From an uncultured Alphaproteobacteria bacterium (lineage in GTDB: Bacteria; Pseudomonadota; Alphaproteobacteria; CAAHEQ01; UBA3637), in NCBI GenBank assembly GCA_944392555.1, contig CALXWZ010000001.1, forward strand, positions 65,810 to 129,809: DNA of 64,000 bases. Reading direction: 5' to 3'. Below, piece after piece: positions 1-64,000 of the stretch (positions are counted from its first letter, which is position 1; every line of letters starts with the position of its first letter). The notes under the pieces were generated by a model. That model had not been told where the DNA came from, made no database searches, and saw nothing but the letters and a program-made list of their open reading frames with translations. A program made the position numbers and the translations under genes.

Positions 1-1425
1 AAATATGATGCCATTATTGAAGAAATAAAAGCGGCGCACGAACGCAAACAACCGATTTTGGTTGGCACGACTTCCATTGAAAAATCGGAAATTTTAGCGG
101 ATTTATTAAGCAAGCGAACGAAGATTCCGTTTAATGTGTTAAATGCACGGCATCACGAACAAGAAGCGCAAATTATTGCACAAGCGGGTGTGCCGGGGGC
201 TGTGACCATTGCAACGAATATGGCTGGTCGCGGAACGGATATTCAGTTGGGTGGTAATTTTGAAATGCGGTTAGCGGAGGAATTGGCAAAAAATCCGGAG
301 GCAAATAAAGAAGAATTATCAGCCCAAATCAAAGAAGAAATTGCCAAAGGGAAAGAAATTGCGTTGAAAGCTGGCGGACTTTACGTATTGGGTTCGGAAC
401 GGCATGAGAGCCGACGGATTGATAATCAGTTACGCGGTCGTTCGGGGCGTCAAGGTGATCCGGGGCTTTCACGGTTTTATGTTTCGTTGGAAGATGATTT
501 AATGCGCATTTTCGGATCCGACAGAATCCAGAAAATTTTAAAGAATCTCGGTATGGAAAAAGGGCAATCCATTGTTCATCCGTGGATTAGTAAAGCGATT
601 GCCGTTGCGCAACAGAAGGTAGAAGCGTATCACTTTGACGTGCGTAAAAATCTGTTGAAGTATGATGATGTGATGAATGACCAGCGTAAAGTAATTTACG
701 AACAACGCAAAGAGTTAATGGTTGCCGATTGTGTAACGGATACAATTAAAGATATGCGTGATGATTGTATTCGCAGTATGATTTATACATTGGCTCCCGC
801 AAAATCCGTGCCCGAGAATTGGAATGCGGAAGAGTTATCGGCGGAAACGGCAAAGTTGTTGGGTATAGAGGTGCCGTTTACGGCATGGGTCAATGAGCCG
901 GGTATGTCGCCCGAAACGATGATTGAGCGGTTGATTGAGCAAGCCGATAAAGCGATGGAAAACAAGATGGCAATTTTGCCGGCGGATATGCGCAACAACC
1001 TTGAAAAGAGTTTGTTAATACAAACGATTGATCAATCGTGGAAAGAGCATTTGCAAACGCTTGACTTTATGAAAACAGCCATCGGTTTGCGGGCATACGG
1101 GCAGAAAAATCCGCTCAATGAATATAAACGCGAATCGTTTATTTTATTTGAAAACTTATTAAGCCGTGTGCGTGAGAGAATCACGCAATTAATGGGACAC
1201 ATGCAATTCCAAATCGCCGAACGTCAGCCACAAGAAATGCAGGAATCACACCCGAATCCGGAGCAGGCAACAGCTGAAAATGTTGCCAATGCCGAAAAGG
1301 AAGACGAGGCGGAACCGCAAACGCCGAAGTTTGAAATGACGGGTGGCAAAATTCCGCGGAATGCACCGTGTCCGTGTGGCTCGGGAAAGAAATATAAGCA
1401 CTGTTGCGGTGCGATTAAAGCGTAA
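1..1425 (+). CDS. secA: Preprotein translocase SecA, 3' portion (5' end outside window)
   Basis: Frame 1 is open from nt 1 (..PILVGTTSIEKSEIL..); the ORF-track entry 58-1425 begins with TTG. C-terminal zinc-finger CPCGSGKKYKHCCG is typical of SecA. Confidence 0.9.
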   Translation, partial: KYDAIIEEIKAAHERKQPILVGTTSIEKSEILADLLSKRTKIPFNVLNARHHEQEAQIIAQAGVPGAVTIATNMAGRGTDIQLGGNFEMRLAEELAKNPEANKEELSAQIKEEIAKGKEIALKAGGLYVLGSERHESRRIDNQLRGRSGRQGDPGLSRFYVSLEDDLMRIFGSDRIQKILKNLGMEKGQSIVHPWISKAIAVAQQKVEAYHFDVRKNLLKYDDVMNDQRKVIYEQRKELMVADCVTDTIKDMRDDCIRSMIYTLAPAKSVPENWNAEELSAETAKLLGIEVPFTAWVNEPGMSPETMIERLIEQADKAMENKMAILPADMRNNLEKSLLIQTIDQSWKEHLQTLDFMKTAIGLRAYGQKNPLNEYKRESFILFENLLSRVRERITQLMGHMQFQIAERQPQEMQESHPNPEQATAENVANAEKEDEAEPQTPKFEMTGGKIPRNAPCPCGSGKKYKHCCGAIKA

Positions 1426-1466
1426 CGGTGATGCAACCGTTAGGTTTTGGTTATGAATGAGAGAGA

Positions 1467-1497
1467 TTCCGCTGAATTCAGCGGAGTTTCTTTTTTT
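1467..1497 (+). terminator. Rho-independent terminator after secA
   Basis: Perfect palindrome TCCGCTGAATTCAGCGGA followed by a T-run. Confidence 0.6.
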
Positions 1498-1575
1498 GGA
1501 AAAATAGAGGGTATAAATTTTGAACCGTTTTTTAACATCTTGCAAGAATGTCTGTTATCTTTTTTATTAAAATAC

Positions 1576-1604
1576 TTGACAATTTTAATTTTCAATGATA
1601 GTAT
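1576..1604 (+). promoter_or_regulatory. Sigma70-like promoter TTGACA-17-TAGTAT with A/T-rich upstream region
   Basis: Conserved module aaatacTTGACAatttt shared with the promoters at 3016 and 3916. Confidence 0.5.
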
Positions 1605-1699
1605 GCAGATTGATAAGGCTAAAATTAAAGTGATTCGCAATGAATTATTGCAAAATCAAAAGTAAAAAGATTGAATGTTGACATAAAAAAGAGAGTGAT

Positions 1700-2944
1700 A
1701 TGTTTGAATTGAATGAAGAAGCAAAATCAGAAGTGAATATCCAAACGGTATCGGTTTTATTTCCTAATCCGGATAGCTATCAGGTAAAATTGTGCCGATT
1801 CTTAACGCTTCAAGCAATGATGATTTTGTCGGCAGTTGGATTTTTTACTATCGGTAATGAAAATGATACTTCCGATTCCAAAGAGAGTGAGAGCATAAGG
1901 AGCGAAAGTGTCAATCCTAATCAAGAAGAGGCTTATATTCAATTCATTGATACAACGAAACAAGCCGAAAATCAATCGGCTGTTTTGGAAATGGCGAATC
2001 ATCTCCCGAATCCTAAGGAATTCAGACAAGGCGTTAAAAAGTTGTTGAACGAACTTAAACTCGGGGAAGTAATTGTGCCCTTGCAAAATTTAACTGCGTC
2101 GGTTGAACAAAACGGATGGAGCGACGATGCGTTTAATCAATTTGTTGAGGTGTGCCGACAAACGGCAAACGTGAAGCCCGAGACGCTTCAAAAAGCAAAA
2201 CCGCTTTTTTATGCTATAACGCAATCTTCCGAAATAAAAGAAGCCATTGATGCCGGCAGAACGAATAAACGCAGGTGGCAAAAAGATTTACCGTTTGCGT
2301 TATTGGGTGGCTCGTTTTTAATGTTAGTGGCGGGCGCAACGGATTCTTATCGGTATTATAAGAAAAATAAAAAAGTATATTCATATTTTTATGATTTTGC
2401 AAAATCGTTTGAGAAAAACGATTGGCGCGATAAGGATTTCGCCCGTTTGGTAACAAACGTGAAAGAGCAGGATTTATTGCTCGCGGGTAAGTTATATGAT
2501 CATTATGAAGATTTAAAACGTTATATGACGCATCCGAGTGTCTATATTACGGTCAGTATATTGGCGGCTCAGGAGAACTGCGAAAACGAAGATGTTTGGG
2601 TATCAACTATGTTGAATATACTTGAACTGAAAACGCAGATGAATTTGGAGCATTATGATGAGCCTATAAAACCGGAAGTGTATATAAACAAAAATTCGGT
2701 TATTATAGCATTGTTTGCAACGGGAGTTGCGTTTGGTATTTATAATCAATCGGTACCGACATTGGAAACCTCGATTGCAAGAGATCAAGAAAAAGCATAT
2801 TATGAGATTCAGAGAATGGAGAGGCCGACCTCCGTTGTTGAAACACGTGATTGGGAACGTCAGTCGCCTGCCGAAAAGGGTCAAAGTGAAAAAATCGTTC
2901 AAAAGCGCCTGTTTTCTAAACCCGAAAATGTTGCACAGCGATAA
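1700..2944 (+). CDS. Hypothetical membrane protein, distant paralogue of the two lipoproteins downstream
   Basis: 414 aa ORF. Segment QKAKPLFYAI..TNKRRWQKDLPFALLGGSFLMLVAGA aligns with QKAKPLVRAV..LLYGLAVALVIASGMAA of the lipoproteins. Shares the promoter module. Confidence 0.6.
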   Translation: MFELNEEAKSEVNIQTVSVLFPNPDSYQVKLCRFLTLQAMMILSAVGFFTIGNENDTSDSKESESIRSESVNPNQEEAYIQFIDTTKQAENQSAVLEMANHLPNPKEFRQGVKKLLNELKLGEVIVPLQNLTASVEQNGWSDDAFNQFVEVCRQTANVKPETLQKAKPLFYAITQSSEIKEAIDAGRTNKRRWQKDLPFALLGGSFLMLVAGATDSYRYYKKNKKVYSYFYDFAKSFEKNDWRDKDFARLVTNVKEQDLLLAGKLYDHYEDLKRYMTHPSVYITVSILAAQENCENEDVWVSTMLNILELKTQMNLEHYDEPIKPEVYINKNSVIIALFATGVAFGIYNQSVPTLETSIARDQEKAYYEIQRMERPTSVVETRDWERQSPAEKGQSEKIVQKRLFSKPENVAQR

Positions 2945-3015
2945 GAAATTTATCAATTTGAAAATCAGGATTATTTGATTTTTTATTGAATGATAATTTT
3001 TTATTAAAAAAATAC

Positions 3016-3044
3016 TTGACAATTTTACTTTTGTGTGTAAGAAT
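3016..3044 (+). promoter_or_regulatory. Sigma70-like promoter TTGACA / TGnAAGAAT
   Basis: Near-identical duplicated promoter-UTR block upstream of both lipoprotein paralogues. Confidence 0.5.
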
Positions 3045-3102
3045 AAAACAACAGTATGGGGAATAAGGATTTTTTGCATAATATAAATTAAGGAGATATA
3101 GC

Positions 3103-3795
3103 ATGAAATTAAATCAACAAATGTTTGCATTGGGCTGTATGGCAAGTATGATTCCGCTGATGACGGGATGTGAAAAAGAAGAACAAACGTCGTCTGCCAG
3201 CGAAACCGTATCGTATTGGGTGCCGGTAGATAGCCAAGGCAACTTTGATAAAGAGCAGGCTGAAAAAAATATTAAGCAGATTGGTTTTGATAAGAATTTG
3301 CCGTTATTTCAAAAGTTGATTGATGAAACCTCCAAAGCGGGCGGAATGACGGATACGGTTTGGAACCGTTTTGCGGTGGCTTATGAATACAATAATCCCG
3401 GTTCCGAACAATGGATACAAAAAGCAAAACCGCTTGTTCGCGCCGTAGTTGAGAATCCGAAGGCCTGCAGTATGATTCAAGATAACCGAACGGATGAAAT
3501 GAAACAAGCGAAAGATGGTTTGTTATATGGATTGGCGGTTGCGTTAGTTATCGCTTCCGGTATGGCAGCTAAAGCAAATTGTAGTGATAAAAAGTTTAAA
3601 AGAGGAGTTGTTAGATACATTGGTGCACCATTGGCACTGGTCGGAGCGTTTGGAAGTGCATACGGTTTGGTGATGAATCAAGGGGATACGGTTCAACGGG
3701 TAGCCATTAAAATGCAAGAAGCCACATATCAGCAGACATTACAACAAGTCAAGCAAACAATTCCGCAACATTTACATGAGAATCAACGCTCGTAA
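3103..3795 (+). CDS. Lipoprotein, paralogue 1
   Basis: Signal peptide with lipobox (MIPLMTGC). 230 aa. GGAGAT ribosome-binding site. Confidence 0.7.
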   Translation: MKLNQQMFALGCMASMIPLMTGCEKEEQTSSASETVSYWVPVDSQGNFDKEQAEKNIKQIGFDKNLPLFQKLIDETSKAGGMTDTVWNRFAVAYEYNNPGSEQWIQKAKPLVRAVVENPKACSMIQDNRTDEMKQAKDGLLYGLAVALVIASGMAAKANCSDKKFKRGVVRYIGAPLALVGAFGSAYGLVMNQGDTVQRVAIKMQEATYQQTLQQVKQTIPQHLHENQRS

Positions 3796-3915
3796 TGCTT
3801 TTACTCGTTGCGTAACGCTTTTTCGCAAAACATCGAAAATGTTGTGCAATGATAAGGAATAAAATAAGAGTTATTTGATTTTTTATTAAATGATCGCTTC
3901 TTATTTGAAAAATTA

Positions 3916-3944
3916 TTGACAATTTTGTTTTTGTGTGTAAGAAT
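3916..3944 (+). promoter_or_regulatory. Sigma70-like promoter (duplicate of the one at 3016)
   Basis: Conserved ttgacaattttgtttttgtgtgtaagaat. Confidence 0.5.
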
Positions 3945-4002
3945 GAGACAACAGTATGGGGAATAAGGATTTTTTACACAATTTAAATTAAGGAGATGAA
4001 AT

Positions 4003-4776
4003 ATGAAATTAAATCAACAAATGCTCGCATTAAGCTGTATGGCAAGTATGATTCCGCTGATGACGGGATGTGAAAAAGAGGAACAAACGTCGTCTGTCAA
4101 AGAAGCCGTATCATATCGTGTGCCGGTAGATAGTCAAGGCAATTTTGATAAAGAGCAGGCTGAAAAAAATATTAAACAGATTGATTTTGATAAGAATATT
4201 AAACTATTTCAAAAGCTAACTGATGAAACATCCAAAGCAGGAAGAATGACGGATGATGTTTGGAATCATTTTGCGGGAGCTTATGTATATCATAATGTCG
4301 GTTCTGAACAATGGATACAAGAAGCAAAACCACTTGTTCGTGCAGTGATAGAGAATCCGAATGCGTGCAACATGATTCAAGATAACCGCACGGATGAAGC
4401 GAAAGAGATAAAAGCAGATGTATTAAGCTTGTTGGTTTGCGTTTTAATGGTTGCCAGTAGTTGTGTAGCAGTTAAATTTGCTTGTAAAGATAAAGATTTT
4501 GGAGACATTGCCAAATTTTATGGTGTTTGGCCTATGGTTTTAGGAGGGGTTTGGATTGGCAGTAGTTTGGGTGCGAATCAAGGAAAAGAGACGGTTCAAC
4601 AAGCGGCTATGAATATTCAGAAAGCCGCATATCAACAGACATTACAACAAGTAAAGCAAATAGTTGCTCAACAGGGTAATATGGTTCAGCCTGCACCAAT
4701 TAAAATACAAGGAGCGGAGAATCAGCAAGTCAAGCAAACAATTCCGCAATATCTGCAAGAGAATCAACGCGCGTAA
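4003..4776 (+). CDS. Lipoprotein, paralogue 2 (tandem duplicate)
   Basis: About 70% identity to the 3103-3795 product over the N-terminal 140 aa. Gln-rich C-terminus. Confidence 0.7.
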   Translation: MKLNQQMLALSCMASMIPLMTGCEKEEQTSSVKEAVSYRVPVDSQGNFDKEQAEKNIKQIDFDKNIKLFQKLTDETSKAGRMTDDVWNHFAGAYVYHNVGSEQWIQEAKPLVRAVIENPNACNMIQDNRTDEAKEIKADVLSLLVCVLMVASSCVAVKFACKDKDFGDIAKFYGVWPMVLGGVWIGSSLGANQGKETVQQAAMNIQKAAYQQTLQQVKQIVAQQGNMVQPAPIKIQGAENQQVKQTIPQYLQENQRA

Positions 4777-4983
4777 TACTTTTACTCAGTGCATGATGGT
4801 GAGAGAGTAATAGATACTAAAACTTGCTATTAAAAAGCTATTAAAAATCGGACGCCTTATTCGGGCGTTCGTTTTTTTATCTCCCTCGCGGATACCTTAA
4901 AGAAAAAAATTGGGTGAAAAATAAAGAAATCGGACTCCTTATCAAAAGAAGCCCGATTTTTATTTTTTGATTATGCTTATATA

Positions 4984-7644
4984 CTAGGCTTTTTTTGCCT
5001 TGCTTGATTTGGATGATTTTTTCTCTTCCTCTTCATAGACCGGTTTGCCGTAGTAGGCAGCCAAGTATAAGTCTTTAATCTCACTGATGAGCGGATATCT
5101 GGCGTTGCAGACGGTGCATTGATCGTCAAACGCTTTTTCCGACAAGGCATCTAATGAAGCCAAGAATGCCGTTTCATCTACATTTACGTCTTTTATGGAC
5201 ATCGGAATGTTAACGGCTTTCTTTAAGTCTTGAATGGCATCAACCAAACGATGGACTTTTTCATCAACCTGATCGGCATTTAATCCGTCCGTTAAGCCCA
5301 TCATATCGGCAAAACGCGCATACCGTTGTTTCACAAACGGATAACGATATTGCGGGAATGTGCCTTGTTTTGTCGGCGCATCCGTTGCGTTGTATTTAAC
5401 AACATACGGCAATAACAACGCGTTTGCCAACCCGTGAGCCACGTGGAATTCGCCGCCGAGTTTGTGCGCCATGGAGTGGCATAATCCCAAGAAAGCGTTT
5501 GCAAATGCCTGTCCGGCTAAAGTGGCCGCATAGTGCATTTTTTCGCGGGCTTTCGGATCGTTTGCACCGTTTTGGTAAGACCGCGGTAAGTATTTGAAGA
5601 CTAAACGCGCTGCTTCAAGGGCTTGTCCGTCCGAGAGGTTGTTGGCCATAACGGAAGTATAAGCTTCCAAAGCGTGCGTCAAAACGTCCACACCCGAAAA
5701 CGCCGTTAATCCTTTCGGCATACTCATGGCCAAATCAGGGTCAACAATCGCCATATTCGGCAAAATAGAATAGTCGGTAATCGGATATTTTTGATTTGTC
5801 TTATCGTCCGTAATAACGGTAAACGGCGTTACTTCCGAGCCCGTTCCAGATGTTGTCGGAATAGCTACCATTTTGGCTTTTTGACCTAAATGCGGGAAGT
5901 CAACAATCCGTTTGCGAATATCCATAAACCGCATGGCAATATCTTCAAACGCCAAATCGGGTTGTTCATACATAAGCCAAACGATTTTAGCCGCGTCCAT
6001 CGGCGAACCACCGCCGAGCGAAACAAATACATCCGGTTCAAACCGTTTCACTTGCTCCAAAATTAAGCCGATTGTTGTTAAATCAGGATCCGGTTTTACG
6101 GCATCAAAAACTTGATACGTCATGCTGTTCTTTTCCAAAATTTTGCCGATACGGTCCGTTACGCCGATTTGCGTCATCGTTCTGTCCGTAACGATAAAGG
6201 CGCGTTTATGTCCTTGTAATTCAGCCAAGGCAAAATCCAAACAGCCTCGTTTGAAGTAAATTTTTTCGGGCGTTTTAAACCACAACATATTTTCGCGACG
6301 TTCCGCAACAGATTTGATGTTTAACAAGTGTTTGACTCCTATATTTTCGCTGACGGCATTGCCACCCCATGACCCGCATCCGAGTGTGAGCGACGGTGCC
6401 AGTTTAAAGTTATATAAATCTCCGATAGCGCCTTGTGAAGACGGCATATTGATAAGTGTCCGCCCCGTTGTGAGGGTTTTACGGAATAAATCAATCCGAT
6501 CTTTATTGGATTCTGCCGTATATAAAACAGAGGTGTGTCCCGCACCGCCTAAAACAATGAGTTTTTGGGCTTCATCAACGGCTTGTTCAAATGTGTCGGC
6601 TTTGAAATATCCCAAAATCGGGGAGAGTTTTTCATGCGCAAACGGGTTGGAATCGTCAATCGTATGCGATTCAACCAACAACACTTTCGTTGTAAACGGC
6701 ACTTCAATGCCTGCCATTTGAGCAATTTTATAAGCCGGTTGACCCACAATCGCCGAGTTCAGTTTTCCGTTGATAAAAATAAGGTCTTTTAATTTTTGCG
6801 TTTCGGCTTTGTTTAAAAAGACACATCCGCGTTTGATAAATTCTTCTTTAACGGCATCATAAACGGAAGCAAGCACCACAACAGATTGTTCGGAAGCGCA
6901 AATCATCCCGTTATCAAATGTTTTACTCATAATAACACTGCTGACAGCCATCTTTAAATCGGCTGTTTCATCAATTACGACGGGTGTATTCCCCGCGCCG
7001 ACGCCGATGGCGGGTGTGCCTGAACTATACGCCGCTTTTACCATGCCCGGACCACCTGTTGCCAAAATTAAAGAAATATCTTTATGCCCCATCAAATAAC
7101 CCGTAACGGCCGGTGTAATTTCATCTAATCCCGCAATAATATCTTCCGGTGCGCCCGCTTTAACGGCTGCTTCCAATACAACGCGTGCTGCCGTATTTGT
7201 GCATTGAATGGCACGCGGGTGCGGTGCAAAAATAATGCCGTTGCGTGTTTTTAGCGCTATCAAGGCTTTGAAAATGGCTGTTGAGGTTGGGTTTGTTGTC
7301 GGCACAATACCGGCAATCACGCCGACGGGTTCCGCAATTTGCGTAAATCCTTGTTCTTTATCTTCGAAAATAACGCCACACGTTTTAGTATTTTTATAAG
7401 CATTATAGATATATTCGGCAGCAAAGTGGTTTTTAATGACTTTATCTTCCACAATCCCCATACCCGTTTCTTTAACGGCCAACTGCGCCAACGGAATCCG
7501 TTGCGATGAGGCAGCCAAAGCGGCGGCTTTAAAAATTTTATCTACTTGTTCTTGCGAAAAGCGAGCGTATGCTTCCTGTGCCTTTTTGACGCGTGCAACA
7601 AGGGCATCAACCGTTTGCTTTTGTTCTTCGGTAATTTCAGCCAT
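4984..7644 (-). CDS. adhE: Bifunctional acetaldehyde-CoA / alcohol dehydrogenase
   Basis: 886 aa with an N-terminal aldehyde dehydrogenase domain and a C-terminal iron-dependent alcohol dehydrogenase domain. Confidence 0.9.
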   Translation of the reverse strand: MAEITEEQKQTVDALVARVKKAQEAYARFSQEQVDKIFKAAALAASSQRIPLAQLAVKETGMGIVEDKVIKNHFAAEYIYNAYKNTKTCGVIFEDKEQGFTQIAEPVGVIAGIVPTTNPTSTAIFKALIALKTRNGIIFAPHPRAIQCTNTAARVVLEAAVKAGAPEDIIAGLDEITPAVTGYLMGHKDISLILATGGPGMVKAAYSSGTPAIGVGAGNTPVVIDETADLKMAVSSVIMSKTFDNGMICASEQSVVVLASVYDAVKEEFIKRGCVFLNKAETQKLKDLIFINGKLNSAIVGQPAYKIAQMAGIEVPFTTKVLLVESHTIDDSNPFAHEKLSPILGYFKADTFEQAVDEAQKLIVLGGAGHTSVLYTAESNKDRIDLFRKTLTTGRTLINMPSSQGAIGDLYNFKLAPSLTLGCGSWGGNAVSENIGVKHLLNIKSVAERRENMLWFKTPEKIYFKRGCLDFALAELQGHKRAFIVTDRTMTQIGVTDRIGKILEKNSMTYQVFDAVKPDPDLTTIGLILEQVKRFEPDVFVSLGGGSPMDAAKIVWLMYEQPDLAFEDIAMRFMDIRKRIVDFPHLGQKAKMVAIPTTSGTGSEVTPFTVITDDKTNQKYPITDYSILPNMAIVDPDLAMSMPKGLTAFSGVDVLTHALEAYTSVMANNLSDGQALEAARLVFKYLPRSYQNGANDPKAREKMHYAATLAGQAFANAFLGLCHSMAHKLGGEFHVAHGLANALLLPYVVKYNATDAPTKQGTFPQYRYPFVKQRYARFADMMGLTDGLNADQVDEKVHRLVDAIQDLKKAVNIPMSIKDVNVDETAFLASLDALSEKAFDDQCTVCNARYPLISEIKDLYLAAYYGKPVYEEEEKKSSKSSKAKKA

Positions 7645-7803
7645 AAGTCCTCCATAATAAGTTGTTAATAATAGAATTTTTTTGCGGTCAGGAATTATTA
7701 TATATATTTCCCGAAAATAAGCAAGATTTTTTGCGATATTGACAATGCTTTTTTGAAAACAATCTCATTTTATTATAAAAATATGAACTTTTTGTGACAA
7801 TAA

Positions 7804-7833
7804 AAAAGAAGCCTTGTTTTAAAAGGCTTCTTT
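7804..7833 (-). terminator. Terminator downstream of grpE
   Basis: Hairpin AAGAAGCC..GGCTTCTT followed by a T-run on the minus strand. Confidence 0.5.
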
Positions 7834-7919
7834 TGTGTTTGAAGCAAATACCTGTTGTATGTTTCTGGTTAAGGATGATTGGGCTAAATTACTTTCCGCC
7901 CCTCCTTATCAATGCTTTT

Positions 7920-8585
7920 TTATTTGCTCACAATAACCATGGCTTCGCGTAATACTCTATCACCGCCGATGGTATAACCTGTTTGAAGTTCTTGGAGAAC
8001 TGTGCCCGGTTCTTTATCGGCATCTTCCACTTCTTGTATTACTTTATGATAATTGGGATCAAAAACCAAACCGACGGTATCCATTTTTTTAATTTGGTGA
8101 TGCTCAAAAACGGTTTGAAGTTGTTTTTGCGTCATTTCAACACCTTTGAGCAAATTAACTAAAAACGGTTCACAGGCTTTTCCCTCATTGTGTTCCTTTT
8201 CAATTTCTTTTTGTGCGCAATCAATGGCGCCTGCCAAATAGTCGGCAACGGGCAATAAATCTTTGGCAAAAGAGGCGTTGGCATACCGATGAGCCTTTTC
8301 AATATCAATTTGCGTGCGTTTGCGTAAATTTTCCATCTCGGCTTGCGAGCGCATGGCCACATCTTTCCACCGAGCAACTTCCGCTTCCAACTCCGCAGAA
8401 TCTTGTGGGCTTGCTTGTGCCGACAAGGTATCTTGTTGCGTTTCATTTTCGCTACCGTTTGTTGCGGTTTCATCTGTTAATTCTTCGTTTATCGAATCTG
8501 CCATAATGTTATCGCTTTGTTCTACTGCATGTTGTAATTTTTCATTTAAATCCATTGGCTTTTTGTTATGATGTTTATGACTCAT
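7920..8585 (-). CDS. grpE: Nucleotide exchange factor GrpE
   Basis: 221 aa. The C-terminal region (..IQEVEDADKEPGTVLQELQTGYTIGGDRVLREAMVIVSK) is typical of GrpE. Confidence 0.85.
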   Translation of the reverse strand: MSHKHHNKKPMDLNEKLQHAVEQSDNIMADSINEELTDETATNGSENETQQDTLSAQASPQDSAELEAEVARWKDVAMRSQAEMENLRKRTQIDIEKAHRYANASFAKDLLPVADYLAGAIDCAQKEIEKEHNEGKACEPFLVNLLKGVEMTQKQLQTVFEHHQIKKMDTVGLVFDPNYHKVIQEVEDADKEPGTVLQELQTGYTIGGDRVLREAMVIVSK

Positions 8586-8794
8586 TTCTTTTTCCTCACA
8601 TTTTTAATACCAGCATTCAGAATATGTTTATATGTAGAATGATTTGAGGCGAAAATCAAGAGGCAAAACGGAAATTTTAACGGATTTCGGAATTGTTATT
8701 CTATTTTTCTGCCGAATGTTTGGATAAAAAATACTTGCAATTAAATGAAAAAAAAGATACAATACAACATTCTTAAAGTTTAAGGAGTTATAAA

Positions 8795-9511
8795 ATGGCA
8801 AGACCGTCAGGAAGATCGGCTGATGAACTCAGACCCGTGAAAATGGAAATCAATGTGAATAAATACGCCGAAGGCTCATGTTTGATAACATGCGGTGATA
8901 CGAAAGTGATGTGCACGGCAACCGTTGAAGAAAAGGTGCCGACGTGGCTTAAAAATTCCGGACAGGGTTGGGTTACGGCGGAATACGGTATGTTGCCAAG
9001 GGCAACGGGAACGCGAACCGATCGCGAATCAAAAAAGGGTCAAAGCGGACGGACGCAGGAAATTCAGCGCCTTATCGGGCGGGCATTGCGCGCCGGTATT
9101 CGGTTGCAGGCGATTGACGGGTTTTGTATTAAAATTGATTGCGATGTGATTCAAGCCGACGGCGGAACACGTACGGCCTCCGTTACGGGCGGTTTTGTGG
9201 CCTTATATTTGGCCTGCCGTAAATTGGTGGCACAAGGCAAATTAAAAGAAATGCCGATTACGCAAATGATTGCAGCCGTTTCGTGCGGTGTTTACGGCGG
9301 TATTCCCGTTTTGGATTTAGACTATATTGAAGATTCAAATGCCGGCACGGATTCCAATTTTGTGATGACGGATAAAGAAACATTAATTGAAATTCAAGGA
9401 ACGGCAGAACACGGCGCATTTACGCCGGCGGAATTTCAACAGTTGATAATGTTGGCGCAAAAAGGAATCCGCGAGTTGATTCAAAAGCAAAAAGAAGTAT
9501 TGTCCCTTTAA
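8795..9511 (+). CDS. rph: Ribonuclease PH
   Basis: 238 aa. Start [15 protein letters not shown] and motif GSCL are as in Rph. Confidence 0.9.
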
Positions 9512-9545
9512 ATAAATAACGCTGAAATGAAACAAAGAGGAAAAA

Positions 9546-10157
9546 ATGCAAAAAGTGATTGTATTGGCAACCCATAATCCCCATAAATTGCAAGAGGCGC
9601 GTGCGATTTTATCGCCCATCGGATTTGAAGTGTTAGGCGGGAATGATTGCCATTTGCCGGATGTGGAAGAAACGGGGCTTACGTTTGAAGATAATGCCAA
9701 ATTAAAAGCCGTTGCCGGCTTTAAAGCGCTGGGGAAACCCGTTATGGCAGATGATTCGGGTATTTGTATTGAGGCGCTGGACGGTATGCCGGGTGTTTGT
9801 TCGGCGCGGTATGCAACGAAAAACGGCGGTTATCCGGCCGTCTTTGATGTGCTTAACAAAGAATTGGGGGATAATCCGAACCGAAATGCACACTATACCT
9901 GCGTGATTGCCTTGGCAGTCAGTGAAACGGAAGTTTATACGTTTACGGGGAATATGTATGGCACGTTGGCGCATTTTCCGTCGGGTACGGGTGGATTCGG
10001 GTATGACCCGATTTTTATTCCGGAGGGAATGGAAACAACGCTCGGGCATATCCCCGCAGAAATCAAGAATAAAATTTCGCACCGCAGTAAGGCGTTGAAA
10101 CAAGTTTATGATTTTTTAAAGACGCACGGAGAAAATATATTCGGAGAGAATCAATGA
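9546..10157 (+). CDS. rdgB: Non-canonical purine NTP pyrophosphatase (Ham1/RdgB)
   Basis: 203 aa. Ham1-family motifs VLATHNPHKLQE, ADDSG and FGYDPIF. rph-rdgB synteny. Confidence 0.85.
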   Translation: MQKVIVLATHNPHKLQEARAILSPIGFEVLGGNDCHLPDVEETGLTFEDNAKLKAVAGFKALGKPVMADDSGICIEALDGMPGVCSARYATKNGGYPAVFDVLNKELGDNPNRNAHYTCVIALAVSETEVYTFTGNMYGTLAHFPSGTGGFGYDPIFIPEGMETTLGHIPAEIKNKISHRSKALKQVYDFLKTHGENIFGENQ

Positions 10158-10480
10158 GCCGTAAAACCAAAAGAAATCAACAATCATTTTCTGCCAATCC
10201 GGCGCAAGAATCACTTGCATCCGGTGCGTCATTAGCGCGTATTTTACCACAGGCACACAGCCAAAAAAGCAGAATGATTTACATTTTAATGGCATTATTA
10301 TTACCCGGACTCGGCGTGCATAATTTTTATGCCGGATACACGCGCAACGGTTTGATACAACTTTTTTGCGCGTTTCCCGGCATTTTCTTGATTTTTCCGT
10401 TTTTAATCAGCGTAGTATGGACATGGGTTGAAATTTTCACCATCACGAAAGATGCCACGGGGCTACCGTTTCAACGCTGA
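10154..10480 (+). CDS. TM2 domain membrane protein
   Basis: 108 aa. NFYAGYTRNGLIQL matches the TM2 domain. Start overlaps the rdgB stop. Confidence 0.6.
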   Translation: MSRKTKRNQQSFSANPAQESLASGASLARILPQAHSQKSRMIYILMALLLPGLGVHNFYAGYTRNGLIQLFCAFPGIFLIFPFLISVVWTWVEIFTITKDATGLPFQR

Positions 10481-10769
10481 TTGATTGGTTACTTATTTGT
10501 TATTTATTTATTTTTGGGATTTGTTGAGCTATTTATGATTGCTTGATGTAAAGAAACAAGCAGTGGCTATGGCTCCTGTTTGGGATTTTGGGTTTCTTGC
10601 TTGTATATAGCGCTGATAGCTATCTGTTTTTATGTTGAAAATGAATAAGCAAAATCCCGAATATGCCATGTGCTGATTTGGTAGATTGAGCGCTTTGACG
10701 ATGCAAAATCCGAATATCGCGCTAAAATACAATGTGTCGTATTTCGTTTAAATAAGGAATATGCGCGAG

Positions 10770-11507
10770 CTAATACGTTATATGCACGAAATAAAGACCT
10801 TGCGCCGGGGCTGTTTGTCCGCCCGCACGGCGATCCTTGGCGTCCAAAGCGGTTTGCAAATCCGCTTTATCCCATTTCCCGCACCCGACGTTAACAAGCG
10901 TTCCGACGATATTACGCACTTGATGATGTAAAAAGGAACGGGCTTTAATCGTCATTTCAATATGGTTATCATTTGTGCGAATCAGTTGGATATAATTGAG
11001 TGTTTTTATCGGCGACTTTGCTTGACACTCCGATGCGCGGAATGTGGAAAAATCGTGCTTGCCGACGAGGATTTGCGCGGCCTCATTCATCTTATTAACA
11101 TCCAGCGGATATTTATACCACCAGACGCGATTGACTTCCAATGCCGGCGGATAGGGTGTATTCAATATCCGATACAGATAAGTGCGCTCTTTGGCATCAA
11201 ACCGCGCATGAAATGTATCGCTCACTTGTTCAACTTGATGAATGCTGACAGGATACGGGCGCACAAGCGCATTTAACGATTCGCGTAGACGAAAGCAATC
11301 AATTTGTGTTGCCGTATCAAAATGTGCCACTTGTCCCAAAGCATGAACGCCCGTATCCGTCCGCCCGGAACCGAAAAGCGGTGTTTCGGCACGCAATGCC
11401 GTTTTGAGGGCATTTTCCAAGACTTCCTGAACGGAAATCCCGTCTTTTTGACGTTGCCAACCCACAAACGGCGTGCCGTCATATTCAATCAATAATTTAT
11501 ACCGCAA
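10770..11507 (-). CDS. truA: tRNA pseudouridine(38-40) synthase
   Basis: 245 aa. MRYKLLIEYDGTPFVGWQRQ is the TruA signature start. Confidence 0.9.
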   Translation of the reverse strand: MRYKLLIEYDGTPFVGWQRQKDGISVQEVLENALKTALRAETPLFGSGRTDTGVHALGQVAHFDTATQIDCFRLRESLNALVRPYPVSIHQVEQVSDTFHARFDAKERTYLYRILNTPYPPALEVNRVWWYKYPLDVNKMNEAAQILVGKHDFSTFRASECQAKSPIKTLNYIQLIRTNDNHIEMTIKARSFLHHQVRNIVGTLVNVGCGKWDKADLQTALDAKDRRAGGQTAPAQGLYFVHITY

Positions 11508-12408
11508 ATCGCTCTCCTTGTTTCAATGAAGAGCCTAACATAAATTCTTCCGCCGTCATGGCGCGTTTGCCTTCTCGTTGGAGTTTGCGAATGCGCAAAA
11601 CCGTATGGTCTCCGCAGGCTACGGATAGGGTATCATCAATAAGTGTCCCTGCCGGTAATGAAGTTGTTGCTTTCGATACGTCGGCCTCGTAAATTTTAAT
11701 GCGTTCGCCGTTTAATGTGGTGTAGGCAACGGGAAACGGATTAAATGCCATAATGTTGCGCTTAATTTGAATGGCTGGGAGAGACCAATCAATCAATGCT
11801 TCTTCTTTTTGGATTTTTTCGGCATACGTGACGCCTTCCGTGGGTTGCTTTTGCGGTGTCGGCAAATCGGCCAGTGCTTTGATAATTAACTCGGCGCCGA
11901 TAGAAGCCAATGAATCATGCAACATTTGCGCGGTGGTATCCGGTGTAATGGCGCAAGCGCCTTTTAGCAACATATCCCCCGTATCCAACCCGACATCCAT
12001 TTTCATAATCGTAACGCCCGACTCCGCATCACCGGCCTGAATGGCGCGTTGAATCGGCGCGGCACCACGCCAACGCGGTAATAAGGAGGCATGCACGTTA
12101 ATACATCCCAACTTCGGCGCTTCTAACACAGGTTGCGGTAAAATCAATCCGTAGGCGCATACAACAGCCACATCCGCATTGAGCGACGCAAATTCGGCTT
12201 GTGCATCTGGCTTGCGTAAAGAAACGGGTGTGCGAACGGGAATGCCGAGCCGTTCGGCCGTTTGTTGAACGGGAGAGGGATTGACTTTATGCCCGCGTCC
12301 CGATGGCCTCGGCGGTTGCGTGTAAACGCAAATGACGTGATGATGTTGTGCCAAGGCTTCTAATACCGGCACGGAAAATTCGGGCGTCCCCATAAAAATA
12401 ATGTTCAT
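11497..12408 (-). CDS. fmt: Methionyl-tRNA formyltransferase
   Basis: MNIIFMGTPEF start has an AAGGA ribosome-binding site. The track ORF extends to 12435, but the internal ATG at 12408 is the more likely start. Confidence 0.85.
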   Translation of the reverse strand: MNIIFMGTPEFSVPVLEALAQHHHVICVYTQPPRPSGRGHKVNPSPVQQTAERLGIPVRTPVSLRKPDAQAEFASLNADVAVVCAYGLILPQPVLEAPKLGCINVHASLLPRWRGAAPIQRAIQAGDAESGVTIMKMDVGLDTGDMLLKGACAITPDTTAQMLHDSLASIGAELIIKALADLPTPQKQPTEGVTYAEKIQKEEALIDWSLPAIQIKRNIMAFNPFPVAYTTLNGERIKIYEADVSKATTSLPAGTLIDDTLSVACGDHTVLRIRKLQREGKRAMTAEEFMLGSSLKQGERFAV

Positions 12409-12519
12409 TGCACTATATCCTTTTTCTTCATTCATTTATTCTTTCGGCGTTTCAATCATCATAAACTTAAACGGTTGATAATCGGCGCGCACCCGAATTC
12501 GGTTTATTTTATCTTAACG

Positions 12520-12640
12520 CAATCGCTTTCTCAACTCAAATACTTATCTCAACCCAATCGCTTTCTCAACCCAACTACTTAATCTCAACCCAACCGCTTA
12601 TCTCAATTCAATCGCCACTTCTCAAACTCTGAATGCCGTC
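12520..12640. repeat. Degenerate direct repeats (atctcaacccaa family) in the def-fmt intergenic region
   Basis: caatcgctttctcaacccaa / acttatctcaaccc repeated about 5 times. A related motif occurs at 39420-39575. Confidence 0.5.
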
Positions 12641-12728
12641 AATAAAAGACGTTTGCAAAATGCACCGCGACGGTTAATTGCACTGCGTTTTGCAAACAAA
12701 CCGATTTCGGCAACGCAGGAAAGCAAAG

Positions 12729-13256
12729 TTATTCCCCGCTTTCTTCCGCTTCACGCCGTCGCCGTTTTTCAAGATGCTTGACCAATCGACTGCGTTTCAG
12801 CGGTGAGAGATGATCAATAAATAAAATCCCGTCCAGATGTTCTAATTCATGTTGCACGCAAATTGCCAACAATCCGGTTGCTTTGCGTTCGCGCACTTTT
12901 CCCGTTTCATCCGTGTATTGAACAACTACCCATTCGTATCGCTCCACATCGGCATATTCCCGCGGAATGGATAAGCATCCTTCATTATGCAAAACCATAT
13001 CGGGAGATTTTTCAATAATAACGGGATTTACCATCTTAATCGGATCGGGCTTTTCATCTTCGCCGGCGCAATCCATCACCACGAGCCGTTTTAATTCGCC
13101 GACTTGATTGCCGGCTAATCCGACGCCGTTCGTGGCATACATTGTTTCCAGCATATCACTTAATAATTGTTGTATTTCAGGGGTGACCGCTTCAACCGGT
13201 TCGGCTTTTTGGCGTAAAACGGTATGCGGTATTTCAAAAATTTTTAATTGTGCCAT
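12729..13256 (-). CDS. def: Peptide deformylase
   Basis: 175 aa. Motifs GVGLAGNQVG, EGCLS and HELEHLDG. Confidence 0.9.
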   Translation of the reverse strand: MAQLKIFEIPHTVLRQKAEPVEAVTPEIQQLLSDMLETMYATNGVGLAGNQVGELKRLVVMDCAGEDEKPDPIKMVNPVIIEKSPDMVLHNEGCLSIPREYADVERYEWVVVQYTDETGKVRERKATGLLAICVQHELEHLDGILFIDHLSPLKRSRLVKHLEKRRRREAEESGE

Positions 13257-13322
13257 TTTTCCTTTCCTTTTTTGTTTTTTTCATTATATACTGTTTTTAT
13301 CGTTTTGGAAAGGAGTTTTTTT

Positions 13323-13874
13323 ATGATACGTTTATTTGTCGGTATTGATTTGCCCGAAGAAATAAAAGACGAGTTATATGCGTTGCGGGGCGGGCTGTTT
13401 GGGGCTCAATGGCACACAAAAGAACGGTTGAATTTAAATTTGAGGTTTGTGGGCAATGTGGAAGAACCGGTTGCCGAGGAAGTATTAAAAGAGTTGCGGT
13501 ATGTTCGCTTTCCCGCATTTCACATGGCGTTTAAAGAAATCGGTTATTTTGCTTACGGTGATCAGCCCCACCATATTTGGACAGGGGTGGACACACCGCA
13601 TATTATCAGCGAATTGCAAGAAAAAATTGATCGTGCCGTTATCAGTGCCGGTGCGGGAAATGCCGATAAGTTTAAATTTGTGCCACATGTTTCACTTGCC
13701 AAATTGCAAGGCACAACAATGGATGAAGTATTTGAATATATCAAGCGGAATAATTTATTTCGCTCTAAACCGTTTTTAGTGGATTCGTTTTGTTTGTTCG
13801 CCAGTCATGCACGCGAAAACGGAGAAGGGAAATATTATACCGTTGAAGAAACGTATCCGCTCAGTTTGGTTTAA
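13323..13874 (+). CDS. 2H phosphoesterase family protein (ThpR / 2'-5' RNA ligase-like)
   Basis: Start MIRLFVGIDLPEE with a GGAAAGGAG ribosome-binding site. Second motif HVSL is present. The first H-x-T-x motif appears replaced by NLNL. Confidence 0.65.
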   Translation: MIRLFVGIDLPEEIKDELYALRGGLFGAQWHTKERLNLNLRFVGNVEEPVAEEVLKELRYVRFPAFHMAFKEIGYFAYGDQPHHIWTGVDTPHIISELQEKIDRAVISAGAGNADKFKFVPHVSLAKLQGTTMDEVFEYIKRNNLFRSKPFLVDSFCLFASHARENGEGKYYTVEETYPLSLV

Positions 13875-14676
13875 ATCGTTTGAGCAAGCGATGCCGTCGA
13901 TGCGCGTATTCGGAAAAGCATAATAAAATACTCATTAAAAAGCCCGAAGCAAACAATGTGTTCCCGATATAGGGAATCAGATAGATGAACATGGCATTAT
14001 GCCCGATTAACAATAAGCAGATTACCCAAGAAAGTGAAAATGTATCTTTTTTGGGAGAGATATGGTAGTAAATGCATCTTAATTGCAGAAGAGCGCAGGC
14101 ACCTAAAAATAATGATACCCCGCCGATATAAATAACGGGAGAAAGCAATACGGTCATATACAGTGTATTGAGTTGTATTATTGAGATAATGTCCGTTATC
14201 AGCAAAGATAAAATCGGAAAGAAAAAACAAATTAAATAGGCGTAAAATTTTTCATGAACGGGTAAGTATTCCACATGTTTGCGCAAACAATGCCGAAATA
14301 AAGAGGCAAATAATACCACCAACAATCCCCCGATACCGCCATACATACATTCCATACCCCATGAAATGCGCCCTAAAATAATGAAATAAACGGCATAGAG
14401 AAAAATAAACGTCAGCGGTGAATCCTTGATTTTGTCGGGTGCTTTTGCGTGTAAATATTGTTGTCTGCGGAAAAAGAAATTAGCAAGCAAGGCCGATAAT
14501 GCCGGTATCCAAACCGTGCTCCAAAAAACAGGAATGATTTGTGATAAAATAAAGTGCCCGTTGCGTTGATAGGTATCCAGCAAATAGGTTAATGACATCA
14601 TATAAAAAGGCGGACATAGCGTATAAACGCAGAGTAAAATAAAATGACGTATTTTGTCCGCATAAATCAGTTTCAT
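13861..14676 (-). CDS. Polytopic membrane protein of unknown function
   Basis: About 8 hydrophobic segments. Likely start MKLIYADK at 14676, 2 nt after the upstream gene's stop. The track ORF extends to 14862 and overlaps that gene. Confidence 0.5.
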   Translation of the reverse strand: MKLIYADKIRHFILLCVYTLCPPFYMMSLTYLLDTYQRNGHFILSQIIPVFWSTVWIPALSALLANFFFRRQQYLHAKAPDKIKDSPLTFIFLYAVYFIILGRISWGMECMYGGIGGLLVVLFASLFRHCLRKHVEYLPVHEKFYAYLICFFFPILSLLITDIISIIQLNTLYMTVLLSPVIYIGGVSLFLGACALLQLRCIYYHISPKKDTFSLSWVICLLLIGHNAMFIYLIPYIGNTLFASGFLMSILLCFSEYAHRRHRLLKRFKPN

Positions 14677-14680
14677 TTTT

Positions 14681-15361
14681 CTATCCCAACATTTTTGTAA
14701 ATGAAATAACACGCCCGAGCACTTGAACCAAACGATAGTCTTCCGCCGTAATCGGTAAATATTTCGGATTATCCGAGAGGATACGAACGGAATTATCCAA
14801 CGGATTGATTTGAACTCTTTTAACAACCAGTTTTTCACCGATGGAAAACAGATAAATCCCATCTCCGACGGGGGATTGACAGGATATATCTACCCATACA
14901 AAGTCCCCGTTATTGATGGTAGGTTCCATACTGTCCCCAACCACTTTTAAAATTTTTATTAATTCGGGGCGCGCAGTTGTTATTTCGCGGAAGGCTTGAA
15001 CCGACATTAGGTGTTGCCCGATAACATGTGTTTTAAAATTACAATGACCGTCGCCACAACAAGCAATGGCATCTATCACTTCCAAAACAACGTTTTCGCC
15101 GGATTCGGATTCATTTTGATGTCCGCATAAAAGCCATTGCCAATCAATCCGAAGAATTTTGCCGTAAGCAACGGCCTCTTTTTCACTTAAAGAACGCTCT
15201 CCGTTTTCTTGCTTTTGATATTTTGCGTAAGAAAATGCGCGCCCGTTTTGCCCGTATTTTTGATAAAACTCCCATGCATTGCAACAACCGAGTTTTTTGC
15301 GCGCGAAAATCAGCCTTTCGGCTTGCGTAAAGATGTTATCGGGTAGGGCGGTGTGCATCAT
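14681..15361 (-). CDS. HTH - S24 peptidase (LexA / phage CI-like) repressor
   Basis: C-terminal VVGDSMEPTINNGDFVWVD ... KRV carries a Ser/Lys dyad. The N-terminal region is predicted to be an HTH. Confidence 0.7.
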   Translation of the reverse strand: MMHTALPDNIFTQAERLIFARKKLGCCNAWEFYQKYGQNGRAFSYAKYQKQENGERSLSEKEAVAYGKILRIDWQWLLCGHQNESESGENVVLEVIDAIACCGDGHCNFKTHVIGQHLMSVQAFREITTARPELIKILKVVGDSMEPTINNGDFVWVDISCQSPVGDGIYLFSIGEKLVVKRVQINPLDNSVRILSDNPKYLPITAEDYRLVQVLGRVISFTKMLG

Positions 15362-15672
15362 TTTCTTCCTTGTTTGTTATTCTTCCTTTTCCCCCTTATA
15401 AGCCAATTTTTACCCTTATTAGGCAAGGGTCTTTATAGATACGTTGCTTTATAAGTGAAATAAAAATATAGGTAGTATAAAAGAGTTTAGTTTTTTTGTC
15501 AAATTAAATTTGAACTGATGAGTGTTTTGTGATTATTTGTGTGCATTTTAAGATTCTGGGCAAAAAGAGCGAGATGAAATGACTTTCTGCCCGAATAGCA
15601 ATATATTTTTTTACTTGACAATCGGTATGATTTGCCGAAAATAAATTTGTTTAATGACTAAACGGAGGGACA

Positions 15673-16281
15673 ATGGGACAACTTGTAAACAAAACAGCTT
15701 TGATTTTGGGCGTAGCATTGTATACGGCCACATCTTTTGCGGCAGATATTTCTTTGCCGACACCGCAAACAAGCGGAGGTATGCCGTTGATGGACGTTAT
15801 CAGTGCGCGTCGTTCGGAGCGGACATTTTCTCCGAGAGAATTGGATTTGCAAACCGTTTCAAATATATTGTGGAGCGCTTACGGTATTTCATCGCCCGAT
15901 GGTAAACGCACAATACCAACGGCGCGCAATCTGCAAAATCTGCGTGTTTATGCTTTGACACCGAAAGGGGCTTTTCTTTACGATGCGACAGGGAATAAAC
16001 TGGTGGAAGTAACCAATAAAGATTTGCGCCCGTTGTTGGCTGAAAAGCAAGCTTATGCCGGTGTTGCGCCGTTGACATTGATATTCGTGGGTGATGGCGG
16101 TAAATATGACGGTATGCACGCCGGCTCCGCTTATCAAAATGCGGCTTTGTATTGCGTTTCGGCAGGATTAAATCAAGTGGTGCGCGGATTGGTAGATAAT
16201 GAGGCGTTGGCCAAGGAATTGCGGTTGGATAATTCGCAGGCTGTCATCGTTTCGCTCACAATCGGACGAAAACCTGACTGA
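15673..16281 (+). CDS. Secreted SagB-type dehydrogenase / nitroreductase-family protein
   Basis: Signal peptide. Nitroreductase-like motifs ARRSERTFSP..LSNILWSAYG. Confidence 0.6.
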   Translation: MGQLVNKTALILGVALYTATSFAADISLPTPQTSGGMPLMDVISARRSERTFSPRELDLQTVSNILWSAYGISSPDGKRTIPTARNLQNLRVYALTPKGAFLYDATGNKLVEVTNKDLRPLLAEKQAYAGVAPLTLIFVGDGGKYDGMHAGSAYQNAALYCVSAGLNQVVRGLVDNEALAKELRLDNSQAVIVSLTIGRKPD

Positions 16282-16482
16282 TGACTCTTGCAAGGTATTC
16301 GTTTTTAATTGCCTTAACAATGTAAAAAAAACGGGTATTTTTTTGTAATTTTCGGTGATTTGATAAATAAATTCGCAATTTTCTTTTTTTGCGAGGGGAT
16401 ATTTTTTACTTGCATTTAGAAAGAAAAAAATATATAATCCGCCTAACTATTCATTATTTTGAAGATGTGAGGAGAAGTCAGG

Positions 16483-16704
16483 ATGGCAAAAGAAGAAGTT
16501 TTGCAATTTACGGGAACCGTGACGGAAGCACTGCCGAATGCAACTTTTCGCGTAACGTTGGAAAACGGTCACGAAATCATTGCGCACACTTCGGGAAAAA
16601 TGCGTAAATTTCGGATTCGCGTGATGGTGGGCGATAAAGTTGAAATTGAAATGACGCCGTATGATTTATCAAAAGGGCGTATTGCATTCCGTCATAAAGC
16701 ATAA
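16483..16704 (+). CDS. infA: Translation initiation factor IF-1
   Basis: 73 aa, conserved across its whole length ([20 protein letters not shown]). Confidence 0.95.
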
Positions 16705-16768
16705 AATCGGCAACTGCGTGAAGAAACGGCGCGCATTTTGTTGCCCATAAACAAAAGGGAGGCGTTCG

Positions 16769-18124
16769 GTGTATACACAGTTAGGCATTTTATTATCGGT
16801 CGGCGTTTTATTTTTGGCGAGTGTCGGCGGTTTTTTGATACCGTTTTTGCGTAAAAGAACGCAAGAGGTTTCGTTATTACCGTTCTCATGGGGTTGTGCC
16901 ATTTTATTTACGGTGGCTTTGCTATTGCAACAGGGTGTTTCCTTGTGGTTCGGTGTTTCGACGCTTTTTCCGAAGGAGTGGGCCGTTTTCTTTTTAATGT
17001 TGGCAGGTCTTGCGGGAATGCCGATGTTATTGGGCAAATCGTTGGTTAAACAATCTGCTTGTTTATTTGCTTTGTGTTTTATGGCGCTTTTTATATTGCC
17101 GAGTCCATTGTTTGGTTTGACGGCTTGGTGGAGCGATGCGCTCGTGCGCGTTATGCTTGCCGGAGTATGGACGTTTTTTATTCTTCTTTTCACGGAAACA
17201 GATCGGGTGCCGATGGAAAGTTATATATTGAGTATGGCTTTCTTTTTGCTTTTTTTGCTGATGTCCATCGGTATATTCGGTATTTTTCCCGTCGGGTTAT
17301 TTTCATTTTTTGCAACGGTTTTAACGTTAATTCTCGTTTCATTGATTTTATATAAAAAAGTCGGTTTTTTCTGGATGGGATTCCCGATGATTTTTGCGGT
17401 TATGTTTATTGCGGGTTATTTCTTTATACGGTTGGCCGTGATGCCGAACGGGGCGTATGTGTTGATTATGTTGGGGTATCCGATTATGGAAGGAGTGATT
17501 GCGGGTGCATTGAATTTATATCGGTATCGGCAATTGTTTCCGTTGCAAGTGCCATTTTTAACCGAGCGGGCATTCAGTTTACAATTATCGGTTAAAAAAG
17601 TTTTTCAAAAGGTTTTTTATGCTATTTTGTTGACGGGTATTATCGGTATGCTGGGAATGCAAAGTTCCATGCAGTATTTCGGCGTCAGTTTAGCGATGGC
17701 TGTTATTATCTTATATGGTTTGTTTATCGGATTTACGCGTAATCCCACGAAAGTTTCTTTTAAAAATTTAGGTAAAGATGCTCAAAACGGCTGGCGAACA
17801 CTTATGCAGGAAATCAAAACATTTCCCTTGAAACAAGCGCAACAGAAGGAAATGCCCTCTGCTTTGCAAACTGCGCCCGATGAAGTGACTTCTCAATCCG
17901 AACAAAGCGGTTATGGTGTTGCTTCGGGTAAAAAAGTGAGTGCGGAATCTTCCGAGCGAGCAGGTGAACAATCTGCAAGCGCTTTTGTTGCGCCATCAAA
18001 GAAAACGGTTGTGAAGCATTCAAAATCGGCACGTTCTGCGCAAAAGAAGCCTGCCCAAATAAAACAAAGCAAAAAACAAATAACAAAAAACCACCCATTG
18101 CGGGCGACGAAAAAAGCAAAATAG
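16769..18124 (+). CDS. Integral membrane protein with Lys/Ser-rich C-terminal tail
   Basis: GTG start with a GGGAGG ribosome-binding site. About 10 TM helices. The competing minus-strand ORF 16669-17193 was rejected. Confidence 0.55.
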   Translation: MYTQLGILLSVGVLFLASVGGFLIPFLRKRTQEVSLLPFSWGCAILFTVALLLQQGVSLWFGVSTLFPKEWAVFFLMLAGLAGMPMLLGKSLVKQSACLFALCFMALFILPSPLFGLTAWWSDALVRVMLAGVWTFFILLFTETDRVPMESYILSMAFFLLFLLMSIGIFGIFPVGLFSFFATVLTLILVSLILYKKVGFFWMGFPMIFAVMFIAGYFFIRLAVMPNGAYVLIMLGYPIMEGVIAGALNLYRYRQLFPLQVPFLTERAFSLQLSVKKVFQKVFYAILLTGIIGMLGMQSSMQYFGVSLAMAVIILYGLFIGFTRNPTKVSFKNLGKDAQNGWRTLMQEIKTFPLKQAQQKEMPSALQTAPDEVTSQSEQSGYGVASGKKVSAESSERAGEQSASAFVAPSKKTVVKHSKSARSAQKKPAQIKQSKKQITKNHPLRATKKAK

Positions 18125-18175
18125 TATCGGTGAGGCATAGAAAAACAATTTATCCGATATTATGAGGATGAAAAG

Positions 18176-20206
18176 ATGATACCAATGTATGAAAAGCCCG
18201 AATTGACGGGCGATGCGGGATTTAAATTGAAATCGGCGTTTCAGCCGGCAGGAGATCAACCCGAAGCCATTCGGGAGTTGGTGGCGGGATTGCGCGCCGA
18301 AAAGAAAAATCAAGTGTTGCTCGGCATTACGGGTTCGGGTAAAACGTTTACCATGGCGCATATTATTAACGAAATGCAACGTCCGGCCTTGATTTTGGCG
18401 CATAATAAAACACTGGCGGCACAACTATATGCCGAAATGAAAACTTTTTTCCCCGAAAATGCTGTTGAATATTTTGTTTCGTATTACGATTATTACCAAC
18501 CCGAAGCATATATTCCGCGAACGGATACGTATATTGAAAAAGATTCGGCCATCAACGAACAGATAGATAGATTACGGCATGCGGCAACGCGTCATATTCT
18601 GGAACGGCGAGACGTGATTATTGTTTCTTCCGTTTCGTGTATTTACGGCTTAGGCTCGGCGGAATCATATTCATCTATGGCGTTTTCGTTGCGCAAAGGG
18701 GAAGAAGTTGATCCGCGGGATATTGTGCGTCAGTTGGTGGAGTTGCAGTATAAACGAAATGATATTGCTTTTGAACGGGGCAATTTTCGGTTGAACGGTG
18801 ATGTGTTGGATATTTTCCCCTCACACTATGATGATTTGGCATGGCGGTTGATGTTTTTCGGGGATGAGATTGAATCCATATTTGAATTTGACCCGTTAAC
18901 GGGGAAAAAGAAATTAGAATTGCCTGAAATAACGGTTTTCCCTGCCAGTCACTATGTGACACCGCGTCCCGCTCTCTCGCAGGCGATTAAGACTATTCGG
19001 GCAGAGTTAAAAGACAGATTGGCTTTTTTTGAATCGGAGGGAAAAGTTTTAGAAGCCCAGCGGTTAGCCTCGCGCACGCGGTATGATTTGGAAATGTTGG
19101 AAGCCACAGGCTCATGTAAGGGAATTGAAAACTATTCGCGCCACTTGACGGGACGTAAGGCCGGTGAAGCCCCGCCGACATTATTTGAGTATCTGCCGAA
19201 TGATGCGATTGTGTTTGTAGATGAAAGCCACGTCACAATTCCGCAGTTGGGCGCTATGTATCGGGGCGATTTTGCGCGAAAAAGCACGTTATCGGAGTAT
19301 GGGTTTCGGTTGCCGAGTTGTAAAGATAACCGTCCGCTGAAATTTGAAGAGTGGAATAAAATGAGGCCGAAAACAATCTTTGTGTCGGCCACACCGGGAC
19401 CGTTTGAATTAGAACAGACAAAAGGCGTCTTTACGGAACAAATTATTCGCCCGACCGGATTACTGGATCCCGAATGTATTATTCGCCCCGTTGCGGGGCA
19501 GGTGGAAGACTTGATGGCGGAGTGTCGTGAGGTATCGCAACACGGCGGACGGGTGCTCGTAACAACGCTGACGAAGAAAATGGCGGAAGATTTAACGGAG
19601 TATTTATCGGAAAACGGAATAAAAGTTCGATATTTGCATTCGGATATTGATACCTTGGAGCGAATCCAGATTTTGCGGGATTTGCGGTTAGGCACATTTG
19701 AGGTTTTAGTTGGGATTAACCTGCTACGCGAGGGGTTAGATATTCCGGAAGTGGAGTTGGTAGCCATTTTAGACGCGGATAAAGAGGGCTTTTTGCGTTC
19801 GGCAACCTCACTCATTCAAACAATCGGACGGGCAGCTCGGAATGTGAACGGACGCGTGATTTTGTATGCCGATAAGATGACAAAGTCCATAGAAACGGCT
19901 GTTGGCGAAACGAATCGCAGACGGGCCAAGCAAATGGCGTTTAATGCCGAGCATCATATCCAACCGAAAGGCATAGAAAAAGCGGTGCCTGATTTGATTC
20001 GTGACTTTAATGATTTAGTGGGTGGTAATCAAAGTGAGGCAACGGCGCAAACGGAAGTAGAAGTGATTGAAAATCTGCCTGATATTATTGAAAAGTTGCG
20101 TAAGCAAATGCTGAAAGCGGCCGATGATTTGAATTTTGAAGAAGCTGCCAAATTGCGTGACAGGATACAGAAATTGGAAGAAATGTCGCTAACGGATATG
20201 GCATAA
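18176..20206 (+). CDS. uvrB: Excinuclease ABC subunit B
   Basis: 676 aa. Walker A GITGSGKT, helicase motifs, and a UVR domain at the C-terminus. Confidence 0.95.
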
Positions 20207-20371
20207 AAACAGGGTGTATTTGTCAGGCGCAAGAATGTCGGTTTCAAGTAAACGGGAGGCAAACGCAAGGGCTATGCGGAGCAGAGCGGAAAGAGCAGGA
20301 AGTCAGGGGATAATAAATCAGAAAACAAGATAATAAAGCGGAAAGCAAAAGTAGAAACGGGAGTTAAAGAG

Positions 20372-21199
20372 ATGATAAAAGTAGGATTGATTGTGGCAGG
20401 TGCGGTAGCCGTATATGCTGTTTTTGTGGGCATTTTGTATGTGACACAAGATTCATTTTTATATCATCCCATGCAACGCGGTTCCGAAACGGCAGAATTA
20501 ACCGCTCTGTTTCCCGAGATGAAAGAAGTTTCTTATTTTTTGCCGAGCGGAGAAAAGTTATACGCTTGGTATCGTCCTGCCAAAAAAGGGAAGAAAACGG
20601 TGATATACTTTCACGGGAATGCTTATAATGTTGAACATCACGGTTTGCGTCAGCCGGTGAAAATGCTTTATGAGAAAGGCTACGGCATTTTGTTGCCCGA
20701 ATATCGGGGATATGGCGATTTAAAAGGGAAACCCTCGCAATCATCCATGGAAGAAGATGCCGAAACAGCCGTTAAGTATTTGAACGGACAAGGTATTCGG
20801 AATAAAGATATTGTGTTATACGGGCATTCCATGGGAACCTATTTATCGGTTTACACGTCGGCCAAGCGTGGGCGAGAGGAAGCGTTTGCGGGTGTTGTGT
20901 TGGAAGCCCCGTTTTATTCGGCAGAATCGGTCGGTGAGCGATATTTTTACAATCTGGTTCCCGTAAAGCAACTGCTGAAAAATAAATATCCCTCGTATCG
21001 GTATATTGGGGAAATTAACACGCGCTTGATGATTGCGCACGGCAAGAAAGACAAAATTGTCCCGTTTGAAGAGGGTTGGCAATTATATAATGAGGCATCT
21101 GAACCGAAAACCTTTTTTGCAACGGAAAAAGCGGGGCATAATAATTTATCGGACTACGGATTTGCCGATGCAATGGCAGATTGGTTGGCGGGGAAATAG
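20372..21199 (+). CDS. Alpha/beta hydrolase (prolyl oligopeptidase/BEM46-like), membrane-anchored
   Basis: N-terminal TM segment. GHSMG nucleophile elbow. Confidence 0.65.
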   Translation: MIKVGLIVAGAVAVYAVFVGILYVTQDSFLYHPMQRGSETAELTALFPEMKEVSYFLPSGEKLYAWYRPAKKGKKTVIYFHGNAYNVEHHGLRQPVKMLYEKGYGILLPEYRGYGDLKGKPSQSSMEEDAETAVKYLNGQGIRNKDIVLYGHSMGTYLSVYTSAKRGREEAFAGVVLEAPFYSAESVGERYFYNLVPVKQLLKNKYPSYRYIGEINTRLMIAHGKKDKIVPFEEGWQLYNEASEPKTFFATEKAGHNNLSDYGFADAMADWLAGK

Positions 21200-21200
21200 T

Positions 21201-22325
21201 TTATTGTTCGGTCGGAATCGAATCGGGTGCCACCAGTAAAATCAGCTGATTGAGCATTAAAAAACCACTCTCTGTCGGATAAAATAAATTATCGGACACA
21301 TAGCCCCACCCATTTTCGCAGGCCTTTTGAATCCCGCTTTGAGCCAGTTGAGAGCACGGAAACCCGCTGTTTTTTAAGCGGAGTCCCATGATGACGCGTT
21401 CTTGTGCCGTTTCAAGCGGTGTTAATTTCGTTAATGACGGCCCTTTGGCGAGCCAATCGGCAGGTGCGCGCGGATTAACGGTTTCAAATCCGGCGATTCG
21501 TCCTTGGGCGGCGGGGCCCAGTCCCAAGTAATCCGCATAGTGCCAATATGTTAAATTATGGCGACACTCAAACCCAGCACGGGCATAGTTTGAAATTTCA
21601 TAATCGGGAACGTGATGTGTGCGCATCAGTTCATTTGTCAACTCATAAAGCGCAACGGCTGTTTCTTCGGTAGCGGAGAAAATACCTTTTTTCGCAAAAA
21701 CGGTATTTTCTTCAATGGTTAATTGATAAAGAGAGTAGTGTGGCAGATTTAAGGCTAACGCTTCTTTTAATTCTTTTTCCCAATCTGAAAGTGTTTGATT
21801 CGGACGCGCATAAATTAAGTCAATATTCAAATTATCAAACACGTTTTGCGCTTCATGAACGCAGTCAAGCGCGCGGGCAAGTGAATGTCGGCGACCGAGA
21901 AAACGCAAATCCGATTCGTTCAGGGCTTGCACGCCGATAGATAGCCGATTAACGCCCGCTTGTTTAAAATCGCGCATTTTTTCTTGTGTGACGGCATCGG
22001 GATTGGCTTCCAGCGAAATTTCAATATCGGGAGCAAAAGAAAAATTTTTTTGAAGCAACGTCATAAAAGAGTCAAAAAACAAAATCGGCATTAAAGAAGG
22101 CGTGCCACCGCCGAAATAGAGACTTGTTATCAAGGGCGGATGGGGCATCTTTTCTTTAAAAATCAAAATATCGCGCTCATAGCCTTTGAGTAAGGCATCA
22201 TAATCGGGATTTTTGCATACACGGCTTGCAAAATCGCAATACGGACATTTTGAAAGACAATACGGCCAATGAACATAAATACCGCATAACGGACGAAAGA
22301 AAGCCTGCATAACACCCCTTGACAT
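21201..22325 (-). CDS. hemW: Radical SAM heme chaperone HemW
   Basis: CxxxCxxC as CLSKCPYCDF. 374 aa. Confidence 0.85.
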   Translation of the reverse strand: MSRGVMQAFFRPLCGIYVHWPYCLSKCPYCDFASRVCKNPDYDALLKGYERDILIFKEKMPHPPLITSLYFGGGTPSLMPILFFDSFMTLLQKNFSFAPDIEISLEANPDAVTQEKMRDFKQAGVNRLSIGVQALNESDLRFLGRRHSLARALDCVHEAQNVFDNLNIDLIYARPNQTLSDWEKELKEALALNLPHYSLYQLTIEENTVFAKKGIFSATEETAVALYELTNELMRTHHVPDYEISNYARAGFECRHNLTYWHYADYLGLGPAAQGRIAGFETVNPRAPADWLAKGPSLTKLTPLETAQERVIMGLRLKNSGFPCSQLAQSGIQKACENGWGYVSDNLFYPTESGFLMLNQLILLVAPDSIPTEQ

Positions 22326-22397
22326 TTCATTTAAAACACGCTAGGATAAAAAACCTAGGTTCAATTTAGTATTTATATAACAGGAAAGAAAAAGAAA

Positions 22398-22946
22398 ATG
22401 CAAATATTAATTTCCGGACAACAAATCAATTTAGGTGATAACTTCCGTGTCTATGCCGAGGGGGCATTAGATGCGGCAGTATCCAAGTATTTTGATGAAG
22501 CCGTCAGCGCTGATGTGAAGGTCACGAAAGATGGCTCCGATATTAAAACGGAAGTAACGGTTCACCCGAAAACGGGCGCGCTCATTCGTTCATCGGCCAC
22601 ATCGGCAGATGCGTATGCGTCGTTAGACGGAGCCGTTTCGCGGATTGCGCGTCAATTACGCAAGTATAAGAACAAGATTGTGGATCACAAAGCACCGGTT
22701 GTGGAAATGGTGGATATGTCGGTTATTGAAACGCCGGCGGAAGTGGAAGAGGTGGCAGATGCCCCGATTATCATTGCCGAAATGCAAACGCAATTACCGG
22801 TATGCACAGTCAGTGAAGCCGTGATGAAGATGGATTTGGAAGGCTTGCCGGCATTGATGTTTAAGAATACGGCACACGGCGGATTAAATATGGTCTATCG
22901 CCGTGCGGACGGACATATCGGCTGGGTAGATCCGAAAAACAAATAG
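22398..22946 (+). CDS. hpf: Ribosome hibernation promoting factor (long form)
   Basis: N-terminal YfiA/HPF fold sequence. Followed by ptsN. Confidence 0.8.
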   Translation: MQILISGQQINLGDNFRVYAEGALDAAVSKYFDEAVSADVKVTKDGSDIKTEVTVHPKTGALIRSSATSADAYASLDGAVSRIARQLRKYKNKIVDHKAPVVEMVDMSVIETPAEVEEVADAPIIIAEMQTQLPVCTVSEAVMKMDLEGLPALMFKNTAHGGLNMVYRRADGHIGWVDPKNK

Positions 22947-22954
22947 GTCGTTAT

Positions 22955-23413
22955 ATGAAAATTTGTGATATATTGGCAAAGGAGTCAATCGTTCCTGATG
23001 TGACGGCTGACAGCAAGAAGCAAGTTTTAGAAAAACTGGCGGAGATTGCTGCACCGAAGACGGGGATTGACAGAAATGTGATATTAGATGCACTGACGGA
23101 GCGTGAACGGTTAGGCACAACGGGTGTCGGCCATGGTGTAGCCTTACCGCATACGCGCCTTATCGGAATGGATAAGATTTTCTGTGCATTTATTAAAGTG
23201 AGTCCGGTTGATTTTGAGGCCGTTGACGGGAAATTAGTTGATTTAGTATTCCTGTTGCTCGTGCCGGAAGATGCGGGTGCCGATCATTTGAAAGCATTAT
23301 CGCGGTTATCGCGTTTATTGCGGGATGAAGAAATCGCCACACGTTTACGCAAAGCAACAACGGTGGATGAATTATATCAAATTATCACGTCTAACGATCA
23401 AGACGACGAATAA
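22955..23413 (+). CDS. ptsN: PTS IIA-Ntr
   Basis: 152 aa. GVALPH phosphorylation site motif. Confidence 0.8.
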   Translation: MKICDILAKESIVPDVTADSKKQVLEKLAEIAAPKTGIDRNVILDALTERERLGTTGVGHGVALPHTRLIGMDKIFCAFIKVSPVDFEAVDGKLVDLVFLLLVPEDAGADHLKALSRLSRLLRDEEIATRLRKATTVDELYQIITSNDQDDE

Positions 23414-23490
23414 TTTCGTATAAAAAGCCTCTTTGATTCAATGAATCGGGGAGGCTTTTTGTATTTATAAGACAGTCTAAACGGGAGACA

Positions 23491-23943
23491 ATGCTGAAAC
23501 GAATTGAATTATACACGGATGGCGCCTGTTCGGGAAATCCCGGGCCGGGCGGTTGGGGTTATCTGTTGCGCTATAAAGAAGCCGTTAAAGAAAACTACGG
23601 TGGCAGTGCGCAAACAACGAATAATCAAATGGAATTAACGGCCGTTATAGAGGGATTAAAGGCTGTTAAAGAGCCGTGTCAAATTGATTTATATACCGAT
23701 AGCAAATATGTATTGGAGGGGTGCGAAAAGTGGCTTTCGGGCTGGAAAAAGAATCATTGGAAAAAGGCGGATAAAAAGCCCGTTTTAAATCAAGCGTTAT
23801 GGCAGGAGCTGGATAGTCAATTGAGCCGACATCAAATTACATGGCATTGGGTGAAAGGTCATGCAGGGCATCCCGAAAATGAGCGCGTAGATTCATTGGC
23901 GTGTATGGGGCGGGATTTATTCAATCCGCAAAAAGATAAATAG
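23491..23943 (+). CDS. rnhA: Ribonuclease HI
   Basis: [19 protein letters not shown] ... NQMELTA ... [15 protein letters not shown]. Confidence 0.9.
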
Positions 23944-24433
23944 GAAGTTGGATTAGCGGGAAGTAGTAGCTATTTCTAAAATTGATAAACGACTCGTATG
24001 AATTTCGTTCGCATTGTCGGTTAAAACGGGGCATAAGGGGCGTTGTCGAGTGAAAAAAACGAAATTTTGCAAAAAAATGTATTATCTTGTTTATTTCTTA
24101 TAACACACTGATTTTTATTTAAAAAATGTGAATAAAACGAATCTTTTGTCGCATTTTTTTCAAAAAAAGGCGCATGAAGTTCTTTTTTTTGCCAAAAAGA
24201 AGCGAATCGGGCAAAATTAAATTTTTTTAATGTATTCAATTTGTTATATTAAAAATTATATAAAAATAGGCAGTTTGTAAAGGGTATGAAATTAACTTTT
24301 TTGAAGAGGAAAATTTACCAATTTTTAAATTATTTTGTATAGTAATTTGATTTATAAGGATAAAAAAATAATTGACGTCTGCGTATAAATATGATATTCT
24401 GAGCGCTAGATAAACTTTAATACGGAGGCAACA

Positions 24434-25918
24434 GTGAGTGCGCAAGAGTCTTTAAGTATTATCTTAAACCAACCGGGTTTCCCGCGAGCGAGGCCATTAT
24501 CAAGTGATTCAAAAGCGGGGATAACGGAAGAACGAGCGACGGAGCTGATTAACTATCAGCGGAATCTTGAGGAATTGCGAAACACGCTGAGTCAAGTAGA
24601 TTCACTGTTAGCCGAGCCACCGACGCCGGAGATAGCGGCAAAATGTGCCTCATTACTGGGATATGTAGCAGCGATAGATTTACCGCAAGAAGTCAAGAAT
24701 CAGGAAGCGGGACGATATCCGCCACAAGTGCAAGAGCAAGTGCATAGAGCGTTGGAAACGCAAGGGACGAGCACAACACGTTCAGCGGAAGCGGCGACAT
24801 ACGGGACGGCGATAATGCAACGAGTAGCGGAGGAAGCGCAAGTTCGGATACAATTAGAAGCGAAAGCGGCGTATGAGGAGAGTCGCAAGGTATACGAGCA
24901 ACAGATGCAAGCGATTGAGAATGAAATTGGTAGACTTGATGCAGAATTTTTGTCTTCCCCTTATTCCCCTGAAAGAGCAGCAGAGTACTTGCATCGCAAA
25001 CAGGTATGGCTTGATGAAAGAAGGAAACATGCTGATAAATATTGCTCAGATACTGTTTCAAATTATCCTAGTCTGTCACCGGAAGACAAGGCTAAGGTTA
25101 GAGAGGATTTGAAAGAACAAGAGAGACAAATAGAAAAGCATATAAAAGAAAAAGAAGATTATTTGAGATATTTGAATGAGCTAATGGCAAGGACGACGGA
25201 TCCTGAAGAATGTCGAAAAATTCAGTTAGCTATAAATACAACTCACGCAGATATGCAAGGATTACAAGAGATTATAGGCGGCTTTCAACGAACGCAAGCC
25301 AGGTTGGATCTGATAGACAAGCTGGTTAATGTTGGTCAACAAGAGGCGATGGATGACATTAAGAATAACATTAATGATGATAGTAGAATAATGCCAGATA
25401 AAGGCATTTCTGAAAAAGGAGTAAGAAATCCATCTCAACAACGTACACCTTTAGCGAAACAAGAGAATGATGAGAATGTTAATAGGGCGGTGTGCTCCCA
25501 ATATGCGAGTGAACATGTGAGTGGAGGTGATAGTGAAGAAATAAAGAGTGAGGATTCTGTTGAAATGGCTAAAACTTCTACGCATGTAAGCAATGGATTT
25601 GATGTATTAAATTTCTTTGATTCTAGAGAGCAAAGTAGTGTAGGAGGGTTGAGAGAAGAAGATCATTCTCAAAGCGTGCTAATGACAAGTCATAACGCTG
25701 AAGAAAGCAGTGTAATAGAACCCATACTTCAGCGTTCACCTATTATCCCCCAAGTGGATGAAGTTGTGGAAGGCACACCAGAAAAAAATGGAGTTGATAG
25801 TAATACAAGTGGTACCTTGAAGAATACGCTGGCTGGGAACTCTGTTTCAAATGATGATGATCAAGGAAAATTAATAATGCAGTATGTATTGCAAGAAAAA
25901 TCTATGTTGAATGGATAA
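24434..25918 (+). CDS. Hypothetical coiled-coil protein without a signal peptide (candidate secreted effector)
   Basis: GTG start with a GGAGG ribosome-binding site. 494 aa, long heptad-like E/Q/R-rich helices. The 3' half is AT-rich. Confidence 0.5.
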   Translation: MSAQESLSIILNQPGFPRARPLSSDSKAGITEERATELINYQRNLEELRNTLSQVDSLLAEPPTPEIAAKCASLLGYVAAIDLPQEVKNQEAGRYPPQVQEQVHRALETQGTSTTRSAEAATYGTAIMQRVAEEAQVRIQLEAKAAYEESRKVYEQQMQAIENEIGRLDAEFLSSPYSPERAAEYLHRKQVWLDERRKHADKYCSDTVSNYPSLSPEDKAKVREDLKEQERQIEKHIKEKEDYLRYLNELMARTTDPEECRKIQLAINTTHADMQGLQEIIGGFQRTQARLDLIDKLVNVGQQEAMDDIKNNINDDSRIMPDKGISEKGVRNPSQQRTPLAKQENDENVNRAVCSQYASEHVSGGDSEEIKSEDSVEMAKTSTHVSNGFDVLNFFDSREQSSVGGLREEDHSQSVLMTSHNAEESSVIEPILQRSPIIPQVDEVVEGTPEKNGVDSNTSGTLKNTLAGNSVSNDDDQGKLIMQYVLQEKSMLNG

Positions 25919-25949
25919 ATAAATTCAAGTTCAAAAGGAGAAAATAAAA

Positions 25950-27086
25950 ATGGCAAATAGAAAGAGTGCGGATGTTTCAAAAGTGTTGATGCCCGATGAG
26001 GTTAGTAAAATTTTTCACCGCACAGATGTCCTGTATAACTCACTGGTGAATGTGGAACGGAAAGCATGTGCGAGTACATTATATAATATGATTTCTGATT
26101 ATTATAAAGATTTTAAAGAATTATATGAACATGGATATCGAGATAGTATTTTTGGTATGCGCGATGAGAAGAAGGCACAAAAAGCACTTAATGATATGAA
26201 AAAAATGGATAAAAGTTTTGTTGAGAAGCTTTGTGCAACAGAGGAGGGATATTGTGTTCTCGCTGAGATAGAGCGATTTGGTGTGAAAGTTGATTGGAAT
26301 AGTGTGCCATTGACAGCAATTACAACAAAAAAGTGTATCAATTTTTTGGCAAAAAAAGGATATGATTTTGATGCAATGCGTTCTGTTAACGGTGTTGAAA
26401 TAGATTTTACGGGATATAATTTAGCCAATCTTTATATGGCGGAAAAAAACACGATAAAATCATATGATGACTTACTGGCTCAGAAAAAGGAATATGATAA
26501 ATATGAGGATAGTCTAAGAAAATATGCTATGGAATACAAGTCTCCAAAAACATCCCCTGAACGCAAAGAAGAAATTATGGGATATTTCAACTCCATTGTT
26601 CCGGAATTTAATAAAAAACAAAAAGAAATGCGAACAGGCTGTGATCGGGTTATGCGCCAAATGATCGGTTACTACGTTCATGCTGGATGCTTAGAAGCTG
26701 TTGCTGTGGACCATCAATATGTATCTCCTGAAAACATTAAGCGTATAGACCCGAAAAACTTATCATTGGGGATAGAGTATATGAATGGTCGATTGAATGC
26801 AGTTAAGCAAATCAGAGAAAAATTTAGTGCGACAGAACGGACGAGTACGAATGTTTCTTCTGATGATGGTTTAGCATTAATTGGTAGTTTGATACAGGGG
26901 AATGGTGTTTCAAGTTTATTAGCCAGTGCGGAAAGCCATGAGGCTGTCTACGCGAAAGAAGCAGAATCCGAGAAGTCGGGTATGAGCATGACGGAGCGAT
27001 TGGCGCAACAAACCCAAGGCTCAACGCTTGAAAGTGCCGAAAATGCAATGGCGTTTGTCGGTAAAGATTCACAAACAAATGCTTAA
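25950..27086 (+). CDS. Hypothetical protein, paralogue A (candidate effector)
   Basis: 378 aa. Paralogous to the 27287-28408 product. Shares its last ~56 aa nearly identically. Confidence 0.6.
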   Translation: MANRKSADVSKVLMPDEVSKIFHRTDVLYNSLVNVERKACASTLYNMISDYYKDFKELYEHGYRDSIFGMRDEKKAQKALNDMKKMDKSFVEKLCATEEGYCVLAEIERFGVKVDWNSVPLTAITTKKCINFLAKKGYDFDAMRSVNGVEIDFTGYNLANLYMAEKNTIKSYDDLLAQKKEYDKYEDSLRKYAMEYKSPKTSPERKEEIMGYFNSIVPEFNKKQKEMRTGCDRVMRQMIGYYVHAGCLEAVAVDHQYVSPENIKRIDPKNLSLGIEYMNGRLNAVKQIREKFSATERTSTNVSSDDGLALIGSLIQGNGVSSLLASAESHEAVYAKEAESEKSGMSMTERLAQQTQGSTLESAENAMAFVGKDSQTNA

Positions 27087-27286
27087 TCCGCAAGGATTAA
27101 GCATTTTCTATCTTTAAGAAATGAAAAGCAACATGGGGAGAGATAATTACAAACATTTTTATCCGCTTGAAACAGACTTAGAGAGAATTTAAGCCTGAGT
27201 TCAAGTCTATATATTGCGGGTTTATCGGTTAATCGATCCATGGGATAATTTTAAAAATTTTTAATTAAGTATAGGAGAAAATAAAG

Positions 27287-28408
27287 ATGCCAAAAGTTCG
27301 TGAAGCAATAGATGTTTTAGATGTAAGCCCGGTTTATGGTGTTTCAACCGATATGATGAATTCGTGCGCAGATGAGGTGAAAAGTCCATCTAATGCGACC
27401 AGATTGTTGAATTATATTGGGGCATATTGTGAAAAGTTTAACAAGTGTTACAGGCTTGAATACTTAAAATATATGTATCAAACACCGAATCGTAAGAAAG
27501 AAAACGAGTCCTTGGAAAAAATGAAACAAATGGATAAGGAAGTGATTGAACAGCTTATGTCGGTTGATGAGGGATATAAACCTCTTGCTGTTGCTGAAAA
27601 AAACGGGGCGAAAATCGATTGGAATAAAGTTCCGTTGACAGCCATTCTTTCACCGGGCTATATCGACTTTTTGGTAAAAAAAGGTTATGATTTTGATGCA
27701 AAGCGCACTGTGAATGGTGTGAAGACAGATTTTACATCATTTAATCTGACGTTGATGAGTGTGTTTGAAAATCAGACTTATGAAAGATATGAGGACGTTG
27801 TTAAAGCAATTGAAGAGCATAATAGGATAGTTAGAAGTGGAAAGCCTTTGCTTCAAGAATATCGCTCGCCTGAAACAACCGAGAAAAGAAAACAAGAGAT
27901 TTTGAAAGAAATGGATAAGTCGCAAAAAGCATTTGATGCTGTTTTGCAATCAATGCCGGCAAAATGTGATGCGGTCAACGAGTCAATGAATAGATATTAT
28001 ATCCATGCGGCTTTATTGGAGCATGCTATTATCACAAATCAATATGTATCGCCCGAGAATATCAAAAAGGTCAATCCGGATAAACTTTTAGAAAGTATCG
28101 GAGGGATGAATTACCGTCGAGAGAAAATGGAAAAGATAAACAAGGCGTTTAATTCAAAGCGAACGAGTAAAACAGACGAAAAAGAACAAGGATCGTTGAT
28201 GACGGCAAGTGTTTATGGTTCAGAGGGTGTATTCGGAACATTAGCCAGTGCGGAAAGTCATGAGGCTGTTTACGCAAAAGAAGCAGAAGCCGAGAAGTCG
28301 GGTATGAGTATGACGGAGCGATTGGCGCAACAAACCCAAGGCTCAACGCTTGAAAGTGCTGAAAATGCAATGGCCTTTGTCGGTAAAGATTCGCAAACAA
28401 ATGCTTAA
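27287..28408 (+). CDS. Hypothetical protein, paralogue B (candidate effector)
   Basis: 373 aa. Conserved blocks KVDWNSVPLTAI, KKGYDFDA, QYVSPENIK, and the identical C-terminal tail. Confidence 0.6.
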   Translation: MPKVREAIDVLDVSPVYGVSTDMMNSCADEVKSPSNATRLLNYIGAYCEKFNKCYRLEYLKYMYQTPNRKKENESLEKMKQMDKEVIEQLMSVDEGYKPLAVAEKNGAKIDWNKVPLTAILSPGYIDFLVKKGYDFDAKRTVNGVKTDFTSFNLTLMSVFENQTYERYEDVVKAIEEHNRIVRSGKPLLQEYRSPETTEKRKQEILKEMDKSQKAFDAVLQSMPAKCDAVNESMNRYYIHAALLEHAIITNQYVSPENIKKVNPDKLLESIGGMNYRREKMEKINKAFNSKRTSKTDEKEQGSLMTASVYGSEGVFGTLASAESHEAVYAKEAEAEKSGMSMTERLAQQTQGSTLESAENAMAFVGKDSQTNA

Positions 28409-28933
28409 TCCCACCTTTTAATGATAATCCCTTTGGTGACACGACTTGCCAAAGGGATTTTTTTAATAATGTTTCCTTTTTTACGCATTTTTCTTTTTGC
28501 CTCCATTTTGACGACCTGTTTTGATAACTTTAAATAACTTTTGGATATTTTTTTTCTAAAAAATCAGCTTAAATTCTGAAAATATAAGTAATTATGAGTG
28601 CTTCTTTTTGCTCGGTTAGTGTCCGTTTTATAAAATAAGAAAAATTTATCAGAAAAATCATATAAATAGGTGGCCAAACTATTAATGCTTCCGATTCGTG
28701 AATTTTTTTATTTCTTTTTGTTTAAAATATTAACAAATAGTATACTCTGCGGGGGTATATTAGCTTTTTTGAAATTGAAGTGATTGCTAAAATAATGATA
28801 GATGACTTTTTTTGATAAAATAAGTGAAAAATAAGTGTTTTTTTTGAAAAAAATAATAAAAAGGCATTGCAAAACAAAATAAACTGCTTTATATTGAAAC
28901 CTGGGTTTCGTGAATTCTATAAGGAGTCTATAA

Positions 28934-29206
28934 ATGAAAAATCAAATTAATGAAGATAATATTCGGGTTGCCGCTTATTATATTTGGGAGCAAGCGGGTC
29001 GTCCGGAAGGTCAAGAAAAGGAATGTTGGATAAAGGCTTGCGAACAATTGTTTGCTGCCGGAGCCGAAAATAATTCAAAATGTTGCAAAAGCAGCTGTAA
29101 ATCAAATACGGCTACCAAGTCAACAAAAGCGAAAAGTGCAAATGCTACTTCCTCCAAAACAGCAAAAGCATCTTCGGCTCAAAAAACAAAAAAATCTTTG
29201 GCATAA
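28934..29206 (+). CDS. DUF2934-family small protein
   Basis: RVAAYYIWEQAGRPEGQEKECWIKAC matches the DUF2934 signature (AYxxWExxGRPxG..W). Ala/Lys/Ser-rich tail. Confidence 0.55.
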   Translation: MKNQINEDNIRVAAYYIWEQAGRPEGQEKECWIKACEQLFAAGAENNSKCCKSSCKSNTATKSTKAKSANATSSKTAKASSAQKTKKSLA

Positions 29207-29234
29207 TCCAAAGGGGGAGGCGTTCTTTGAACGT

Positions 29235-29263
29235 AAAGCGGGGCTTTAGCTCCGCTTTTTTTT
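29235..29263 (+). terminator. Rho-independent terminator
   Basis: AAGCGGGGCTTTAGCTCCGCTT followed by T8. Confidence 0.6.
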
Positions 29264-29288
29264 GACAAAACTGCATTTATAAAAATTA

Positions 29289-29317
29289 TTGACATATATT
29301 TATTTATCAGTTATACT
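29289..29317 (+). promoter_or_regulatory. Sigma70-like promoter TTGACA-17-TATACT
   Basis: Consensus -35 with a good -10, about 35 nt upstream of the 29353 start. Confidence 0.5.
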
Positions 29318-29352
29318 CAATTATATTTTTAGATAAAAAGGAGTAGGCTGAT

Positions 29353-30750
29353 ATGATATACCCACCATGTAGTAGTGTATTTTATGAATTGAATCAATCT
29401 GTTGATAAAATTGACGCCAAAAAGAAAGAACAAATTAATCCAAGATTAACGGATGAAGAAATTCAAGCAATTTATGATTCTTTTGAAATATGCGAACCCG
29501 ATTATATGATTGAGTGCCAAACATCTTTCAAAGAAGAAAAACGGAAACAAATGCGTTTTGCGGAGGTGATTCAAAAAGCATTGGTGTATGCTAATCGGTT
29601 GCCGACAGCAAGGTTGTGGTTACGTCGTATCCCGCGGGGTATACAAGTAGGCATTTTAAAAGATGACGAAGGATTAGGGGGACGATCTGCGGGTAATAAA
29701 ATTGATATTAGTAAAGAAAAACTGAGCGAAACAATAGAAATGATTGCTCTTACCATGAGTCATGAACTGGCTCATACCATTGATCGGCATGAGTTTGCAG
29801 GATTATCCGTTTTTCCATATCAGCCTGTAAATGAAGGAGATGTTTTTCCGGCACTATGGGATTCTTCTTTAACGCAACAAGAGTTGATGCAATTTGTTCT
29901 CATTGACGAAGCCGAGAAAGCCGCACTAACGAAACAGTTGGCTTTTGAGGCAGGGTTGTATGAGTATTCCAGTACGCATACGGCACACATGAAACAGCAA
30001 TATCCGAAATTTGAAAAACTGTTTTCAACTTGGCAACCCGTATCGGCGCCCGAACAGTGGACGGATCAGGAAATTGAAAGAGAGCGTTTAACACGGGCAT
30101 TCTTCTATGCTTCTGTGGCGTCGATGAGCACAAGTATGAAAGAATTTTTAAGACCATACGGAAGTCTTGTTAAGCAAATGCCGGAACCTGTCAGAAAACA
30201 GCTAAGCAAAGAGAATATAAGCCGTTCACTTAATATGCGAAAAATTCGTTCCATGCATTTACCGCTCAATGTTCTTGCAAAAACATTTGAAACAATGGAT
30301 AAGGCTTTTGTGAATGTGATGTATCGCAGTTTTGCGTGTAATTTTTTGTGCAGACAGCTTTTACACAAGTATTGTGAACAAAATAATTTCCCTGTTGAGG
30401 AAGTTTTAAGTGATGATCGGTTTTTTGAGAAAAATTTTCTAACCTATTTAGGTGTGAAACAAGCGGAAGAGTCTAACGAACCCTCTCAATTTTTTGAGGA
30501 ATACATCAAGCGGGTGGAATTCCGATATATGGGATTAATCGGCCGAAAAGATTTATTACCCAAAAACAGCAGGATAAATTCGTATGTTTATCAAGATAGG
30601 GAAACACCGAGAAAGTCTTTATTAGATATCAAACAAACACATCAAAAAATTGCCAGAATCAAAAAAGTGATTGAGCGAAACACAAATAAAATCGGGACAT
30701 ATTTTGCTCAGCGCGTTGAGCAAGAAATGCAACAACGGAGCAAAGTGTAA
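29353..30750 (+). CDS. Putative zinc metalloprotease-like protein (HExxH), no signal peptide
   Basis: 465 aa. MSHELAHTIDRHE contains HExxH. Confidence 0.5.
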   Translation: MIYPPCSSVFYELNQSVDKIDAKKKEQINPRLTDEEIQAIYDSFEICEPDYMIECQTSFKEEKRKQMRFAEVIQKALVYANRLPTARLWLRRIPRGIQVGILKDDEGLGGRSAGNKIDISKEKLSETIEMIALTMSHELAHTIDRHEFAGLSVFPYQPVNEGDVFPALWDSSLTQQELMQFVLIDEAEKAALTKQLAFEAGLYEYSSTHTAHMKQQYPKFEKLFSTWQPVSAPEQWTDQEIERERLTRAFFYASVASMSTSMKEFLRPYGSLVKQMPEPVRKQLSKENISRSLNMRKIRSMHLPLNVLAKTFETMDKAFVNVMYRSFACNFLCRQLLHKYCEQNNFPVEEVLSDDRFFEKNFLTYLGVKQAEESNEPSQFFEEYIKRVEFRYMGLIGRKDLLPKNSRINSYVYQDRETPRKSLLDIKQTHQKIARIKKVIERNTNKIGTYFAQRVEQEMQQRSKV

Positions 30751-30912
30751 TAAGATTGAGGCTTTTCGTTTATCGGGAAAAAACAACGGGCAGAAAAAAA
30801 CTCCTTTGGGGCGACAAAAAGGTGTATATCGGGCAAAAGTTATCTTTTTCGTTGATTTTTTGAATAACGTGTTGTATAACAGCAAACATATTATTTGAAA
30901 GGAGCCGAATTG

Positions 30913-31524
30913 ATGGCTGAAATTACGTTGTATCGCGGTGATTTGCCCGCGGACGTTTCGTTTGGATCGTCCGTTGCCGTTGATACGGAAACAATGGGGC
31001 TTAATTTGCACCGCGATAGATTATGTTTGGTGCAATTATCGGCCGGTGACGGGAAAGCCGTTTTAGTGCAAATTGTAAAGGGTGTGGATTGCCCGAATTT
31101 AAAACGGTTGTTAACAGATGAAAACGTTTTAAAGATTTTTCATTTTGCGCGGTTTGACGTTGCAAAAATTTTAAATGATTTAGGGGTGATAACGGCCCCG
31201 ATTTATTGCACGAAAATTGCATCAAAGTTGTGTCGCACATCTTCTCCGTCGCACAGTTTAAAGTCTCTTTGTGCGGATTTATTAGGCGTTGAGTTAGAGA
31301 AAGAACAACAAACCTCTGACTGGGGCGCAGAGGTATTGAACGAAGCGCAACAAAAATATGCGGCAAATGATGTATTATATTTGCATGCTTTGAAAAATAT
31401 ATTGGATGGTTTATTGGTTCGAGAAAATCGCTCCGAGATTGCGCAGGCGTGTTTCGCTTTTATGCCGACGCGTGCAAAATTGGATTTGCTGGATTTTGCG
31501 GAGCCGGATATTTTTAAGCATTAA
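30913..31524 (+). CDS. 3'-5' exonuclease (RNase D-like small / DEDD family)
   Basis: VDTETMGLNLHRDRLCLVQLS is the Exo I motif. Start MAEITLY, with GGAG 8 nt upstream. Confidence 0.75.
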   Translation: MAEITLYRGDLPADVSFGSSVAVDTETMGLNLHRDRLCLVQLSAGDGKAVLVQIVKGVDCPNLKRLLTDENVLKIFHFARFDVAKILNDLGVITAPIYCTKIASKLCRTSSPSHSLKSLCADLLGVELEKEQQTSDWGAEVLNEAQQKYAANDVLYLHALKNILDGLLVRENRSEIAQACFAFMPTRAKLDLLDFAEPDIFKH

Positions 31525-31542
31525 TAAAACAAGGAGTAAATA

Positions 31543-32514
31543 ATGTTGGCAGAAGAGTTGATTGCAAGCGCCGGACGCGTGATTGATATGGAAATTCACG
31601 GTTTGGAAGAAATGAAAAAGAATTTCGGCGATAGCTTTGTAAAAGCGATTGAAATGATGACTAAAATTAAGGGTCGCCTAATTGTTTCCGGTATGGGTAA
31701 AAGCGGGCATATAGGGCAAAAAATTGCGGCAACGTTGGCTTCAACGGGCACGCCGGCCTTTTTTGTGCATCCGAGTGAGGCCAGTCACGGTGATTTGGGA
31801 ATGCTCACGAAAGATGATTTATTGCTGACGATTTCCAACTCGGGCGAAAGCAAAGAAATGGGCGATATTATTTCATTTTCGCGTCGGTTCGGTATCCCGA
31901 TGATTGCGATTACGAGCAATCCCGAAAGCACTATGGCAAAAGCGGCGGATTTGGTGTTGTTAATTCCGTCCAAGAAGGAAGCGCCCGAGGCGTGTCCGCT
32001 GGGATTGGCGCCGACAACTTCTACAACAACAACCTTGGCGATGGGCGATGCCATAGCCGTTGCGTTGATAGAACAAAAAGGCTTTACGCGCGAGGAATTT
32101 CATGATCGTCATCCGGGCGGAAAACTCGGCAACGTGTTGTTAAGAGCCAGAGATGTGATGGTAACGGGCGATGATTTACCACTTGTGCCGACGGATATGA
32201 AGATGAGCGACGCGCTTGTGGTGATGACGGCGAAAAGTTGGGGTTGTTTGGGTGTGGTTGATGAAGATGGTCAGCTGGTCGGTATGATTACGGACGGAGA
32301 CTTACGGCGCCACATGTCGACGAACATTATAGAGCAACCGGCTTCATCGGTGATGACACTGAATCCGAAAACGGTTGTGCCGGATATTTTATGCGTTGAA
32401 GCGTTGCGGTTAATGAACACAAAGAAAATTACGAGTTTGTTTGTGGTTGACGGCGAAAATAAACCGGTCGGATTATTGCATGTTCATTCATTATTGATGG
32501 CAGGCGTGGCATAG
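31543..32514 (+). CDS. kdsD: Arabinose-5-phosphate isomerase (KdsD/GutQ; SIS + tandem CBS)
   Basis: SIS motif GMGKSGHIGQKIAATLASTGTPAFFVHP. C-terminal CBS pair. Confidence 0.85.
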   Translation: MLAEELIASAGRVIDMEIHGLEEMKKNFGDSFVKAIEMMTKIKGRLIVSGMGKSGHIGQKIAATLASTGTPAFFVHPSEASHGDLGMLTKDDLLLTISNSGESKEMGDIISFSRRFGIPMIAITSNPESTMAKAADLVLLIPSKKEAPEACPLGLAPTTSTTTTLAMGDAIAVALIEQKGFTREEFHDRHPGGKLGNVLLRARDVMVTGDDLPLVPTDMKMSDALVVMTAKSWGCLGVVDEDGQLVGMITDGDLRRHMSTNIIEQPASSVMTLNPKTVVPDILCVEALRLMNTKKITSLFVVDGENKPVGLLHVHSLLMAGVA

Positions 32515-32586
32515 AGGGAAAAGAAAGTCGGCGGATTTTTGTGAGCCGTTCAAACAAGAGGGTTATCGGAAAAGGAAACGAGTAGC

Positions 32587-34278
32587 ATGTTTACATTACG
32601 GTTGCTGAAATTAAAAATTCATTCAAGGCGGGTTGTGGTATTTAAGCGCGCTCTGCCGGCGTTTGCATTTTTATTGGCAAGCGTGATGATTGCTTGGCCG
32701 GCCTTTAATGAACAGAAAGATAAATTTACGTTGGCAACGAAAGAGGCAACCGATGTTCAAACGGGTAATTCCGATATGACGGCCGTGCGCTATTTTTCAA
32801 AGGATAGTGAAGAAAATCCGCTGACGATTACATCGCAAACCGTGCGCGAACTGGATAAAACGCGCAAGATTATTGCGTTGACACGACCGACGGCAAAATA
32901 TGTGATGTCGGACGGTGTGATTTTAACGGGTGAAACATCTTACGGGCTGATTTTTCAAAACGATAAATATTTGTATTTTGAAAACCGTGTTGATGGTGCA
33001 ACGGATACGGGGTATCAAGCGATTTCGGAAAAAATCGTATGCGATTATAATGCGGGCACGTTGGCGAGTGAGCAAGATGTATACATCAAAGGTCCGGCGG
33101 GTATGTTGCAGGCAAACGGGTTCTATATAAAAGAAAACGGGAATTATCTTTTCTTTAAGGGATATACGGCAACCCTTCTGTTTCAATCCGAGAAACCGAA
33201 AGAAGCCGTGAGCGCATTGGATTTTGAAAAGCAAAAATCGTATTTGAAAGAAGATAAAGGTAATGTGTATATCACATCCGAAAACGGCTTAATCATCAAT
33301 CAGGTTGCGCGAACGATTACGGCGCAAAAAAATGTGGACGTTTACCAAAATGACGGACATTTGGAATCGGATAATCTTGTTTTGCACTATGAGCGAGATG
33401 GGCAAGGAAAAACATCGGTTCGCAAAGTATCGGCACAGGGGAACGTAATTGCCAAAACACCGGCGCAGACGGCAACCGGTGAGGTGATGACGGTTTATCG
33501 TGCACCGGCCGAAATGGCGCAAGTATTGCAGACTGTGCCGATGGCATCGGTGCCTGCCCAAACGGCGCAAAATTTATCGCAAGTGATTACGTTGGAAAGT
33601 TCGGAAAATAATGCAACGGTGTCGGAAAAGAAAAATACAATCAAGGCGCAAAAGTTAATCGCCGTTTATGCGAACGAGATTAGCGGGGAAACGGCACAAA
33701 ACAAATCGGCGGTATCGGATAAATCGGGCATATCGGGCAGTTCAAACCTCATCAAAGCGGTTGCGCTCGGGAAAGCATCGGCCGTCAGTGGCGGGCAGAC
33801 GGCAACGGGCGACGAAATTGTGATTTATCGGGATAAGGCGGAAATTGAGAATATCTTAAAGCCTTTGCCGAGCGATAAAGAATTTCAAGTCAGCGAAACA
33901 CCGGGGCAAGTCATTGTTTTAACGGGGAAAGCCGTTATTAAAGAGGGCGTAAACACAGTTAAGGCCGATAAAATATATGCGTTGTATAATAAGGCGGGAA
34001 CGGAAATGATAAAAGCCATTACATTGGGCAACACATCGGCCACAAACGGCGCTCAACGGGTGTATGGCGTCAACGGTGTCTACACGCCGAAAACGAAAAT
34101 TGTCAGCGTCTATGAAAAAGTTTCTTTACATGAGAAAGAAAGTGTATTACAAGGGGAATACGCAACTTTAAATTTAAAAACGGGTATCAGTTCGCTTCAT
34201 GCGTCCAAAACGGGGAAAAAGGCGGGGCGTGTGAAAGGGCAGATTATCCCGAATGATTTTGAGACGAAAAAAGAATAA
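32587..34278 (+). CDS. LptC/LptA-like (OstA-family) LPS transport periplasmic protein, expanded
   Basis: N-terminal TM anchor. At least 3 OstA-like beta-jellyroll repeats (TIKAQKLIAVY.., TVKADKIYALY..). Sits between kdsD and lptB. Confidence 0.65.
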   Translation: MFTLRLLKLKIHSRRVVVFKRALPAFAFLLASVMIAWPAFNEQKDKFTLATKEATDVQTGNSDMTAVRYFSKDSEENPLTITSQTVRELDKTRKIIALTRPTAKYVMSDGVILTGETSYGLIFQNDKYLYFENRVDGATDTGYQAISEKIVCDYNAGTLASEQDVYIKGPAGMLQANGFYIKENGNYLFFKGYTATLLFQSEKPKEAVSALDFEKQKSYLKEDKGNVYITSENGLIINQVARTITAQKNVDVYQNDGHLESDNLVLHYERDGQGKTSVRKVSAQGNVIAKTPAQTATGEVMTVYRAPAEMAQVLQTVPMASVPAQTAQNLSQVITLESSENNATVSEKKNTIKAQKLIAVYANEISGETAQNKSAVSDKSGISGSSNLIKAVALGKASAVSGGQTATGDEIVIYRDKAEIENILKPLPSDKEFQVSETPGQVIVLTGKAVIKEGVNTVKADKIYALYNKAGTEMIKAITLGNTSATNGAQRVYGVNGVYTPKTKIVSVYEKVSLHEKESVLQGEYATLNLKTGISSLHASKTGKKAGRVKGQIIPNDFETKKE

Positions 34279-34288
34279 GTGAGGTTCT

Positions 34289-35023
34289 ATGATTATACCC
34301 CAACGCGGTTTGGTTGTATCCAATTTAAGTAAAAGCTATAAGAAGCGCACGGTATTAAAAGATGTGTCGCTATCCGTGCAACAAGGGGAAGCGGTCGGCT
34401 TATTAGGGCCGAACGGAGCCGGAAAAACAACGTCGTTTTATTGTGTGACGGGGCTTATTTCGCCCGATACGGGTAAGATAACGTTGAACGGAATAGATAT
34501 TACGGGATTCCCTGTTTATCGGCGGGCAAGGCTCGGTGTCGGGTATTTGCCTCAGGAAGCCTCTATTTTCCGCGGGTTAAATGTGGAAGATAATATCCGC
34601 GCGGTTTTGGAAGTTGTGGAAAAGAATGAAGAAAAGCGCGAGCAGGAATTAGATTCGCTGTTAAAAGAATTTGCGATTGAACATTTAAGATTTTCGCCTT
34701 CGCGCGCGTTATCGGGCGGGGAGCGTCGGCGGTTGGAAATTGCGCGGGCGTTGGCGTCAAGACCGTCATTTATCTTATTGGACGAGCCGTTGGCGGGAAT
34801 TGATCCGATTGCCGTCGGCGAGATTAAGGAGCTGGTCGGACAGCTTAAAAACCGAGGACTCGGCGTATTGATTACGGACCACAATGTGCGTGAAACGTTG
34901 AGTATTATAGATAGAGCCTATATTCTGCACGATGGGGTGGTGCTAAAACAAGGCACGCCGGAAGAAATTATTTCGGATGAGAATGTGCGCAGAACGTATT
35001 TGGGTAAAAATTTCACATTATAG
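34289..35023 (+). CDS. lptB: LPS export ABC transporter ATPase LptB
   Basis: Walker A GPNGAGKTT, signature LSGGERRRLEIARAL, Walker B ILLDEP. Confidence 0.9.
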   Translation: MIIPQRGLVVSNLSKSYKKRTVLKDVSLSVQQGEAVGLLGPNGAGKTTSFYCVTGLISPDTGKITLNGIDITGFPVYRRARLGVGYLPQEASIFRGLNVEDNIRAVLEVVEKNEEKREQELDSLLKEFAIEHLRFSPSRALSGGERRRLEIARALASRPSFILLDEPLAGIDPIAVGEIKELVGQLKNRGLGVLITDHNVRETLSIIDRAYILHDGVVLKQGTPEEIISDENVRRTYLGKNFTL

Positions 35024-35048
35024 TTTAAAAGTAATTGTTTAAAAATAT

Positions 35049-36161
35049 GTGTTTGTAATGGAGAGAAGAATGACAACAGAAACAAAAAAAATCGGTATTT
35101 TAACGAGTGGCGGAGATTGCTCGGGCTTAAACGCGGCGATTCGCGGTGTTGTGTTTGCGGCGATTGCAAAAGGCTGGGAAGTGATTGGCATTTATAATTC
35201 AACCGATGGATTATTTTCGCGTCCGATGAAATATAAAAAGCTCACGATTTCGGAATTTGATTATCCGTATGCCTCACTGGGAGGCACAATGCTCGGCACG
35301 AACAATTCGGGCAATCCGCACATTCAGGAAAAGGCCGACGGCACAACCGAAAATTTAACGGATGAAGAATTGGATGAGCGCTTTCAATCCGGCATTAAGG
35401 AATTGGGAATCAGCGCATTGGTTGTTGTGGGCGGAGATGGCTCAATGGCAATCATCAGTAAATTCTGCAAGCGGGCAGGCATTTCCATGATTGGTATTCC
35501 GAAAACGATTGATAACGATGCGCCGGGCACGGATATTGCCATCGGATTCCAAACGGCAGTCAATGTTGTTATGGATTCATTAGATAAATTAACCACAACG
35601 GCCACGTCGCACAATCGGGTGATGATTGCGGAAGTTATGGGCAGAGGCGCAGGGCATTTGGCATTATCGGCAGGCATTGCGGGATATGCGGATGTGATTT
35701 TAATCCCCGAGATTGATTACACGTATGAGGGTGTTGTAAAGAAATTACAAGAGATAAAGGCGCAAGGAAAGAAATACGGCTTGATCGTGATTTCGGAAGG
35801 AATTAAGTCGCCCGAGGGGAAACACCATTTTGCAACGAATGGCAAAACATTCGGCGGTGTATCGGCTATTTTTGCCGAGAAGTTGCAAAAAGATGGATAC
35901 AATGTGCGCGCCACGGTATTGGGCCACGTGCAACGGGCAGGCAATCCGGTATCGGATGATCGGATTTTAGCCTCTGAATTTGCGGTGCGGGCTGTTGATT
36001 TGATTGAGAAAGGCGAAACGAATCGCGTGGTGATTCATAAAGACGGCGAAGTGAAAGATGAAGCATTGAATACGATTTTAAAAATTGCGAATACGCCGGT
36101 TGATCCGAAAGGAAAATTGGTATATACGGCGCGTCAACTGGGCATTTATGTGGGCGAATAA
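35049..36161 (+). CDS. pfk: 6-phosphofructokinase
   Basis: GILTSGGDCSGLNAAIRG ... VVGGDGSM ... PKTIDND. Confidence 0.85.
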   Translation: MFVMERRMTTETKKIGILTSGGDCSGLNAAIRGVVFAAIAKGWEVIGIYNSTDGLFSRPMKYKKLTISEFDYPYASLGGTMLGTNNSGNPHIQEKADGTTENLTDEELDERFQSGIKELGISALVVVGGDGSMAIISKFCKRAGISMIGIPKTIDNDAPGTDIAIGFQTAVNVVMDSLDKLTTTATSHNRVMIAEVMGRGAGHLALSAGIAGYADVILIPEIDYTYEGVVKKLQEIKAQGKKYGLIVISEGIKSPEGKHHFATNGKTFGGVSAIFAEKLQKDGYNVRATVLGHVQRAGNPVSDDRILASEFAVRAVDLIEKGETNRVVIHKDGEVKDEALNTILKIANTPVDPKGKLVYTARQLGIYVGE

Positions 36162-36214
36162 TGGAAAGAAAATAAAAGAGACCTTGCAATTTAAAAATAA
36201 TACGATTATATTAA

Positions 36215-36415
36215 ATGAGTCAACATAAGGAGAAAGACATGGAAAAAATTGAAAAACACTTAGCCTCATTAAAAGCCAAACATGCAGAATTGGATGTTAA
36301 AATTGATGAAGAAAATGCGCGTCCGATGCCGGATTCGTTAAAGATACAGGAGTATAAAAAGCAAAAATTAGCTATTAAGCAAGAAATTGAAGAATTGGAA
36401 AAAGAGCAAAAATAG
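36215..36415 (+). CDS. YdcH / DUF465-family small protein
   Basis: 66 aa; the pattern HLASLKAKHAELDVKIDEE ... LKIQEYKKQKLAIKQEIEELEK is typical of DUF465. Confidence 0.5.
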   Translation: MSQHKEKDMEKIEKHLASLKAKHAELDVKIDEENARPMPDSLKIQEYKKQKLAIKQEIEELEKEQK

Positions 36416-36689
36416 CATTTAAGTAATAAACGCAACAGCAAAATACCGAAAGCCGACGAATCGATGATTGGCTTTCGGTATTTTTTTGAGCCTGAGGAGC
36501 GTTGTTTGACATGGCTGAGAGTGAAAAAAGAAAGAATCGCTTTGATAGTATTTTTTAAATATGATTTGACAATTTAAAAATAAATTAAACAAAAAAAGAC
36601 AAAATTAAATTATAATTTAAAATCAAATAGTTTTAAAATTATTTTTCGCAAAAAAAAGCAAAAAAATGCGGTTTTTTTGGAAAAAAAGA

Positions 36690-36854
36690 TTGCAAAGAAG
36701 GGGAAGCTCGGATAGAATAAAGAGTATGAGGTGATGAAATAAGCGCTTCATCCGAGAGATTAACGATACGAGATAAGTATCAAAACGTGAGTTAACTCAT
36801 TCGGGGAATGGGAAGACGGGGCTTTCGGTAAATATAAAACAAAAGGAGAGAAAC
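36690..36854 (+). promoter_or_regulatory. Promoter TTGCAA-17-TAGAAT plus conserved structured 5' leader of about 130 nt, for pilin-like gene 1
   Basis: Block duplicated at 37981-38145. Hairpin ATGAGGTG..CGCTTCAT. 12-bp palindrome TGAGTTAACTCA. Conserved GGGGAATGGGAAGACGGGGCTTTCGG. AAAGGAGAG ribosome-binding site. Confidence 0.55.
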
Positions 36855-37328
36855 ATGAAAAGAACAAATGAATCAGGCCGTTCAATGGTTGAAATGCTCG
36901 GCGTTTTGGCTATTATCGGTGTTTTATCGGTTGGTGGTATTGCCGGTTACACAATGGCAATGAACCGCTATCGTTCAAACGAAATTATTGATATGGCAAA
37001 CAAATTGGCCGTTGTTGCTTTCTCGGCTCGTGAAACATACGCTGCAATGCACAATGGTGATTCCAATGGCTTTACACCGCCTTCGTTGACTACATCTGGC
37101 TTGTATACAAGTGATAAAATCAATGGTGCAACGTTTACGGCATTAACAAATCCGGCATCTTTCTTTACGGATACAGAATGCACAGACGTAGCAGATACAA
37201 CTGAATCTGCACGGAGTGTTAAAATGGAAATCAATTTTGATACAGAAAATGTCTGCAAAGCCGCTGCTTCAACATTGGGCACAACATGTGCAAGCAACAA
37301 AGTTACATTCTGCTCACGCAGCAGCTGA
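36855..37328 (+). CDS. Type IV pilin-like protein 1 (non-canonical prepilin leader)
   Basis: MKRTNESG|RSMVEMLGVLAIIGVLSVGGIAGY has Glu at +5 and a hydrophobic helix. C-terminal Cys pair CKAA..FCSR. Confidence 0.65.
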   Translation: MKRTNESGRSMVEMLGVLAIIGVLSVGGIAGYTMAMNRYRSNEIIDMANKLAVVAFSARETYAAMHNGDSNGFTPPSLTTSGLYTSDKINGATFTALTNPASFFTDTECTDVADTTESARSVKMEINFDTENVCKAAASTLGTTCASNKVTFCSRSS

Positions 37329-37367
37329 TTTGTTGAATATAAGAATTTCGTTTTTGAAAATTCCAAG

Positions 37368-37399
37368 AGGGGCGTTCGTTTTGAACGCCTCTTTTTGTA
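37368..37399 (+). terminator. Terminator after pilin-like gene 1
   Basis: GGGGCGTTCGTTTTGAACGCCTC followed by TTTTTG. Homologous hairpin after gene 2. Confidence 0.6.
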
Positions 37400-37571
37400 T
37401 GATAACGGGCGGAGATATCTTTGTTTAACCCGAGATATCATTGTTCAATCTGAGAGATGTCTTTCTCCCCAAGTCTGAGAGTGATCTTACTCCTCCGTTT
37501 GAGAAATGTTTGCCGTTCGTTTGAAAAACTGCGAATAACGGGGCATTTTAACGCTGTTCGATTGGAACGCT

Positions 37572-37690
37572 AAAAGCCGTCGCATTTTCGCCCGTTCGCG
37601 CGGGATATAAAAAGCCGTCGCATTTTCGCCCGTTCGCGCGGGATATAAAAAGCCGTTGCATTTTCACCCTGTTCGCGCAGGATATAAAAA
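37572..37690. repeat. Tandem direct repeat, about 38 bp x 3 (plus one degenerate upstream copy)
   Basis: gccgtcgcattttcgcccgttcgcgcgggatataaaaa repeated head-to-tail with no spacers. Confidence 0.8.
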
Positions 37691-37980
37691 GCGCAAAGCA
37701 CGCGATATTTTTACGCAAAAAAACAAGTGATAACTGCCCTCTGCCGAGAGAAGTGGGAGCAAAAAGCAAGCGCGGTTTTTATGCCGAAAAAGGCGTTGCA
37801 ATGTATTCAAATTTGATTTTGGATTAGGGGAAAGGCCGTAGACAAGGTTATTGACTTTTTGGTGCGTGCCAAACAGGTGATTATATTTTGCTGTTTCTGA
37901 AAAAAGAAAACCCCAATACCCAAAAAATCTAAAATTTCCCAAAAATTTAAATAAAAATTATATTTTTTATAAAAAAATAG

Positions 37981-38145
37981 TTGCAAACTTAAAAATTATT
38001 TAATAGAATAATAAGTATGAAGTGATGAAAAAGGCACTTCATCCGAAAGAATAACGATGCGAAATAAACATCAAAACGGGAGTTGACTCATTCGGGGAAT
38101 GGGAAGACGGGGCTTTCGGGAAACGAAAAAGAAAAGGAGAGAAAC
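37981..38145 (+). promoter_or_regulatory. Promoter TTGCAA-17-TAGAAT plus conserved structured 5' leader, for pilin-like gene 2
   Basis: Second copy of the 36690-36854 block. Hairpin ATGAAGTG..CACTTCAT. Confidence 0.55.
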
Positions 38146-38622
38146 ATGAAAAGAACAAATGAATCAGGCCGTTCAATGGTTGAAATGCTCGGCGTTTTAG
38201 CGATTATCGGTGTTTTATCGGTTGGTGGTATTGCGGGTTACACAATGGCAATGAACCGCTATCGTTCCAACGAAATTATTGATATGGCAAACAAATTGGC
38301 CGTTGTTGCTTTCTCGGCGCGTGAAACATATATGGCAATGCACAACGGTGATACTATACCAACATCAGATGTGCCGGATTTAGCGTCATCAGGGTTGTAT
38401 ACGAGCAGTGTAATTAATGGAGCAACATTTGAAACTCCTACGTTTTATTCTGATACAACCTGTACGACTCCAATAGTTGCTAGTACCAAAAATCAATCTG
38501 CACGGAGTATTAAAATTGTAATCAATTTTAATGGAAATGACAACGTATGCAAAGCTGCAGCTTCAACACTAGGAGAAGATTGTTCTGGCGGTAAGGTAGA
38601 GTTTTGCTCACGCGCCAGCTAA
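38146..38622 (+). CDS. Type IV pilin-like protein 2
   Basis: Start MKRTNESGRSMVEML at 38146, which is the second Met of track ORF 38083-38622. First 70 aa about 95% identical to gene 1. Variable centre. Cys pair CKAAASTLGEDCSGGKVEFCSRAS. Confidence 0.65.
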   Translation: MKRTNESGRSMVEMLGVLAIIGVLSVGGIAGYTMAMNRYRSNEIIDMANKLAVVAFSARETYMAMHNGDTIPTSDVPDLASSGLYTSSVINGATFETPTFYSDTTCTTPIVASTKNQSARSIKIVINFNGNDNVCKAAASTLGEDCSGGKVEFCSRAS

Positions 38623-38665
38623 TCAGCGAAACACAAGAATTTCGTTTTTAAACATTCTGAACAAC

Positions 38666-38696
38666 GGGGCGTTCGCTTTGAACGCCTCACTTTTTT
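38666..38696 (+). terminator. Terminator after pilin-like gene 2
   Basis: GGGGCGTTCGCTTTGAACGCCTC followed by TTTTTT. Confidence 0.6.
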
Positions 38697-38708
38697 CCGC
38701 TTACTATT

Positions 38709-38718
38709 CCCCCCCCCC
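38709..38718. repeat. Homopolymeric C10 tract
   Basis: ttattCCCCCCCCCCac, about 230 bp upstream of pilin-like gene 3. Confidence 0.9.
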
Positions 38719-38947
38719 ACTCGCCTGCATGCACTGACCTTATCGCTTTCACGATGATGATTTTTCTATCCCCCTTTTTTACCTTGATTTCTGAATAAAT
38801 TAAAAAAGTTATCAATATGATATAAAAAAACTTGAACTTTTAATTTGAAAACAGTATAATGAACTATCACCGATATCGTCAGTTTGAATCGCCAGCCTTT
38901 AAAAGGCTGATTCGGGTGCGGGTCGGGGTTAGATAAAAGGAATTAAA

Positions 38948-39412
38948 ATGCAAAAAACAAATGAATCAGGTCGCTCAATGGTGGAAATGCTAGCCGTTTT
39001 GGCGATTATTGCCGTCCTGTCCATTGGCGGAACGCTGGGTTATTTGCTCGGTATGCGTCGCTATCGGGCTGATTTGGTTTTAGATGTTGCTTCAAAATAT
39101 GCTTCAACTGTCTATATGCAGTTTCAATCCTATAAAGCCAAGCATGGTGGCTCAGTTGTCGGGTTCACACCGGTAACGCTTGCCAATTCCGGCGTGAGTA
39201 TTGCGAATATGGATTCAATTAACGGCGTCGGGATTGCCTTAAATACGGCATATAGTGGTGGAAAAGAGTGTGTTGGCGGTATTTGTGAAAATGGGGTAAG
39301 TATCCTAATGTCGTTCCCGCAAGAGCAGTTGGAAATATGCAAAACAATTACGATTATGTTAAGCGTGGATAATACATGCCCCGATTTGGTTCGCTTCTTT
39401 CCGCAAAGTTAG
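38948..39412 (+). CDS. Type IV pilin-like protein 3 (divergent)
   Basis: MQKTNESGRSMVEMLAVLAIIAVLSIGGTLGY. C-terminal Cys-rich region CVGGICENG..CKT..C. Confidence 0.6.
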   Translation: MQKTNESGRSMVEMLAVLAIIAVLSIGGTLGYLLGMRRYRADLVLDVASKYASTVYMQFQSYKAKHGGSVVGFTPVTLANSGVSIANMDSINGVGIALNTAYSGGKECVGGICENGVSILMSFPQEQLEICKTITIMLSVDNTCPDLVRFFPQS

Positions 39413-39419
39413 CTTTTTT

Positions 39420-39575
39420 CTTGCAAGGTAAAGTAATCTCTCAAACAAACCTCTAAGCAAGCCCGAGCAAACCCGAGCTAACCCAAATCAATCACAAGTA
39501 AGCCCAAAACACGCATAAGCAAGCCCGAGCTAACCTCAATCAAATCTCAATCAAACCCCACCTCGGATAGAGATA
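39420..39575. repeat. Low-complexity direct repeats (aagcccgagc / atctcaatcaaacc)
   Basis: caagcccgagc(a/t)aacc occurs three times. Related to the 12520-12640 repeats. Confidence 0.5.
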
Positions 39576-39784
39576 CGCTTTTGCTCACATCGGCTCATTT
39601 TCAAGCAACATTTTTTAGTTGGCGCATTGTTTCGTTTTCTGCACCATATAGTTTCGTTATCGTTTAATTACTCGCGCCTTGTATTTTGCGCGTTTTTAAT
39701 TTCTCGGCACAATATGGCTTACGCATTTTCAGGTTGCCCGAAACGATTTGTTTTATTTACTCAAAGGGAGCAAAAGCTATTCCC

Positions 39785-41509
39785 TCATGCGTATGATTTT
39801 GTGGACTTGAATGATGAAGCAATGCAATGTTTTCTCATATAGGAATCGTATTGTTTTTTCTGTTCGGGAAATTTCTTGAAATAGGCCGATAATTCGGCAT
39901 TACTTTGATATTTCCCGCCATACCGCATAAACACCTCGGCATTCCGCGGATTAAACAAAATGGCATACGTGACAGGTGTAATCCCGCTTGCATTGGGCCG
40001 ATTGAGCAAAGCTTGAACGGCTTTTTTATCGGAATACGTGAGTAATTGCTTGACCATTTGATTCATCACGGCTGAATCGTATATATTATCGGCTGCCAGA
40101 TGAAAAACAGTTTCCCCTGCCTGAGTATTGCCGAAACTTCCCGTCAATAGTGTGGGGTTCGCCCCTTGCTTCATTAAATTGGCAACAACGCCTACATGCC
40201 CGTGTTCAACGGCGGCTTCAAGTAATCGCGCTCCCGTTTCTCCTGTACTACGCGCTGTTTTGGTTTTAAAGCCTTGTGTGTTAATTTCACTGCCGAAGTT
40301 GAGCCAACTGCTCATACGTTCCAATTCCGCAGGTGTTTTATTCGGTGTGTAAAGAGCGTCCATCATTGCTTGATAGGCCGTTTTCGGCGACATAACAGGT
40401 GTTTTCCCGCCGGCTTTTACCCCTATGCCCGCCAGTTCCGCAGGTTTCGGTGTTTTGGGCAATGTTAAGCCACGCACGGCCGGAATAGGCGGTGCAACCA
40501 TTTCTTTTCCGCGGGGGCTTATCGGTTGCTCTAACACCACGCCTTCCAACAACTCCTTGATTTGATACATCACCTCAATTTGCGCGGCACTGCGTTGAGG
40601 ATCCGTACATGTACCAAAAAAGTGCAACCTACTTGCTTCGCGCGCTCTTGGAAATCCGGTTGATGTGTCCAGAGGAATAAATTGTTTATTTACTTCCGCA
40701 TCAAACCGCTTTTTTTCGGCAGTTGAAATATGTTCGGGTGACCAGTGTATCCCTTCCGCAATTTTTCCGCCGATGAGCCGTTCATTATTTTCTTTGCGAA
40801 TATAGGGACTCATTATCCGAACAAAATCATTGATCATTTCAGGCGTCGGTTTCTTCTCAGGTGTTGCAAAATACACATTCAACGTATCTATGCGATTTGT
40901 TGTGTGGCAATCTACCGGAGATTTATATTTCGCCCCGTATTTTTCGGCAAACGCATCCATCGCGTCTACCCATTCAGGCGTGCAATTAACATTTGCCGTT
41001 ATCCGAAAAGAGGTTGCTAATTTGCTCATTCTGTTTTGCTGATAAGATTCCGATGTTCTCCATAACCAAGGGTTATCATCGTCACCGGTTGAGGCCTCCA
41101 CTTTCCCCGTGTTCGTTAACATCTTATGATAGAATGAATCTTCTTGTGCAATGCTGGGAAGGGTGGAAAAATGAGCATGTCTTAAGAATTGATAGTAAGA
41201 ATCACTTAAATGTATCAACACGGCATTCGTTAGCGGAAGAGGCGGAAACTCGTCGGCATTTGTCAACGAAAAAACACTCTTTGGCTGAAACTTCATTTCA
41301 ATCGGTGCGGAATTTGTTTTCTCGGATTTCGCCTGTTGCGAAATATGCTTCGTAAGGATTTGCACGATATACGAGGCATAGGCCGATTTTTCGTTCTCCT
41401 CACCCATCTGTCTATGCAATTTTTTCCAAAAGCGAAGATAGTTGGCATCTTCCGCCCTGTGAGAATATGTTTTAAGCCCCAGTTCATTAAACAAATCTAT
41501 TAAGTGCAT
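39785..41509 (-). CDS. Ankyrin-repeat protein without a signal peptide (candidate effector)
   Basis: 574 aa. N-terminal ~130 aa carry ANK-like repeats (GARLLEAAVEHGHVGVVANLMKQGANP ... ETVFHLAA). Large unknown C-terminal domain. Last gene of a 3-gene minus-strand operon. Confidence 0.55.
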   Translation of the reverse strand: MHLIDLFNELGLKTYSHRAEDANYLRFWKKLHRQMGEENEKSAYASYIVQILTKHISQQAKSEKTNSAPIEMKFQPKSVFSLTNADEFPPLPLTNAVLIHLSDSYYQFLRHAHFSTLPSIAQEDSFYHKMLTNTGKVEASTGDDDNPWLWRTSESYQQNRMSKLATSFRITANVNCTPEWVDAMDAFAEKYGAKYKSPVDCHTTNRIDTLNVYFATPEKKPTPEMINDFVRIMSPYIRKENNERLIGGKIAEGIHWSPEHISTAEKKRFDAEVNKQFIPLDTSTGFPRAREASRLHFFGTCTDPQRSAAQIEVMYQIKELLEGVVLEQPISPRGKEMVAPPIPAVRGLTLPKTPKPAELAGIGVKAGGKTPVMSPKTAYQAMMDALYTPNKTPAELERMSSWLNFGSEINTQGFKTKTARSTGETGARLLEAAVEHGHVGVVANLMKQGANPTLLTGSFGNTQAGETVFHLAADNIYDSAVMNQMVKQLLTYSDKKAVQALLNRPNASGITPVTYAILFNPRNAEVFMRYGGKYQSNAELSAYFKKFPEQKKQYDSYMRKHCIASSFKSTKSYA

Positions 41510-41519
41510 AAAAACCTCC

Positions 41520-42293
41520 CTATCTTTGTGTGTGGTAATATGGCGCTAATGTTATCGGCTGTGAAAATTGAAAACGGCGGGCAAATCCCGTGTGTTTCAT
41601 CAATTCTTTCGCATACGCCATGGATTCATCCGTGCCGAGCGAACGTAAATACCGCGCATAGCGCTTGAATAAGCCTGTATCTTGAATATCAACACTGATT
41701 TGCGGAATATATCCATATCCCGAATAGATTAAGTTTTTCCGATACCCTTCATCCGTTTGCGGTTGAATTAAAAATGAAATCTGAATATCCCCTAATTCTC
41801 TGAGCGATATTTTCCCATCTATTAACTTATTTCTTTCTTGCGGGTTGAAAATTAAAACAATATCGGCCGTTATCGTATCTAACCCCATCAAGCCGAGCGA
41901 AATAAAAGGTTTGCGCAGAGCATCCGTAAAAGGTTGATAGCCTTGAACTGCTTGCACGATTTTTGCGCCGTAATGATTGCGCAACGTTTGTGGCACATTG
42001 ATTCGCATCCCTTGAAATTGCAAAATAATATCGTCTTCGTTTTTCCGAATAATCAGTTTATCTGTTTTTTGCGCGATTTTGAACTGTGGTAAAATAACAT
42101 CATACAAAATTAATCCACTGTTTAAAAATGGTTTTTCTTTGGAAGAATAAATAATATCGGGTTCTTTTAATCTCGCCTCTTTTAAAAACACATTTAAAGC
42201 CGATTGCGCCGCTAATCGCTGATACATCACAAAAAGCCCGAATGCCACAATTAAAATCAAAATAAAGATATAAACGATTTTAGTTGATTTCAT
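41520..42293 (-). CDS. Membrane-anchored hypothetical protein
   Basis: Start MKSTKIVYIFILILIVAF overlaps the upstream stop (ATGA). The track ORF extends to 42323. Confidence 0.5.
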   Translation of the reverse strand: MKSTKIVYIFILILIVAFGLFVMYQRLAAQSALNVFLKEARLKEPDIIYSSKEKPFLNSGLILYDVILPQFKIAQKTDKLIIRKNEDDIILQFQGMRINVPQTLRNHYGAKIVQAVQGYQPFTDALRKPFISLGLMGLDTITADIVLIFNPQERNKLIDGKISLRELGDIQISFLIQPQTDEGYRKNLIYSGYGYIPQISVDIQDTGLFKRYARYLRSLGTDESMAYAKELMKHTGFARRFQFSQPITLAPYYHTQR

Positions 42294-43828
42294 AGTTTCT
42301 CCCTGCAAATTGCGCGCGTGCATTCTTCGGCGCCGATAATGCGAATAACGCCTTGACCTGATTCTGTCTCTCCGTCGGGATAAGCATAATAGTATCCTTT
42401 AATAATGTGCCACCCTTCCGGCACGTATTTCCCTTCTAAATTCGTTGGAATCGGGCGGAGCGCATATCCCGTATTATCCATATTCATGGCATCAACATGC
42501 ACGGCAGCACGTGCAATCACGGGCGCATTCAATACTTTGCTGATTAAGAAGACGTTTGCCAACGGTTCAATCGTTTTTGAAATATCTCTCTCGGCGAATT
42601 GTTCTTGAAATCTATCCGAAAAACCGCGCTCATCTTTCTTCCTGAGTGGTTGCAGATAAGATTTTTTCGGCCGTGGGATTCTGAAAGTTTCGTCCTCGGT
42701 TGCATTCCCCCCTTGCTCGCCGTCTCCGCCGGAATTAAAATAAGCTGCCGCGTCTTGTGCCGCTTGTTCCGCTGAGGAAAGAGGCTTTTTACTTTGGGCG
42801 CTGGTTTTATTTTGTTGCGTTGCCGTTGTCGCCCTCTGTTGCGCTGTTTTGGCGGTATTGTCTTTGTTTGCGGATTTTTCAGTTGTGTCCGTTTCATCCG
42901 ATGCGGTTGTTTCATTATCGGGTGCGTCTTCCGTTACGGTATCCGTTAAAATTTCCACGGCGCTTTCCGGTATATCTTCCGAAGAAATCTCATCTGCTTC
43001 AACCAATTCGGCATTTGCAATGATTTTATCTTCCGCTTCCTTTGCTGATGTTGTTTCGCTCGGCTTTGTTTTCCCGAGGAACACGGAAAGCGTTTTTCCT
43101 TTTTCGGATTTAATTCTTAACGGTTTCGGAACGGCCCGCAATTCATCGGCGCGAATGATTTTATGGCGTCTGTTTTTCAAATTCATGCGCACAAATACGG
43201 CAATTTCTTCCTGTTTTGGGTTATCCGAGGAACTTAAAAAAAGCATTACTTGTTCATCCATGGGACACATTAACCGCACTTTGCGCTCAACATACGTAAA
43301 AATACGTTGCAAAAAGTGCGGATCGTCCAGTTTCTTAACATCATCTACAATCCCCAACACGCGCATCGGCGAACAAACACGAAAGGCAGGGTAGGTGCCG
43401 GATGATGTTTTTTGCGTAACCATTTGACCGATATAATGCATACCGCTCGGTTTATTTTCTCCGGGGAATTTAAAGGTTGCCTTTTGAATCCCCAATTCAT
43501 CCGAAAAACGATTAAATTCCACTTGTTTTAAGAATGAATCCCCTGTCCAATAGCCGTTTGAAAAATAGCCGTATAACTTTTCAATCGGCTTTGAAAAGGC
43601 ATTATATATCGTAATGTTGTGATACCCCGTTAAGGCTCCGCTTTCACCGCATTCTTCGCGATTCGTTTCGGCATACCAGCCACTGGTATTTTTCTCGGTT
43701 AAATAATTGATATAACACTTGTTATTTTGCGTATAAATGCGTTGTTCATCCAATAAAAACGATTCGGCAAAAGCGCTTGTGCCGATGAATGAGAGTGTTA
43801 AACCTAAAAGCAGCGTAAACTTTTTCAT
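42290..43828 (-). CDS. Secreted hypothetical protein with a Thr/Ala/Glu-rich low-complexity region
   Basis: Signal peptide MKKFTLLLGLTLSFIGTSAFA. The track ORF starts at 43873, but the Met at 43828 is the more likely start. Confidence 0.5.
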   Translation of the reverse strand: MKKFTLLLGLTLSFIGTSAFAESFLLDEQRIYTQNNKCYINYLTEKNTSGWYAETNREECGESGALTGYHNITIYNAFSKPIEKLYGYFSNGYWTGDSFLKQVEFNRFSDELGIQKATFKFPGENKPSGMHYIGQMVTQKTSSGTYPAFRVCSPMRVLGIVDDVKKLDDPHFLQRIFTYVERKVRLMCPMDEQVMLFLSSSDNPKQEEIAVFVRMNLKNRRHKIIRADELRAVPKPLRIKSEKGKTLSVFLGKTKPSETTSAKEAEDKIIANAELVEADEISSEDIPESAVEILTDTVTEDAPDNETTASDETDTTEKSANKDNTAKTAQQRATTATQQNKTSAQSKKPLSSAEQAAQDAAAYFNSGGDGEQGGNATEDETFRIPRPKKSYLQPLRKKDERGFSDRFQEQFAERDISKTIEPLANVFLISKVLNAPVIARAAVHVDAMNMDNTGYALRPIPTNLEGKYVPEGWHIIKGYYYAYPDGETESGQGVIRIIGAEECTRAICREKL

Positions 43829-43900
43829 TCTTTTATTATACTCTTCTTTTGTTTGATTGCAAGGAAATTTCAAAATCTTTTTTAATTAAATTCTAAAAAT

Positions 43901-44377
43901 TTATTCGTTCGGCGTATGTTTATTTTTTAAAAACGATAGAAACGCTTCGCATCCTTCCGTTATATCCCAGAATGTTTCATCAAAATTCCCCGTATACCAC
44001 GGGTCTTTAATATTGCGCGGATTTTGGGTAAAATCGAGCAATCGGAAAATCTTATGCTGATTATCAGGCCCTAGAAGTTGGTGCAAATCGGATATGTTTT
44101 GCGAATCCATGGCTAGGATATAATCAAAATGATTATATTCCTCTTTGCGGATTTGGCGTGAAAAATGTTCTTGAAAAGGGATATGCATTTCTTGCAAAAT
44201 TTGTTTCGTGCGCGGATGAATACCGGCATGACAGAGTTCATTATATTCTTCCGTGGCTCGTGATGCAATTTCAAATTCATCATCTAATCTGCGTTCAACA
44301 ACCATTTGTTTGAAAATAAATTCTGCCATGGGTGAACGGCAAATGTTGCCTAAACAAACAAATACAACCTTAATCAT
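43901..44377 (-). CDS. Low-molecular-weight protein tyrosine phosphatase
   Basis: P-loop VCLGNICRSPMAE (CX5R), and a DPY-like motif. Confidence 0.85.
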   Translation of the reverse strand: MIKVVFVCLGNICRSPMAEFIFKQMVVERRLDDEFEIASRATEEYNELCHAGIHPRTKQILQEMHIPFQEHFSRQIRKEEYNHFDYILAMDSQNISDLHQLLGPDNQHKIFRLLDFTQNPRNIKDPWYTGNFDETFWDITEGCEAFLSFLKNKHTPNE

Positions 44378-44575
44378 TTTTCACCTTTTGATTATGAATA
44401 TGTTTTTTCTTTTTTAACGGGGAAAATATAATTTTTCAAGTGATAATTATACGTTAAAGAAAATTTATATGAATAAAGTAGTTACAAAATAATAATTATT
44501 AAGATAACGATAAGGAAGTTTCTTATAAAAAATACCCGTCAAGTATTATTGGCGGATTTTATATTTAAAAACGAA

Positions 44576-44848
44576 TTATTTCACAGCTTTTTTCAAAACT
44601 GCACCGGCTTTGAATTTAGGTGCTTTTGAAGCCGGAATTTTGATGGCTTTACTGGTAGTAGGATTTCGACCTGTGCGAGCGGCACGTTTAGTCACTTCGT
44701 ATATGCCAAAACCTGTAATTTGAACAGATTCACCTTTTTTCAAAGCTTTTGTAATTACAGCGATAGAAGCATCAACAACAAGAGCTGTTTGAGTTTTTGT
44801 CACTCTGGTAGCTTCCGCAATGGTAGAAACGTATTCTGCTTTATTCAT
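44576..44848 (-). CDS. HU/IHF-family DNA-binding protein
   Basis: 90 aa. GFGIYEVTKRAARTGRNPTT matches the HU signature arm. Confidence 0.85.
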   Translation of the reverse strand: MNKAEYVSTIAEATRVTKTQTALVVDASIAVITKALKKGESVQITGFGIYEVTKRAARTGRNPTTSKAIKIPASKAPKFKAGAVLKKAVK

Positions 44849-44945
44849 TTTACCTTCTTTCGTTAATCAAAATTAATGCCAGAGATTATGATACCCTCAC
44901 AGGGATTAGATTGAAAATAAAGTCAAATGAAAAGCTGAATTTCTA

Positions 44946-45518
44946 CTACTCTTTTTCCTTCTCGTTATTTTTTGCGTGAGCTACGTTGGTAATAGCATTT
45001 TGCTTCGTAATACATTGAGGTTGACAATTAAATGGAAACTTTGAAATTTCCAAAATTTCAATCTTTAATGTTCCGATAGGGATAGAAACTGTTTTTATAT
45101 CCCCAACTCTAGCACCAATCAATGGGCGAACACGTGGAGCGGAATATGCAAATATCTTCTTATGAAGATCTTCTGCACCGAAAGGAACAATTCCTATGAT
45201 ATATTCTACACGAGTACCGGTTGTTAAATTTTTTTCAATTACCCTGACATTTGTTCCAGGAACAACTGTATCAGGATGTTCGCAAACAGAACTCTCATTA
45301 AATAATTGAAATTGAGAAAATTTACGATTTTCTTCAATAAGCTGGTTTTCGATCATTCTTTCGTCATGCATTAAATGATGATAAAATGGATTGTCGTGCC
45401 AACCATCCCCGCAATTTTCAAATGCATCTTTTTTATTTTTACGAATATCTGCTAATCTTTTATGTAAGTTATCTAACCGCTCTTTGCGTTTATTATAATA
45501 ACTGGAAGTAACAAGCAT
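44946..45518 (-). CDS. GreA/GreB-family (Rnk-like) transcription factor homologue
   Basis: C-terminal RVGDIKTVSIPIGTLKIEILEI resembles the Gre FKBP-like domain. GDGWHDNPFY resembles the Gre acidic-tip motif. AT-rich gene. Confidence 0.45.
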   Translation of the reverse strand: MLVTSSYYNKRKERLDNLHKRLADIRKNKKDAFENCGDGWHDNPFYHHLMHDERMIENQLIEENRKFSQFQLFNESSVCEHPDTVVPGTNVRVIEKNLTTGTRVEYIIGIVPFGAEDLHKKIFAYSAPRVRPLIGARVGDIKTVSIPIGTLKIEILEISKFPFNCQPQCITKQNAITNVAHAKNNEKEKE

Positions 45519-45567
45519 AATGTTATCCTTATAAAGTTTAATTTCTTCAGACTTTTCATTTTATTGC

Positions 45568-45597
45568 TTGACAAGTATATCGTTTTTTGATTAAGAT
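45568..45597 (+). promoter_or_regulatory. Sigma70-like promoter TTGACA-17-TTAAGAT
   Basis: Upstream of the P-loop / Ham1 / Nudix cluster. Confidence 0.45.
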
Positions 45598-45612
45598 AAA
45601 AAAAGGGGTAGC

Positions 45613-46251
45613 ATGTTAGAGAAAATTATCTTTATTGTGGGCCCTCATGGTGTGGGAAAGACATATCTAACCACACAAACACGGAAAGAATTAAATGCGT
45701 TGCATTTAGATTTAGGTTCTGTTATTCGACGGGTTCATCAAAAGGCAGAACCTCAAAAAACTCTTCTTGGTTGGTTGCATCAAGGAGAAGGAATATATGG
45801 TTCAAATTTTTCAGATATTGTTTTATGCCGAGAGATAAATGATGCTATAAGGAATCATTCTGAACAGGTATTGTTAATCACAGGAAGTCATTCTATTTCT
45901 GGAGTGGGATATATTTTAAATACCTTTTCAATTAAAAATTACGCTCTGATCTATTTAGATGCGCCAAACTCCTTGTTGAAATCAAATTATGAAAAAAGAG
46001 AAAATATTCGTCTTTCTCATAAAGAATTTGAAGGGATATTAGAAGCAGAAAATAAAATGGGATTGAAGGATCTAAAAAGGTATATATCACAAAACTCTCT
46101 AAATTCTTTTTATATTATGAACAAAGATAATTCTCCATTGCTTTTGAAAAAGTTGAAATCTATTATTTCGAAAATGGCGCCTCATTCGATTAAAATGGCA
46201 AAATTTGATTTTAGTTTATTGTTACAAAGGAGTAAAGGACATGAAAGATAA
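45613..46251 (+). CDS. P-loop NTPase (nucleoside/nucleotide kinase-like)
   Basis: Walker A GPHGVGKTY at the N-terminus. 212 aa. AT-rich. Confidence 0.55.
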   Translation: MLEKIIFIVGPHGVGKTYLTTQTRKELNALHLDLGSVIRRVHQKAEPQKTLLGWLHQGEGIYGSNFSDIVLCREINDAIRNHSEQVLLITGSHSISGVGYILNTFSIKNYALIYLDAPNSLLKSNYEKRENIRLSHKEFEGILEAENKMGLKDLKRYISQNSLNSFYIMNKDNSPLLLKKLKSIISKMAPHSIKMAKFDFSLLLQRSKGHER

Positions 46252-46819
46252 ATTAATATATTTAACAACAAACCCTCACAAAGTGGAAGAAGCGAATGAT
46301 TTTTTTATTAAAAAATATGGATTCAATATAGAAATTATGGATCCCACATTTGAGGTGTTGGAAATACAAGCCAAAACATGTTCTGAGGTTGTGGCATTTA
46401 GTGCTCGCTATGGGGCTGAAAAATTAGGCGTTCCGGTACTTAAATCAGATTCTGGTTTGTACATTGAAGCATTAGGTGGTTTACCGGGACCGTATAACGC
46501 CTACTTTGACAAGCAAATTGGAGTTGATTTGTTTTTAGAACTATTCAAAAATGTAAAAAATAGAACCGCAAAAATTGAGCACTGTTTCGCTTATTGCGAG
46601 CCGGGTAAAGAGCCCGTTGTTTTTTCTGGTGGTGGTACCGGACGAATTGCTCTTCAAGCTCAGGGAGAACGTGGTCGCTGGCATGACAAATTTTATATTC
46701 CAGATGGTGAAACAAAAACATTAAGTGAATTGCGTTCTATTGATCATGAATATGAAGCCCAGTTTTGGGGGCATGCGATTGATGATTTTGCAAAGTGGTA
46801 TATTCAAAATAAACGTTAA
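46241..46819 (+). CDS. Ham1/Maf-like non-canonical NTP pyrophosphatase (second copy in window)
   Basis: Start MKDKLIYLTTNPHKVEEA, then ..KSDSGLYIEALGGLPG.. Overlaps the upstream gene by 11 nt. The track ORF starts at 46205. Confidence 0.55.
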   Translation: MKDKLIYLTTNPHKVEEANDFFIKKYGFNIEIMDPTFEVLEIQAKTCSEVVAFSARYGAEKLGVPVLKSDSGLYIEALGGLPGPYNAYFDKQIGVDLFLELFKNVKNRTAKIEHCFAYCEPGKEPVVFSGGGTGRIALQAQGERGRWHDKFYIPDGETKTLSELRSIDHEYEAQFWGHAIDDFAKWYIQNKR

Positions 46820-46846
46820 AAAAATTCAAATATTTAAGGAGTAATT

Positions 46847-47158
46847 ATGTCTAAAAATCGGTTTCCGATTTATCCGGCTGCGAAGGTGCTAAATCCGCTA
46901 TATTCATTCAAATGTGAAGATTTAAAGCCCATTTTAAATGAGATAAGTGTTCAATATCCCTATCGTTTAGATGCAATGGCTATAAATCCAGCCGCCGTTG
47001 CCTATAATGAAGATTTGGTATTTAACCCCGGAGAAGTTACAATCTCTATTAATAAGTTTATAAAAACGAACCTCAGCCTTTTAGATTCTGAAAAGGGAGT
47101 TTTGGTCATTTCCAAAAGAACCAGAAGAAAGGCTTTTCCTCGAACAAATGCGGATTGA
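46847..47158 (+). CDS. Hypothetical protein
   Basis: 103 aa ORF with a GGAG ribosome-binding site. No recognisable motif. Confidence 0.4.
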   Translation: MSKNRFPIYPAAKVLNPLYSFKCEDLKPILNEISVQYPYRLDAMAINPAAVAYNEDLVFNPGEVTISINKFIKTNLSLLDSEKGVLVISKRTRRKAFPRTNAD

Positions 47159-47496
47159 TACCACCGCCAAGGATGAAATAGAAAAACTGTGTAGAACGGA
47201 TGGAATATCTGTCGTAGTATCACCGATATTCAAGGTTGGGTTTTGTAATAACTTTACATGAAAATATTTCTGTGATAAAATAATATGATTGTTAAATAGT
47301 GTGGTATTCTAATGGTGAAAAAAGATAAAAAAATTCAATGGATCAACTTCTTTTATCCACGGGTAATCTAAAAATAGATTAAAAGAAAAATCAAATAATA
47401 TTTTTTAAAAATACCGTAACAAGAAATGAAATTTTCATTTGATTTAAAAAAATTTTTTTATATAATAAGTAATCAAATGATGAAAGGGAGAAAGGT

Positions 47497-48009
47497 ATGA
47501 AATTGGTAAATGAAGCTCTTATGCGTACTCAAGATTGCTGTTTTCAAAATAAAAATGGGCAACGTTTTCGTCTGCGTGCCGCCGGGATAATTATTGAAAA
47601 TGATTGTGTTTTGGCAGCAACTAATGAACTAGAAAATTACTATTATTCAATCGGTGGAGCGATTCTTTTAGAAGAAACCGCTGAAGAGGCGGTTTTGAGG
47701 GAGGTTTTGGAAGAAACAGGAATTTCTTATGAAGTAGATAGGCTGGCATTTATACATGAAAATTTTTTTAAACGGAATGATGGGATGTTAAAAGGATTAT
47801 CGTGTCATGAGATAACTTTTTATTTTCTGATGAAACCCAAAGGAAACCAGGTTTTAAATAGTAATAGTTATACGAATGGAGTAAGAGAAGTTTTAAAATG
47901 GATACCTATAAAAAAGTTAACTGAATACGAACTGTATCCAACTTTTTTTAAAGAAAAATTAACAAAACTTCCACCCTATACTGAACATATTATAACAAAA
48001 CAGCCGTAG
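47497..48009 (+). CDS. Nudix hydrolase
   Basis: Nudix box GGAILLEETAEEAVLREVLEETGIS. Confidence 0.75.
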   Translation: MKLVNEALMRTQDCCFQNKNGQRFRLRAAGIIIENDCVLAATNELENYYYSIGGAILLEETAEEAVLREVLEETGISYEVDRLAFIHENFFKRNDGMLKGLSCHEITFYFLMKPKGNQVLNSNSYTNGVREVLKWIPIKKLTEYELYPTFFKEKLTKLPPYTEHIITKQP

Positions 48010-48085
48010 AACTGTCATTTATCGTTCTTGTGGTCTTTGAGAATAATTTAATAAAGTGGATTAGGGTAAGTTAAATTTTATAACG

Positions 48086-48420
48086 TCACAGTTTTTTTAT
48101 CATGTATTGTATATAGTCATTATTTTGAGGCTCTCCTTTAAAGCAACATTGGCTATAAATTCCAACACCGGCATGTGTAACAACTAATATATTTTTATTT
48201 TGAGCTTTAGGTAAAAGATCATTCCAAAAATCATATATTCTTTTTCTGAATACAGGTAACGGTTCAATATTAAATCTTTGCTCGTTTGGATCTGAGAAAT
48301 CTATAACAACAGATCCTTTTTGAACTCCTTCTAAAGTTCCATTGTAACGTTCAATCAGGCGAGTATCTATAATAATATGACCTTTATGGATAAATTGAGT
48401 CGTTTTATAAGCTCTTTTTA
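48086..48420 (-). pseudogene. Start-less open frame: possible 3' fragment of a histidine-phosphatase-family gene
   Basis: About 110-codon frame ending ..NILVVTHAGVGIYSQ..KKL*. No in-frame start before the upstream TAA. Lies next to repeat copy A. Confidence 0.3.
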
Positions 48421-48510
48421 ATGGGCATAAAAATACAAAATAGTTAAATAACAGATGAGGAAAACAAGGGCGGATAATGGGCTTTTATTGGGCTATAAAA
48501 AAATAAAAAA

Positions 48511-48536
48511 AGCGGAAATATGCACTTCCGCTTTTC
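48511..48536. terminator. Bidirectional hairpin terminator
   Basis: AGCGGAA-N8-TTCCGCT, with an A-run on one side and a T-run on the other. Confidence 0.55.
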
Positions 48537-48540
48537 GCGT

Positions 48541-48740
48541 TGGTCGGAATGGCGGGATTTATGCGTGTGATACCACACTTACCCGCTCGCGTTGCTCGGG
48601 GCCGCCTTCGGCATTAGTTTGCCGCTTTTTCGGCGTTCTTCGCCCGCCTGCGACTGCACTCGAACCCGCTTCCCCGCGGGTTCAATCCCCGCCCGATTAT
48701 TTATAAAAAAAGCCACCCAAACGGTGGCTCTTTTTTTAAA
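48541..48740. repeat. 200-bp repeat copy A, seeded with the tRNA-Pro 3' end
   Basis: Begins tggtcggaatggcgggattt, identical to the 3' 20 nt of tRNA-Pro at 54124. About 97% identical to copies B and C. Contains the GCCACCnAAACGGTGGC hairpin. Confidence 0.85.
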
Positions 48741-48906
48741 TGGTCGTCATTGCCAGAGATAATCTGGAAAAATATACCAGCTAAAACAATAGATTTAATA
48801 AAGCAATTTTATTATTGTTTTACAATAAGTTATTTAAATCAAGGAATGATGTGTGCAACATTCCAAATCCTGTCAAACTGTGGTGAACCATATTATTTGG
48901 AAGGCT

Positions 48907-50628
48907 TTAAAAAGGTAAAAAATTTAACTCTAGTTGTTCTGTTTCTGTAGATAACGAATTAGTGAAAATAAATTTTTTTATTTCTTCATAACTATTTTGT
49001 TGTCTATGGTAGAGGTTTCTATTTTTATTTTTTATATCAATAAATTCATTAATTTTATAAACGATCTCATCTACAGCTCGTGAAATTTTATTTTTTTCAA
49101 ATAAAAAATTTCCAATAGATATATTATTTTTTTTAAAAACTAATTCTAAAATCAAACGATTCCAATGTATTATAAATTTATTACGCTCATCTTTTAGTAT
49201 ATTTTCTATTTCTTTATCCACTAACAACTTTATTTCACAAAGAGCTAAAAATAATGGAAGATTTTTTAAAGATAATAACTCAAGGTATAATTTATCATTA
49301 CTCCATAATTCACCTTTGTTATTTTTAACGATTCTCGAATACCCATAAAAGCAACCTAAAGCAATCATTAAGTCTTCAAAAGAAATATTACTTATATTTT
49401 CAGAATATTCTCCAGTTCTATATGTATAGTAAAAATTATTTTTAATAAAAAACTTTTTAATTTCATCATGTATCGGATCTAGGGTTCTTAAATCCATTGC
49501 TGATACCGAATTTTGAGAGTTATTAAATCTGGTTATTTTAAATGATAAACCATTCTCAATAGGTTGCAATGAAGTTTCAATTATTCTTATTTGAACTAAA
49601 GCATCATCAGTAATATTTTCAACAGATGCACAAGACAATACTGTTTGAGCACCATTTACAATACTTAAATTTTCAACTTTTAAGGTTTTTAAATTATTTG
49701 ACGATGCACTACTTGCTAAAACTTTTATGTTATCACAAACAAATGTAATGCCGTTATTGTAATAAATAAATTTATCAGCTTCTTCAATCAATGTCTCTTT
49801 AATTTTTTTATTAATAGCTGAATTGTCAACTAAAAATCTAATATTTTTTGAAAATAGATTGTTTTGATATTTTTGATACAATTGTTTTAAGTATGATATT
49901 TTGATACATCCAACGTACATTTTTATTGGAGTGTCTCTATAAAAATATCTATCTAATGTGAAAATTTCTGTAACATTTCTGGGTTGTATCTCATATTCGA
50001 AAATTTTTTCATTATTGATTATTATATACTTTTCAATAAATTCACCATATTCCGAATTATTTAAAATTTCTTCTGTTAAAAAAGAGGTAATTTCATTAGG
50101 TATTTGTTGTCCAAAAAATACAATTACAGGTACAATTTTAAGTTCGTCATCTAATAATATTTTTTGTAAATCGTATTTTTTATTTTGTATGTGCTGATTT
50201 AAAGTATCTAAAGAATCATCTAAAGATAATATGGCATGAATACCCATTTTTATATCTTTGATATTATCTCTTGAAATTGAATTAGAAAATTTTGTTTGAA
50301 ACAAATAAAGATTATGATTAAAATAATATATAGCATCAATTCCCATATCATTTGTATCATCTGTTATGTGTAATGCAGCCTCATTTTCGGGAATATGAAA
50401 TTCTTTCATTAAAATATAGGCAGTTAGTGCTCTTGAAAGGAAATTACCATACTCTTGCTTTTTGAAATTTTCTAAAAAATAACCATTAAATATACTATTT
50501 AATTTTTGAGCCAAATTCTTTTTTTGACTTTTAAATTTAATATTAGAAAGAGATTTTACTTCTGTTTCTATAAGTTGTGCGATGCTTTCCAAACCTTTAT
50601 ATTGCACTAAATCAGATAAAGTTTTCAC
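48907..50628 (-). CDS. Hypothetical protein co-transcribed with the RM system (possible AIPR-like abortive-infection protein)
   Basis: 573 aa, about 30% GC. Start overlaps the restriction endonuclease stop. The AIPR assignment rests on context and size only. Confidence 0.4.
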   Translation of the reverse strand: MKTLSDLVQYKGLESIAQLIETEVKSLSNIKFKSQKKNLAQKLNSIFNGYFLENFKKQEYGNFLSRALTAYILMKEFHIPENEAALHITDDTNDMGIDAIYYFNHNLYLFQTKFSNSISRDNIKDIKMGIHAILSLDDSLDTLNQHIQNKKYDLQKILLDDELKIVPVIVFFGQQIPNEITSFLTEEILNNSEYGEFIEKYIIINNEKIFEYEIQPRNVTEIFTLDRYFYRDTPIKMYVGCIKISYLKQLYQKYQNNLFSKNIRFLVDNSAINKKIKETLIEEADKFIYYNNGITFVCDNIKVLASSASSNNLKTLKVENLSIVNGAQTVLSCASVENITDDALVQIRIIETSLQPIENGLSFKITRFNNSQNSVSAMDLRTLDPIHDEIKKFFIKNNFYYTYRTGEYSENISNISFEDLMIALGCFYGYSRIVKNNKGELWSNDKLYLELLSLKNLPLFLALCEIKLLVDKEIENILKDERNKFIIHWNRLILELVFKKNNISIGNFLFEKNKISRAVDEIVYKINEFIDIKNKNRNLYHRQQNSYEEIKKFIFTNSLSTETEQLELNFLPF

Positions 50629-51521
50629 TTCAACAGCTCCTCTAAAACACCCTTTTGAATCATATCAAGATTAATGATATAATCTATTGTATTAAACGTA
50701 TCTCGTAATGGGCGCTGTGTTTTCTTCCATCCATAACCATCTGTTACCCAAATAAACTGATGTCCATCATTAGTCCATTGATGATAAATATCTGCATATT
50801 CTCCAGCAGTCGATTTTAATTTGGAACCACCACCACCATAAAAGTTCGTTTCAATTAAATATAGCTTATTAGGGGTATTAATTGCAAAATCTATTCTCTT
50901 TGAAGATTTTGTTACTGTAATATTTTTCCCCCACTTTGACTTGATTTTATCAGCAGTTGCTTGAGCAATATATTCATATCCGTTTCGTTCACAGATATCT
51001 TTTACAAAAAATTCAACTAAATTTTCCATAGATGTTCCGCTGCGATTTTTACGTCCATTAGAATCTAATCCAACTTCAACACCAATAAAATAATCAGGGA
51101 TAGATTTAATGTTGCGATTTGATAGTAATTCTAAAAATCCACTTTCTTGCAAGAATAAAACACCATCTTCTGCTGACATAGATTTTGTAAAATCAAAGCG
51201 CTTAATATCAAAATTTTGAGGATTTGTCAATAGTGCGATTTTTTTATCTCTCTCCGCTAAAAGAGCCGGAACTATGCCAATAACTTTAGGATATTCCTGT
51301 AACAATTTTAACGCAGCTTGTTCAACATCTTCTTTGCCTATCAAAGTATTTAATAAATTTAATGAGGTTTCAACATCCTGATAATTTTTAATTACTTTTT
51401 TCCAATTTACAAAATAATCGAATGATTTAATAGTTTCTTTCAGAGAAGATATAAGATAAGCAAAAACCTCATCTTCTTTATTACAACTTAAAATCTTTTT
51501 ATATGCTGGATGTTGTTTCAT
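50625..51521 (-). CDS. Type II restriction endonuclease, DpnII/MboI-like (GATC)
   Basis: 298 aa. Sits downstream of the Dam-like and DpnA-like methyltransferases, in the dpnM-dpnA-dpnB order of the S. pneumoniae DpnII cassette. Confidence 0.55.
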   Translation of the reverse strand: MKQHPAYKKILSCNKEDEVFAYLISSLKETIKSFDYFVNWKKVIKNYQDVETSLNLLNTLIGKEDVEQAALKLLQEYPKVIGIVPALLAERDKKIALLTNPQNFDIKRFDFTKSMSAEDGVLFLQESGFLELLSNRNIKSIPDYFIGVEVGLDSNGRKNRSGTSMENLVEFFVKDICERNGYEYIAQATADKIKSKWGKNITVTKSSKRIDFAINTPNKLYLIETNFYGGGGSKLKSTAGEYADIYHQWTNDGHQFIWVTDGYGWKKTQRPLRDTFNTIDYIINLDMIQKGVLEELLK

Positions 51522-52294
51522 TTATTGCCTCCTTTTATAGCAGAAAGTCTTTTTTCTGCAAGCTCTACAAACTTTTTTTCTTTTTCAATACCAACAAATT
51601 TTCTGTTATGTTTTAATGCCGCAACTCCAGTTGTTGCACTACCCATAAAGGGATCTAAAATTAAATCTCCTTCATTTGTTGATGCTAAAATAATTCTTTC
51701 TAATAAATCCAACGGTTTTTGGGTTGGATGTTTACCAAAAGTCTTTTCGCTTTTCTTTGGCGTTCCAATAGCCCAAACACTTCTCATCTGCGTATTAGGC
51801 TTTTTAATAAAGTCAGACGAAAAATCTCCGTTTTTCATGAGCTCATAATTAAAGGTATGCTTTGTTTTTTTATCTTTTCTTGCCCAAATCAATGTTTCAT
51901 GACTGGCAGTAAAATACCTGCAACACATATTAGGACTAGCATTTGGTTTAAACCAAGAAATATCGTTTAATATGTGATACCCCAATAATTGCATCGCAAA
52001 ACCACAAGAATAAATACTGTGATAAGTACCGGAAACCCAAAGTGTTCCGTTTTTCTTTAAAACTCTTTTACAAGCAGATAGCCATCTTTTATGAAATTCG
52101 AAATCCTGTTCAAATCCTTGACTTTCATCCCATTTGCCTTTGTTGACGGAAACGACTTTTCCGTTTTGACAGGTAATACCTCCGTTTGATAACATATATG
52201 GCGGATCTGCAAAAATCATATCAAATGTATTTTCTGGGATTTCTTCCAGAATTTTTAAACAATCATCATGATATAATCGATAGTTTTTCATCAT
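51518..52294 (-). CDS. N6-adenine / N4-cytosine DNA methyltransferase (beta class, DpnA-like)
   Basis: DPPY motif early (FADPPYM). C-terminal FxGxG (DPFMGSATTG). Confidence 0.75.
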   Translation of the reverse strand: MMKNYRLYHDDCLKILEEIPENTFDMIFADPPYMLSNGGITCQNGKVVSVNKGKWDESQGFEQDFEFHKRWLSACKRVLKKNGTLWVSGTYHSIYSCGFAMQLLGYHILNDISWFKPNASPNMCCRYFTASHETLIWARKDKKTKHTFNYELMKNGDFSSDFIKKPNTQMRSVWAIGTPKKSEKTFGKHPTQKPLDLLERIILASTNEGDLILDPFMGSATTGVAALKHNRKFVGIEKEKKFVELAEKRLSAIKGGNK

Positions 52295-53226
52295 ACGCCG
52301 TAATTTGTAATGAGTATTTCTCTGATTTCACCACGTCCATCCGAATTCGCATTAATCAAACGTTTTGCCAAAATACGATAAATGTTGTAATCATGATATA
52401 AATCATCAAAAAATGGATCAGGTCCAACATTTGTTGGATCTGAATTGCTTAACATTTGCAGGGCACCCAATTTATGTGCTTGCTCAAAAACATTTTTCAA
52501 TCGGATTTGTTCATTATCATCAAAAGTTTCTACGGCATAAGTTGTAAAAGAAGAATCCTTTAACGGACGATATGGAGGATCGTAATAGATAAATGTATTG
52601 TTATCTGCAAAATCCAATGCTTTAGCAAAATCTGCCTGTAAAATTATTGCTTTACTTAATGCTTTTGAAACAGCTATTAAATTTTCTCTATCCAGAATGC
52701 GAGGATTCTTATAACTTCCCATCGGGACATTAAATAGGCCTTTGCTGTTAACCCTGAACAATCCATTAAAACAAGTTCTGTTTAAGAAAACAGTTAATGC
52801 AGCACGTCTGATAAACGATAAAGAATAATGGTTAGCATCTATTTTTTTATCAAACGAATTATATTCCTCACGCATTTGATAGTAAAATTCTTTCCTATCA
52901 GTTGATGAAAAATAAGATATTTGTAAGCGTTCTAGTTCATCAATCAATTCCAACACATTATTTTTGATAACGTTATAAAGAATGACTAATTCCGGATTAA
53001 TATCAAACAAATAAGCTTCTTCAAAATAGTATGAATTAGATATATCAAAAAAAACAGCCCCACCGCCAACAAATGGCTCAATATATTTTTTGATTGCACC
53101 ACAACGAAGTTTATTCGGTAGTTTTGGAGATAGTTGAGGCAATAACATACCCTTACCACCTGCCCATTTTAAAACAGGAGATGCAAAGTTTATTTCATTA
53201 TTCTTTTGTAATGCTAATTCTACCAT
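52291..53226 (-). CDS. Dam-family N6-adenine DNA methyltransferase (DpnM-like)
   Basis: KWAGGK ... EPFVGGGAVFF ... DPPY. Confidence 0.8.
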   Translation of the reverse strand: MVELALQKNNEINFASPVLKWAGGKGMLLPQLSPKLPNKLRCGAIKKYIEPFVGGGAVFFDISNSYYFEEAYLFDINPELVILYNVIKNNVLELIDELERLQISYFSSTDRKEFYYQMREEYNSFDKKIDANHYSLSFIRRAALTVFLNRTCFNGLFRVNSKGLFNVPMGSYKNPRILDRENLIAVSKALSKAIILQADFAKALDFADNNTFIYYDPPYRPLKDSSFTTYAVETFDDNEQIRLKNVFEQAHKLGALQMLSNSDPTNVGPDPFFDDLYHDYNIYRILAKRLINANSDGRGEIREILITNYGV

Positions 53227-53542
53227 ATTATACCTTGTTCGACTATTTTAACGATAAAGAAAAGAAATAGCAACTTTTTTTGATAAATATTCAAACTTTT
53301 TTATGTTTATATAACTTTTTTTTCAGACCATGTGTGCAAGTTGTTAAAAATGTAAAGCTCTTGTAAAATAAGGCTTTAAGAGGTGTACGAAAATTGTAGT
53401 ATCGGCTTCTGGTTTCTAAACTAACCCCTGTTTGATAGGATTTGGAAAGATGCACACGTGCTTAAATAAATAGAGATAATTTTAATAAAAATAACTGGAC
53501 TTTTTTTATTTTATAGACATAGCTATAAATATGGAGGTCATC

Positions 53543-53689
53543 ATGACATTGATAGAAGAACTTGTTAAGACAATTTTACCAGATTTTTTAAAGTATTTGG
53601 ATATGCTTGAAGAAGAAAAAAATGTTCCAGAAAAGGAAATTAAGTTAAAAGATGGAAAAGCACTAATAATTTACCCCAAAAAAGAATAA
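53543..53689 (+). CDS. Small hypothetical ORF (48 aa)
   Basis: GGAGG ribosome-binding site 6 nt upstream. MTLIEELVKTILPDFLKYLDMLEEEKN.. Confidence 0.3.
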   Translation: MTLIEELVKTILPDFLKYLDMLEEEKNVPEKEIKLKDGKALIIYPKKE

Positions 53690-53723
53690 GATAGTATGTG
53701 AGCTTACATACTATCTTATGTAT

Positions 53724-53923
53724 TGGTCGGAATGGCGGGATTTATGCGTGTGATACCACACTTACCCGCTCGCGTTGCTCGGGGCCGCCTTCGGCGTTAG
53801 TTTGTTGCTTTTTCGGCGTTCTTCGCCCGCCGGCGACTGCACTCGAACCCGCTTCCCCGCGCGTTCAATCCCCGCCCGATTATTTATAAAAAAAGCCACC
53901 TAAACGGTGGCTCTTTCTCTAAA
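53724..53923. repeat. 200-bp repeat copy B
   Basis: Directly tandem with copy C. Confidence 0.85.
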
Positions 53924-54123
53924 TGGTCGGAATGGCGGGATTTATGCGTGTGATACCACACTTACCCGCTCGCGTTGCTCGGGGTCGCCTTCGGCGTTAG
54001 TTTGTCGCTTGTTCGGCGTTCTTCGCCCGCCGGCGACTGCACTCGAACCCGCTTCCCCGCGCGTTCAATCCCCGCCCGATTATTTATAAAAAAAGCCACC
54101 TAAACGGTGGCTCTTTCTCTAAA
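53924..54123. repeat. 200-bp repeat copy C, abutting the tRNA-Pro 3' end
   Basis: Ends exactly where tRNA-Pro begins (54124). Same leading 20 nt as the tRNA. Confidence 0.85.
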
Positions 54124-54200
54124 TGGTCGGAATGGCGGGATTTGAACCCGCGGCCACACGCCCCCCAGACGTGTGCGCTACCAGGCTGCGCTACATTCCG
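54124..54200 (-). tRNA. tRNA-Pro (anticodon GGG)
   Basis: The reverse complement folds as CGGAATG-TA-GCGC..GCGC-A-CACGT-CUGGGGG-GCGUG..GCGGG-TTCAAAT-CCCGC-CATTCCG-ACCA. Confidence 0.85.
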
Positions 54201-54445
54201 TTTCGCTTCTACCCACCTTTCTACCCGATTTTTTTTGATTTTGCAAGAATTATTTTCTTTTTCGCTTACCTTTTTTTTGCGCCCTTTGCCCTTTCTTGCT
54301 TATTTACTACTGTTTTACCTTTGACTTTACTTCGCTCGTTCGCTGATATATCTGCCAAAATATAACCTTTTTCCTTTTTCTTTTTCTTTTATTTACTTTC
54401 TAGTTCGTGCCCTTTCATTATTTCGTTGACTTTTAGGGTTTTTAA

Positions 54446-55513
54446 GTGCATATTCCTTTATATGTTAATTATTGGAGTGCTTTTATGAAATCTGTTACTT
54501 GCGAAAATAAAATTTATGTTTTGGTGCCTGCTTATAATGTCGCCTCTGTTTTGAATGAAACGCTTGATTCGCTTTTGGCGCAAACTTACACCGATTGGGA
54601 ATGTTTTTGCATGGATGACGGATCATCTGACGGAACGTATGAAATTTTAAAACGTTATGCTCAAAAGGATTCAAGATTTCACGTGTTTCATCAAACCAAT
54701 CAGGGGGTTACGAAAACATCAAATGCGTTGCTTGATAAAATTGACGGGAAAAATAAATATATTTTCTTCTTGGATAGCGATGATTGTATTCATCCTCAAA
54801 CTTTTGAGATCCTTGTTCATCTTCAAAAGGAAACAAATGCCGATATAATGGAAATTAATAATGTTCGTTTCTTTGAAACCAAACCGGCTTCGTATTTTCA
54901 AAAAATTAATCCTAAAACAGATATTCATACGATTGTGTTGACTGATATGTCGGCTTTCTTGCTGAAACGAACGCGTAAAAAATTCGGTGCCTGGATTAAT
55001 AAATCAAAGCTCTATGTTTGGGATAAAATCAAAAACGTGCGTTTTAATGAAAATTTAACGTATGAAGATGATTACTTTTATAATTCAATCATCCACACTT
55101 TGATTTCTAAAAAAGTGATTGTTTGCGAGCCTCTTTATTATTGGCGTGTAAATAAGCATTCCATGACACAATGTGTTAATTGGACTAAATACCAAAAGGC
55201 CGGGATTGAACGCATTTATGCTTCGTATGATTGCTTTATAAAAGAAAAAAGAGTCCCCGATGCTCTGAAAGATGAATTTATCGGCGATTTAACAAAAGAT
55301 GCTTTTCGGATGATAGGCGTGAAACCGGTTAAAAAATGCCGTGATTCGAAAATGCGTCGTGAATTTTTTAAAACCGCTTCACGCACATTTACCGATATGT
55401 TGCAAAAAGGAATTATCCGCAAAAATGCATTGGACTTCGGCTCGCGCCTCATTTTGAGCGCATTTATATCGGGACATTATTGGATTGCGCGTTTTTTGCT
55501 ACTTTTCAAATGA
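54446..55513 (+). CDS. Family 2 glycosyltransferase
   Basis: LVPAYNVASVLNETLDSLLAQTY ... DDGSSDGT and a DSDD motif. Confidence 0.75.
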   Translation: MHIPLYVNYWSAFMKSVTCENKIYVLVPAYNVASVLNETLDSLLAQTYTDWECFCMDDGSSDGTYEILKRYAQKDSRFHVFHQTNQGVTKTSNALLDKIDGKNKYIFFLDSDDCIHPQTFEILVHLQKETNADIMEINNVRFFETKPASYFQKINPKTDIHTIVLTDMSAFLLKRTRKKFGAWINKSKLYVWDKIKNVRFNENLTYEDDYFYNSIIHTLISKKVIVCEPLYYWRVNKHSMTQCVNWTKYQKAGIERIYASYDCFIKEKRVPDALKDEFIGDLTKDAFRMIGVKPVKKCRDSKMRREFFKTASRTFTDMLQKGIIRKNALDFGSRLILSAFISGHYWIARFLLLFK

Positions 55514-56533
55514 TGATTTCTCGGGGAAAAGTGTTTCAAGTATCGTTTGTGTAACGGAAAGGCTTGTATCGCTTTTTCCCTCATAGTCGTTTAAACAAAA
55601 TAGACAAGGACGCGTAGTAAAGAGTGTTTCATAGTCATTTGCTATTAATGCAAACGCCGTATCGCACGAATCCGGCAGGGTAGGTGCTGTTTCATTTGCA
55701 TACAGCTCATTCCTGTTTAGCATTCTGTCACGTAAAGAGACAATAATCCTGTTGATATTACTTTCCCGCCGAAATTTGGAATAGGTTGTTTCCCTGAATT
55801 CTTCTGGAAATTCGTTGATTGTATCTAAATAATAAGATTTGCGGTAAGCATCTATATTGTGCGATGGGGTGACGGCAAAATTCAATGAGTATTTTTCGGC
55901 AATCAATTCGTGTGCCTTTTGAATTTGCGCTAACCATAAATTGGAGTTATACGTGCGTTTTTTGTATTTAACATAAACGCGCGGATTTCCTTTATCATTA
56001 AAGAAAAAATCTTTATTTAAAGGAACACGAACATAACAATCATCATTGGATAGCAAAAAGTGTTCGGATAATTCGGGAATATAAGGAACTTGCGCCTCTA
56101 TTGCGTTGGAATTAAAGACGGGTAGGGCGTCTTTGGGAAAAATTTCGGTGTGGTCAATAATGGATACTTTGGGGTTATCCGTGTTAAGCCATTCCGGAAC
56201 TTGATTATCCGTAATAATGTAAATGTGATTTATCCAGGGAAGATTCTGTTCGACGGAGCGCAAAGAGTATTTTAATTCATCAAACTCGCGAAAGCGCGCC
56301 TCATCAACGGCATTTTCGGAAAGATTTGCTTCTTTTGCCTGGGCGGTTATTTTCTTTTTGAGCCAGGAAATATCGTCTCCGTCAACCCAAAGATAGACTA
56401 AGTCAACCGGATAATTGCTTTTTTTATGATAGAAATACAGCCCCGCACTACTCGCCATAATGAATAAGGCAACAAGGATAAATAAAATAATTTTTCTTTG
56501 ATTCATTTGAAAATTTTTTATGGTCCTTTCCAT
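55499..56533 (-). CDS. Stealth-family (capsule hexose-phosphate transferase-like) protein
   Basis: N-terminal TM segment, then DLVYLWVDGDDISW resembles Stealth CR1. 344 aa. Confidence 0.5.
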   Translation of the reverse strand: MERTIKNFQMNQRKIILFILVALFIMASSAGLYFYHKKSNYPVDLVYLWVDGDDISWLKKKITAQAKEANLSENAVDEARFREFDELKYSLRSVEQNLPWINHIYIITDNQVPEWLNTDNPKVSIIDHTEIFPKDALPVFNSNAIEAQVPYIPELSEHFLLSNDDCYVRVPLNKDFFFNDKGNPRVYVKYKKRTYNSNLWLAQIQKAHELIAEKYSLNFAVTPSHNIDAYRKSYYLDTINEFPEEFRETTYSKFRRESNINRIIVSLRDRMLNRNELYANETAPTLPDSCDTAFALIANDYETLFTTRPCLFCLNDYEGKSDTSLSVTQTILETLFPEKSSFEK

Positions 56534-56650
56534 AAACTCCCTTGATGGAGGCTAGCAGTCAAACGGGCTTCTGTCAATAAAAAAAAGAAAAATGAAAAAT
56601 TTTTATTGACATCGCTGATTTCTTCTTGTATAAACAATTCCATTGAACTT

Positions 56651-56725
56651 GGGTGTGTAGCTCAGCGGGAGAGCATTACCTTCACACGGTAGGGGTCACA
56701 GGTTCAATCCCTGTCACACCCACCA
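56651..56725 (+). tRNA. tRNA-Val (anticodon CAC)
   Basis: GGGTGTG-TA-GCTC..GAGC-A-TTACC-TTCACAC-GGTAG-GGGTC-ACAGG-TTCAATC-CCTGT-CACACCC-ACCA. Confidence 0.85.
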
Positions 56726-56749
56726 TTTTCAGAATGTTGTTTAAAATAT

Positions 56750-56774
56750 CCGCCCTTTTGAGGGTGGTTTTTTT
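56750..56774 (+). terminator. Terminator after tRNA-Val
   Basis: CCGCCCT-TTTG-AGGGTGG followed by T7. Confidence 0.65.
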
Positions 56775-56910
56775 GTGCTTAAATGAAGCTCACCTTTCTG
56801 ATACACCGATTCGCTTTAAAATCCTTTCTCATTATGATACATTTTGCCCCGATACGGAATGAAATATTCGAATCCAATATAACATAATCTTCTAAATGGA
56901 AAAAACATGA

Positions 56911-56933
56911 AAAAAACGCCCCGAAAGGCGTTT
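56911..56933 (-). terminator. Terminator after tRNA-Arg
   Basis: AAACGCC-CCGAAA-GGCGTTT, with T7 on the minus strand. Confidence 0.65.
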
Positions 56934-56937
56934 AATA

Positions 56938-57014
56938 TGGCGATCCCGGCAAGATTCGAACTTGCGACCCACAGCTTAGAAGGCTGTTGCTCTATCCAGC
57001 TGAGCTACGGGACC
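56938..57014 (-). tRNA. tRNA-Arg (anticodon TCT)
   Basis: The reverse complement folds as GGTCCCG-TA-GCTC..GAGC-A-ACAGC-CTTCTAA-GCTGT..GCAAG-TTCGAAT-CTTGC-CGGGATC-GCCA. Confidence 0.85.
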
Positions 57015-57059
57015 ATGTTTTCCTCTATACGCTTTTTTCATGAGAATGTCAAGTTGTTT

Positions 57060-57779
57060 TTATTTGATACATGCGCCGAACCTTAAAATTTTTTCTGCCG
57101 TATCCGTGCGTAAATTTTGCGAATCGTGCATAATCAATCCTTCTTGCAGAATAAACGGATTTTTTGCGCCCAAAATGCCCCGCACAATAACGCGTTTAGC
57201 CGGTTGTGTCTGTTTGGAATAAATCGGAATAACCTCTATGGCGCCGAGTGGTGATTTTTGCAAAATATTCAAAATTTCCGGTAAGGCTTCCGTTCGGTGT
57301 ATCAAAGTAAATGTGCCTTTTGCTCGGACGTGTTTTAAACAAAAGCGAATCCAGTGCGATAAATCGGTTGTTTGGTGATAGGCCGTTGCCGTTTGCGGAT
57401 GGGCGCGAATAAAATCTTCCGTGTAATAGGGGGGATTTGTCACAACATGGTGATATTGGATACCGTGAATGCGCGTTCTTGGTTGAAAGATATCTTCGCA
57501 TATAATATGCGCATCGGCATGGTTTAAAAGGGCGTTTTTTCTGGCATAGTCGGCCAATATGGATTGTTTTTCAATGCCGACAAGCGTTAAATTTTGAACA
57601 CGTGCATTCAGACAATACAAAATAACCCCGTTCCCACAGCCGACATCCAGCACGCTTTCTCCCGCTTGTGCCCGCACGGCAGCGGCTGCCAAAACGGAAT
57701 CCGACGTAGCTCGATAGCCGGTTGCTTCTTGAATTAAACGAATTTTTCCGCCCAAAAAATTATCTGTTGTTATTTCCAT
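57060..57779 (-). CDS. Class I SAM-dependent methyltransferase (TrmN6/YfiC-like tRNA m6A methyltransferase)
   Basis: LDVGCGNGV ... VVTNPPYY. Confidence 0.65.
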   Translation of the reverse strand: MEITTDNFLGGKIRLIQEATGYRATSDSVLAAAAVRAQAGESVLDVGCGNGVILYCLNARVQNLTLVGIEKQSILADYARKNALLNHADAHIICEDIFQPRTRIHGIQYHHVVTNPPYYTEDFIRAHPQTATAYHQTTDLSHWIRFCLKHVRAKGTFTLIHRTEALPEILNILQKSPLGAIEVIPIYSKQTQPAKRVIVRGILGAKNPFILQEGLIMHDSQNLRTDTAEKILRFGACIK

Positions 57780-57893
57780 ATTTTATATTATGGCATAGTT
57801 TTTTTAAAAAAACAATTATTTTGTTTAATAAAAGTTGACAAAGAGGATTTTTTCTGATACACTGATTTCAATGAAATGCGAAAGGAGTTTTAG

Positions 57894-58277
57894 ATGAATA
57901 AAAATATTGCATTATTGATGGGTGTGGCCGGGTTAACGGGATGTGTCGGGCAAGGTTCAACAACACAAAAACAAGAGATTTTTCCGCAAAAAGGGATCGT
58001 AACCGATGCTGAGTCTTTTCGGACATGCGATAATCCCGAACGGGTATATTATTTTGAGATTGATACCGATGCAACACGCAAAGGCCCGGAATATGCAGCG
58101 GTTGTGCATTATGCGTGTGGGAAAGAAAACGTGGCGATCGCTCAAAAAGAATTTCCGAAAGGGGCGGTGGTTGATTTAAAGAAATCGGCACCGATTATTT
58201 CTCGGTTAGTCAAATTGGGTGAACGGGAAGATAAACTTTCCGTTGTGTTTCAAAAAGCGTGTATGGAAAGAGAATAA
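57894..58277 (+). CDS. Lipoprotein
   Basis: Lipobox LTGC. Confidence 0.6.
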   Translation: MNKNIALLMGVAGLTGCVGQGSTTQKQEIFPQKGIVTDAESFRTCDNPERVYYFEIDTDATRKGPEYAAVVHYACGKENVAIAQKEFPKGAVVDLKKSAPIISRLVKLGEREDKLSVVFQKACMERE

Positions 58278-58280
58278 TAA

Positions 58281-58904
58281 ATGTTTGCACCGCATTTAAG
58301 TGGTTCCCGTGTGGATTTACAGTTGAATTTCAAGGCACCGAATCTGTCCGAAAATGAAAAGAGTGTGAAAAAAGCGCGCGCCTTTTATGTTTTGTTACGG
58401 CGAAATATCCGACGCGTTCATTTTTTAGATGAATTTTGCGGTATTAAAGATGTTGTTCAGATGAAGGAAACAATGGAGGGATGGCTTCGTTCCGCTGAGG
58501 CAGACAGCAAGGCTGTTTATTATATTTATCCGCATGGAGAAGATCAATGCGTGGGTTGCTTAATGCTTAAAAAACAAGGAAATGTGGTTGAAACAAGCGC
58601 CTGGACGGATGTAGAACAAACGGGAAAAGGTTATTATGAGGATTCGCGTCGGGTTATGGAAAAGTTTTTGTTTGCCAATGGCGTTAAAGAAATTATCAGC
58701 CGATTTTATATCGGAAACCCTTCATGTGTTGCCGTTGAAAAGGGGTTGCGTCGCTTAAACTATGCGCCTTGCGAATTTAAAGGTATTGATACAAAGCCGG
58801 GTGATGAAAAAATTTTTAAAACGTATCACAAAACGGCAGAAATGTATGTTGCCGAAATGGCAAGAACGGTTCAACAAAAGTTGCATCGTGAAGTTTCGCG
58901 TTAA
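58281..58904 (+). CDS. Hypothetical protein (possibly acetyltransferase-like)
   Basis: 207 aa. Weak GNAT-like features only. Confidence 0.35.
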   Translation: MFAPHLSGSRVDLQLNFKAPNLSENEKSVKKARAFYVLLRRNIRRVHFLDEFCGIKDVVQMKETMEGWLRSAEADSKAVYYIYPHGEDQCVGCLMLKKQGNVVETSAWTDVEQTGKGYYEDSRRVMEKFLFANGVKEIISRFYIGNPSCVAVEKGLRRLNYAPCEFKGIDTKPGDEKIFKTYHKTAEMYVAEMARTVQQKLHREVSR

Positions 58905-58961
58905 ACTCATAAATTCGTGCGAAAAAGGGTTGGGACTTACTCGCTCCCATGTATCAAAATT

Positions 58962-59606
58962 TTAGAAAAGAGATTTATCTGTTAACGCATTATATCGTTT
59001 ACGAATACACTCAATGGCTGTTTTATGCACGCCGTTCAGTAATTCATAAAACACAAAACGACCGTTTCTGACGCACGTAACAAATTCATCATCTTTCATT
59101 TTTTTTAAAAATTGAGAAACTTTTAACGGTTCTAATCCAATTCCGGTTGCCAGTGTATTTACGTTACTCGGTCCGTTTAACAGCAAGTATTCCAAAATGC
59201 GCATTTTATCGTAATGGGCAAACAGTTTAATTCGGTTGGCTGCCATAGTTGTATAATCCCGAGGTAGGGCAACTTTATAACTTTCTTGCAAAAAATAAAA
59301 ATTATCCGTCATATATCCAAACAATTTACGCAGGCACACAAAGATACTGGCAGGATATTCTTCAGCAATGGCATAAAAAATAAAAATGCCTCGTCTTTTG
59401 GTTTTGACTAAATTGGCTTCCCGCAGTTTTTTTAGATTTTGCGATACAATCACTTGTTCTTCGCTCACGCCTTTTGTGATTTGCGAAACGGATGATTCGC
59501 CGTTTACATCTAAATATTCCAAAATGCGTAAGCGTAACGGATGGGCAATATATGAAATTCCCTTGGCCGCTTTTTGCATAATTTTGGGTGGTAGTTGCTC
59601 GGGCAT
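58962..59606 (-). CDS. Transcriptional regulator with two tandem ArsR-like winged-helix domains
   Basis: LRLRILEYLDVNGESSVSQI.. and MRILEYLLLNGPSNVNTLATGI.. are internal duplicates. Confidence 0.55.
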   Translation of the reverse strand: MPEQLPPKIMQKAAKGISYIAHPLRLRILEYLDVNGESSVSQITKGVSEEQVIVSQNLKKLREANLVKTKRRGIFIFYAIAEEYPASIFVCLRKLFGYMTDNFYFLQESYKVALPRDYTTMAANRIKLFAHYDKMRILEYLLLNGPSNVNTLATGIGLEPLKVSQFLKKMKDDEFVTCVRNGRFVFYELLNGVHKTAIECIRKRYNALTDKSLF

Positions 59607-59847
59607 TGTTTCTCCTTATATGCTCAATATATATCTTTTAATTGAATTAAGCAAGTTTATTTTATCGGGTTTCTCTTTCTTGAATTAAAACGCATTTTTA
59701 TCGCAAAACACTTCTTCTGTTCTTAGGAGAGAATAATGCTTTACGCGCATTACGGTAACCGTATCATACCGATATCGCTTGTATTGCGGAAAATGGTGAC
59801 TTGTTCTATCCTCCTCGCATCACGCAAAAAAAACGGTATATGGATTA

Positions 59848-61290
59848 CTAACTGCGTTCTTTTTTGATGAAAGCGCGCGCCATTGTATTGAGTTGTTTGT
59901 TTTGTGCGGAAACATTGAGATTCGCTTTTTGCATTTCCATGCGCTTCATAAAAAATTGTTTGAATTCAGGAGAAAAGTTTTCATCCAAATAATCAACAGG
60001 TTGTTTGCCTTCCGAGTTTTGCCATACCAGATTTGCGCCTTTTTGAATTAACAACGCTGCCAAGCGTTCATCTTTTCGCTTCATCGCATAAAAAATGCCC
60101 GGTTCCGTAATGCCGTTCGGATATGAATCCAGTTCCGTAATCGTCCAGGGATAATAGTGCACTGCTTCATTCGGATTGACACCTTTCCCTAAAAACATGC
60201 GGATAATCGGGAGTTCACCCCGTCGGATAGCAACGCTGTAAGGCGTATCCCCGTCAATATCTCGGCGACACATTGTTTCTTTTGTTGCCAGTTGGGCGCA
60301 TAAATCTTCTCCGTAAGAATAAGCCGCATAATAGAGTGCGTTTCTGCCCAAAAAGTCAACATCGGCAATGTTGATCTTTTGGTTATCGGTAAAGCGGATT
60401 GTATTTAGGCTATCATATCCGCTACCGAGTAAAAGCCGTGCGCAACTTTCATAGTTGGCTTGTTCCGAAAACGGAATCGGTTGCGAAAGCAGATAAGTCA
60501 ATATCGGCATTTGTTCGCCACCCTTTTTATAAATAACGTTCGGAATACGCAATCCGGCAGTAACTAAATATCTAAGACAGTTTATGCTCCCGTATTTTAA
60601 TACTTTTCGCAATGCAACCGGACAACCTTTTTCTTTTTGATTCGTATATTCTTGCCAATTTGTCGGCATGGTGTCCAAGTGAGCTCCATTTCTATGGAAA
60701 TAAGCCATCATATCAACATCATCTCCGCGTGCCGACATGGAAAGCGGTGTAATATCCAAATCGCTCAATAAATCAACCGATGCGCCGAATTTAAGTAAAA
60801 CGTCGGCCATGCGTTTATCGTGCCGACGCGCAGCCAAACTGAGCGGTGTTACCTGTCGCCAACGGTTATAATCTTTGCCTTGACTATCATATCCGCCTTT
60901 CAAGCGGGTGTAAGTATGGATATTCGGATTCGCTCCTTTGCGCAACAAGGCAGCCACAACCAATCGGCTGTTTCTGACCATTGCCACCCCCAACGGCGAC
61001 ATCCCTTGATCATCTTCTTGATTCACATTGATTTCGGGAGAGCGGAGTAATCTTTGAATCATGGCTCTGCCGATTTTAGTATTGATATAGCAAGCAGCAA
61101 TCAACGGCGTCAATCCGTAAGAGCCGGGTTCATTAACATCTTCCGTTCCAATCAATGTTTCAAAGCGCTGGTAATCTTGCTTTTGAATTGCCTTGATGAG
61201 CGGTGTATCTTCCTTGCTTGACGGTTCAAGTGAACTTTGAATAGCAATACCGCCGTTGACGTATGTTTTGGCACCTTTATCTTGTTGCAT
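59848..61290 (-). CDS. Ankyrin-repeat protein (at least 6 ANK repeats), no signal peptide
   Basis: Repeated G.TPL..A .. LL..GANPN units along the 480 aa. Confidence 0.75.
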   Translation of the reverse strand: MQQDKGAKTYVNGGIAIQSSLEPSSKEDTPLIKAIQKQDYQRFETLIGTEDVNEPGSYGLTPLIAACYINTKIGRAMIQRLLRSPEINVNQEDDQGMSPLGVAMVRNSRLVVAALLRKGANPNIHTYTRLKGGYDSQGKDYNRWRQVTPLSLAARRHDKRMADVLLKFGASVDLLSDLDITPLSMSARGDDVDMMAYFHRNGAHLDTMPTNWQEYTNQKEKGCPVALRKVLKYGSINCLRYLVTAGLRIPNVIYKKGGEQMPILTYLLSQPIPFSEQANYESCARLLLGSGYDSLNTIRFTDNQKINIADVDFLGRNALYYAAYSYGEDLCAQLATKETMCRRDIDGDTPYSVAIRRGELPIIRMFLGKGVNPNEAVHYYPWTITELDSYPNGITEPGIFYAMKRKDERLAALLIQKGANLVWQNSEGKQPVDYLDENFSPEFKQFFMKRMEMQKANLNVSAQNKQLNTMARAFIKKERS

Positions 61291-61368
61291 ATTTGCCTCC
61301 TGCTGATAAGTGGCTTTATTTTATCACAAGATTATCCGTATTGCAAGAAGAAACAACAAAAAAGTCTA

Positions 61369-62529
61369 TTATTTCGTCAAATTATGAATTTCGCCCATAA
61401 TGGCTTCCCCTTTTTGGGCATCAAAATAAATGCCGAGGTTGCCTTGCGCCAGTTGTTCGGCAATTTTCCCGAATACCGTATAGCGCCACCCTGTTAGAAA
61501 CGGGGCCTGTTTTTCGCGCACGTAATTTGCCAAGTCATCAGATGAAGCAATCAGGGAGGGTGCAATTTCTTCCCTATCGGCAACAATGGTAAGAGCAAAT
61601 TTTAAAATGCTTAACAAGTTCTTTTCGGCCACGCTCAAAGCACGCTCCGATTCGATATGCGGTAAATCGGAAGACTTGCATTTCAATGCTTCGTTGATGA
61701 TTTTAATAATGGCGTTGGCGTATGAGGAATTTTCAAAATTACTCGGAATACCGCGCATTTCCTTTAATTGCTCCGTATTTTGGGGATGCACGAGTGCCAA
61801 TTCCGCCAGTAATTCATCTTTTACCAAGTATCGGCGCGGACGATTCTTTGATTTTGCCAAATTCTCGCGCCATAAATAAAGTTTTTGATAAATCAAAATC
61901 GCAAGCGGTTTTGAAAAAGGGTAATGAATTTTGCGATATATTTGTTCGGGTGTTGGATTATAGGTTTCCGGATTTGTTAAAACAGCCAGTTCTTCTTGTA
62001 TCCAAGATAAGCGCTTTGTTTCTTCCAAACGCGCCGTTATTTTTTCATATACATCTCGCAAATATGTAACGTCGCATAATCCGTATTGAATCTGTTCTTC
62101 GGAAAGCGGGCGTCTTGCCCAATTCGTGCAACGCATACTTTTATCCAATCTAACGCCCAACAGTGTTTGAACTAACTGTCCGTAGGCCACATTCTCGCCG
62201 AATCCGCAAACCATTGCGCCGATTTGCGTATCAAAAACGGGGGAGGGAATTTCACCGCTTAAATGCAGAAAAATCTCAATATCCTGTCTGCCGGCATGAA
62301 ATACTTTTACAACATTCTTATTTTGAAATAACTCAAACAAAGCCGAAAGATTTATGTTCGGAGCCAATGGATCAATGCAATAAGCCTCATCTCGTGATGC
62401 GAGTTGAATAAGGCATAAATCGGGGTAATATGTTTTTTCGCGGATAAATTCCGTATCTACCGTCACATAGGGATATGTTGCAAATCGCCGACATACCTCT
62501 TGCAATTCATCTGTCGTTTCAATCATCAT
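61369..62529 (-). CDS. rnd: Ribonuclease D
   Basis: DTEFIREKTYYPDLCLIQLA. HRDC-like C-terminus. 386 aa. Confidence 0.85.
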   Translation of the reverse strand: MMIETTDELQEVCRRFATYPYVTVDTEFIREKTYYPDLCLIQLASRDEAYCIDPLAPNINLSALFELFQNKNVVKVFHAGRQDIEIFLHLSGEIPSPVFDTQIGAMVCGFGENVAYGQLVQTLLGVRLDKSMRCTNWARRPLSEEQIQYGLCDVTYLRDVYEKITARLEETKRLSWIQEELAVLTNPETYNPTPEQIYRKIHYPFSKPLAILIYQKLYLWRENLAKSKNRPRRYLVKDELLAELALVHPQNTEQLKEMRGIPSNFENSSYANAIIKIINEALKCKSSDLPHIESERALSVAEKNLLSILKFALTIVADREEIAPSLIASSDDLANYVREKQAPFLTGWRYTVFGKIAEQLAQGNLGIYFDAQKGEAIMGEIHNLTK

Positions 62530-62600
62530 GGGAATGTTTTTACCTTTTTTTTACTTGATTTGCAAGCAATTATTGCGTATAGCAAGTATTAAGGAGTTAA

Positions 62601-63776
62601 ATGATGAACAAAAAAGAGCTTATCACAAAAGATCTGGTTGAATTATTTAATATTTTTGATGATAATGTTCGATTGGTCGGGGGTTGCGTGCGCGATTATC
62701 TACTCGGCAAAAAGGTAAATGATTATGATTTGGCAACACCGCTTTGTCCAAAAACGGTTATTTCTCTTTTAAAACAAAATCATATTCCCGTTTACCCAAC
62801 AGGGTTGAAACACGGAACGGTAACGGCGGTATATAAAGGTATTCCTTATGAAATCACAACGTTGCGACGCGATATTTCGTCCGATGGACGGCATGCCGAT
62901 GTTGCGTTTGTGGATTCGTATGCAACAGATGCGCACAGGCGCGATTTCACCGTTAATGCGCTTTATATGGATAAAGCAGGCAATATTAGCGATTATACGA
63001 ACGGTTTGAAAGATTTGTCCGCGCGTAGAATCCGATTTATCGGCGAAGCGAATGCACGCGTGCAAGAAGACTTTTTGCGTATTTTGCGCTATTTTAGATT
63101 TTTGGCATTGTTCGGAACGAAAAGGATTGATGAAGAATCGTTATCGGCATGCCGAATCCATAAAAACGGCTTGTGCAGTATCTCGGTAGAACGAATCCGT
63201 GCGGAGATGATGAAGTTGCTCATGGGCAGATATGTGATAAATTCATTAAATTTGATGCAGGAAAACGGCGTGTTATCCGTTATTTTACCGAAAGCCGACG
63301 TAGGGCGCTTGGAGGCATTTTTGAAAAGTTATCCGCGTGCTGATAGTTTAATGCGTTTATCGGCATTAGTTGATTCTCCGAAAGACGTTGCGTGGAAATG
63401 GAGTAAAGCGGAGCGAAAGCAACTCGGCTTATACGGTGCAACGGTTCAAATCGGGAAAACGGAAGCCGAAAACCGCTATTTATTATGGAAAATCGGAAAG
63501 CCGGCTTATTTATTTCATTTACATATATTTCAACTAAATCATTCACTATCGGAATTAGAATTTCAAAAGTTCAAAAAAATCAAGATGCCTGTTTTTCCGA
63601 TTCGGGGAAGTGATTTATATGATTTGGGGTGGCGAGGTGCCGAAATTCACCGACAAATGCAACGAGCGGAAAAATTTTGGGTAGAGTTGAATTTTAGTCG
63701 GAAAAAAAGACTTGTCATTGAAAAACTTTTGTCTTATAATGAGAAAAAACCAGATGAGGGGAAGGATAAAAAATGA
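62601..63776 (+). CDS. cca: CCA-adding tRNA nucleotidyltransferase / poly(A) polymerase family
   Basis: LVGGCVRDYLLGKKVNDYDLAT ... RRDFTVNAL. Confidence 0.8.
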   Translation: MMNKKELITKDLVELFNIFDDNVRLVGGCVRDYLLGKKVNDYDLATPLCPKTVISLLKQNHIPVYPTGLKHGTVTAVYKGIPYEITTLRRDISSDGRHADVAFVDSYATDAHRRDFTVNALYMDKAGNISDYTNGLKDLSARRIRFIGEANARVQEDFLRILRYFRFLALFGTKRIDEESLSACRIHKNGLCSISVERIRAEMMKLLMGRYVINSLNLMQENGVLSVILPKADVGRLEAFLKSYPRADSLMRLSALVDSPKDVAWKWSKAERKQLGLYGATVQIGKTEAENRYLLWKIGKPAYLFHLHIFQLNHSLSELEFQKFKKIKMPVFPIRGSDLYDLGWRGAEIHRQMQRAEKFWVELNFSRKKRLVIEKLLSYNEKKPDEGKDKK

Positions 63777-64000
63777 GAGCAGTATCTTCGGAATCGGGCA
63801 GAAGTATGGTAGAGATGTTGGGTGTTATCGCCATTATCGGGGTGATTGCCGTTGGCGGAATAACGTCTATGTCGTATGTAGATTCATATTTCAGAACGAG
63901 CGCTACTTTGTTGGAAATAGATCAAGTTTCGCGCGATATTGATGATATGTGTTCCTGGTCCAGCAGTTATTCGGATTGCTTGACGGGTTATACAACGGAT
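63773..64000 (+). CDS. Type IV pilin-like protein 4 (5' portion; runs off the window)
   Basis: ATGA overlap with the cca stop. MRAVSSESGRSMVEMLGVIAIIGVIAVGG. Confidence 0.55.
   Translation, partial: MRAVSSESGRSMVEMLGVIAIIGVIAVGGITSMSYVDSYFRTSATLLEIDQVSRDIDDMCSWSSSYSDCLTGYTTD

Follow-up and report, generated by a model that had tools for sequence, protein, structure and literature searches.

Two pilin-like genes in the stretch of DNA analysed here (the window, 64,000 nucleotides from an uncultured Alphaproteobacteria bacterium) are each preceded by a structured 5′ leader, which is conserved and specific to genes of this kind. These leaders appear to constitute a new RNA family within the general class of structured mRNA leaders; in the DNA sampled, the family is restricted to a single clade of gut Alphaproteobacteria that have not been cultured. 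That the leader has a folded structure can be said with high confidence. The fuller interpretation, in which it represents a family of structured leaders on pilin mRNAs that had not been described before, whose first hairpin (P1) would act as a stabiliser and whose hairpin P4 would be read at its tip by a putative factor, is held with middling confidence. An earlier note, made from the sequence of the window, had proposed a candidate cis-regulatory RNA at this place, and that description stands.

The window has a G+C content of 40%, and its nearest relatives are MAGs labelled "uncultured Alphaproteobacteria", which come from human, pig, rabbit and roe-deer gut. The genes and the transcription signals are the following (positions are counted from the first letter of the window):

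36690-36718, plus strand: promoter 1 (−35 TTGCAA 36690-36695, 17-nt spacer, −10 TAGAAT 36713-36718)
36855-37328, plus strand: pilin-like gene 1 (157 aa, MKRTNESG/RSMVEML...)
37368-37397, plus strand: terminator-like hairpin of gene 1, GGGGCGTTCG-TTT-TGAACGCCTC followed by TTTTTG, read off the sequence
37981-38009, plus strand: promoter 2 (TTGCAA 37981-37986, 17-nt spacer, TAGAAT 38004-38009)
38146-38622, plus strand: pilin-like gene 2 (158 aa counted from the ATG at 38146)
38666-38698, plus strand: intrinsic-terminator-like hairpin of gene 2 (10 pairs followed by a T-run), detected by a scan
38948-39412: pilin-like gene 3, in tandem with genes 1 and 2
63773 (start): pilin-like gene 4

The N-terminus NESG/RSMVEMLGVLAIIGVL is common to all four pilin-like proteins. 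The sequence MKRTNESG/RSMVEMLGVLAIIGVL has the elements of a class III signal peptide: a short basic leader, Gly at position −1, Glu at position +5 and a hydrophobic helix. The glycine (G8) and the glutamate (E13) were invariant among 28 homologues. Residue +1 is an arginine, which is unusual. The Pfam N_methyl model gave 14.5-17.4 bits, under its cut-off of 21.2. In the AlphaFold model (pLDDT 88) an N-terminal helix of 59 residues is followed by a beta domain, and the best four fold matches in the PDB were type IV pilins, with weak E-values of 0.06-1. On this basis it is reasonable, short of proof, to call the genes pilin-like. The family has more than 7,600 homologues, all of them unnamed, from never-cultured gut Alphaproteobacteria. 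The C-terminal halves of the pilins are hypervariable among strains, a pattern suggestive of a filament at the cell surface that the host or phages put under pressure.

A promoter TTGCAA-17-TAGAAT had been reported ahead of genes 1 and 2, and the scan found it to be the sole sigma-70-like site on the plus strand ahead of each gene. Promoter 1 is preceded by an A/T-rich tract. A sigma-54 promoter was considered and rejected: in copy 1 the GG and GC elements are 11 nt apart, and copy 2 lacks the GG. The terminator-like hairpin of gene 1 is missing from the list returned by the scan; it is homologous to the terminator detected behind gene 2. As each gene has its own terminator-like hairpin, genes 1 and 2 appear to be separate single-gene transcription units. 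Two further candidates within the leader were discarded. Short ATG frames located in P1 are not alike between copies or lineages, and the TTG-extended reading frame of gene 2 (38083-38622) is closed in copy 1.

The predicted leaders and their elements are listed below; the scores refer to the covariance model R1 described further on.

36724-36854, plus strand: leader 1, predicted 5′ UTR of pilin gene 1 (131 nt, type A; 167.9 bits)
36726-36751, plus strand: P1 hairpin of leader 1 (8 bp, ATGAGGTG/CGCTTCAT), starting 7 nt past the −10 hexamer
36752-36828, plus strand: three-way junction domain of leader 1, P2 around P3 and P4
36752-36758 with 36822-36828, plus strand: P2 of leader 1 (CCGAGAG with CTTTCGG)
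36765-36781, plus strand: P3 hairpin of leader 1 (5 bp, GATAC/GTATC)
36791-36817, plus strand: P4 hairpin of leader 1; outer stem GTT/GAC (3 bp), 2x2 internal loop, inner part CTCATTC/GAATGGG (7 bp) with a GGG triloop at 36803-36805
36801-36807, plus strand: invariant tip of P4 in leader 1, TC-GGG-GA
36829-36854, plus strand: unpaired A-rich tail of leader 1 (26 nt) with the Shine-Dalgarno (SD) sequence AAGGAG at 36843-36848
38015-38145, plus strand: leader 2, predicted 5′ UTR of pilin gene 2 (131 nt; 163.7 bits)
38017-38042, plus strand: P1 of leader 2 (ATGAAGTG/CACTTCAT)
38043-38049 with 38113-38119, plus strand: P2 of leader 2
38056-38072, plus strand: P3 of leader 2
38082-38108, plus strand: P4 of leader 2, with its GGG loop at 38094-38096
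38134-38139, plus strand: SD of leader 2

One minimum-energy structure is common to both copies, with fold z-scores of −2.6 (leader 1) and −3.1 (leader 2). The two promoter-leader-gene units are 91.7% identical over 350 nt, a stretch that takes in the leader and ~215 nt at the start of the coding sequence, and the window contains the 29-nt block TTCGGGGAATGGGAAGACGGGGCTTTCGG exactly two times (seen in 0 of 100 shuffles). Seventeen differences were counted between the leader copies over 134 aligned positions. Eleven fall on unpaired sites, three turn a G-U into an A-U pair, two jointly replace A-U by G-C and one breaks the terminal pair of P3, so that five of the six stem changes preserve pairing. 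The hairpin that the earlier note had recognised from pairing-preserving base changes is P1, where two changes are indeed of the G-U to A-U type. Copies 1 and 2 are recent duplicates, which also share 5′ coding sequence, and the comparison of the two is therefore weak evidence for compensatory change. Support for the structure comes from other lineages rather than from the two copies in the window.

Five gut alphaproteobacterial lineages carry the type-A leader ahead of pilin genes. They are the window species (L001, L038, L042, L057), L044 with L056, L051 with L055, L006 with L009 and L018, and, as the fifth, a further copy in L009 (L009:1-117, minus strand), which is cut by the contig end. 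When seven distinct type-A leaders from the five lineages were folded as single sequences, they gave an identical minimum-energy architecture. The covariance model R1, made from six close type-A copies, retrieved the remaining type-A leaders at 41-88 bits. A MAFFT alignment of all type-A leaders misaligned P1; the model-based alignment was used instead and was checked against the independent single-sequence folds.

In this alignment of 14 type-A sequences, which comprises about five independent lineages, 97.6% of the cells are paired, and double changes were seen in 10 of 30 pairs, compared with 4.7 ± 1.4 in shuffles (none of 500 shuffles reached 10). These figures are biased toward the structure of the model, as the alignment was fitted to R1. 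If the pairing partner was slid by 1-3 columns, at most three pairs had double changes. Covariation was found in P1, in P3 and in both parts of P4. Across lineages three of the eight pairs of P1 show double changes, and three of the five pairs of P3, whose stem is wholly replaced (GGTGGG/CCTACT) in the fifth lineage. P2 is 100% paired and varies by G-U/A-U changes only, with no double changes. The conserved leader of about 130 nt described in the earlier note is 131 nt long in both copies, and other lineages have kept its fold through compensatory changes.

Between P2 and P3 the sequence (A/G)NUAAC is unchanged even where all pairs of P3 differ. The junction between P4 and P2 is variable (GGGG, AGGA, AGAA, UAAA), and there is free variation in the loops of P1 and P3. 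In all leaders of type A and of type B (see below), 5-7 nt separate the −10 hexamer from the beginning of P1, a position that corresponds to about +1 and to the predicted 5′ terminus of the transcript. A metagenome scan for the pattern TTCGGGGAA, a gap of 35-65 nt and a pilin start gave 19 matches, one of which was genuine (L031, a short contig identical to the window); the others were chance matches.

The leader was then compared among strains. Between the window strain and L001, L038, L042 and L057 the housekeeping genes are 95-98% identical, the leaders 97-100% (leader 1, 99-100%), the intergenic flanks 78-89% and the C-terminal halves of the pilins 69-79%. The higher identity of the leader than of the flanking intergenic DNA indicates purifying selection. 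As judged from these identities, selection preserves the leader, and the exposed part of the pilin diversifies. They also bear on the view that the leader has no function of its own and that its fold is an incidental product of recent duplication or gene conversion among paralogues. The duplicated segment does extend into the coding sequence, and these genomes hold many pilin paralogues with near-identical 5′ ends. Such an origin does not account for orthologous leaders that are more conserved than the surrounding housekeeping genes and intergenic DNA, nor for the maintenance of the architecture and of P4 with compensatory changes in sequence-diverged lineages, and we consider a leader devoid of function highly improbable.

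Besides the type-A copies, R1 detected leaders of a second type (type B) in rabbit MAGs (E = 4.5e-4 to 0.3), each directly upstream of a pilin gene. P1, P3 and P4 of type B are in register with those of type A, whereas P2 and the three-way junction are absent. RNAalifold applied to type B alone gave three hairpins in the same order. In the reverse search with the type-B model R2, L044 was the only type-A leader below E = 0.01, and the window copies were missed. This weak result means that types A and B may share the P4 motif only, without common descent; from the sequence comparisons their common descent is plausible, not secure. Further leader types are C (L058-L067) and D (L059, minus strand).

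P4 is the element common to types A-D. The hairpin has 6-14 bp, and its tip always consists of a U-A and a C-G pair closing GGG, AGG or GGA. P4 was analysed across types in ungapped 31-nt windows centred on the loop, which were taken from 16 distinct leaders of the four types and fitted to no model. In these, 88% of the cells are paired, and double changes were seen in 9 of 12 stem pairs. The number of double-change cells was 43, compared with 16.8 ± 3.8 in shuffles, and the covariation score was 0.559, compared with 0.227 in shuffles, none of which reached the observed value in 500 trials; slid versions scored at most 0.287. The two apical pairs are invariant in all 16 leaders.

The hairpin is restricted to pilin genes. 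Scored as a TC-RGR-GA tip on a stem of at least 5 bp, a P4-type hairpin was present upstream of 27 of 39 distinct pilin genes, compared with 2 of 219 other ORFs and 0.2% of shuffles. The pilin genes without it include the second genes of two-gene units and genes of the gene-3 type, which have a different leader. Away from pilin genes, nearly all P4-like sites had short stems (5-7 bp), most of them apparently within coding sequence. A wider set of genes with P4-like hairpins was considered and rejected: the off-pilin sites appear to be chance occurrences, or the terminator at 29234. The only off-pilin site with a long stem (9 bp, L009, minus strand) belongs to the additional type-A leader that is cut by the contig end.

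The inverted repeats might alternatively be read as DNA, that is, as operators for a transcription factor bound downstream of the promoter. The 12-bp palindrome TGAGTTAACTCA, which the earlier note had singled out, is perfect in copy 1, and P4 of type B is a near-perfect palindrome of ~27 bp. Outside copy 1 the 12-bp palindrome is lost: the site reads GGAGTTGACTCA in copy 2, GACGTTATCTCA in L044, GATGTGATTTCA in L051 and TTATAATTATTCA in L006. Its 3′ half serves as the 5′ strand of P4, so that the palindrome does not form a unit of its own, and as an operator it is rejected, because it is not conserved. What is kept in P4 is the pairing and not the half-site sequence, 9 of its 12 pairs changing on both sides. 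The helices contain many G-U pairs, which would be A-C mismatches on the opposite strand, and the structure is thus specific to one strand, as expected for RNA rather than DNA. A protein operator on DNA, one of the possibilities raised earlier, is accordingly very improbable.

The block just before the ribosome-binding site (RBS) that had been called invariant is composed of the P4 3′ strand, the junction and the P2 3′ strand. Its invariance holds among close relatives; elsewhere only TTCGGGGAAT and CTTTCGG are fixed. A G-quadruplex in this G-rich block, promoting pilin variation as does the one upstream of Neisseria pilE, would fit the hypervariability of the C-terminal halves between strains, and copy 2 does fit the pattern G3+N1-7 four times (G-tracts between 38094 and 38120). 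Copy 1, with only three G3 tracts, does not; the tracts are absent in L044, L051, L006, L009 and type B, and the pattern is found only in copy 2 and its close orthologues. The G-tracts are moreover engaged in the covarying pairing of P4 and P2. The probability that a quadruplex explains the block is negligible.

A conserved three-way junction invites comparison with a riboswitch, in which the P2/P3/P4 junction would turn pilin expression on or off upon binding a small molecule, for instance c-di-GMP. The fixed (A/G)NUAAC segment would suit a ligand-binding element, and there is a precedent in Clostridioides difficile, where a c-di-GMP-II riboswitch controls pilA1. Riboswitch control had been suggested in the earlier note; control by a known riboswitch is not borne out by the searches. 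No Rfam family reached its gathering score in the whole window, in the 3.1-kb region, in each leader alone or in ten related loci, the GEMM (RF01051) and c-di-GMP-II (RF01786) families included. When each 151-nt leader was searched alone at E ≤ 10, the matches were noise, the best of them scoring 8-18 bits against thresholds of 30-100. The c-di-GMP-I-GGC model gave 11.4 bits (threshold 59) in copy 2 and no match in copy 1.

An expression platform was also lacking. The scan found no terminator-like site in either leader, and the SD is predicted to be unpaired with a probability of 0.89-0.90 in the window leaders (0.89 in leader 1), as is the region from −25 to +3 (0.86-0.89). For the SD and the AUG across lineages, the predicted probability of being open is 0.6-0.98. 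With no terminator in the leader and the SD and AUG predicted to be unpaired, there is neither a terminator nor a helix masking the SD through which a switch could act. Inspection by eye revealed no CCC partner for the GGG loop of P4 in the leader or the early coding sequence. P2 and the junction, which would form the ligand pocket, are missing in type B, where P1, P3 and P4 remain, and the P4-P2 junction is variable. A riboswitch is therefore improbable.

P4 and the SD could also form a pair of CsrA/RsmA-type sites, at which a CsrA dimer would repress translation, as in flagellin or fimA leaders. CsrA is uncommon among Alphaproteobacteria, and we know of none in this lineage. No csrA, hfq or fliW gene was found by tblastn in the window and 39 loci, an absence that is uninformative, since these 297 kb are a small part of any genome. 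The GG-bearing tip of P4 lies ~40 nt upstream of the GGA within the SD AAGGAG of both leaders, and the tips UCGGGGA, UCAGGGA and UCGGAGA all contain GGA if the 3′ stem is counted. The loops themselves are GGG in the window and GGG, AGG or, in a few cases, GGA in the relatives, which falls short of ANGGA in the loop, and they consist of three bases compared with the usual six. Filament-subunit mRNAs are classic targets of CsrA, and in the Campylobacter jejuni flaA leader a change of GGA to GGG abolishes CsrA binding (PMC4894983). A canonical CsrA site is for this reason unlikely, and we give the CsrA explanation little probability.

We favour instead the interpretation of the leader as a stabilised, openly translated pilin-mRNA leader with a recognition site at the tip of P4. 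Each copy would be the 5′ untranslated leader of a single-gene pilin mRNA with a near-consensus sigma-70-type promoter and a terminator of its own. P1, at the predicted extreme 5′ end, would protect the transcript against 5′-end-dependent decay and in this way lengthen the half-life of the mRNA, as the abundance of a filament subunit demands. The RBS, open within an A-rich single strand, would leave translation on by default. The freely variable loops of P1 and P3 are as expected for purely structural hairpins, whereas the constraint on the sequence of the P4 tip points to recognition by a specific factor. The tip, in which U-A and C-G pairs close an RGG/GGA triloop, would then be the docking site of a putative factor acting in trans. 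A protein that binds RNA is the likeliest candidate and a small RNA a possible one; the factor may tune translation or decay of the pilin mRNAs as a group. In the lineage of the window, P2 and P3 would serve as a scaffold keeping P4 in the three-way junction.

The P4 tip might even be the site of a dedicated pilin-mRNA regulator, linking the synthesis of the many paralogues to pilus assembly or to host signals. We consider this unlikely; if true, it would be the pilin counterpart of the control of flagellin by FliW-CsrA or by FlbT. To our knowledge, no dedicated mRNA-regulator circuit of that kind has been described for type IV pilins, and a dedicated binding factor would mean a new post-transcriptional circuit in pilus biogenesis. 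If the pilin-specific RNA element holds, it would offer a first handle on the regulation of these filaments, supply an RNA family lacking from Rfam, with a fixed-tip hairpin on a freely covarying stem, and help to find, in metagenomes, those "first" pilin genes that are expressed.

Among known systems, the pilA1 riboswitch of C. difficile resembles the present case in being a structured leader before a type IV pilin gene (a pilin-like gene here). It differs in that the leaders described here match neither RF01786 nor RF01051 and have no terminator or other expression platform. The closest parallel to the proposed role of P1 is the 5′ UTR of E. coli ompA, whose 5′-terminal stem-loop is reportedly an mRNA stabiliser (the 1992 work of Emory, Bouvet and Belasco). 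Both leaders are ~130 nt long, and both have a hairpin at the extreme 5′ end (predicted here), further hairpins and an open A/U-rich stretch with the RBS; the ompA mRNA encodes a very abundant envelope protein. There is no homology between the two in sequence or structure, and ompA has no counterpart of the invariant P4 tip.

The CsrA-bound leaders of the flagellin mRNAs C. jejuni flaA and B. subtilis hag and the 5′ UTR of Salmonella fimA (PMC4894983) likewise belong to filament-subunit mRNAs, have a conserved hairpin with a G-rich tip upstream of a GGA-containing SD and show compensatory changes that support the structure. They present ANGGA in a hexaloop, whereas the pilin leader has a GGG/AGG triloop, and the pilin leader is three times longer. 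The alphaproteobacterial parallel is FlbT of Caulobacter, which, as summarised in a later paper, acts on the 5′ UTR of the fljK flagellin mRNA (Anderson and Gober 2000, cited in PMC4894983). According to that summary, FlbT is a dedicated protein acting on a filament-subunit 5′ UTR, the filament subunit being a flagellin in Caulobacter and a pilin here.

The proteins encoded by pilin genes 1 and 2, the first two of three tandem pilin-like genes, vary strongly in their C-terminal halves. Between strains of the window species the segments encoding these halves (37070-37328 and 38361-38622) are 69-79% identical, whereas the flanking genes are 95-100% identical, a difference that suggests diversifying selection or cassette exchange. 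Three further features of the pilin genes and their surroundings were located in the window:

37572-37692: intergenic tandem repeat, between pilin genes 1 and 2 (unit 38 nt, 3.2 copies, 95% matches)
38832-38947: promoter-like site (TTGAAC-17-TATAAT) and leader of pilin gene 3, whose protein starts with MQKTNESG
63713-64000: fourth pilin-like gene (start at 63773) with its upstream region; the protein begins MRAVSSESGRSMVEML and is cut by the window end

The 38-nt repeat unit is missing from the orthologous spacers of four other strains (L001, L038, L042 and L057). The leader of pilin gene 3 is 86 nt long and unlike the predicted structured leaders 1 and 2; its predicted fold is a single long hairpin, and its identity between strains is 93-100%. 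A hairpin scan of the pilin upstream regions showed that it lacks the P4 motif, the fixed-tip hairpin present upstream of 27 of the 39 distinct pilin genes. The fourth pilin-like gene is preceded by a promoter-like TTGTCA...TATAAT and then a short leader.

Within the spacer of promoter 2 lies a CtrA-box-like TTAA-N7-TTAA (37989-38003), which is kept in copy 2 of strain L001 and is absent from promoter 1. As the DNA there is A/T-rich, this could be a chance match. Leader 2 contains four G-tracts (38094-38120), in agreement with the canonical pattern of a G-quadruplex, and leader 1 contains three. Other lineages do not conserve this pattern.

A large gene for an ankyrin-repeat protein (39785-41509, minus strand) adjoins the pilin genes on the opposite strand. 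Several lineages have such a gene beside their pilin genes, as seen also at L044, L049 and L058-L064. No pilus machinery genes were recognised among the 15 window ORFs, a minority of the total, that were scanned against Pfam. In one lineage a T2SSF-family gene, encoding a platform protein of the PilC/GspF type (L052 502-1638, L053 489-1625), is located directly 5′ of a pilin gene with a type-A leader, the class to which leaders 1 and 2 belong.

What the first reader, a model, noticed from the sequence alone, without database searches (positions are those of the whole stretch)
36855..39412. Family of pilin-like paralogues with a non-canonical prepilin leader and hypervariable C-terminal disulfide region
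Four genes (36855, 38146, 38948, and 63773 partial) encode proteins starting M(K/Q)..NESG|RSMVEMLxVLAIIxVL. This gives Gly at -1 and Glu at +5 as in class III signal peptides, but Arg and Ser at +1 and +2 where canonical type IVa pilins have Phe and Thr. Genes 1 and 2 are about 95% identical for 70 residues and then diverge completely, until a conserved C-terminal Cys-Cys loop (CKAAASTLG..C....V.FCSR). This mosaic pattern (constant N-terminus, variable centre, conserved disulfide loop, duplicated promoter, leader and terminator) resembles pilin antigenic-variation cassettes. The fourth copy is translationally coupled to cca (ATGA overlap). It may be an unusual pilin or pseudopilin family, or something new.
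Basis: partly seen in the sequence, partly recalled or inferred. Interest (0 to 1): 0.65.

Follow-up and report, generated by a model that had tools for sequence, protein, structure and literature searches.

The report
Variable type IVb-like pilin gene family
The four genes encode subunits of hair-like surface filaments (type IV pili) in an uncultured gut bacterium; they belong to a very large, unannotated pilin family that has an arginine where all well-studied pilins have a hydrophobic first residue, and whose exposed half differs between strains.

Summary
Three complete genes (36855-37328, 38146-38622, 38948-39412) and one cut by the window end (63773-64000) start M..(N/S)ESG|RSMVEML.V.AII.V. 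This gives Gly-1 and Glu+5, with Arg+1.

They are type IV pilins of the type IVb (BFP, PilS, TcpA) kind:
- The full-length fourth gene passes Pfam PilS. Its profile hits PDB PilS and bundlin, and its model matches only type IVb pilins at the top.
- Of 105 proteins with the same N-terminus, 29 hit PilS and 28 hit Bundlin.
- In related gut contigs, identical N-termini lie just downstream of bfpG-B-C-D-E-like genes (23 of 26 loci).
- The gene 1 model (pLDDT 91.5) is a helix-plus-sheet lollipop.

Genes 1 and 2 are complete tandem units, not silent cassettes. Synonymous divergence is tenfold lower in codons 1-68 than in the rest. One strain carries a replaced variable segment in gene 2. The mosaic is therefore recombinational.

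The family has over 7,800 clusters and is confined mainly to gut and rumen Alphaproteobacteria MAGs. All named members are called 'hypothetical'.

Unresolved: no prepilin peptidase was found, neither in the BFP-like operons nor in 2 Mb of sampled context. No machinery lies in this window.

Verdict: a new variant of a known kind, of moderate interest.

The parts
36690..36718 (+). sigma-70-like promoter of g1 (TTGCAA-17-TAGAAT)
   Evidence: The same hexamers and spacing stand upstream of g2.
36724..36854 (+). about 130-nt 5' UTR of g1: 5'-terminal hairpin, a second multi-branch stem, then the AAGGAGAG ribosome-binding site
   Evidence: MFE -27.1 kcal/mol, z -2.65; same fold as the g2 UTR. No Rfam family matches. 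The transcription start is inferred from the -10 box.
36855..37328 (+). g1, 157-aa prepilin-like protein: leader MKRTNESG, predicted mature N-terminus RSMVEML..., four Cys in the variable half
   Evidence: AF2 model pLDDT 91.5, helix 7-65 plus beta-sheet. The top four Foldseek PDB hits are full-length type IV pilins, with weak E-values. Identical in three strains.
37367..37396 (+). intrinsic terminator of g1 (GC-rich hairpin plus T-run)
   Evidence: Read from the sequence. Aligned with the g2 terminator.
37572..37692 (+). 38-bp tandem repeat, 3.2 copies, in the g1-g2 spacer; copy number differs between strains
37981..38009 (+). promoter of g2 (TTGCAA-17-TAGAAT)
38015..38145 (+). 5' UTR of g2, same predicted fold as the g1 UTR
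   Evidence: MFE -26.5 kcal/mol, z -3.19
38146..38622 (+). g2, 158-aa paralogue of g1; its variable segment (about 38350-38520) is replaced by an unalignable allele in strain L001
38666..38698 (+). intrinsic terminator of g2
38832..38860 (+). promoter of g3 (TTGAAC-17-TATAAT)
38948..39412 (+). g3, 154-aa more distant paralogue (about 40% identity to g1), same leader and alpha1 helix, nearly invariant between strains
63773..64000 (+). g4, first 76 codons of a 153-aa PilS-type type IVb pilin; its start overlaps the cca stop (ATGA)
   Evidence: The full length is read in L006 11170-11631, with Pfam PilS E 6e-9 and 36 bits against a cut-off of 22. PDB PilS and BfpA profile hits. Foldseek top 12 are all type IVb pilins (on the 96%-identical P0241).

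Best explanation
g1-g4 encode prepilins of a type IV filament of the type IVb, bundle-forming-pilus-like kind, in an uncultured gut Alphaproteobacterium.

Inferred pathway:
- Each precursor is inserted into the inner membrane by its class III-type signal.
- The 8-residue leader is cut after Gly8, leaving Arg as residue 1 and Glu as residue 5.
- The long hydrophobic alpha1 helix packs into the filament core.
- A BfpD-like ATPase, a BfpE-like platform and a BfpB-like secretin extrude the fibre. A BfpF-like ATPase may retract it.

What is shown:
- The sequence motif, the pilin fold and the type IVb homology of g4 and of many proteins with the same N-terminus.
- The operon linkage of that N-terminus to BFP-like machinery in relatives.

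What is inferred:
- Cleavage at Gly|Arg.
- That this particular genome has the machinery.
- Which gene gives the major subunit.

g1 and g2 are tandem, independently and probably strongly expressed genes. Their buried N-terminal 68 residues are invariant and their exposed C-terminal half is hypervariable. This pattern is maintained by recombination between alleles or paralogues together with diversifying selection on the surface, for which phages or host immunity are plausible drivers. g4 is a conserved PilS-type pilin co-transcribed with cca, and g3 is a conserved paralogue. Both are probably minor or alternative subunits.
For: Motif and signal:
- Gly-1 and Glu+5, an 8-aa hydrophilic leader and a 21-residue mainly hydrophobic tract. 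These fit the published definition of a class III signal peptide (PMC4471445).
- Nearest-family matches are N_methyl and TIGR02532, though both are below threshold.

Fold:
- g1 AF2 model has pLDDT 91.5, with helix 7-65 followed by a sheet. Its top four PDB hits are TcpA, M. xanthus PilA, T. thermophilus PilA4 and PAK pilin.
- g4-type model has pLDDT 85. Its top 12 PDB hits are all type IVb pilins: CofA E 6e-4, then TcpA and PilS.

Homology:
- g4 matches Pfam PilS above the cut-off.
- The g4 family profile hits PDB PilS at 3e-4 and BfpA at 4e-4.
- Of 105 proteins with this N-terminus, 29 hit PilS, 28 hit Bundlin and 1 hits TcpA.

Machinery linkage:
- The L127 operon reads TcpQ/BfpG-like, secretin, PilO/BfpC-like, T2SSE, T2SSF, three or four GRSMVEML pilins, then a small T2SSE ATPase.
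- Real Bfp proteins hit these ORFs: BfpB 9e-63, BfpD 3e-97, BfpE 2e-68, BfpF 1e-50, BfpG 1.5e-17, BfpC 1e-19 and BfpA 6e-17.
- 23 of 26 BfpE-like loci have a GRSMVEML pilin within 3.5 kb downstream.
- A MAG carrying a g4 orthologue next to RNase D has T2SSE and T2SSF 7 kb away.

Expression signals.

Variation:
- 14 alleles share an invariant first 68 aa and differ in the rest.
- dS is 0.19 in codons 1-68 against 1.82 in the rest for g1 versus g2. It is 0.16 against 1.50 for g2 between strains whose flanks are 97% identical.
Against: - No pilus machinery lies in this 64-kb window. Its presence in this genome is unverified.
- No A24 prepilin peptidase was found. It is absent from the BFP-like operons, where bfpP would sit, and from 2.0 Mb of sampled loci, using real BfpP and a recalled PilD as queries. 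That DNA is a biased sample, not whole genomes.
- g1-g3 pass no curated pilin model.
- The g1-type globular domain shows no profile similarity to the PilS-type subfamily.
- The Foldseek E-values for g1 are weak, 0.09-0.6.
- A charged Arg at +1 has no precedent that I know of in characterised bacterial pilins. That rests on my own knowledge, and a text search for the motif found nothing.
Confidence: 0.8

Rival explanations
1. They are pseudopilins, or subunits of a short periplasmic type IV filament used for secretion or DNA uptake, not of a surface pilus.
For: The N-terminal motif is shared by all type IV filament subunits (PMC4471445). Weak NCBIfam matches go to prepilin peptidase-dependent proteins and XpsH. 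The genes are scattered among housekeeping genes.
Against: The linked machinery is BFP-like. It has a secretin, a BfpG/TcpQ-like protein, a BfpC-like protein and a BfpF-like putative retraction ATPase, and no GspC/L/M-type genes were seen. The globular domains of relatives are PilS, Bundlin and TcpA. Strain-level hypervariability of half the protein, with strong promoters, suggests an abundant exposed subunit.
Confidence: 0.1
2. The locus is a Neisseria-type antigenic-variation system. One expression locus is rewritten by gene conversion from silent donor cassettes.
For: The layout is mosaic: constant 5' part, variable centre, conserved Cys-containing 3' block. Synonymous divergence is tenfold lower in the 5' part. 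The variable segment of g2 differs between otherwise 97%-identical strains.
Against: Both tandem copies are complete genes with their own promoter, UTR, ribosome-binding site, leader and terminator. tblastn and blastn with the C-terminal halves find no promoterless or 5'-truncated copies anywhere in the 64 kb. g1 and g3 are identical or nearly identical in all three strains compared.
Confidence: 0.04
3. The N-terminus is an uncleaved signal anchor. The proteins are small membrane-tethered periplasmic or surface proteins that merely resemble pilins.
For: No prepilin peptidase was found. Arg at +1 is atypical. All curated N-terminal motif models score below their cut-offs. One Bundlin-like protein in the L127 operon (11107-11682) has a membrane anchor without Gly-1 or Glu5.
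Against: G-R-S-M-[VI]-E-M-L is invariant across 105 diverse proteins, with Gly and Glu exactly five residues apart. That is the pattern expected of a processing and assembly signal. Operon linkage to the extension ATPase, platform and secretin also argues against it.
Confidence: 0.06

Closest known systems
Bundle-forming pilus (BFP) of enteropathogenic E. coli, plasmid pMAR2: bfpA-G-B-C-U-D-E-F-P-H-I-J-K-L
   Same: The machinery in relatives has the same order (BfpG-like, BfpB-like secretin, BfpC-like, one gene, BfpD-like ATPase, BfpE-like platform) plus a BfpF-like small ATPase. phmmer E-values run from 1e-17 to 3e-97. The L127 ATPase is 35.6% identical to BfpD over 97% of its length. The pilin N-termini resemble those of Bfp pilins: (K)ESG|LSLIE in BfpI and BfpJ against NESG|RSMVEM here. 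28 of 105 family members hit Pfam Bundlin.
   Different: Residue +1 is Arg, not Leu. Most members have a leader of 6-9 residues including Gly-1 (8 here), against 13 for BfpA. No homologues of BfpP (peptidase), BfpH, BfpI, BfpK, BfpL or BfpU were found; BfpJ gave only one marginal hit (E 0.003). The pilin genes lie downstream of the platform gene or are scattered around the chromosome in many copies, rather than one bfpA at the head of a plasmid operon. The hosts are uncultured gut and rumen Alphaproteobacteria, not an enteric pathogen.
PilS type IVb pilin (Salmonella Typhi; Pfam PF08805; PDB 1q5f, 3fhu)
   Same: g4 and 29 of 105 family members pass Pfam PilS. The g4 family profile hits 1q5f at E 3e-4 in the NxWGG...F.IT...VP..AC core. 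The g4-type model aligns to 3fhu and 1q5f with probability 0.97-1.0.
   Different: g4 is 153 aa with a 9-residue leader (MRAVSSESG). g1-g3 do not match the PilS model at all.
Allelic, recombining major pilins of type IVa pili (P. aeruginosa PilA groups, Neisseria PilE); comparison from my own knowledge
   Same: Size (about 150 aa) and a short leader, which fit the published type IVa ranges (PMC4471445). The alpha1 helix is invariant, and the C-terminal half is hypervariable with conserved cysteines. There is evidence of recombination, and the pilin genes are scattered.
   Different: The machinery and, where detectable, the globular fold are type IVb. Residue +1 is Arg-Ser-Met instead of Phe-Thr-Leu. 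There are no silent cassettes.

Membership tests
Type IV pilin / class III signal peptide (definition in PMC4471445) | Hydrophilic leader of 6-26 residues ending in Gly | tested here: met
   MKRTNESG (g1, g2), MQKTNESG (g3), MRAVSSESG (g4). Across the 106 distinct motif-bearing ORFs extracted, Gly lies 5-8 residues after the start in most. Definition.
Type IV pilin / class III signal peptide (definition in PMC4471445) | Glu at +5 within a tract of about 21 predominantly hydrophobic residues | tested here: met
   R-S-M-V-E-M-L-G-V-L-A-I-I-G-V-L-S-V-G-G-I. Glu is at +5 and is invariant in 105 of 105. Deviation: residue +1 is a charged Arg, also invariant.
Type IV pilin / class III signal peptide (definition in PMC4471445) | Passes the curated N-terminal motif models (Pfam PF07963 N_methyl; TIGR02532) | tested here: not met
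   N_methyl scores 14.4-17.4 bits against a cut-off of 21.2. TIGR02532 scores 7.5-15.6 against 16.3 for g1-g3 and gives no hit for g4. These are best-family hits but sub-threshold, mostly because of Arg-Ser-Met at +1 to +3.
Type IV pilin / class III signal peptide (definition in PMC4471445) | Long N-terminal alpha1 helix packed on an antiparallel beta-sheet (lollipop fold) | tested here: met
   g1 model: helix 7-65 and strands 92-94, 121-128 and 149-155, pLDDT 91.5. g4-type model: helix 8-59 plus a sheet, pLDDT 85. Pilins top both Foldseek lists. These are predictions, not experiments.
Type IV pilin / class III signal peptide (definition in PMC4471445) | Cleavage after Gly-1 by a dedicated A24 prepilin peptidase, with or without N-methylation | not testable with these tools
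   No A24 homologue in the window, in the BFP-like operons or in 2.0 Mb of related loci. Whole genomes could not be searched.
Type IV pilin / class III signal peptide (definition in PMC4471445) | Genetic association with the ATPase, platform and secretin of a type IV filament machine | tested here: met
   Met for the family: 23 of 26 BfpE-like loci carry a GRSMVEML pilin just downstream, and the full operon is seen in L127. Not met inside this window.
Type IVb pilin (PilS / Bundlin / TcpA class) | Globular domain matches PF08805, PF05307 or PF05946, or solved type IVb pilins | tested here: met
   This holds for g4 only. PilS scores 36.4 bits against a cut-off of 22. PDB 1q5f is hit at 3e-4 and 1zwt at 4e-4. 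Foldseek gives CofA, TcpA and PilS.
Type IVb pilin (PilS / Bundlin / TcpA class) | Same globular-domain test applied to g1, g2 and g3 | tested here: not met
   No Pfam hit at E <= 0.001. hhalign of the g1-type against the PilS-type globular domains gives probability 0.15%. A profile search of PDB shows only a marginal N-terminal match. They share the N-terminal module and, by inference, the machinery, but their head domain is a distinct small fold.
Type IVb pilin (PilS / Bundlin / TcpA class) | Historic length criteria: leader of 15-30 aa, prepilin of 180-200 aa (PMC4471445) | tested here: not met
   The leader is 8-9 aa and the proteins are 153-158 aa, which are type IVa-like values. The review itself notes these criteria are no longer reliable.
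Neisseria-type pilE/pilS antigenic variation | Promoterless, 5'-truncated silent cassettes that donate variable segments to one expression locus | tested here: not met
   All copies are complete transcription units. There are no partial copies in the 64 kb. The rest of the genome was not searched.
Type II secretion pseudopilins | Match to GspG-K models and location in a gsp operon | tested here: not met
   Only one sub-threshold XpsH match, 11.6 bits against a cut-off of 160. The linked machinery is BFP-like, not Gsp-like.

The most novel reading that the evidence does not exclude
The invariant Arg+1-Ser+2-Met+3 signature, together with the missing bfpP-type gene in otherwise BFP-like operons, may mark a pilin class matured differently from all characterised ones. 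Either a non-A24 or unrecognisably divergent leader peptidase does the cutting, or there is no N-methylation. In the second case the Arg1 side chain, one helical turn from Glu5, would supply the charge that neutralises Glu5 in the membrane and filament core, in place of the methylated N-terminal amine. If so, dozens of dispersed pilin paralogues per genome, some fused to EGF-like cysteine-rich modules, would form a modular surface-display system specific to gut Alphaproteobacteria.
Probability: 0.15. Interest if true: 0.8.

Novelty: new variant of a known kind. Interest (0 to 1): 0.55.

Why it matters
From my own knowledge, type IVb pili are known mainly from enteric pathogens and their plasmids (BFP, TCP, CFA/III, the R64 thin pilus).

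Here a BFP-like system and a very large pilin family appear as chromosomal features of uncultured commensal gut and rumen Alphaproteobacteria. The family has more than 7,800 clusters at 90% identity and at least 569 loci in species-representative genomes. Several genes occur per genome. Every member that carries a source name is called 'hypothetical protein'.

- **Annotation:** a model built on the GRSM[VI]EML N-terminus would name thousands of proteins.
- **Biology:** strain-variable, highly expressed pilins are candidate adhesins, phage receptors and immune targets in the gut.
- **Mechanism:** the invariant Arg at mature position 1 and the absence of an operon-encoded peptidase give a natural test of what the pilin N-terminus and its methylation are for. 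A review describes that role as still enigmatic (PMC4471445).

Tried and rejected
- **PDB profile search for the g1 family:** only a marginal N-terminal match to a geopilin, plus spurious Wzz matches.
- **Link from g1-type to PilS-type head domains:** hhalign found nothing significant.
- **Prepilin peptidase hunt, all negative:**
  - GxGD[..]K regex.
  - Screens for multi-TM ORFs.
  - phmmer with the real BfpP.
  - Two multi-TM window proteins without Pfam hits (13861-14862, 16769-18124) were inspected and lack A24 motifs.
- **False lead:** a Walker-A hit near a pilin gene in L081 is ClpX.
- **BfpF-like ATPase contexts:** the gene sits alone among housekeeping genes.
- **Neighbours of large GRSM proteins:** all are housekeeping genes.
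- **Rfam on the locus:** only a sub-threshold miRNA match.
- **Literature:** no paper holds the motif, and none links RF32 to pili. One review id was not held.
- **Silent-cassette model:** rejected.
Full report

Yes. The ORF list gives g1 36855-37328 (157 aa), g2 (ATG at 38146, ending 38622, 158 aa) and g3 38948-39412 (154 aa). A fourth ORF starts at 63773 and is cut by the window end. Its ATG overlaps the cca stop at 63774-63776.

A six-frame search finds G-R-S-M-V-E-M-L exactly four times in 64 kb. Each time it lies 8-9 codons into one of these ORFs. The alignment shows an invariant ESGRSMVEML.V.AII.V..GG.

g1 and g2 are 98% identical over the first 64 residues and about 55% identical afterwards. 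They share NVCKAAASTLG...C...V.FCSR.

At the DNA level the whole transcription unit is duplicated:
- promoter TTGCAA-17-TAGAAT;
- a 5' UTR of about 130 nt;
- the ribosome-binding site AAGGAGAG;
- the coding sequence;
- a GC-rich hairpin with a T-run.

**2. What are the proteins?**

Curated N-terminal models rank first but fall below their cut-offs. N_methyl scores 14-17 bits against 21.2, and TIGR02532 scores up to 15.6 against 16.3.

The N-terminus nevertheless fits the published definition of a class III signal peptide (PMC4471445, read). That definition requires a hydrophilic leader of 6-26 residues ending in Gly, then about 21 mainly hydrophobic residues interrupted by Glu5. The single deviation is a charged Arg at +1.

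An AlphaFold2 model of g1, built on 68 homologues, is confident (pLDDT 91.5). It shows a helix from residue 7 to 65 followed by a small sheet. Its four best Foldseek matches in PDB are full-length type IV pilins: TcpA in the TCP filament, M. xanthus PilA, T. thermophilus PilA4 and PAK pilin. The E-values are only 0.09-0.6.

g4 gives firmer evidence.
- Its full-length product is 153 aa, read in a near-identical contig (L006).
- It passes Pfam PilS (E 6e-9, 36 bits against a cut-off of 22).
- A profile of its 48 homologues hits PDB PilS (1q5f, 3e-4) and bundlin (1zwt, 4e-4).
- A model of the 96%-identical P0241 has type IVb pilins as all twelve top PDB hits: CofA, TcpA and PilS, with probability 0.91-1.0.

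**3. The wider family**

g1 has more than 7,853 homologous clusters, a count limited by the candidate cap. None has a Pfam domain, and every source name given is 'hypothetical protein' from 'MAG: Alphaproteobacteria bacterium'.

A scan of species-representative genomes found at least 569 loci. Nearly all are in gut and rumen Alphaproteobacteria MAGs from rabbit, goat, sheep, roe deer and human, and one is Acetobacter sp. CAG:977. Several loci come from the same genome.

In the 87 loci held at that point I counted 121 motif-bearing ORFs, with 39-622 residues after the motif. In 105 distinct proteins, G, R, S, M, E, M and L of the motif are invariant. The leader is mostly 5-8 residues before Gly.

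Of these 105, 29 hit Pfam PilS, 28 hit Bundlin and 1 hits TcpA. A few carry EGF-like cysteine-rich modules. The N-terminal module is therefore joined to type IVb pilin heads in many members. The small head of g1-g3 is a separate type that shows no detectable similarity to them.

**4. The machinery**

The window holds no pilus machinery. The contexts of family members are mostly housekeeping genes.

Three leads connected the family to a machine.

*(a) A small ATPase.* In L080 a 317-aa T2SSE-family ATPase lies between two pilin genes. Its family is 59-100% identical among the 120 best hits shown, those with source names being Alphaproteobacteria MAGs. Elsewhere it stands alone among housekeeping genes.

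*(b) An ATPase-platform pair.* In a MAG with a g4 orthologue next to RNase D, a 935-aa T2SSE ATPase and a T2SSF platform protein lie 7 kb away.

*(c) Operon linkage.* Using that T2SSF as a probe in metagenomes returned 54 loci. In 23 of the 26 with enough downstream sequence, one to three GRSMVEML pilin genes follow the platform gene.

The operon in L127 reads as follows:

| Position in L127 | Product |
|---|---|
| 1218-3080 | unknown |
| 3139-3831 | TcpQ-domain protein |
| 3797-5437 | secretin |
| 5456-6730 | PAP_PilO protein |
| 6687-8285 | coiled-coil protein |
| 8295-9965 | T2SSE ATPase |
| 9977-11104 | T2SSF platform |
| 11107-11682 | Bundlin-like protein without the cleavage motif |
| 11752-12321, 12731-13327, 13465-14055 | three PilS/Bundlin-type GRSMVEML pilins |
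| 14134-15096 | 320-aa T2SSE ATPase |

The ATPase's best annotated plasmid relatives include BfpD of EPEC pMAR2 (35.6% identity over 97%). The top-ranked hit was an unnamed ATPase of a Bosea plasmid. I fetched the annotated bfp operon and ran phmmer with each of its proteins against all fetched ORFs:

| Bfp protein | Best E-value |
|---|---|
| BfpA | 6e-17 |
| BfpG | 1.5e-17 |
| BfpB | 9e-63 |
| BfpC | 1e-19 |
| BfpD | 3e-97 |
| BfpE | 2e-68 |
| BfpF | 1e-50 (this is the small ATPase of L080) |
| BfpJ | 0.003 (one marginal hit) |
| BfpP, BfpH, BfpI, BfpK, BfpL, BfpU | no hit |

The gene order G-B-C-x-D-E is the same as in bfp. The Bfp pilins read G|LSLIE with ESG or KG before the cut, against ESG|RSMVE here.

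The family is thus the pilin set of a BFP-like type IVb system.

**5. What remains open**

No prepilin peptidase was found. It is missing where bfpP would lie in the operon, and from 2.0 Mb of fetched DNA, by regex, by multi-TM screens and by phmmer with PilD and BfpP. That DNA is a biased sample, so the gene may simply lie elsewhere.

I could not search the rest of this genome. The presence of the BfpD/E/B set in this organism is inferred from relatives.

**6. The mosaic**

Fourteen alleles of the g1/g2 type share an identical first 68 residues. They then differ by substitutions and indels around four conserved cysteines.

| Comparison | dS, codons 1-68 | dS, rest |
|---|---|---|
| g1 vs g2 | 0.19 | 1.82 |
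| g2 in this window vs strain L001 | 0.16 | 1.50 |

In the second comparison the flanking DNA is 97% identical, and the segment 38350-38520 cannot be aligned at all. g1 is identical and g3 nearly identical in the three strains.

A tenfold difference at silent sites cannot come from protein-level constraint alone. It indicates recombination: either homogenisation of the 5' part or import of divergent 3' segments.

There are no promoterless or truncated copies in the window. The Neisseria silent-cassette mechanism is therefore not supported. Exchange among full-length paralogues and alleles is the better description.

**7. Mechanism proposed**

- *Shown:* the class III-type motif, the pilin fold (predicted), type IVb homology for g4 and many relatives, operon linkage to BFP-like machinery in relatives, strong expression signals, and recombinational mosaicism.
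- *Inferred:* SRP/Sec insertion, cleavage after Gly8, polymerisation through the invariant alpha1 helix by a BfpD/E-type motor through a BfpB-type secretin, and retraction by the BfpF-like ATPase. Also inferred: g1 and g2 are abundant, surface-exposed, variable subunits, while g3 and g4 are conserved minor or alternative subunits.
- *Speculative:* Arg1 lies one helical turn from Glu5. It could neutralise Glu5 within the same helix and so change the need for N-methylation.

**8. Comparison and novelty**

The system works like, and is homologous to, type IVb pili of the BFP kind. It differs in five ways:
- an invariant Arg+1;
- type IVa-like leader and protein lengths;
- many dispersed paralogues, some with extra modules;
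- no operon-encoded peptidase;
- its hosts, which are uncultured gut and rumen Alphaproteobacteria.

I rate it a new variant of a known kind, with interest 0.55.

Noticed in passing
window 37572-37692: A 38-bp tandem repeat (3.2 copies, 95% matches) sits in the g1-g2 spacer. Strain L001 has diverged copies and strain L002 has about one copy, so the array varies between strains.
   Followed up: partly
window 38709-38718: A run of ten C lies between the g2 terminator and the g3 promoter. The two other strains have a mixed T/C pyrimidine stretch there instead. It could be a slippage-prone tract, but no effect on g3 is evident.
   Followed up: partly
window 36724-36854 and 38015-38145: The long 5' UTRs of g1 and g2 fold into the same structure: a 5'-terminal hairpin plus a branched stem, with z-scores of -2.7 and -3.2. 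They match no Rfam family. They may be mRNA-stabilising or regulatory leaders.
   Followed up: partly
window 48907-53226 (- strand): A low-GC island (29% against about 42%) holds a D12-class adenine methyltransferase, an N6/N4 methyltransferase, a DpnII-type endonuclease and an AIPR abortive-infection protein. This is a restriction-modification and defence cluster.
   Followed up: no
window 39785-41509 and 59848-61290 (- strand): Two large ankyrin-repeat proteins flank the pilin loci. Orthologous contexts in other MAGs also carry ankyrin proteins next to the RNase D-cca-g4 block.
   Followed up: no
L006 12039-13046 (just beyond the window end); members of A5: The gene after g4 is another GRSMVEML protein with a long cysteine-rich C-terminus. 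Other family members hit EGF_2, teneurin-EGF and laminin-EGF models. These are pilin N-termini fused to EGF-like modules.
   Followed up: partly
L009 690-2126, L011 833-2392, L015 10769-12148, L017 1519-3066, L033 6510-8063: Large GRSM[VI]EML proteins (about 460-520 aa, no Pfam domain) lie near small g1-type pilin genes. This recalls the large minor pilins of type IVb systems (CofB, TcpB). That comparison was not tested.
   Followed up: no
L127 11107-11682: A Bundlin-like 191-aa protein stands directly after the platform gene. It has an N-terminal membrane anchor but no Gly-1 or Glu5 motif.
   Followed up: no
L009, L031, L035, L045, L066, L071: A few family loci sit in bins labelled Gastranaerophilales, [Ruminococcus] gnavus, Bacteroidaceae or Acidaminococcaceae. 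These are probably binning errors rather than real spread, but this was not checked.
   Followed up: no
window 16769-18124 and 24434-30750: A 451-aa protein with eight predicted membrane segments, and four ORFs of 373-494 aa in a 36-38% GC stretch, have no Pfam match.
   Followed up: no
L088 13352-21290: A Mu-like prophage (Mu transposase, TniB-like ATPase, GemA, Mor) lies about 2 kb downstream of the BfpF-like ATPase gene in one MAG.
   Followed up: no

Follow-up and report, generated by a model that had tools for sequence, protein, structure and literature searches.

A proline tRNA gene bordered by 200-nt tRNA-tailed units and a DpnII-like defence island in an uncultured alphaproteobacterium

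In a 64-kb stretch of DNA from an uncultured alphaproteobacterium (the window; 64,000 nucleotides, analysed whole), an intact tRNA-Pro(GGG) gene is accompanied by three 200-nt units that each end in a copy of the tRNA's own 3' end, two of them abutting the gene and one on the far side of an AT-rich restriction–modification (RM) island. A preliminary description took this for a genomic island integrated at the tRNA, with the units as its att duplications, and named a small non-autonomous element or a small RNA gene as alternatives. What, then, are the units, and how do they relate to the island?

Anatomy of the tRNA-Pro locus and its island

The tail, defined as the last 20 nt of tRNA-Pro from T-loop base A57 to CCA (54124-54143), corresponds to the 20-mer AAATCCCGCCATTCCGACCA, which has exactly four minus-strand occurrences, one in the tRNA and one in each unit, and none in shuffled sequences. 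A repeat search recovers one family with three copies (48540-48753, 53723-53936 and 53923-54136) at spacings of 5183 and 200 nt: units B and C are a tandem pair downstream of the tRNA, with unit A 5.2 kb off (Table 1). The repeat is 13 nt longer at copy A because a degenerate tail (48741-48760; 13/20 matches), missed in the preliminary description, precedes that copy on the tRNA-sense strand. A 17-mer from the unit interior is confined to the three units within the 64-kb window.

The units are 56% GC, the window 40% and the island 22-34%. Between tail and terminator hairpin, each unit carries a GC-rich body, X. TATAAA(T) stands immediately upstream of X in the window, and the unit boundary reads ACCA/TTTAGAG. 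Unit A contains a perfect 10-6-10 palindrome (48660-48685) and a 26-nt block, GGCGGCCCCGAGCAACGCGAGCGGGT (48581-48606). ARAGORN, Rfam, the repeat search and the 20-mer count thus bear out the tRNA and tail-bearing units of the preliminary description, and a terminator-like hairpin was found in every unit, as it had stated. Its figure of ~97% identity departs from the measured values, which are 98.5% (B-C), 96.0% (A-B) and 95.5% (A-C). The plus strand of copy A contains its T-arm-like segment (GCGGG-TTCAATC-CCCGC), which in B and C is mismatched. No tmRNA, two-piece permuted forms included, was detected by ARAGORN in the window.

Table 1 Features at the tRNA-Pro locus, in window coordinates
Feature	Position	Strand	Remarks
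Histidine-phosphatase-like pseudogene	48086-48441	minus	5'-truncated, start-less; motifs read by eye
Terminator unlike those of the units	48507-48536	minus	directly after unit A tail
Unit A	48541-48740	minus	tail 48541-48560; terminator hairpin 48711-48729
Adaptor	48741-48906	minus	AT-rich, conserved distal island end; ends in degenerate tail ...GGCAATGACGACCA
Inverted repeat, left arm	48851-48884		34 nt; within adaptor
AIPR-domain, AbiU-like abortive-infection protein	48907-50628	minus	573 aa
DpnII-family type II restriction endonuclease	50625-51521	minus	PF04556, 3e-95
N6_N4 methyltransferase, DpnA-like	51518-52294	minus	PF01555, 7e-61
D12-class N6-adenine methyltransferase, DpnM-like	52291-53226	minus	PF02086, 4e-56
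Inverted repeat, right arm	53424-53457		34 nt
48-aa ORF	53543-53689	plus	GGAGG upstream
14-bp hairpin with T-run	53686-53719	minus	directly after unit B tail; terminator, tRNA-proximal island end
Unit B	53724-53923	minus	tail 53724-53743; terminator hairpin 53894-53912
Unit C	53924-54123	minus	tail 53924-53943; X ~53944-54078, GC-rich; terminator hairpin 54094-54112, bidirectional
tRNA-Pro(GGG), intact	54124-54200	minus	ARAGORN and Rfam, 63.8 bits

Beyond the tail of unit A, the terminator that differs from those of the units resembles one found directly after tRNA-Pro in a related strain (L030, below) and is a candidate for the displaced native terminator of the tRNA. Further out, the start-less gene fragment, which had been called consistent with an insertion boundary, is indeed decayed; it has a longer extent in another strain, L003, and rightward of ~48441 the window departs from that strain, so that this position is a rearrangement boundary.

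The AT-rich island carries, as previously described, a DpnII-like RM system and an extra gene, the latter AIPR/AbiU-like. Its RM genes, labelled REase_II and MTase_II by PADLOC, comprise a DpnII endonuclease and two methylases in one operon, on which basis they are assigned to the DpnII-type type II RM systems. The 48-aa ORF has no family match and is seen in this context only. The three-gene RM content is that of the Streptococcus pneumoniae DpnII cassette (dpnM, dpnA and dpnB), from which the island differs in being tRNA-anchored, flanked by X and joined to the AbiU/AIPR gene, its specificity for GATC being a prediction. In the pneumococcus, the fixed site that holds the DpnII cassette can hold other RM genes instead, and the same is true of the locus described here.

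The junctions of the island consist of CGACCA and the degenerate tail and are much shorter than a unit, and deleting 48741-53723 would give back a perfect three-unit array. The 5-kb DpnII–AbiU island therefore appears to be a second module, placed exactly at a unit boundary (the ACCA/terminator junction). One feature that had gone unnoticed is a conserved adaptor of ~170 nt, which the island brings with it; the ~100 nt around the right arm of the inverted repeat are a partial, inverted copy of it.

Related loci in other strains and organisms

In a relative free of the island, the tRNA had been expected to have either no unit or one unit after it. In L031, a strain of a related uncultured alphaproteobacterium, tRNA-Pro is, as expected, followed by a terminator and exactly one unit, with no cargo. 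In L030, another strain of the same species, a type IIG RM gene follows tRNA-Pro and its terminator, and after this gene come the adaptor and a unit. The two strains are thus polymorphic for the presence of cargo at the same site. Their flanks are 99.2-99.3% identical, and the divergent segment begins exactly at the tRNA 3' end and finishes within X, the 5' half being ~38% different between these strains of one species. A 17-nt direct repeat marks the junction of the L030 island. The distal tail of both loci, CTATTGACCA, is no working tRNA-Pro end, its acceptor part having decayed though X is conserved, and for this reason a simple empty site is not reconstructable there. Among strains of the window's own species, none without cargo was recovered. 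The repeat is also a point at which assemblies break.

Unit A and the adaptor are shared between the window and a MAG locus (~89% identity over 368 nt), whereas the cargo and chromosomal flanks differ. The adaptor stands beside the unit at the L030 type IIG RM gene. In a third organism (L023), a shorter relative of the unit follows tRNA-Glu(CTC) and bears the tail of that tRNA: the junction reads ...CGCAT/AAATCCCGCCATTCCGACCA in the window and ...CGAAT/AAATCCCGTTAGGGTCGCCA in L023, the latter tail being identical to the adjacent tRNA-Glu(CTC). The copied block starts at A57 of TTC/AAAT in all these cases (tRNA-Pro in the window and L031, tRNA-Glu in L023), and in the window and L023 it ends at CCA. 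The sequences after the tail, where a P' arm would lie, differ from element to element. The 26-nt block is unchanged in every X lineage, X being known from four lineages only.

These loci speak against the units as att duplications of the RM island, as does the fact that the island has shorter junctions of its own. Because a unit occurs without the island in L031 and a relative occurs at a different tRNA in L023, the units are independent of the RM island. The broader suggestion of the preliminary description, a tRNA 3'-end hotspot with the signature of serial integration or of a small non-autonomous element, agrees with tail repeats that lack an integrase.

No integrase or other recombinase is encoded by the island ORFs, as had been noted, and none was found when the L030 and L031 loci, extended by 10 kb to either side, and the 64-kb window's 20 largest plausible ORFs were examined; Phage_integrase had no match in any of these sets. 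Searches with exact 20-26-mers (one genome per species, JGI metagenomes, IMG/VR, phages and plasmids) returned no autonomous relative with X beside an integrase.

Origin of the units

We favour, with a probability of about 55%, a reading in which each unit is by itself an entire non-autonomous integrative element, free of cargo, that has accreted at the tRNA in the manner of CIMEs, with a defence cassette slotted in. Insertion would be site-specific, through recombination within the T-loop of those tRNA genes that have the T-arm GGGTTCAAATCCCG, the targets being tRNA-Pro(GGG) in the window and tRNA-Glu(CTC) elsewhere. The 20-nt tail would rebuild the tRNA gene after insertion, the terminator would serve the rebuilt tRNA, and X would form an arm of ~135 nt, of which the 3' ~60 nt may be the conserved recombination arm. 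Each insertion would join X to the displaced tRNA tail and shove older material outward, and repeated insertion or unit duplication would produce, in the tRNA sense, the order tRNA, C, B, island, A and old terminator. A crossover in the T-loop is what we infer, together with mobilisation by an integrase supplied in trans, as for CIMEs; alternatively, the elements may now be fixed and swapped via homologous recombination between tRNA and X. Since the conserved right end of the island and X also flank the type IIG RM gene in another species, the tRNA–X frame would serve as a landing pad on which one defence cassette can take the place of another.

Several observations argue for an integrative element: the same T-loop start base in two tRNAs of two organisms; the presence/absence difference between L030 and L031; the retention of unit and adaptor while the cargo differs; the precise nesting, with CGACCA junctions in the window and the 17-nt repeat in L030; the putative displaced terminator after unit A; the conservation of sequence and not of fold, folding being shuffle-like in two lineages; and the composition unlike that of the host, the defence cargo and the assembly breaks, which are signatures of mobile DNA. 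Against it count the lack of a recombinase and of an autonomous relative in the searches above, the differing P' arm sequences, the decayed L030/L031 tail and the small number of X lineages. In addition, att arms are usually AT-rich, unlike X with its 56% GC, and a 200-bp circle is a very small recombination substrate.

It is conceivable, though unlikely, that the locus is a cassette site driven by homology, with no site-specific recombination and with tRNA and X as conserved flanks; unequal crossing-over or slippage from one 20-nt tail to another would have raised the number of units, and the cassettes would be swapped by homologous recombination after DNA uptake. That no recombinase was found, that the L030/L031 replacement lies between stretches of identical sequence, the tRNA on one side and the 3' part of X on the other, and that B and C are a near-identical tandem pair all fit such an origin, as does the pneumococcal precedent of DpnI and DpnII, alternative cassettes swapped through homologous flanks. 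It leaves unexplained, however, the shared T-loop start in two tRNAs with a tail matching the local tRNA, the distinct native-like terminator past unit A and the invariance across organisms of a GC-rich block of 26-60 nt. That the 34-nt inverted repeats are the ends of a transposon is far less probable, even though these are 85% complementary and enclose exactly the four-gene operon, the right arm lying within the inverted partial adaptor copy: a transposase is absent, no target-site duplication is seen, the motif stands alone in the L030 island, in a single copy that lacks an inverted counterpart, and conservation with L030 crosses the motif on either side. A terminal-inverted-repeat transposon or MITE was likewise rejected, the inverted repeat being confined to the window, with no L030 partner and no other copies.

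The small RNA gene proposed earlier would consist of X and tail, read in the tRNA direction into a ~150-nt RNA with a tRNA-like 3' end, tandem-duplicated with its own terminators and perhaps linked to defence or tRNA metabolism. X is GC-rich amid an AT-rich context, a terminator-like hairpin follows every copy, and a few substitutions preserve pairing on the tRNA-sense strand alone, where they give G-U pairs (CGCC/GGUG in L031; U-G in L030); the pre-tail hairpin differs in sequence between the window (GUGUG/CACAC) and L023 (GGC/GCC). The TATAAA(T) upstream of X in the window also fits, but no convincing -35/-10 promoter was reported there. We nevertheless regard such a gene as quite improbable, since X belongs to no Rfam family even at E <= 10 (the tRNA alone scores, and the terminator hairpins are sub-threshold), the RNAalifold covariation term is unfavourable (+2.67 sense and +3.34 antisense, of low power with four lineages), compensatory pairs number only 3 of 37, against several that are broken, and folding z-scores are not significant (-0.57 in L031 and +0.04 in L023). 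The window copy folds similarly on the antisense strand (-3.1 versus -2.5), and neither the decay of the acceptor part in L030 and L031 while X is conserved nor the divergence of the 5' half between strains of one species fits an RNA of this kind.

The integrative-element reading places the units close to known systems. CIMEs of the ICESt1/ICESt3 family of streptococci are att-flanked, with their integrase and transfer genes lost or absent, and accrete in tandem at the 3' end of the target gene; newer elements integrate into resident att sites, and composites can move jointly (PMC5704250). The three units and the island similarly have tails as their boundaries, encode neither a recombinase nor transfer genes and lie in tandem downstream of their target. 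The described CIMEs, however, are decayed ICEs or IMEs, whereas the units are 200 nt long and gene-free, and have a GC-rich arm conserved over two tRNA targets; no integrase-bearing parent was found. In tRNA islands and prophages of the mycobacteriophage Ms6 type, attB lies in the T-loop, and small changes in the attP core can redirect an element to a different tRNA whose T-loop is similar (PMC1762012). The window resembles these and the tRNA 'sublocation' integrase classes in having an intact tRNA at one end and its T-loop-to-CCA segment as a direct repeat at the other, but the units form tandem arrays with no integrase or excisionase beside the att-like site, and their recombination is a prediction. 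Prochlorococcus tycheposons integrate serially beside tRNAs, leaving partial tRNA copies between elements, and their sites accumulate degenerate remnants and adaptive cargo (10.1101/2020.12.28.424599); tycheposons bring along a tyrosine recombinase and replication genes, of which the units have neither, and the X arm is without a described counterpart.

Integron cassette arrays share with the locus tandem short units with recombination-type repeat ends and cargo that lacks a recombinase and sits at unit boundaries. The window, however, has no intI or attI, its array is tied to a tRNA, and the fold is not conserved; an integron array was rejected because no integrase was found in the ORFs tested and the boundaries have no GTTRRRY core. 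A bolder and doubtful proposal is that X is a gene-free mobile att module of ~200 bp, possibly acting as a folded single strand, which would recruit a host or trans-acting recombinase to tRNA T-loops, copy the tail each time and provide a portable pad for adaptor-matched defence cassettes. If so, the locus would be to a tRNA what a cassette array is to an integron, with its integrase encoded elsewhere.

Repeat units and their tRNA tail

The locus, an intact tRNA-Pro(GGG) gene followed by repeat units and a defence island, is listed below in the order of the tRNA-sense (minus) strand. Each of the three ~200-nt units is composed of a terminator hairpin, a GC-rich body (X) and a 20-nt tail copied from the last 20 nt of the tRNA. 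Unit B shares 98.5% identity with unit C, and unit A shares 95.5–96% with either of them. The tail, AAATCCCGCCATTCCGACCA (20 nt), occurs in exactly four copies, one in the tRNA and one closing each unit at its 3′ end, all on the tRNA-sense strand, as against none in shuffled sequences. No further copy of the unit lies elsewhere in the 64-kb window. The GC content of the unit is 56%, compared with 40% in the whole window and 22–34% in the stretch separating A from B. The repeat is genuine and has biological meaning; it is not a product of chance.

Features of the locus in tRNA-sense order, in window positions; units A–C were delimited by repeat search
Feature	Position	Strand	Detail
tRNA-Pro(GGG)	54124–54200	minus	intact; 3′ end = tail
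Unit C	53924–54123	minus	terminator hairpin, X, tail
Unit B	53724–53923	minus	terminator hairpin, X, tail
Terminator	directly after unit B's tail		14-bp hairpin, unlike the units' own
48-aa ORF	53543–53689	opposite (plus)	
D12 methylase	52291–53226	minus	
N6_N4 methylase	51518–52294	minus	
DpnII endonuclease	50625–51521	minus	
AIPR/AbiU-like protein	48907–50628	minus	573 aa
AT-rich adaptor	48741–48906	minus	~170 nt; closes with degenerate tail (13/20; ...GGCAATGACGACCA)
Unit A	48541–48740	minus	terminator hairpin, X, tail
Third terminator	48507–48536		beyond unit A; again different
Histidine-phosphatase-like pseudogene	48086–48441		5′-truncated

Without 48741–53723 the three units would form an uninterrupted, perfect array; the position of the island thus coincides exactly with a unit boundary, between ACCA and the unit's terminator. 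Two inverted arms of 34 nt (85% complementary; 48851–48884 and 53424–53457) enclose the RM/Abi operon and may be a recombination site, an operator or a promoter; the right one, together with ~100 nt around it, repeats part of the adaptor, the conserved end of the island, in inverted orientation. The 48-aa ORF was considered as an excisionase, which is unsupported: its product is acidic and matches no family.

Relatives, a second tRNA and the search for a parent

The relatives come from exact-pattern scans; few were found, and X is known from four lineages only. In L022, a MAG locus ('uncultured Alphaproteobacteria bacterium', extended as L030), unit and adaptor are 89% identical to the window over 368 nt, whereas the cargo and the chromosomal flanks differ. 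L030 reads tRNA-Pro(GGG), terminator, type IIG RM gene, adaptor with degenerate tail, unit terminator, X and an 18-nt decayed tail. L031 represents another strain of that species (flanks 99.2–99.3% identical): its tRNA-Pro and terminator precede just one X unit, which has the decayed tail of L030, and cargo is absent. Between the two strains, identity is only ~62% from the last tRNA base to mid-X, compared with 95% in the 3′ part of X. The L030 cargo and adaptor lie between copies of a 17-nt direct repeat, CGACCATT(G/T)AGAAAAAG.

A second tRNA is involved in L023, a metagenome contig from another organism (45% GC). Here tRNA-Glu(CTC) is followed by a terminator, then by X′ (~105 nt, shorter than X) and by an exact copy of the tRNA-Glu tail, after which the first terminator is repeated at the contig end. 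Two sequences are common to X′ and X: the 26-nt block GGCGGCCCCGAGCAACGCGAGCGGGT, which is invariant, and the junction AT|AAATCCCG. The copied block starts at the identical T-loop base in tRNA-Pro and tRNA-Glu, and the T-arm sequence GGGTTCAAATCCCG is common to both. Synteny around homologues of the flanking genes (405-aa and YqeK-like; ~30 loci) revealed no tRNA-Pro/X locus beyond L030–L033. Assemblies break inside the repeat; because short-read assemblies break exactly here, defence cargo at this locus is likely under-reported in MAGs.

No recombinase is encoded in any copy, among 20 large window ORFs or within 10 kb in L030/L031, and protein-homologue searches and genome and metagenome scans yielded no autonomous parent. 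Distant blastn against phage and plasmid collections gave no match to the unit, and five patterns scanned across viral contigs matched only chance 17–23-mers or the inside of phage coding sequence. The stop-free translation of X, used as a protein query for spurious ORF calls elsewhere, returned nothing. Metagenome matches in L024 (5759–5781) and L025 (552–574), an exact 23-mer of the invariant block within a TROVE/vWA-type (Ro60-like) coding region of a 67% GC organism, were judged coincidence.

Proposed site-specific integration and its alternatives

In the best-supported reading, the units are elements whose target is the stretch of a tRNA gene from T-loop to 3′ end, which they would enter by an inferred site-specific recombination step. 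This is indicated by the common T-loop boundary; by the match of each tail to the tRNA beside it; by the terminator that immediately follows every rebuilt tRNA end; by a terminator outside unit A that differs from the units' own, looks native and would have been displaced; and by the occupied-site polymorphism. X would be a conserved att arm and the unit a complete, gene-free element, and the tandem array may have arisen by repeated integration or by unit duplication. The defence island would be a second module, accreted at the unit boundary via its own short junction (CGACCA), and the adaptor and X may move between species as a block with varying cargo. The preliminary description, an island at a tRNA 3′ end with att duplications, named the correct kind of structure, but its parts now take other roles: the units, likened there to att duplications of an island, are more probably independent, tail-bearing elements (or their att arms) that predate the cargo, and the RM/Abi island, rather than making them, would be a cassette docked at their boundary.

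A locus at which cassettes are exchanged purely by homology would account for the absent integrase and for the replacement between L030 and L031. It leaves the T-loop boundary common to two tRNAs unexplained, and we consider it unlikely. Somewhat less probable still is a small-RNA gene, as suggested by the GC richness, the terminators and the few G-U-compatible changes on the sense strand. Against this, Rfam at E ≤ 10 over 47500–55000 scored the tRNA alone, and matches to Phe_leader, isrD and the like simply reflect the terminator hairpin. The consensus fold of six copies has an unfavourable covariation term on both strands, with only 3 of 37 pairs compensatory and some broken; the unit is not demonstrably a structured RNA. 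On each strand the window copy is more stably folded than its shuffles (z = −2.5 and −3.1), an excess owed mainly to a 10-6-10 palindrome and absent from the L031 and L023 versions (z from −0.6 to +0.2). In L030 and L031, moreover, the acceptor part of the tail has decayed and X is conserved. Conservation resides in the primary sequence of the 3′ ~60 nt of X, a pattern more in keeping with a DNA site bound by protein than with a fold. The cargo as a TIR transposon is very improbable, contradicted by L030, in which the 34-nt motif is single-copy and has no inverted partner.

Other candidates were also rejected: a tmRNA or two-piece tmRNA (ARAGORN negative); an integron array (no intI; boundaries not GTTRRRY); a tRNA-like cloverleaf of X and tail, dismissed on inspection because the acceptor strand has no 5′ partner; and a plus-strand primer-binding site complementary to the tRNA 3′ end, with no reverse transcriptase nearby and the identity accounted for by the DNA-level context.

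Returning to site-specific integration, the lack of a recombinase in the copies and tested surroundings suggests that the elements are non-autonomous, as are CIMEs, which the units and island resemble in this respect (PMC5704250). In Prochlorococcus islands, elements and partial tRNA copies pile up beside the tRNA, matching the array here (10.1101/2020.12.28.424599). Phage Ms6 has a T-loop attB, and retargeting through small core changes is documented (PMC1762012). In this reading the locus is a variant of already known integrase-less, att-flanked elements accreted at a tRNA. If the integration reading is true, the units are an extreme endpoint of mobile-element reduction, an attachment arm, a tRNA-restoring tail and a terminator alone, that still persists, multiplies in tandem and is common to different species and to two tRNA targets. 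The compact, recognisable frame of tRNA, adaptor and X, in which three kinds of cassette occur (type II RM, type IIG RM and Abi protein), would then be a place where anti-phage cassettes are exchanged among uncultured alphaproteobacteria, and the invariant 26-nt block would offer a ready query with which to look for further hotspots of this type and for the recombinase that is missing.

Neighbouring features of the window

The histidine-phosphatase-like gene, without its 5′ end in the window, is frameshifted in L003, another strain of the window's species. Beyond the equivalent of ~48441, L003 carries 367 nt (1250–1616) not present anywhere in the 64-kb window. Since the sequence to the right of this point differs, the window locus is rearranged relative to that strain; as read from the two sequences, the change is a rearrangement or deletion with its end ~100 nt outside copy A.

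On the other side, the plus strand of the ~240 nt between tRNA-Pro and a divergent glycosyltransferase gene (54201–54445) shows a strong excess of pyrimidines (AT skew −0.40, GC skew −0.28), with recurrent CTTTT/CCTTT motifs; this is unusual upstream of a tRNA gene. tRNA-Val(CAC) and tRNA-Arg(TCT) (56651–57014), 2.5 kb from tRNA-Pro, are without an X-like unit. A few kb on (61369–63776) lie genes for an RNase D-like protein (DNA_pol_A_exo1 and HRDC) and a poly(A) polymerase/CCA-adding-family enzyme. Both families are known for tRNA 3′-end processing; their closeness to the locus is probably a coincidence.

A separate repeat family, unrelated to X, comprises two 300-nt copies (36712–37011 and 38003–38302; 92% identical, 1291 nt apart) and a third, partial copy (38945–39066; 122 nt, 72%) upstream of a region for large proteins of unknown function and ankyrin-repeat proteins. 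The ORF at 59848–61290 encodes an ankyrin-repeat protein, that at 39785–41509 has a sub-threshold Ank_2 match only, and several large window ORFs have no Pfam match. The ankyrin-type and Pfam-less ORFs may suggest a host-associated lifestyle for this alphaproteobacterium.
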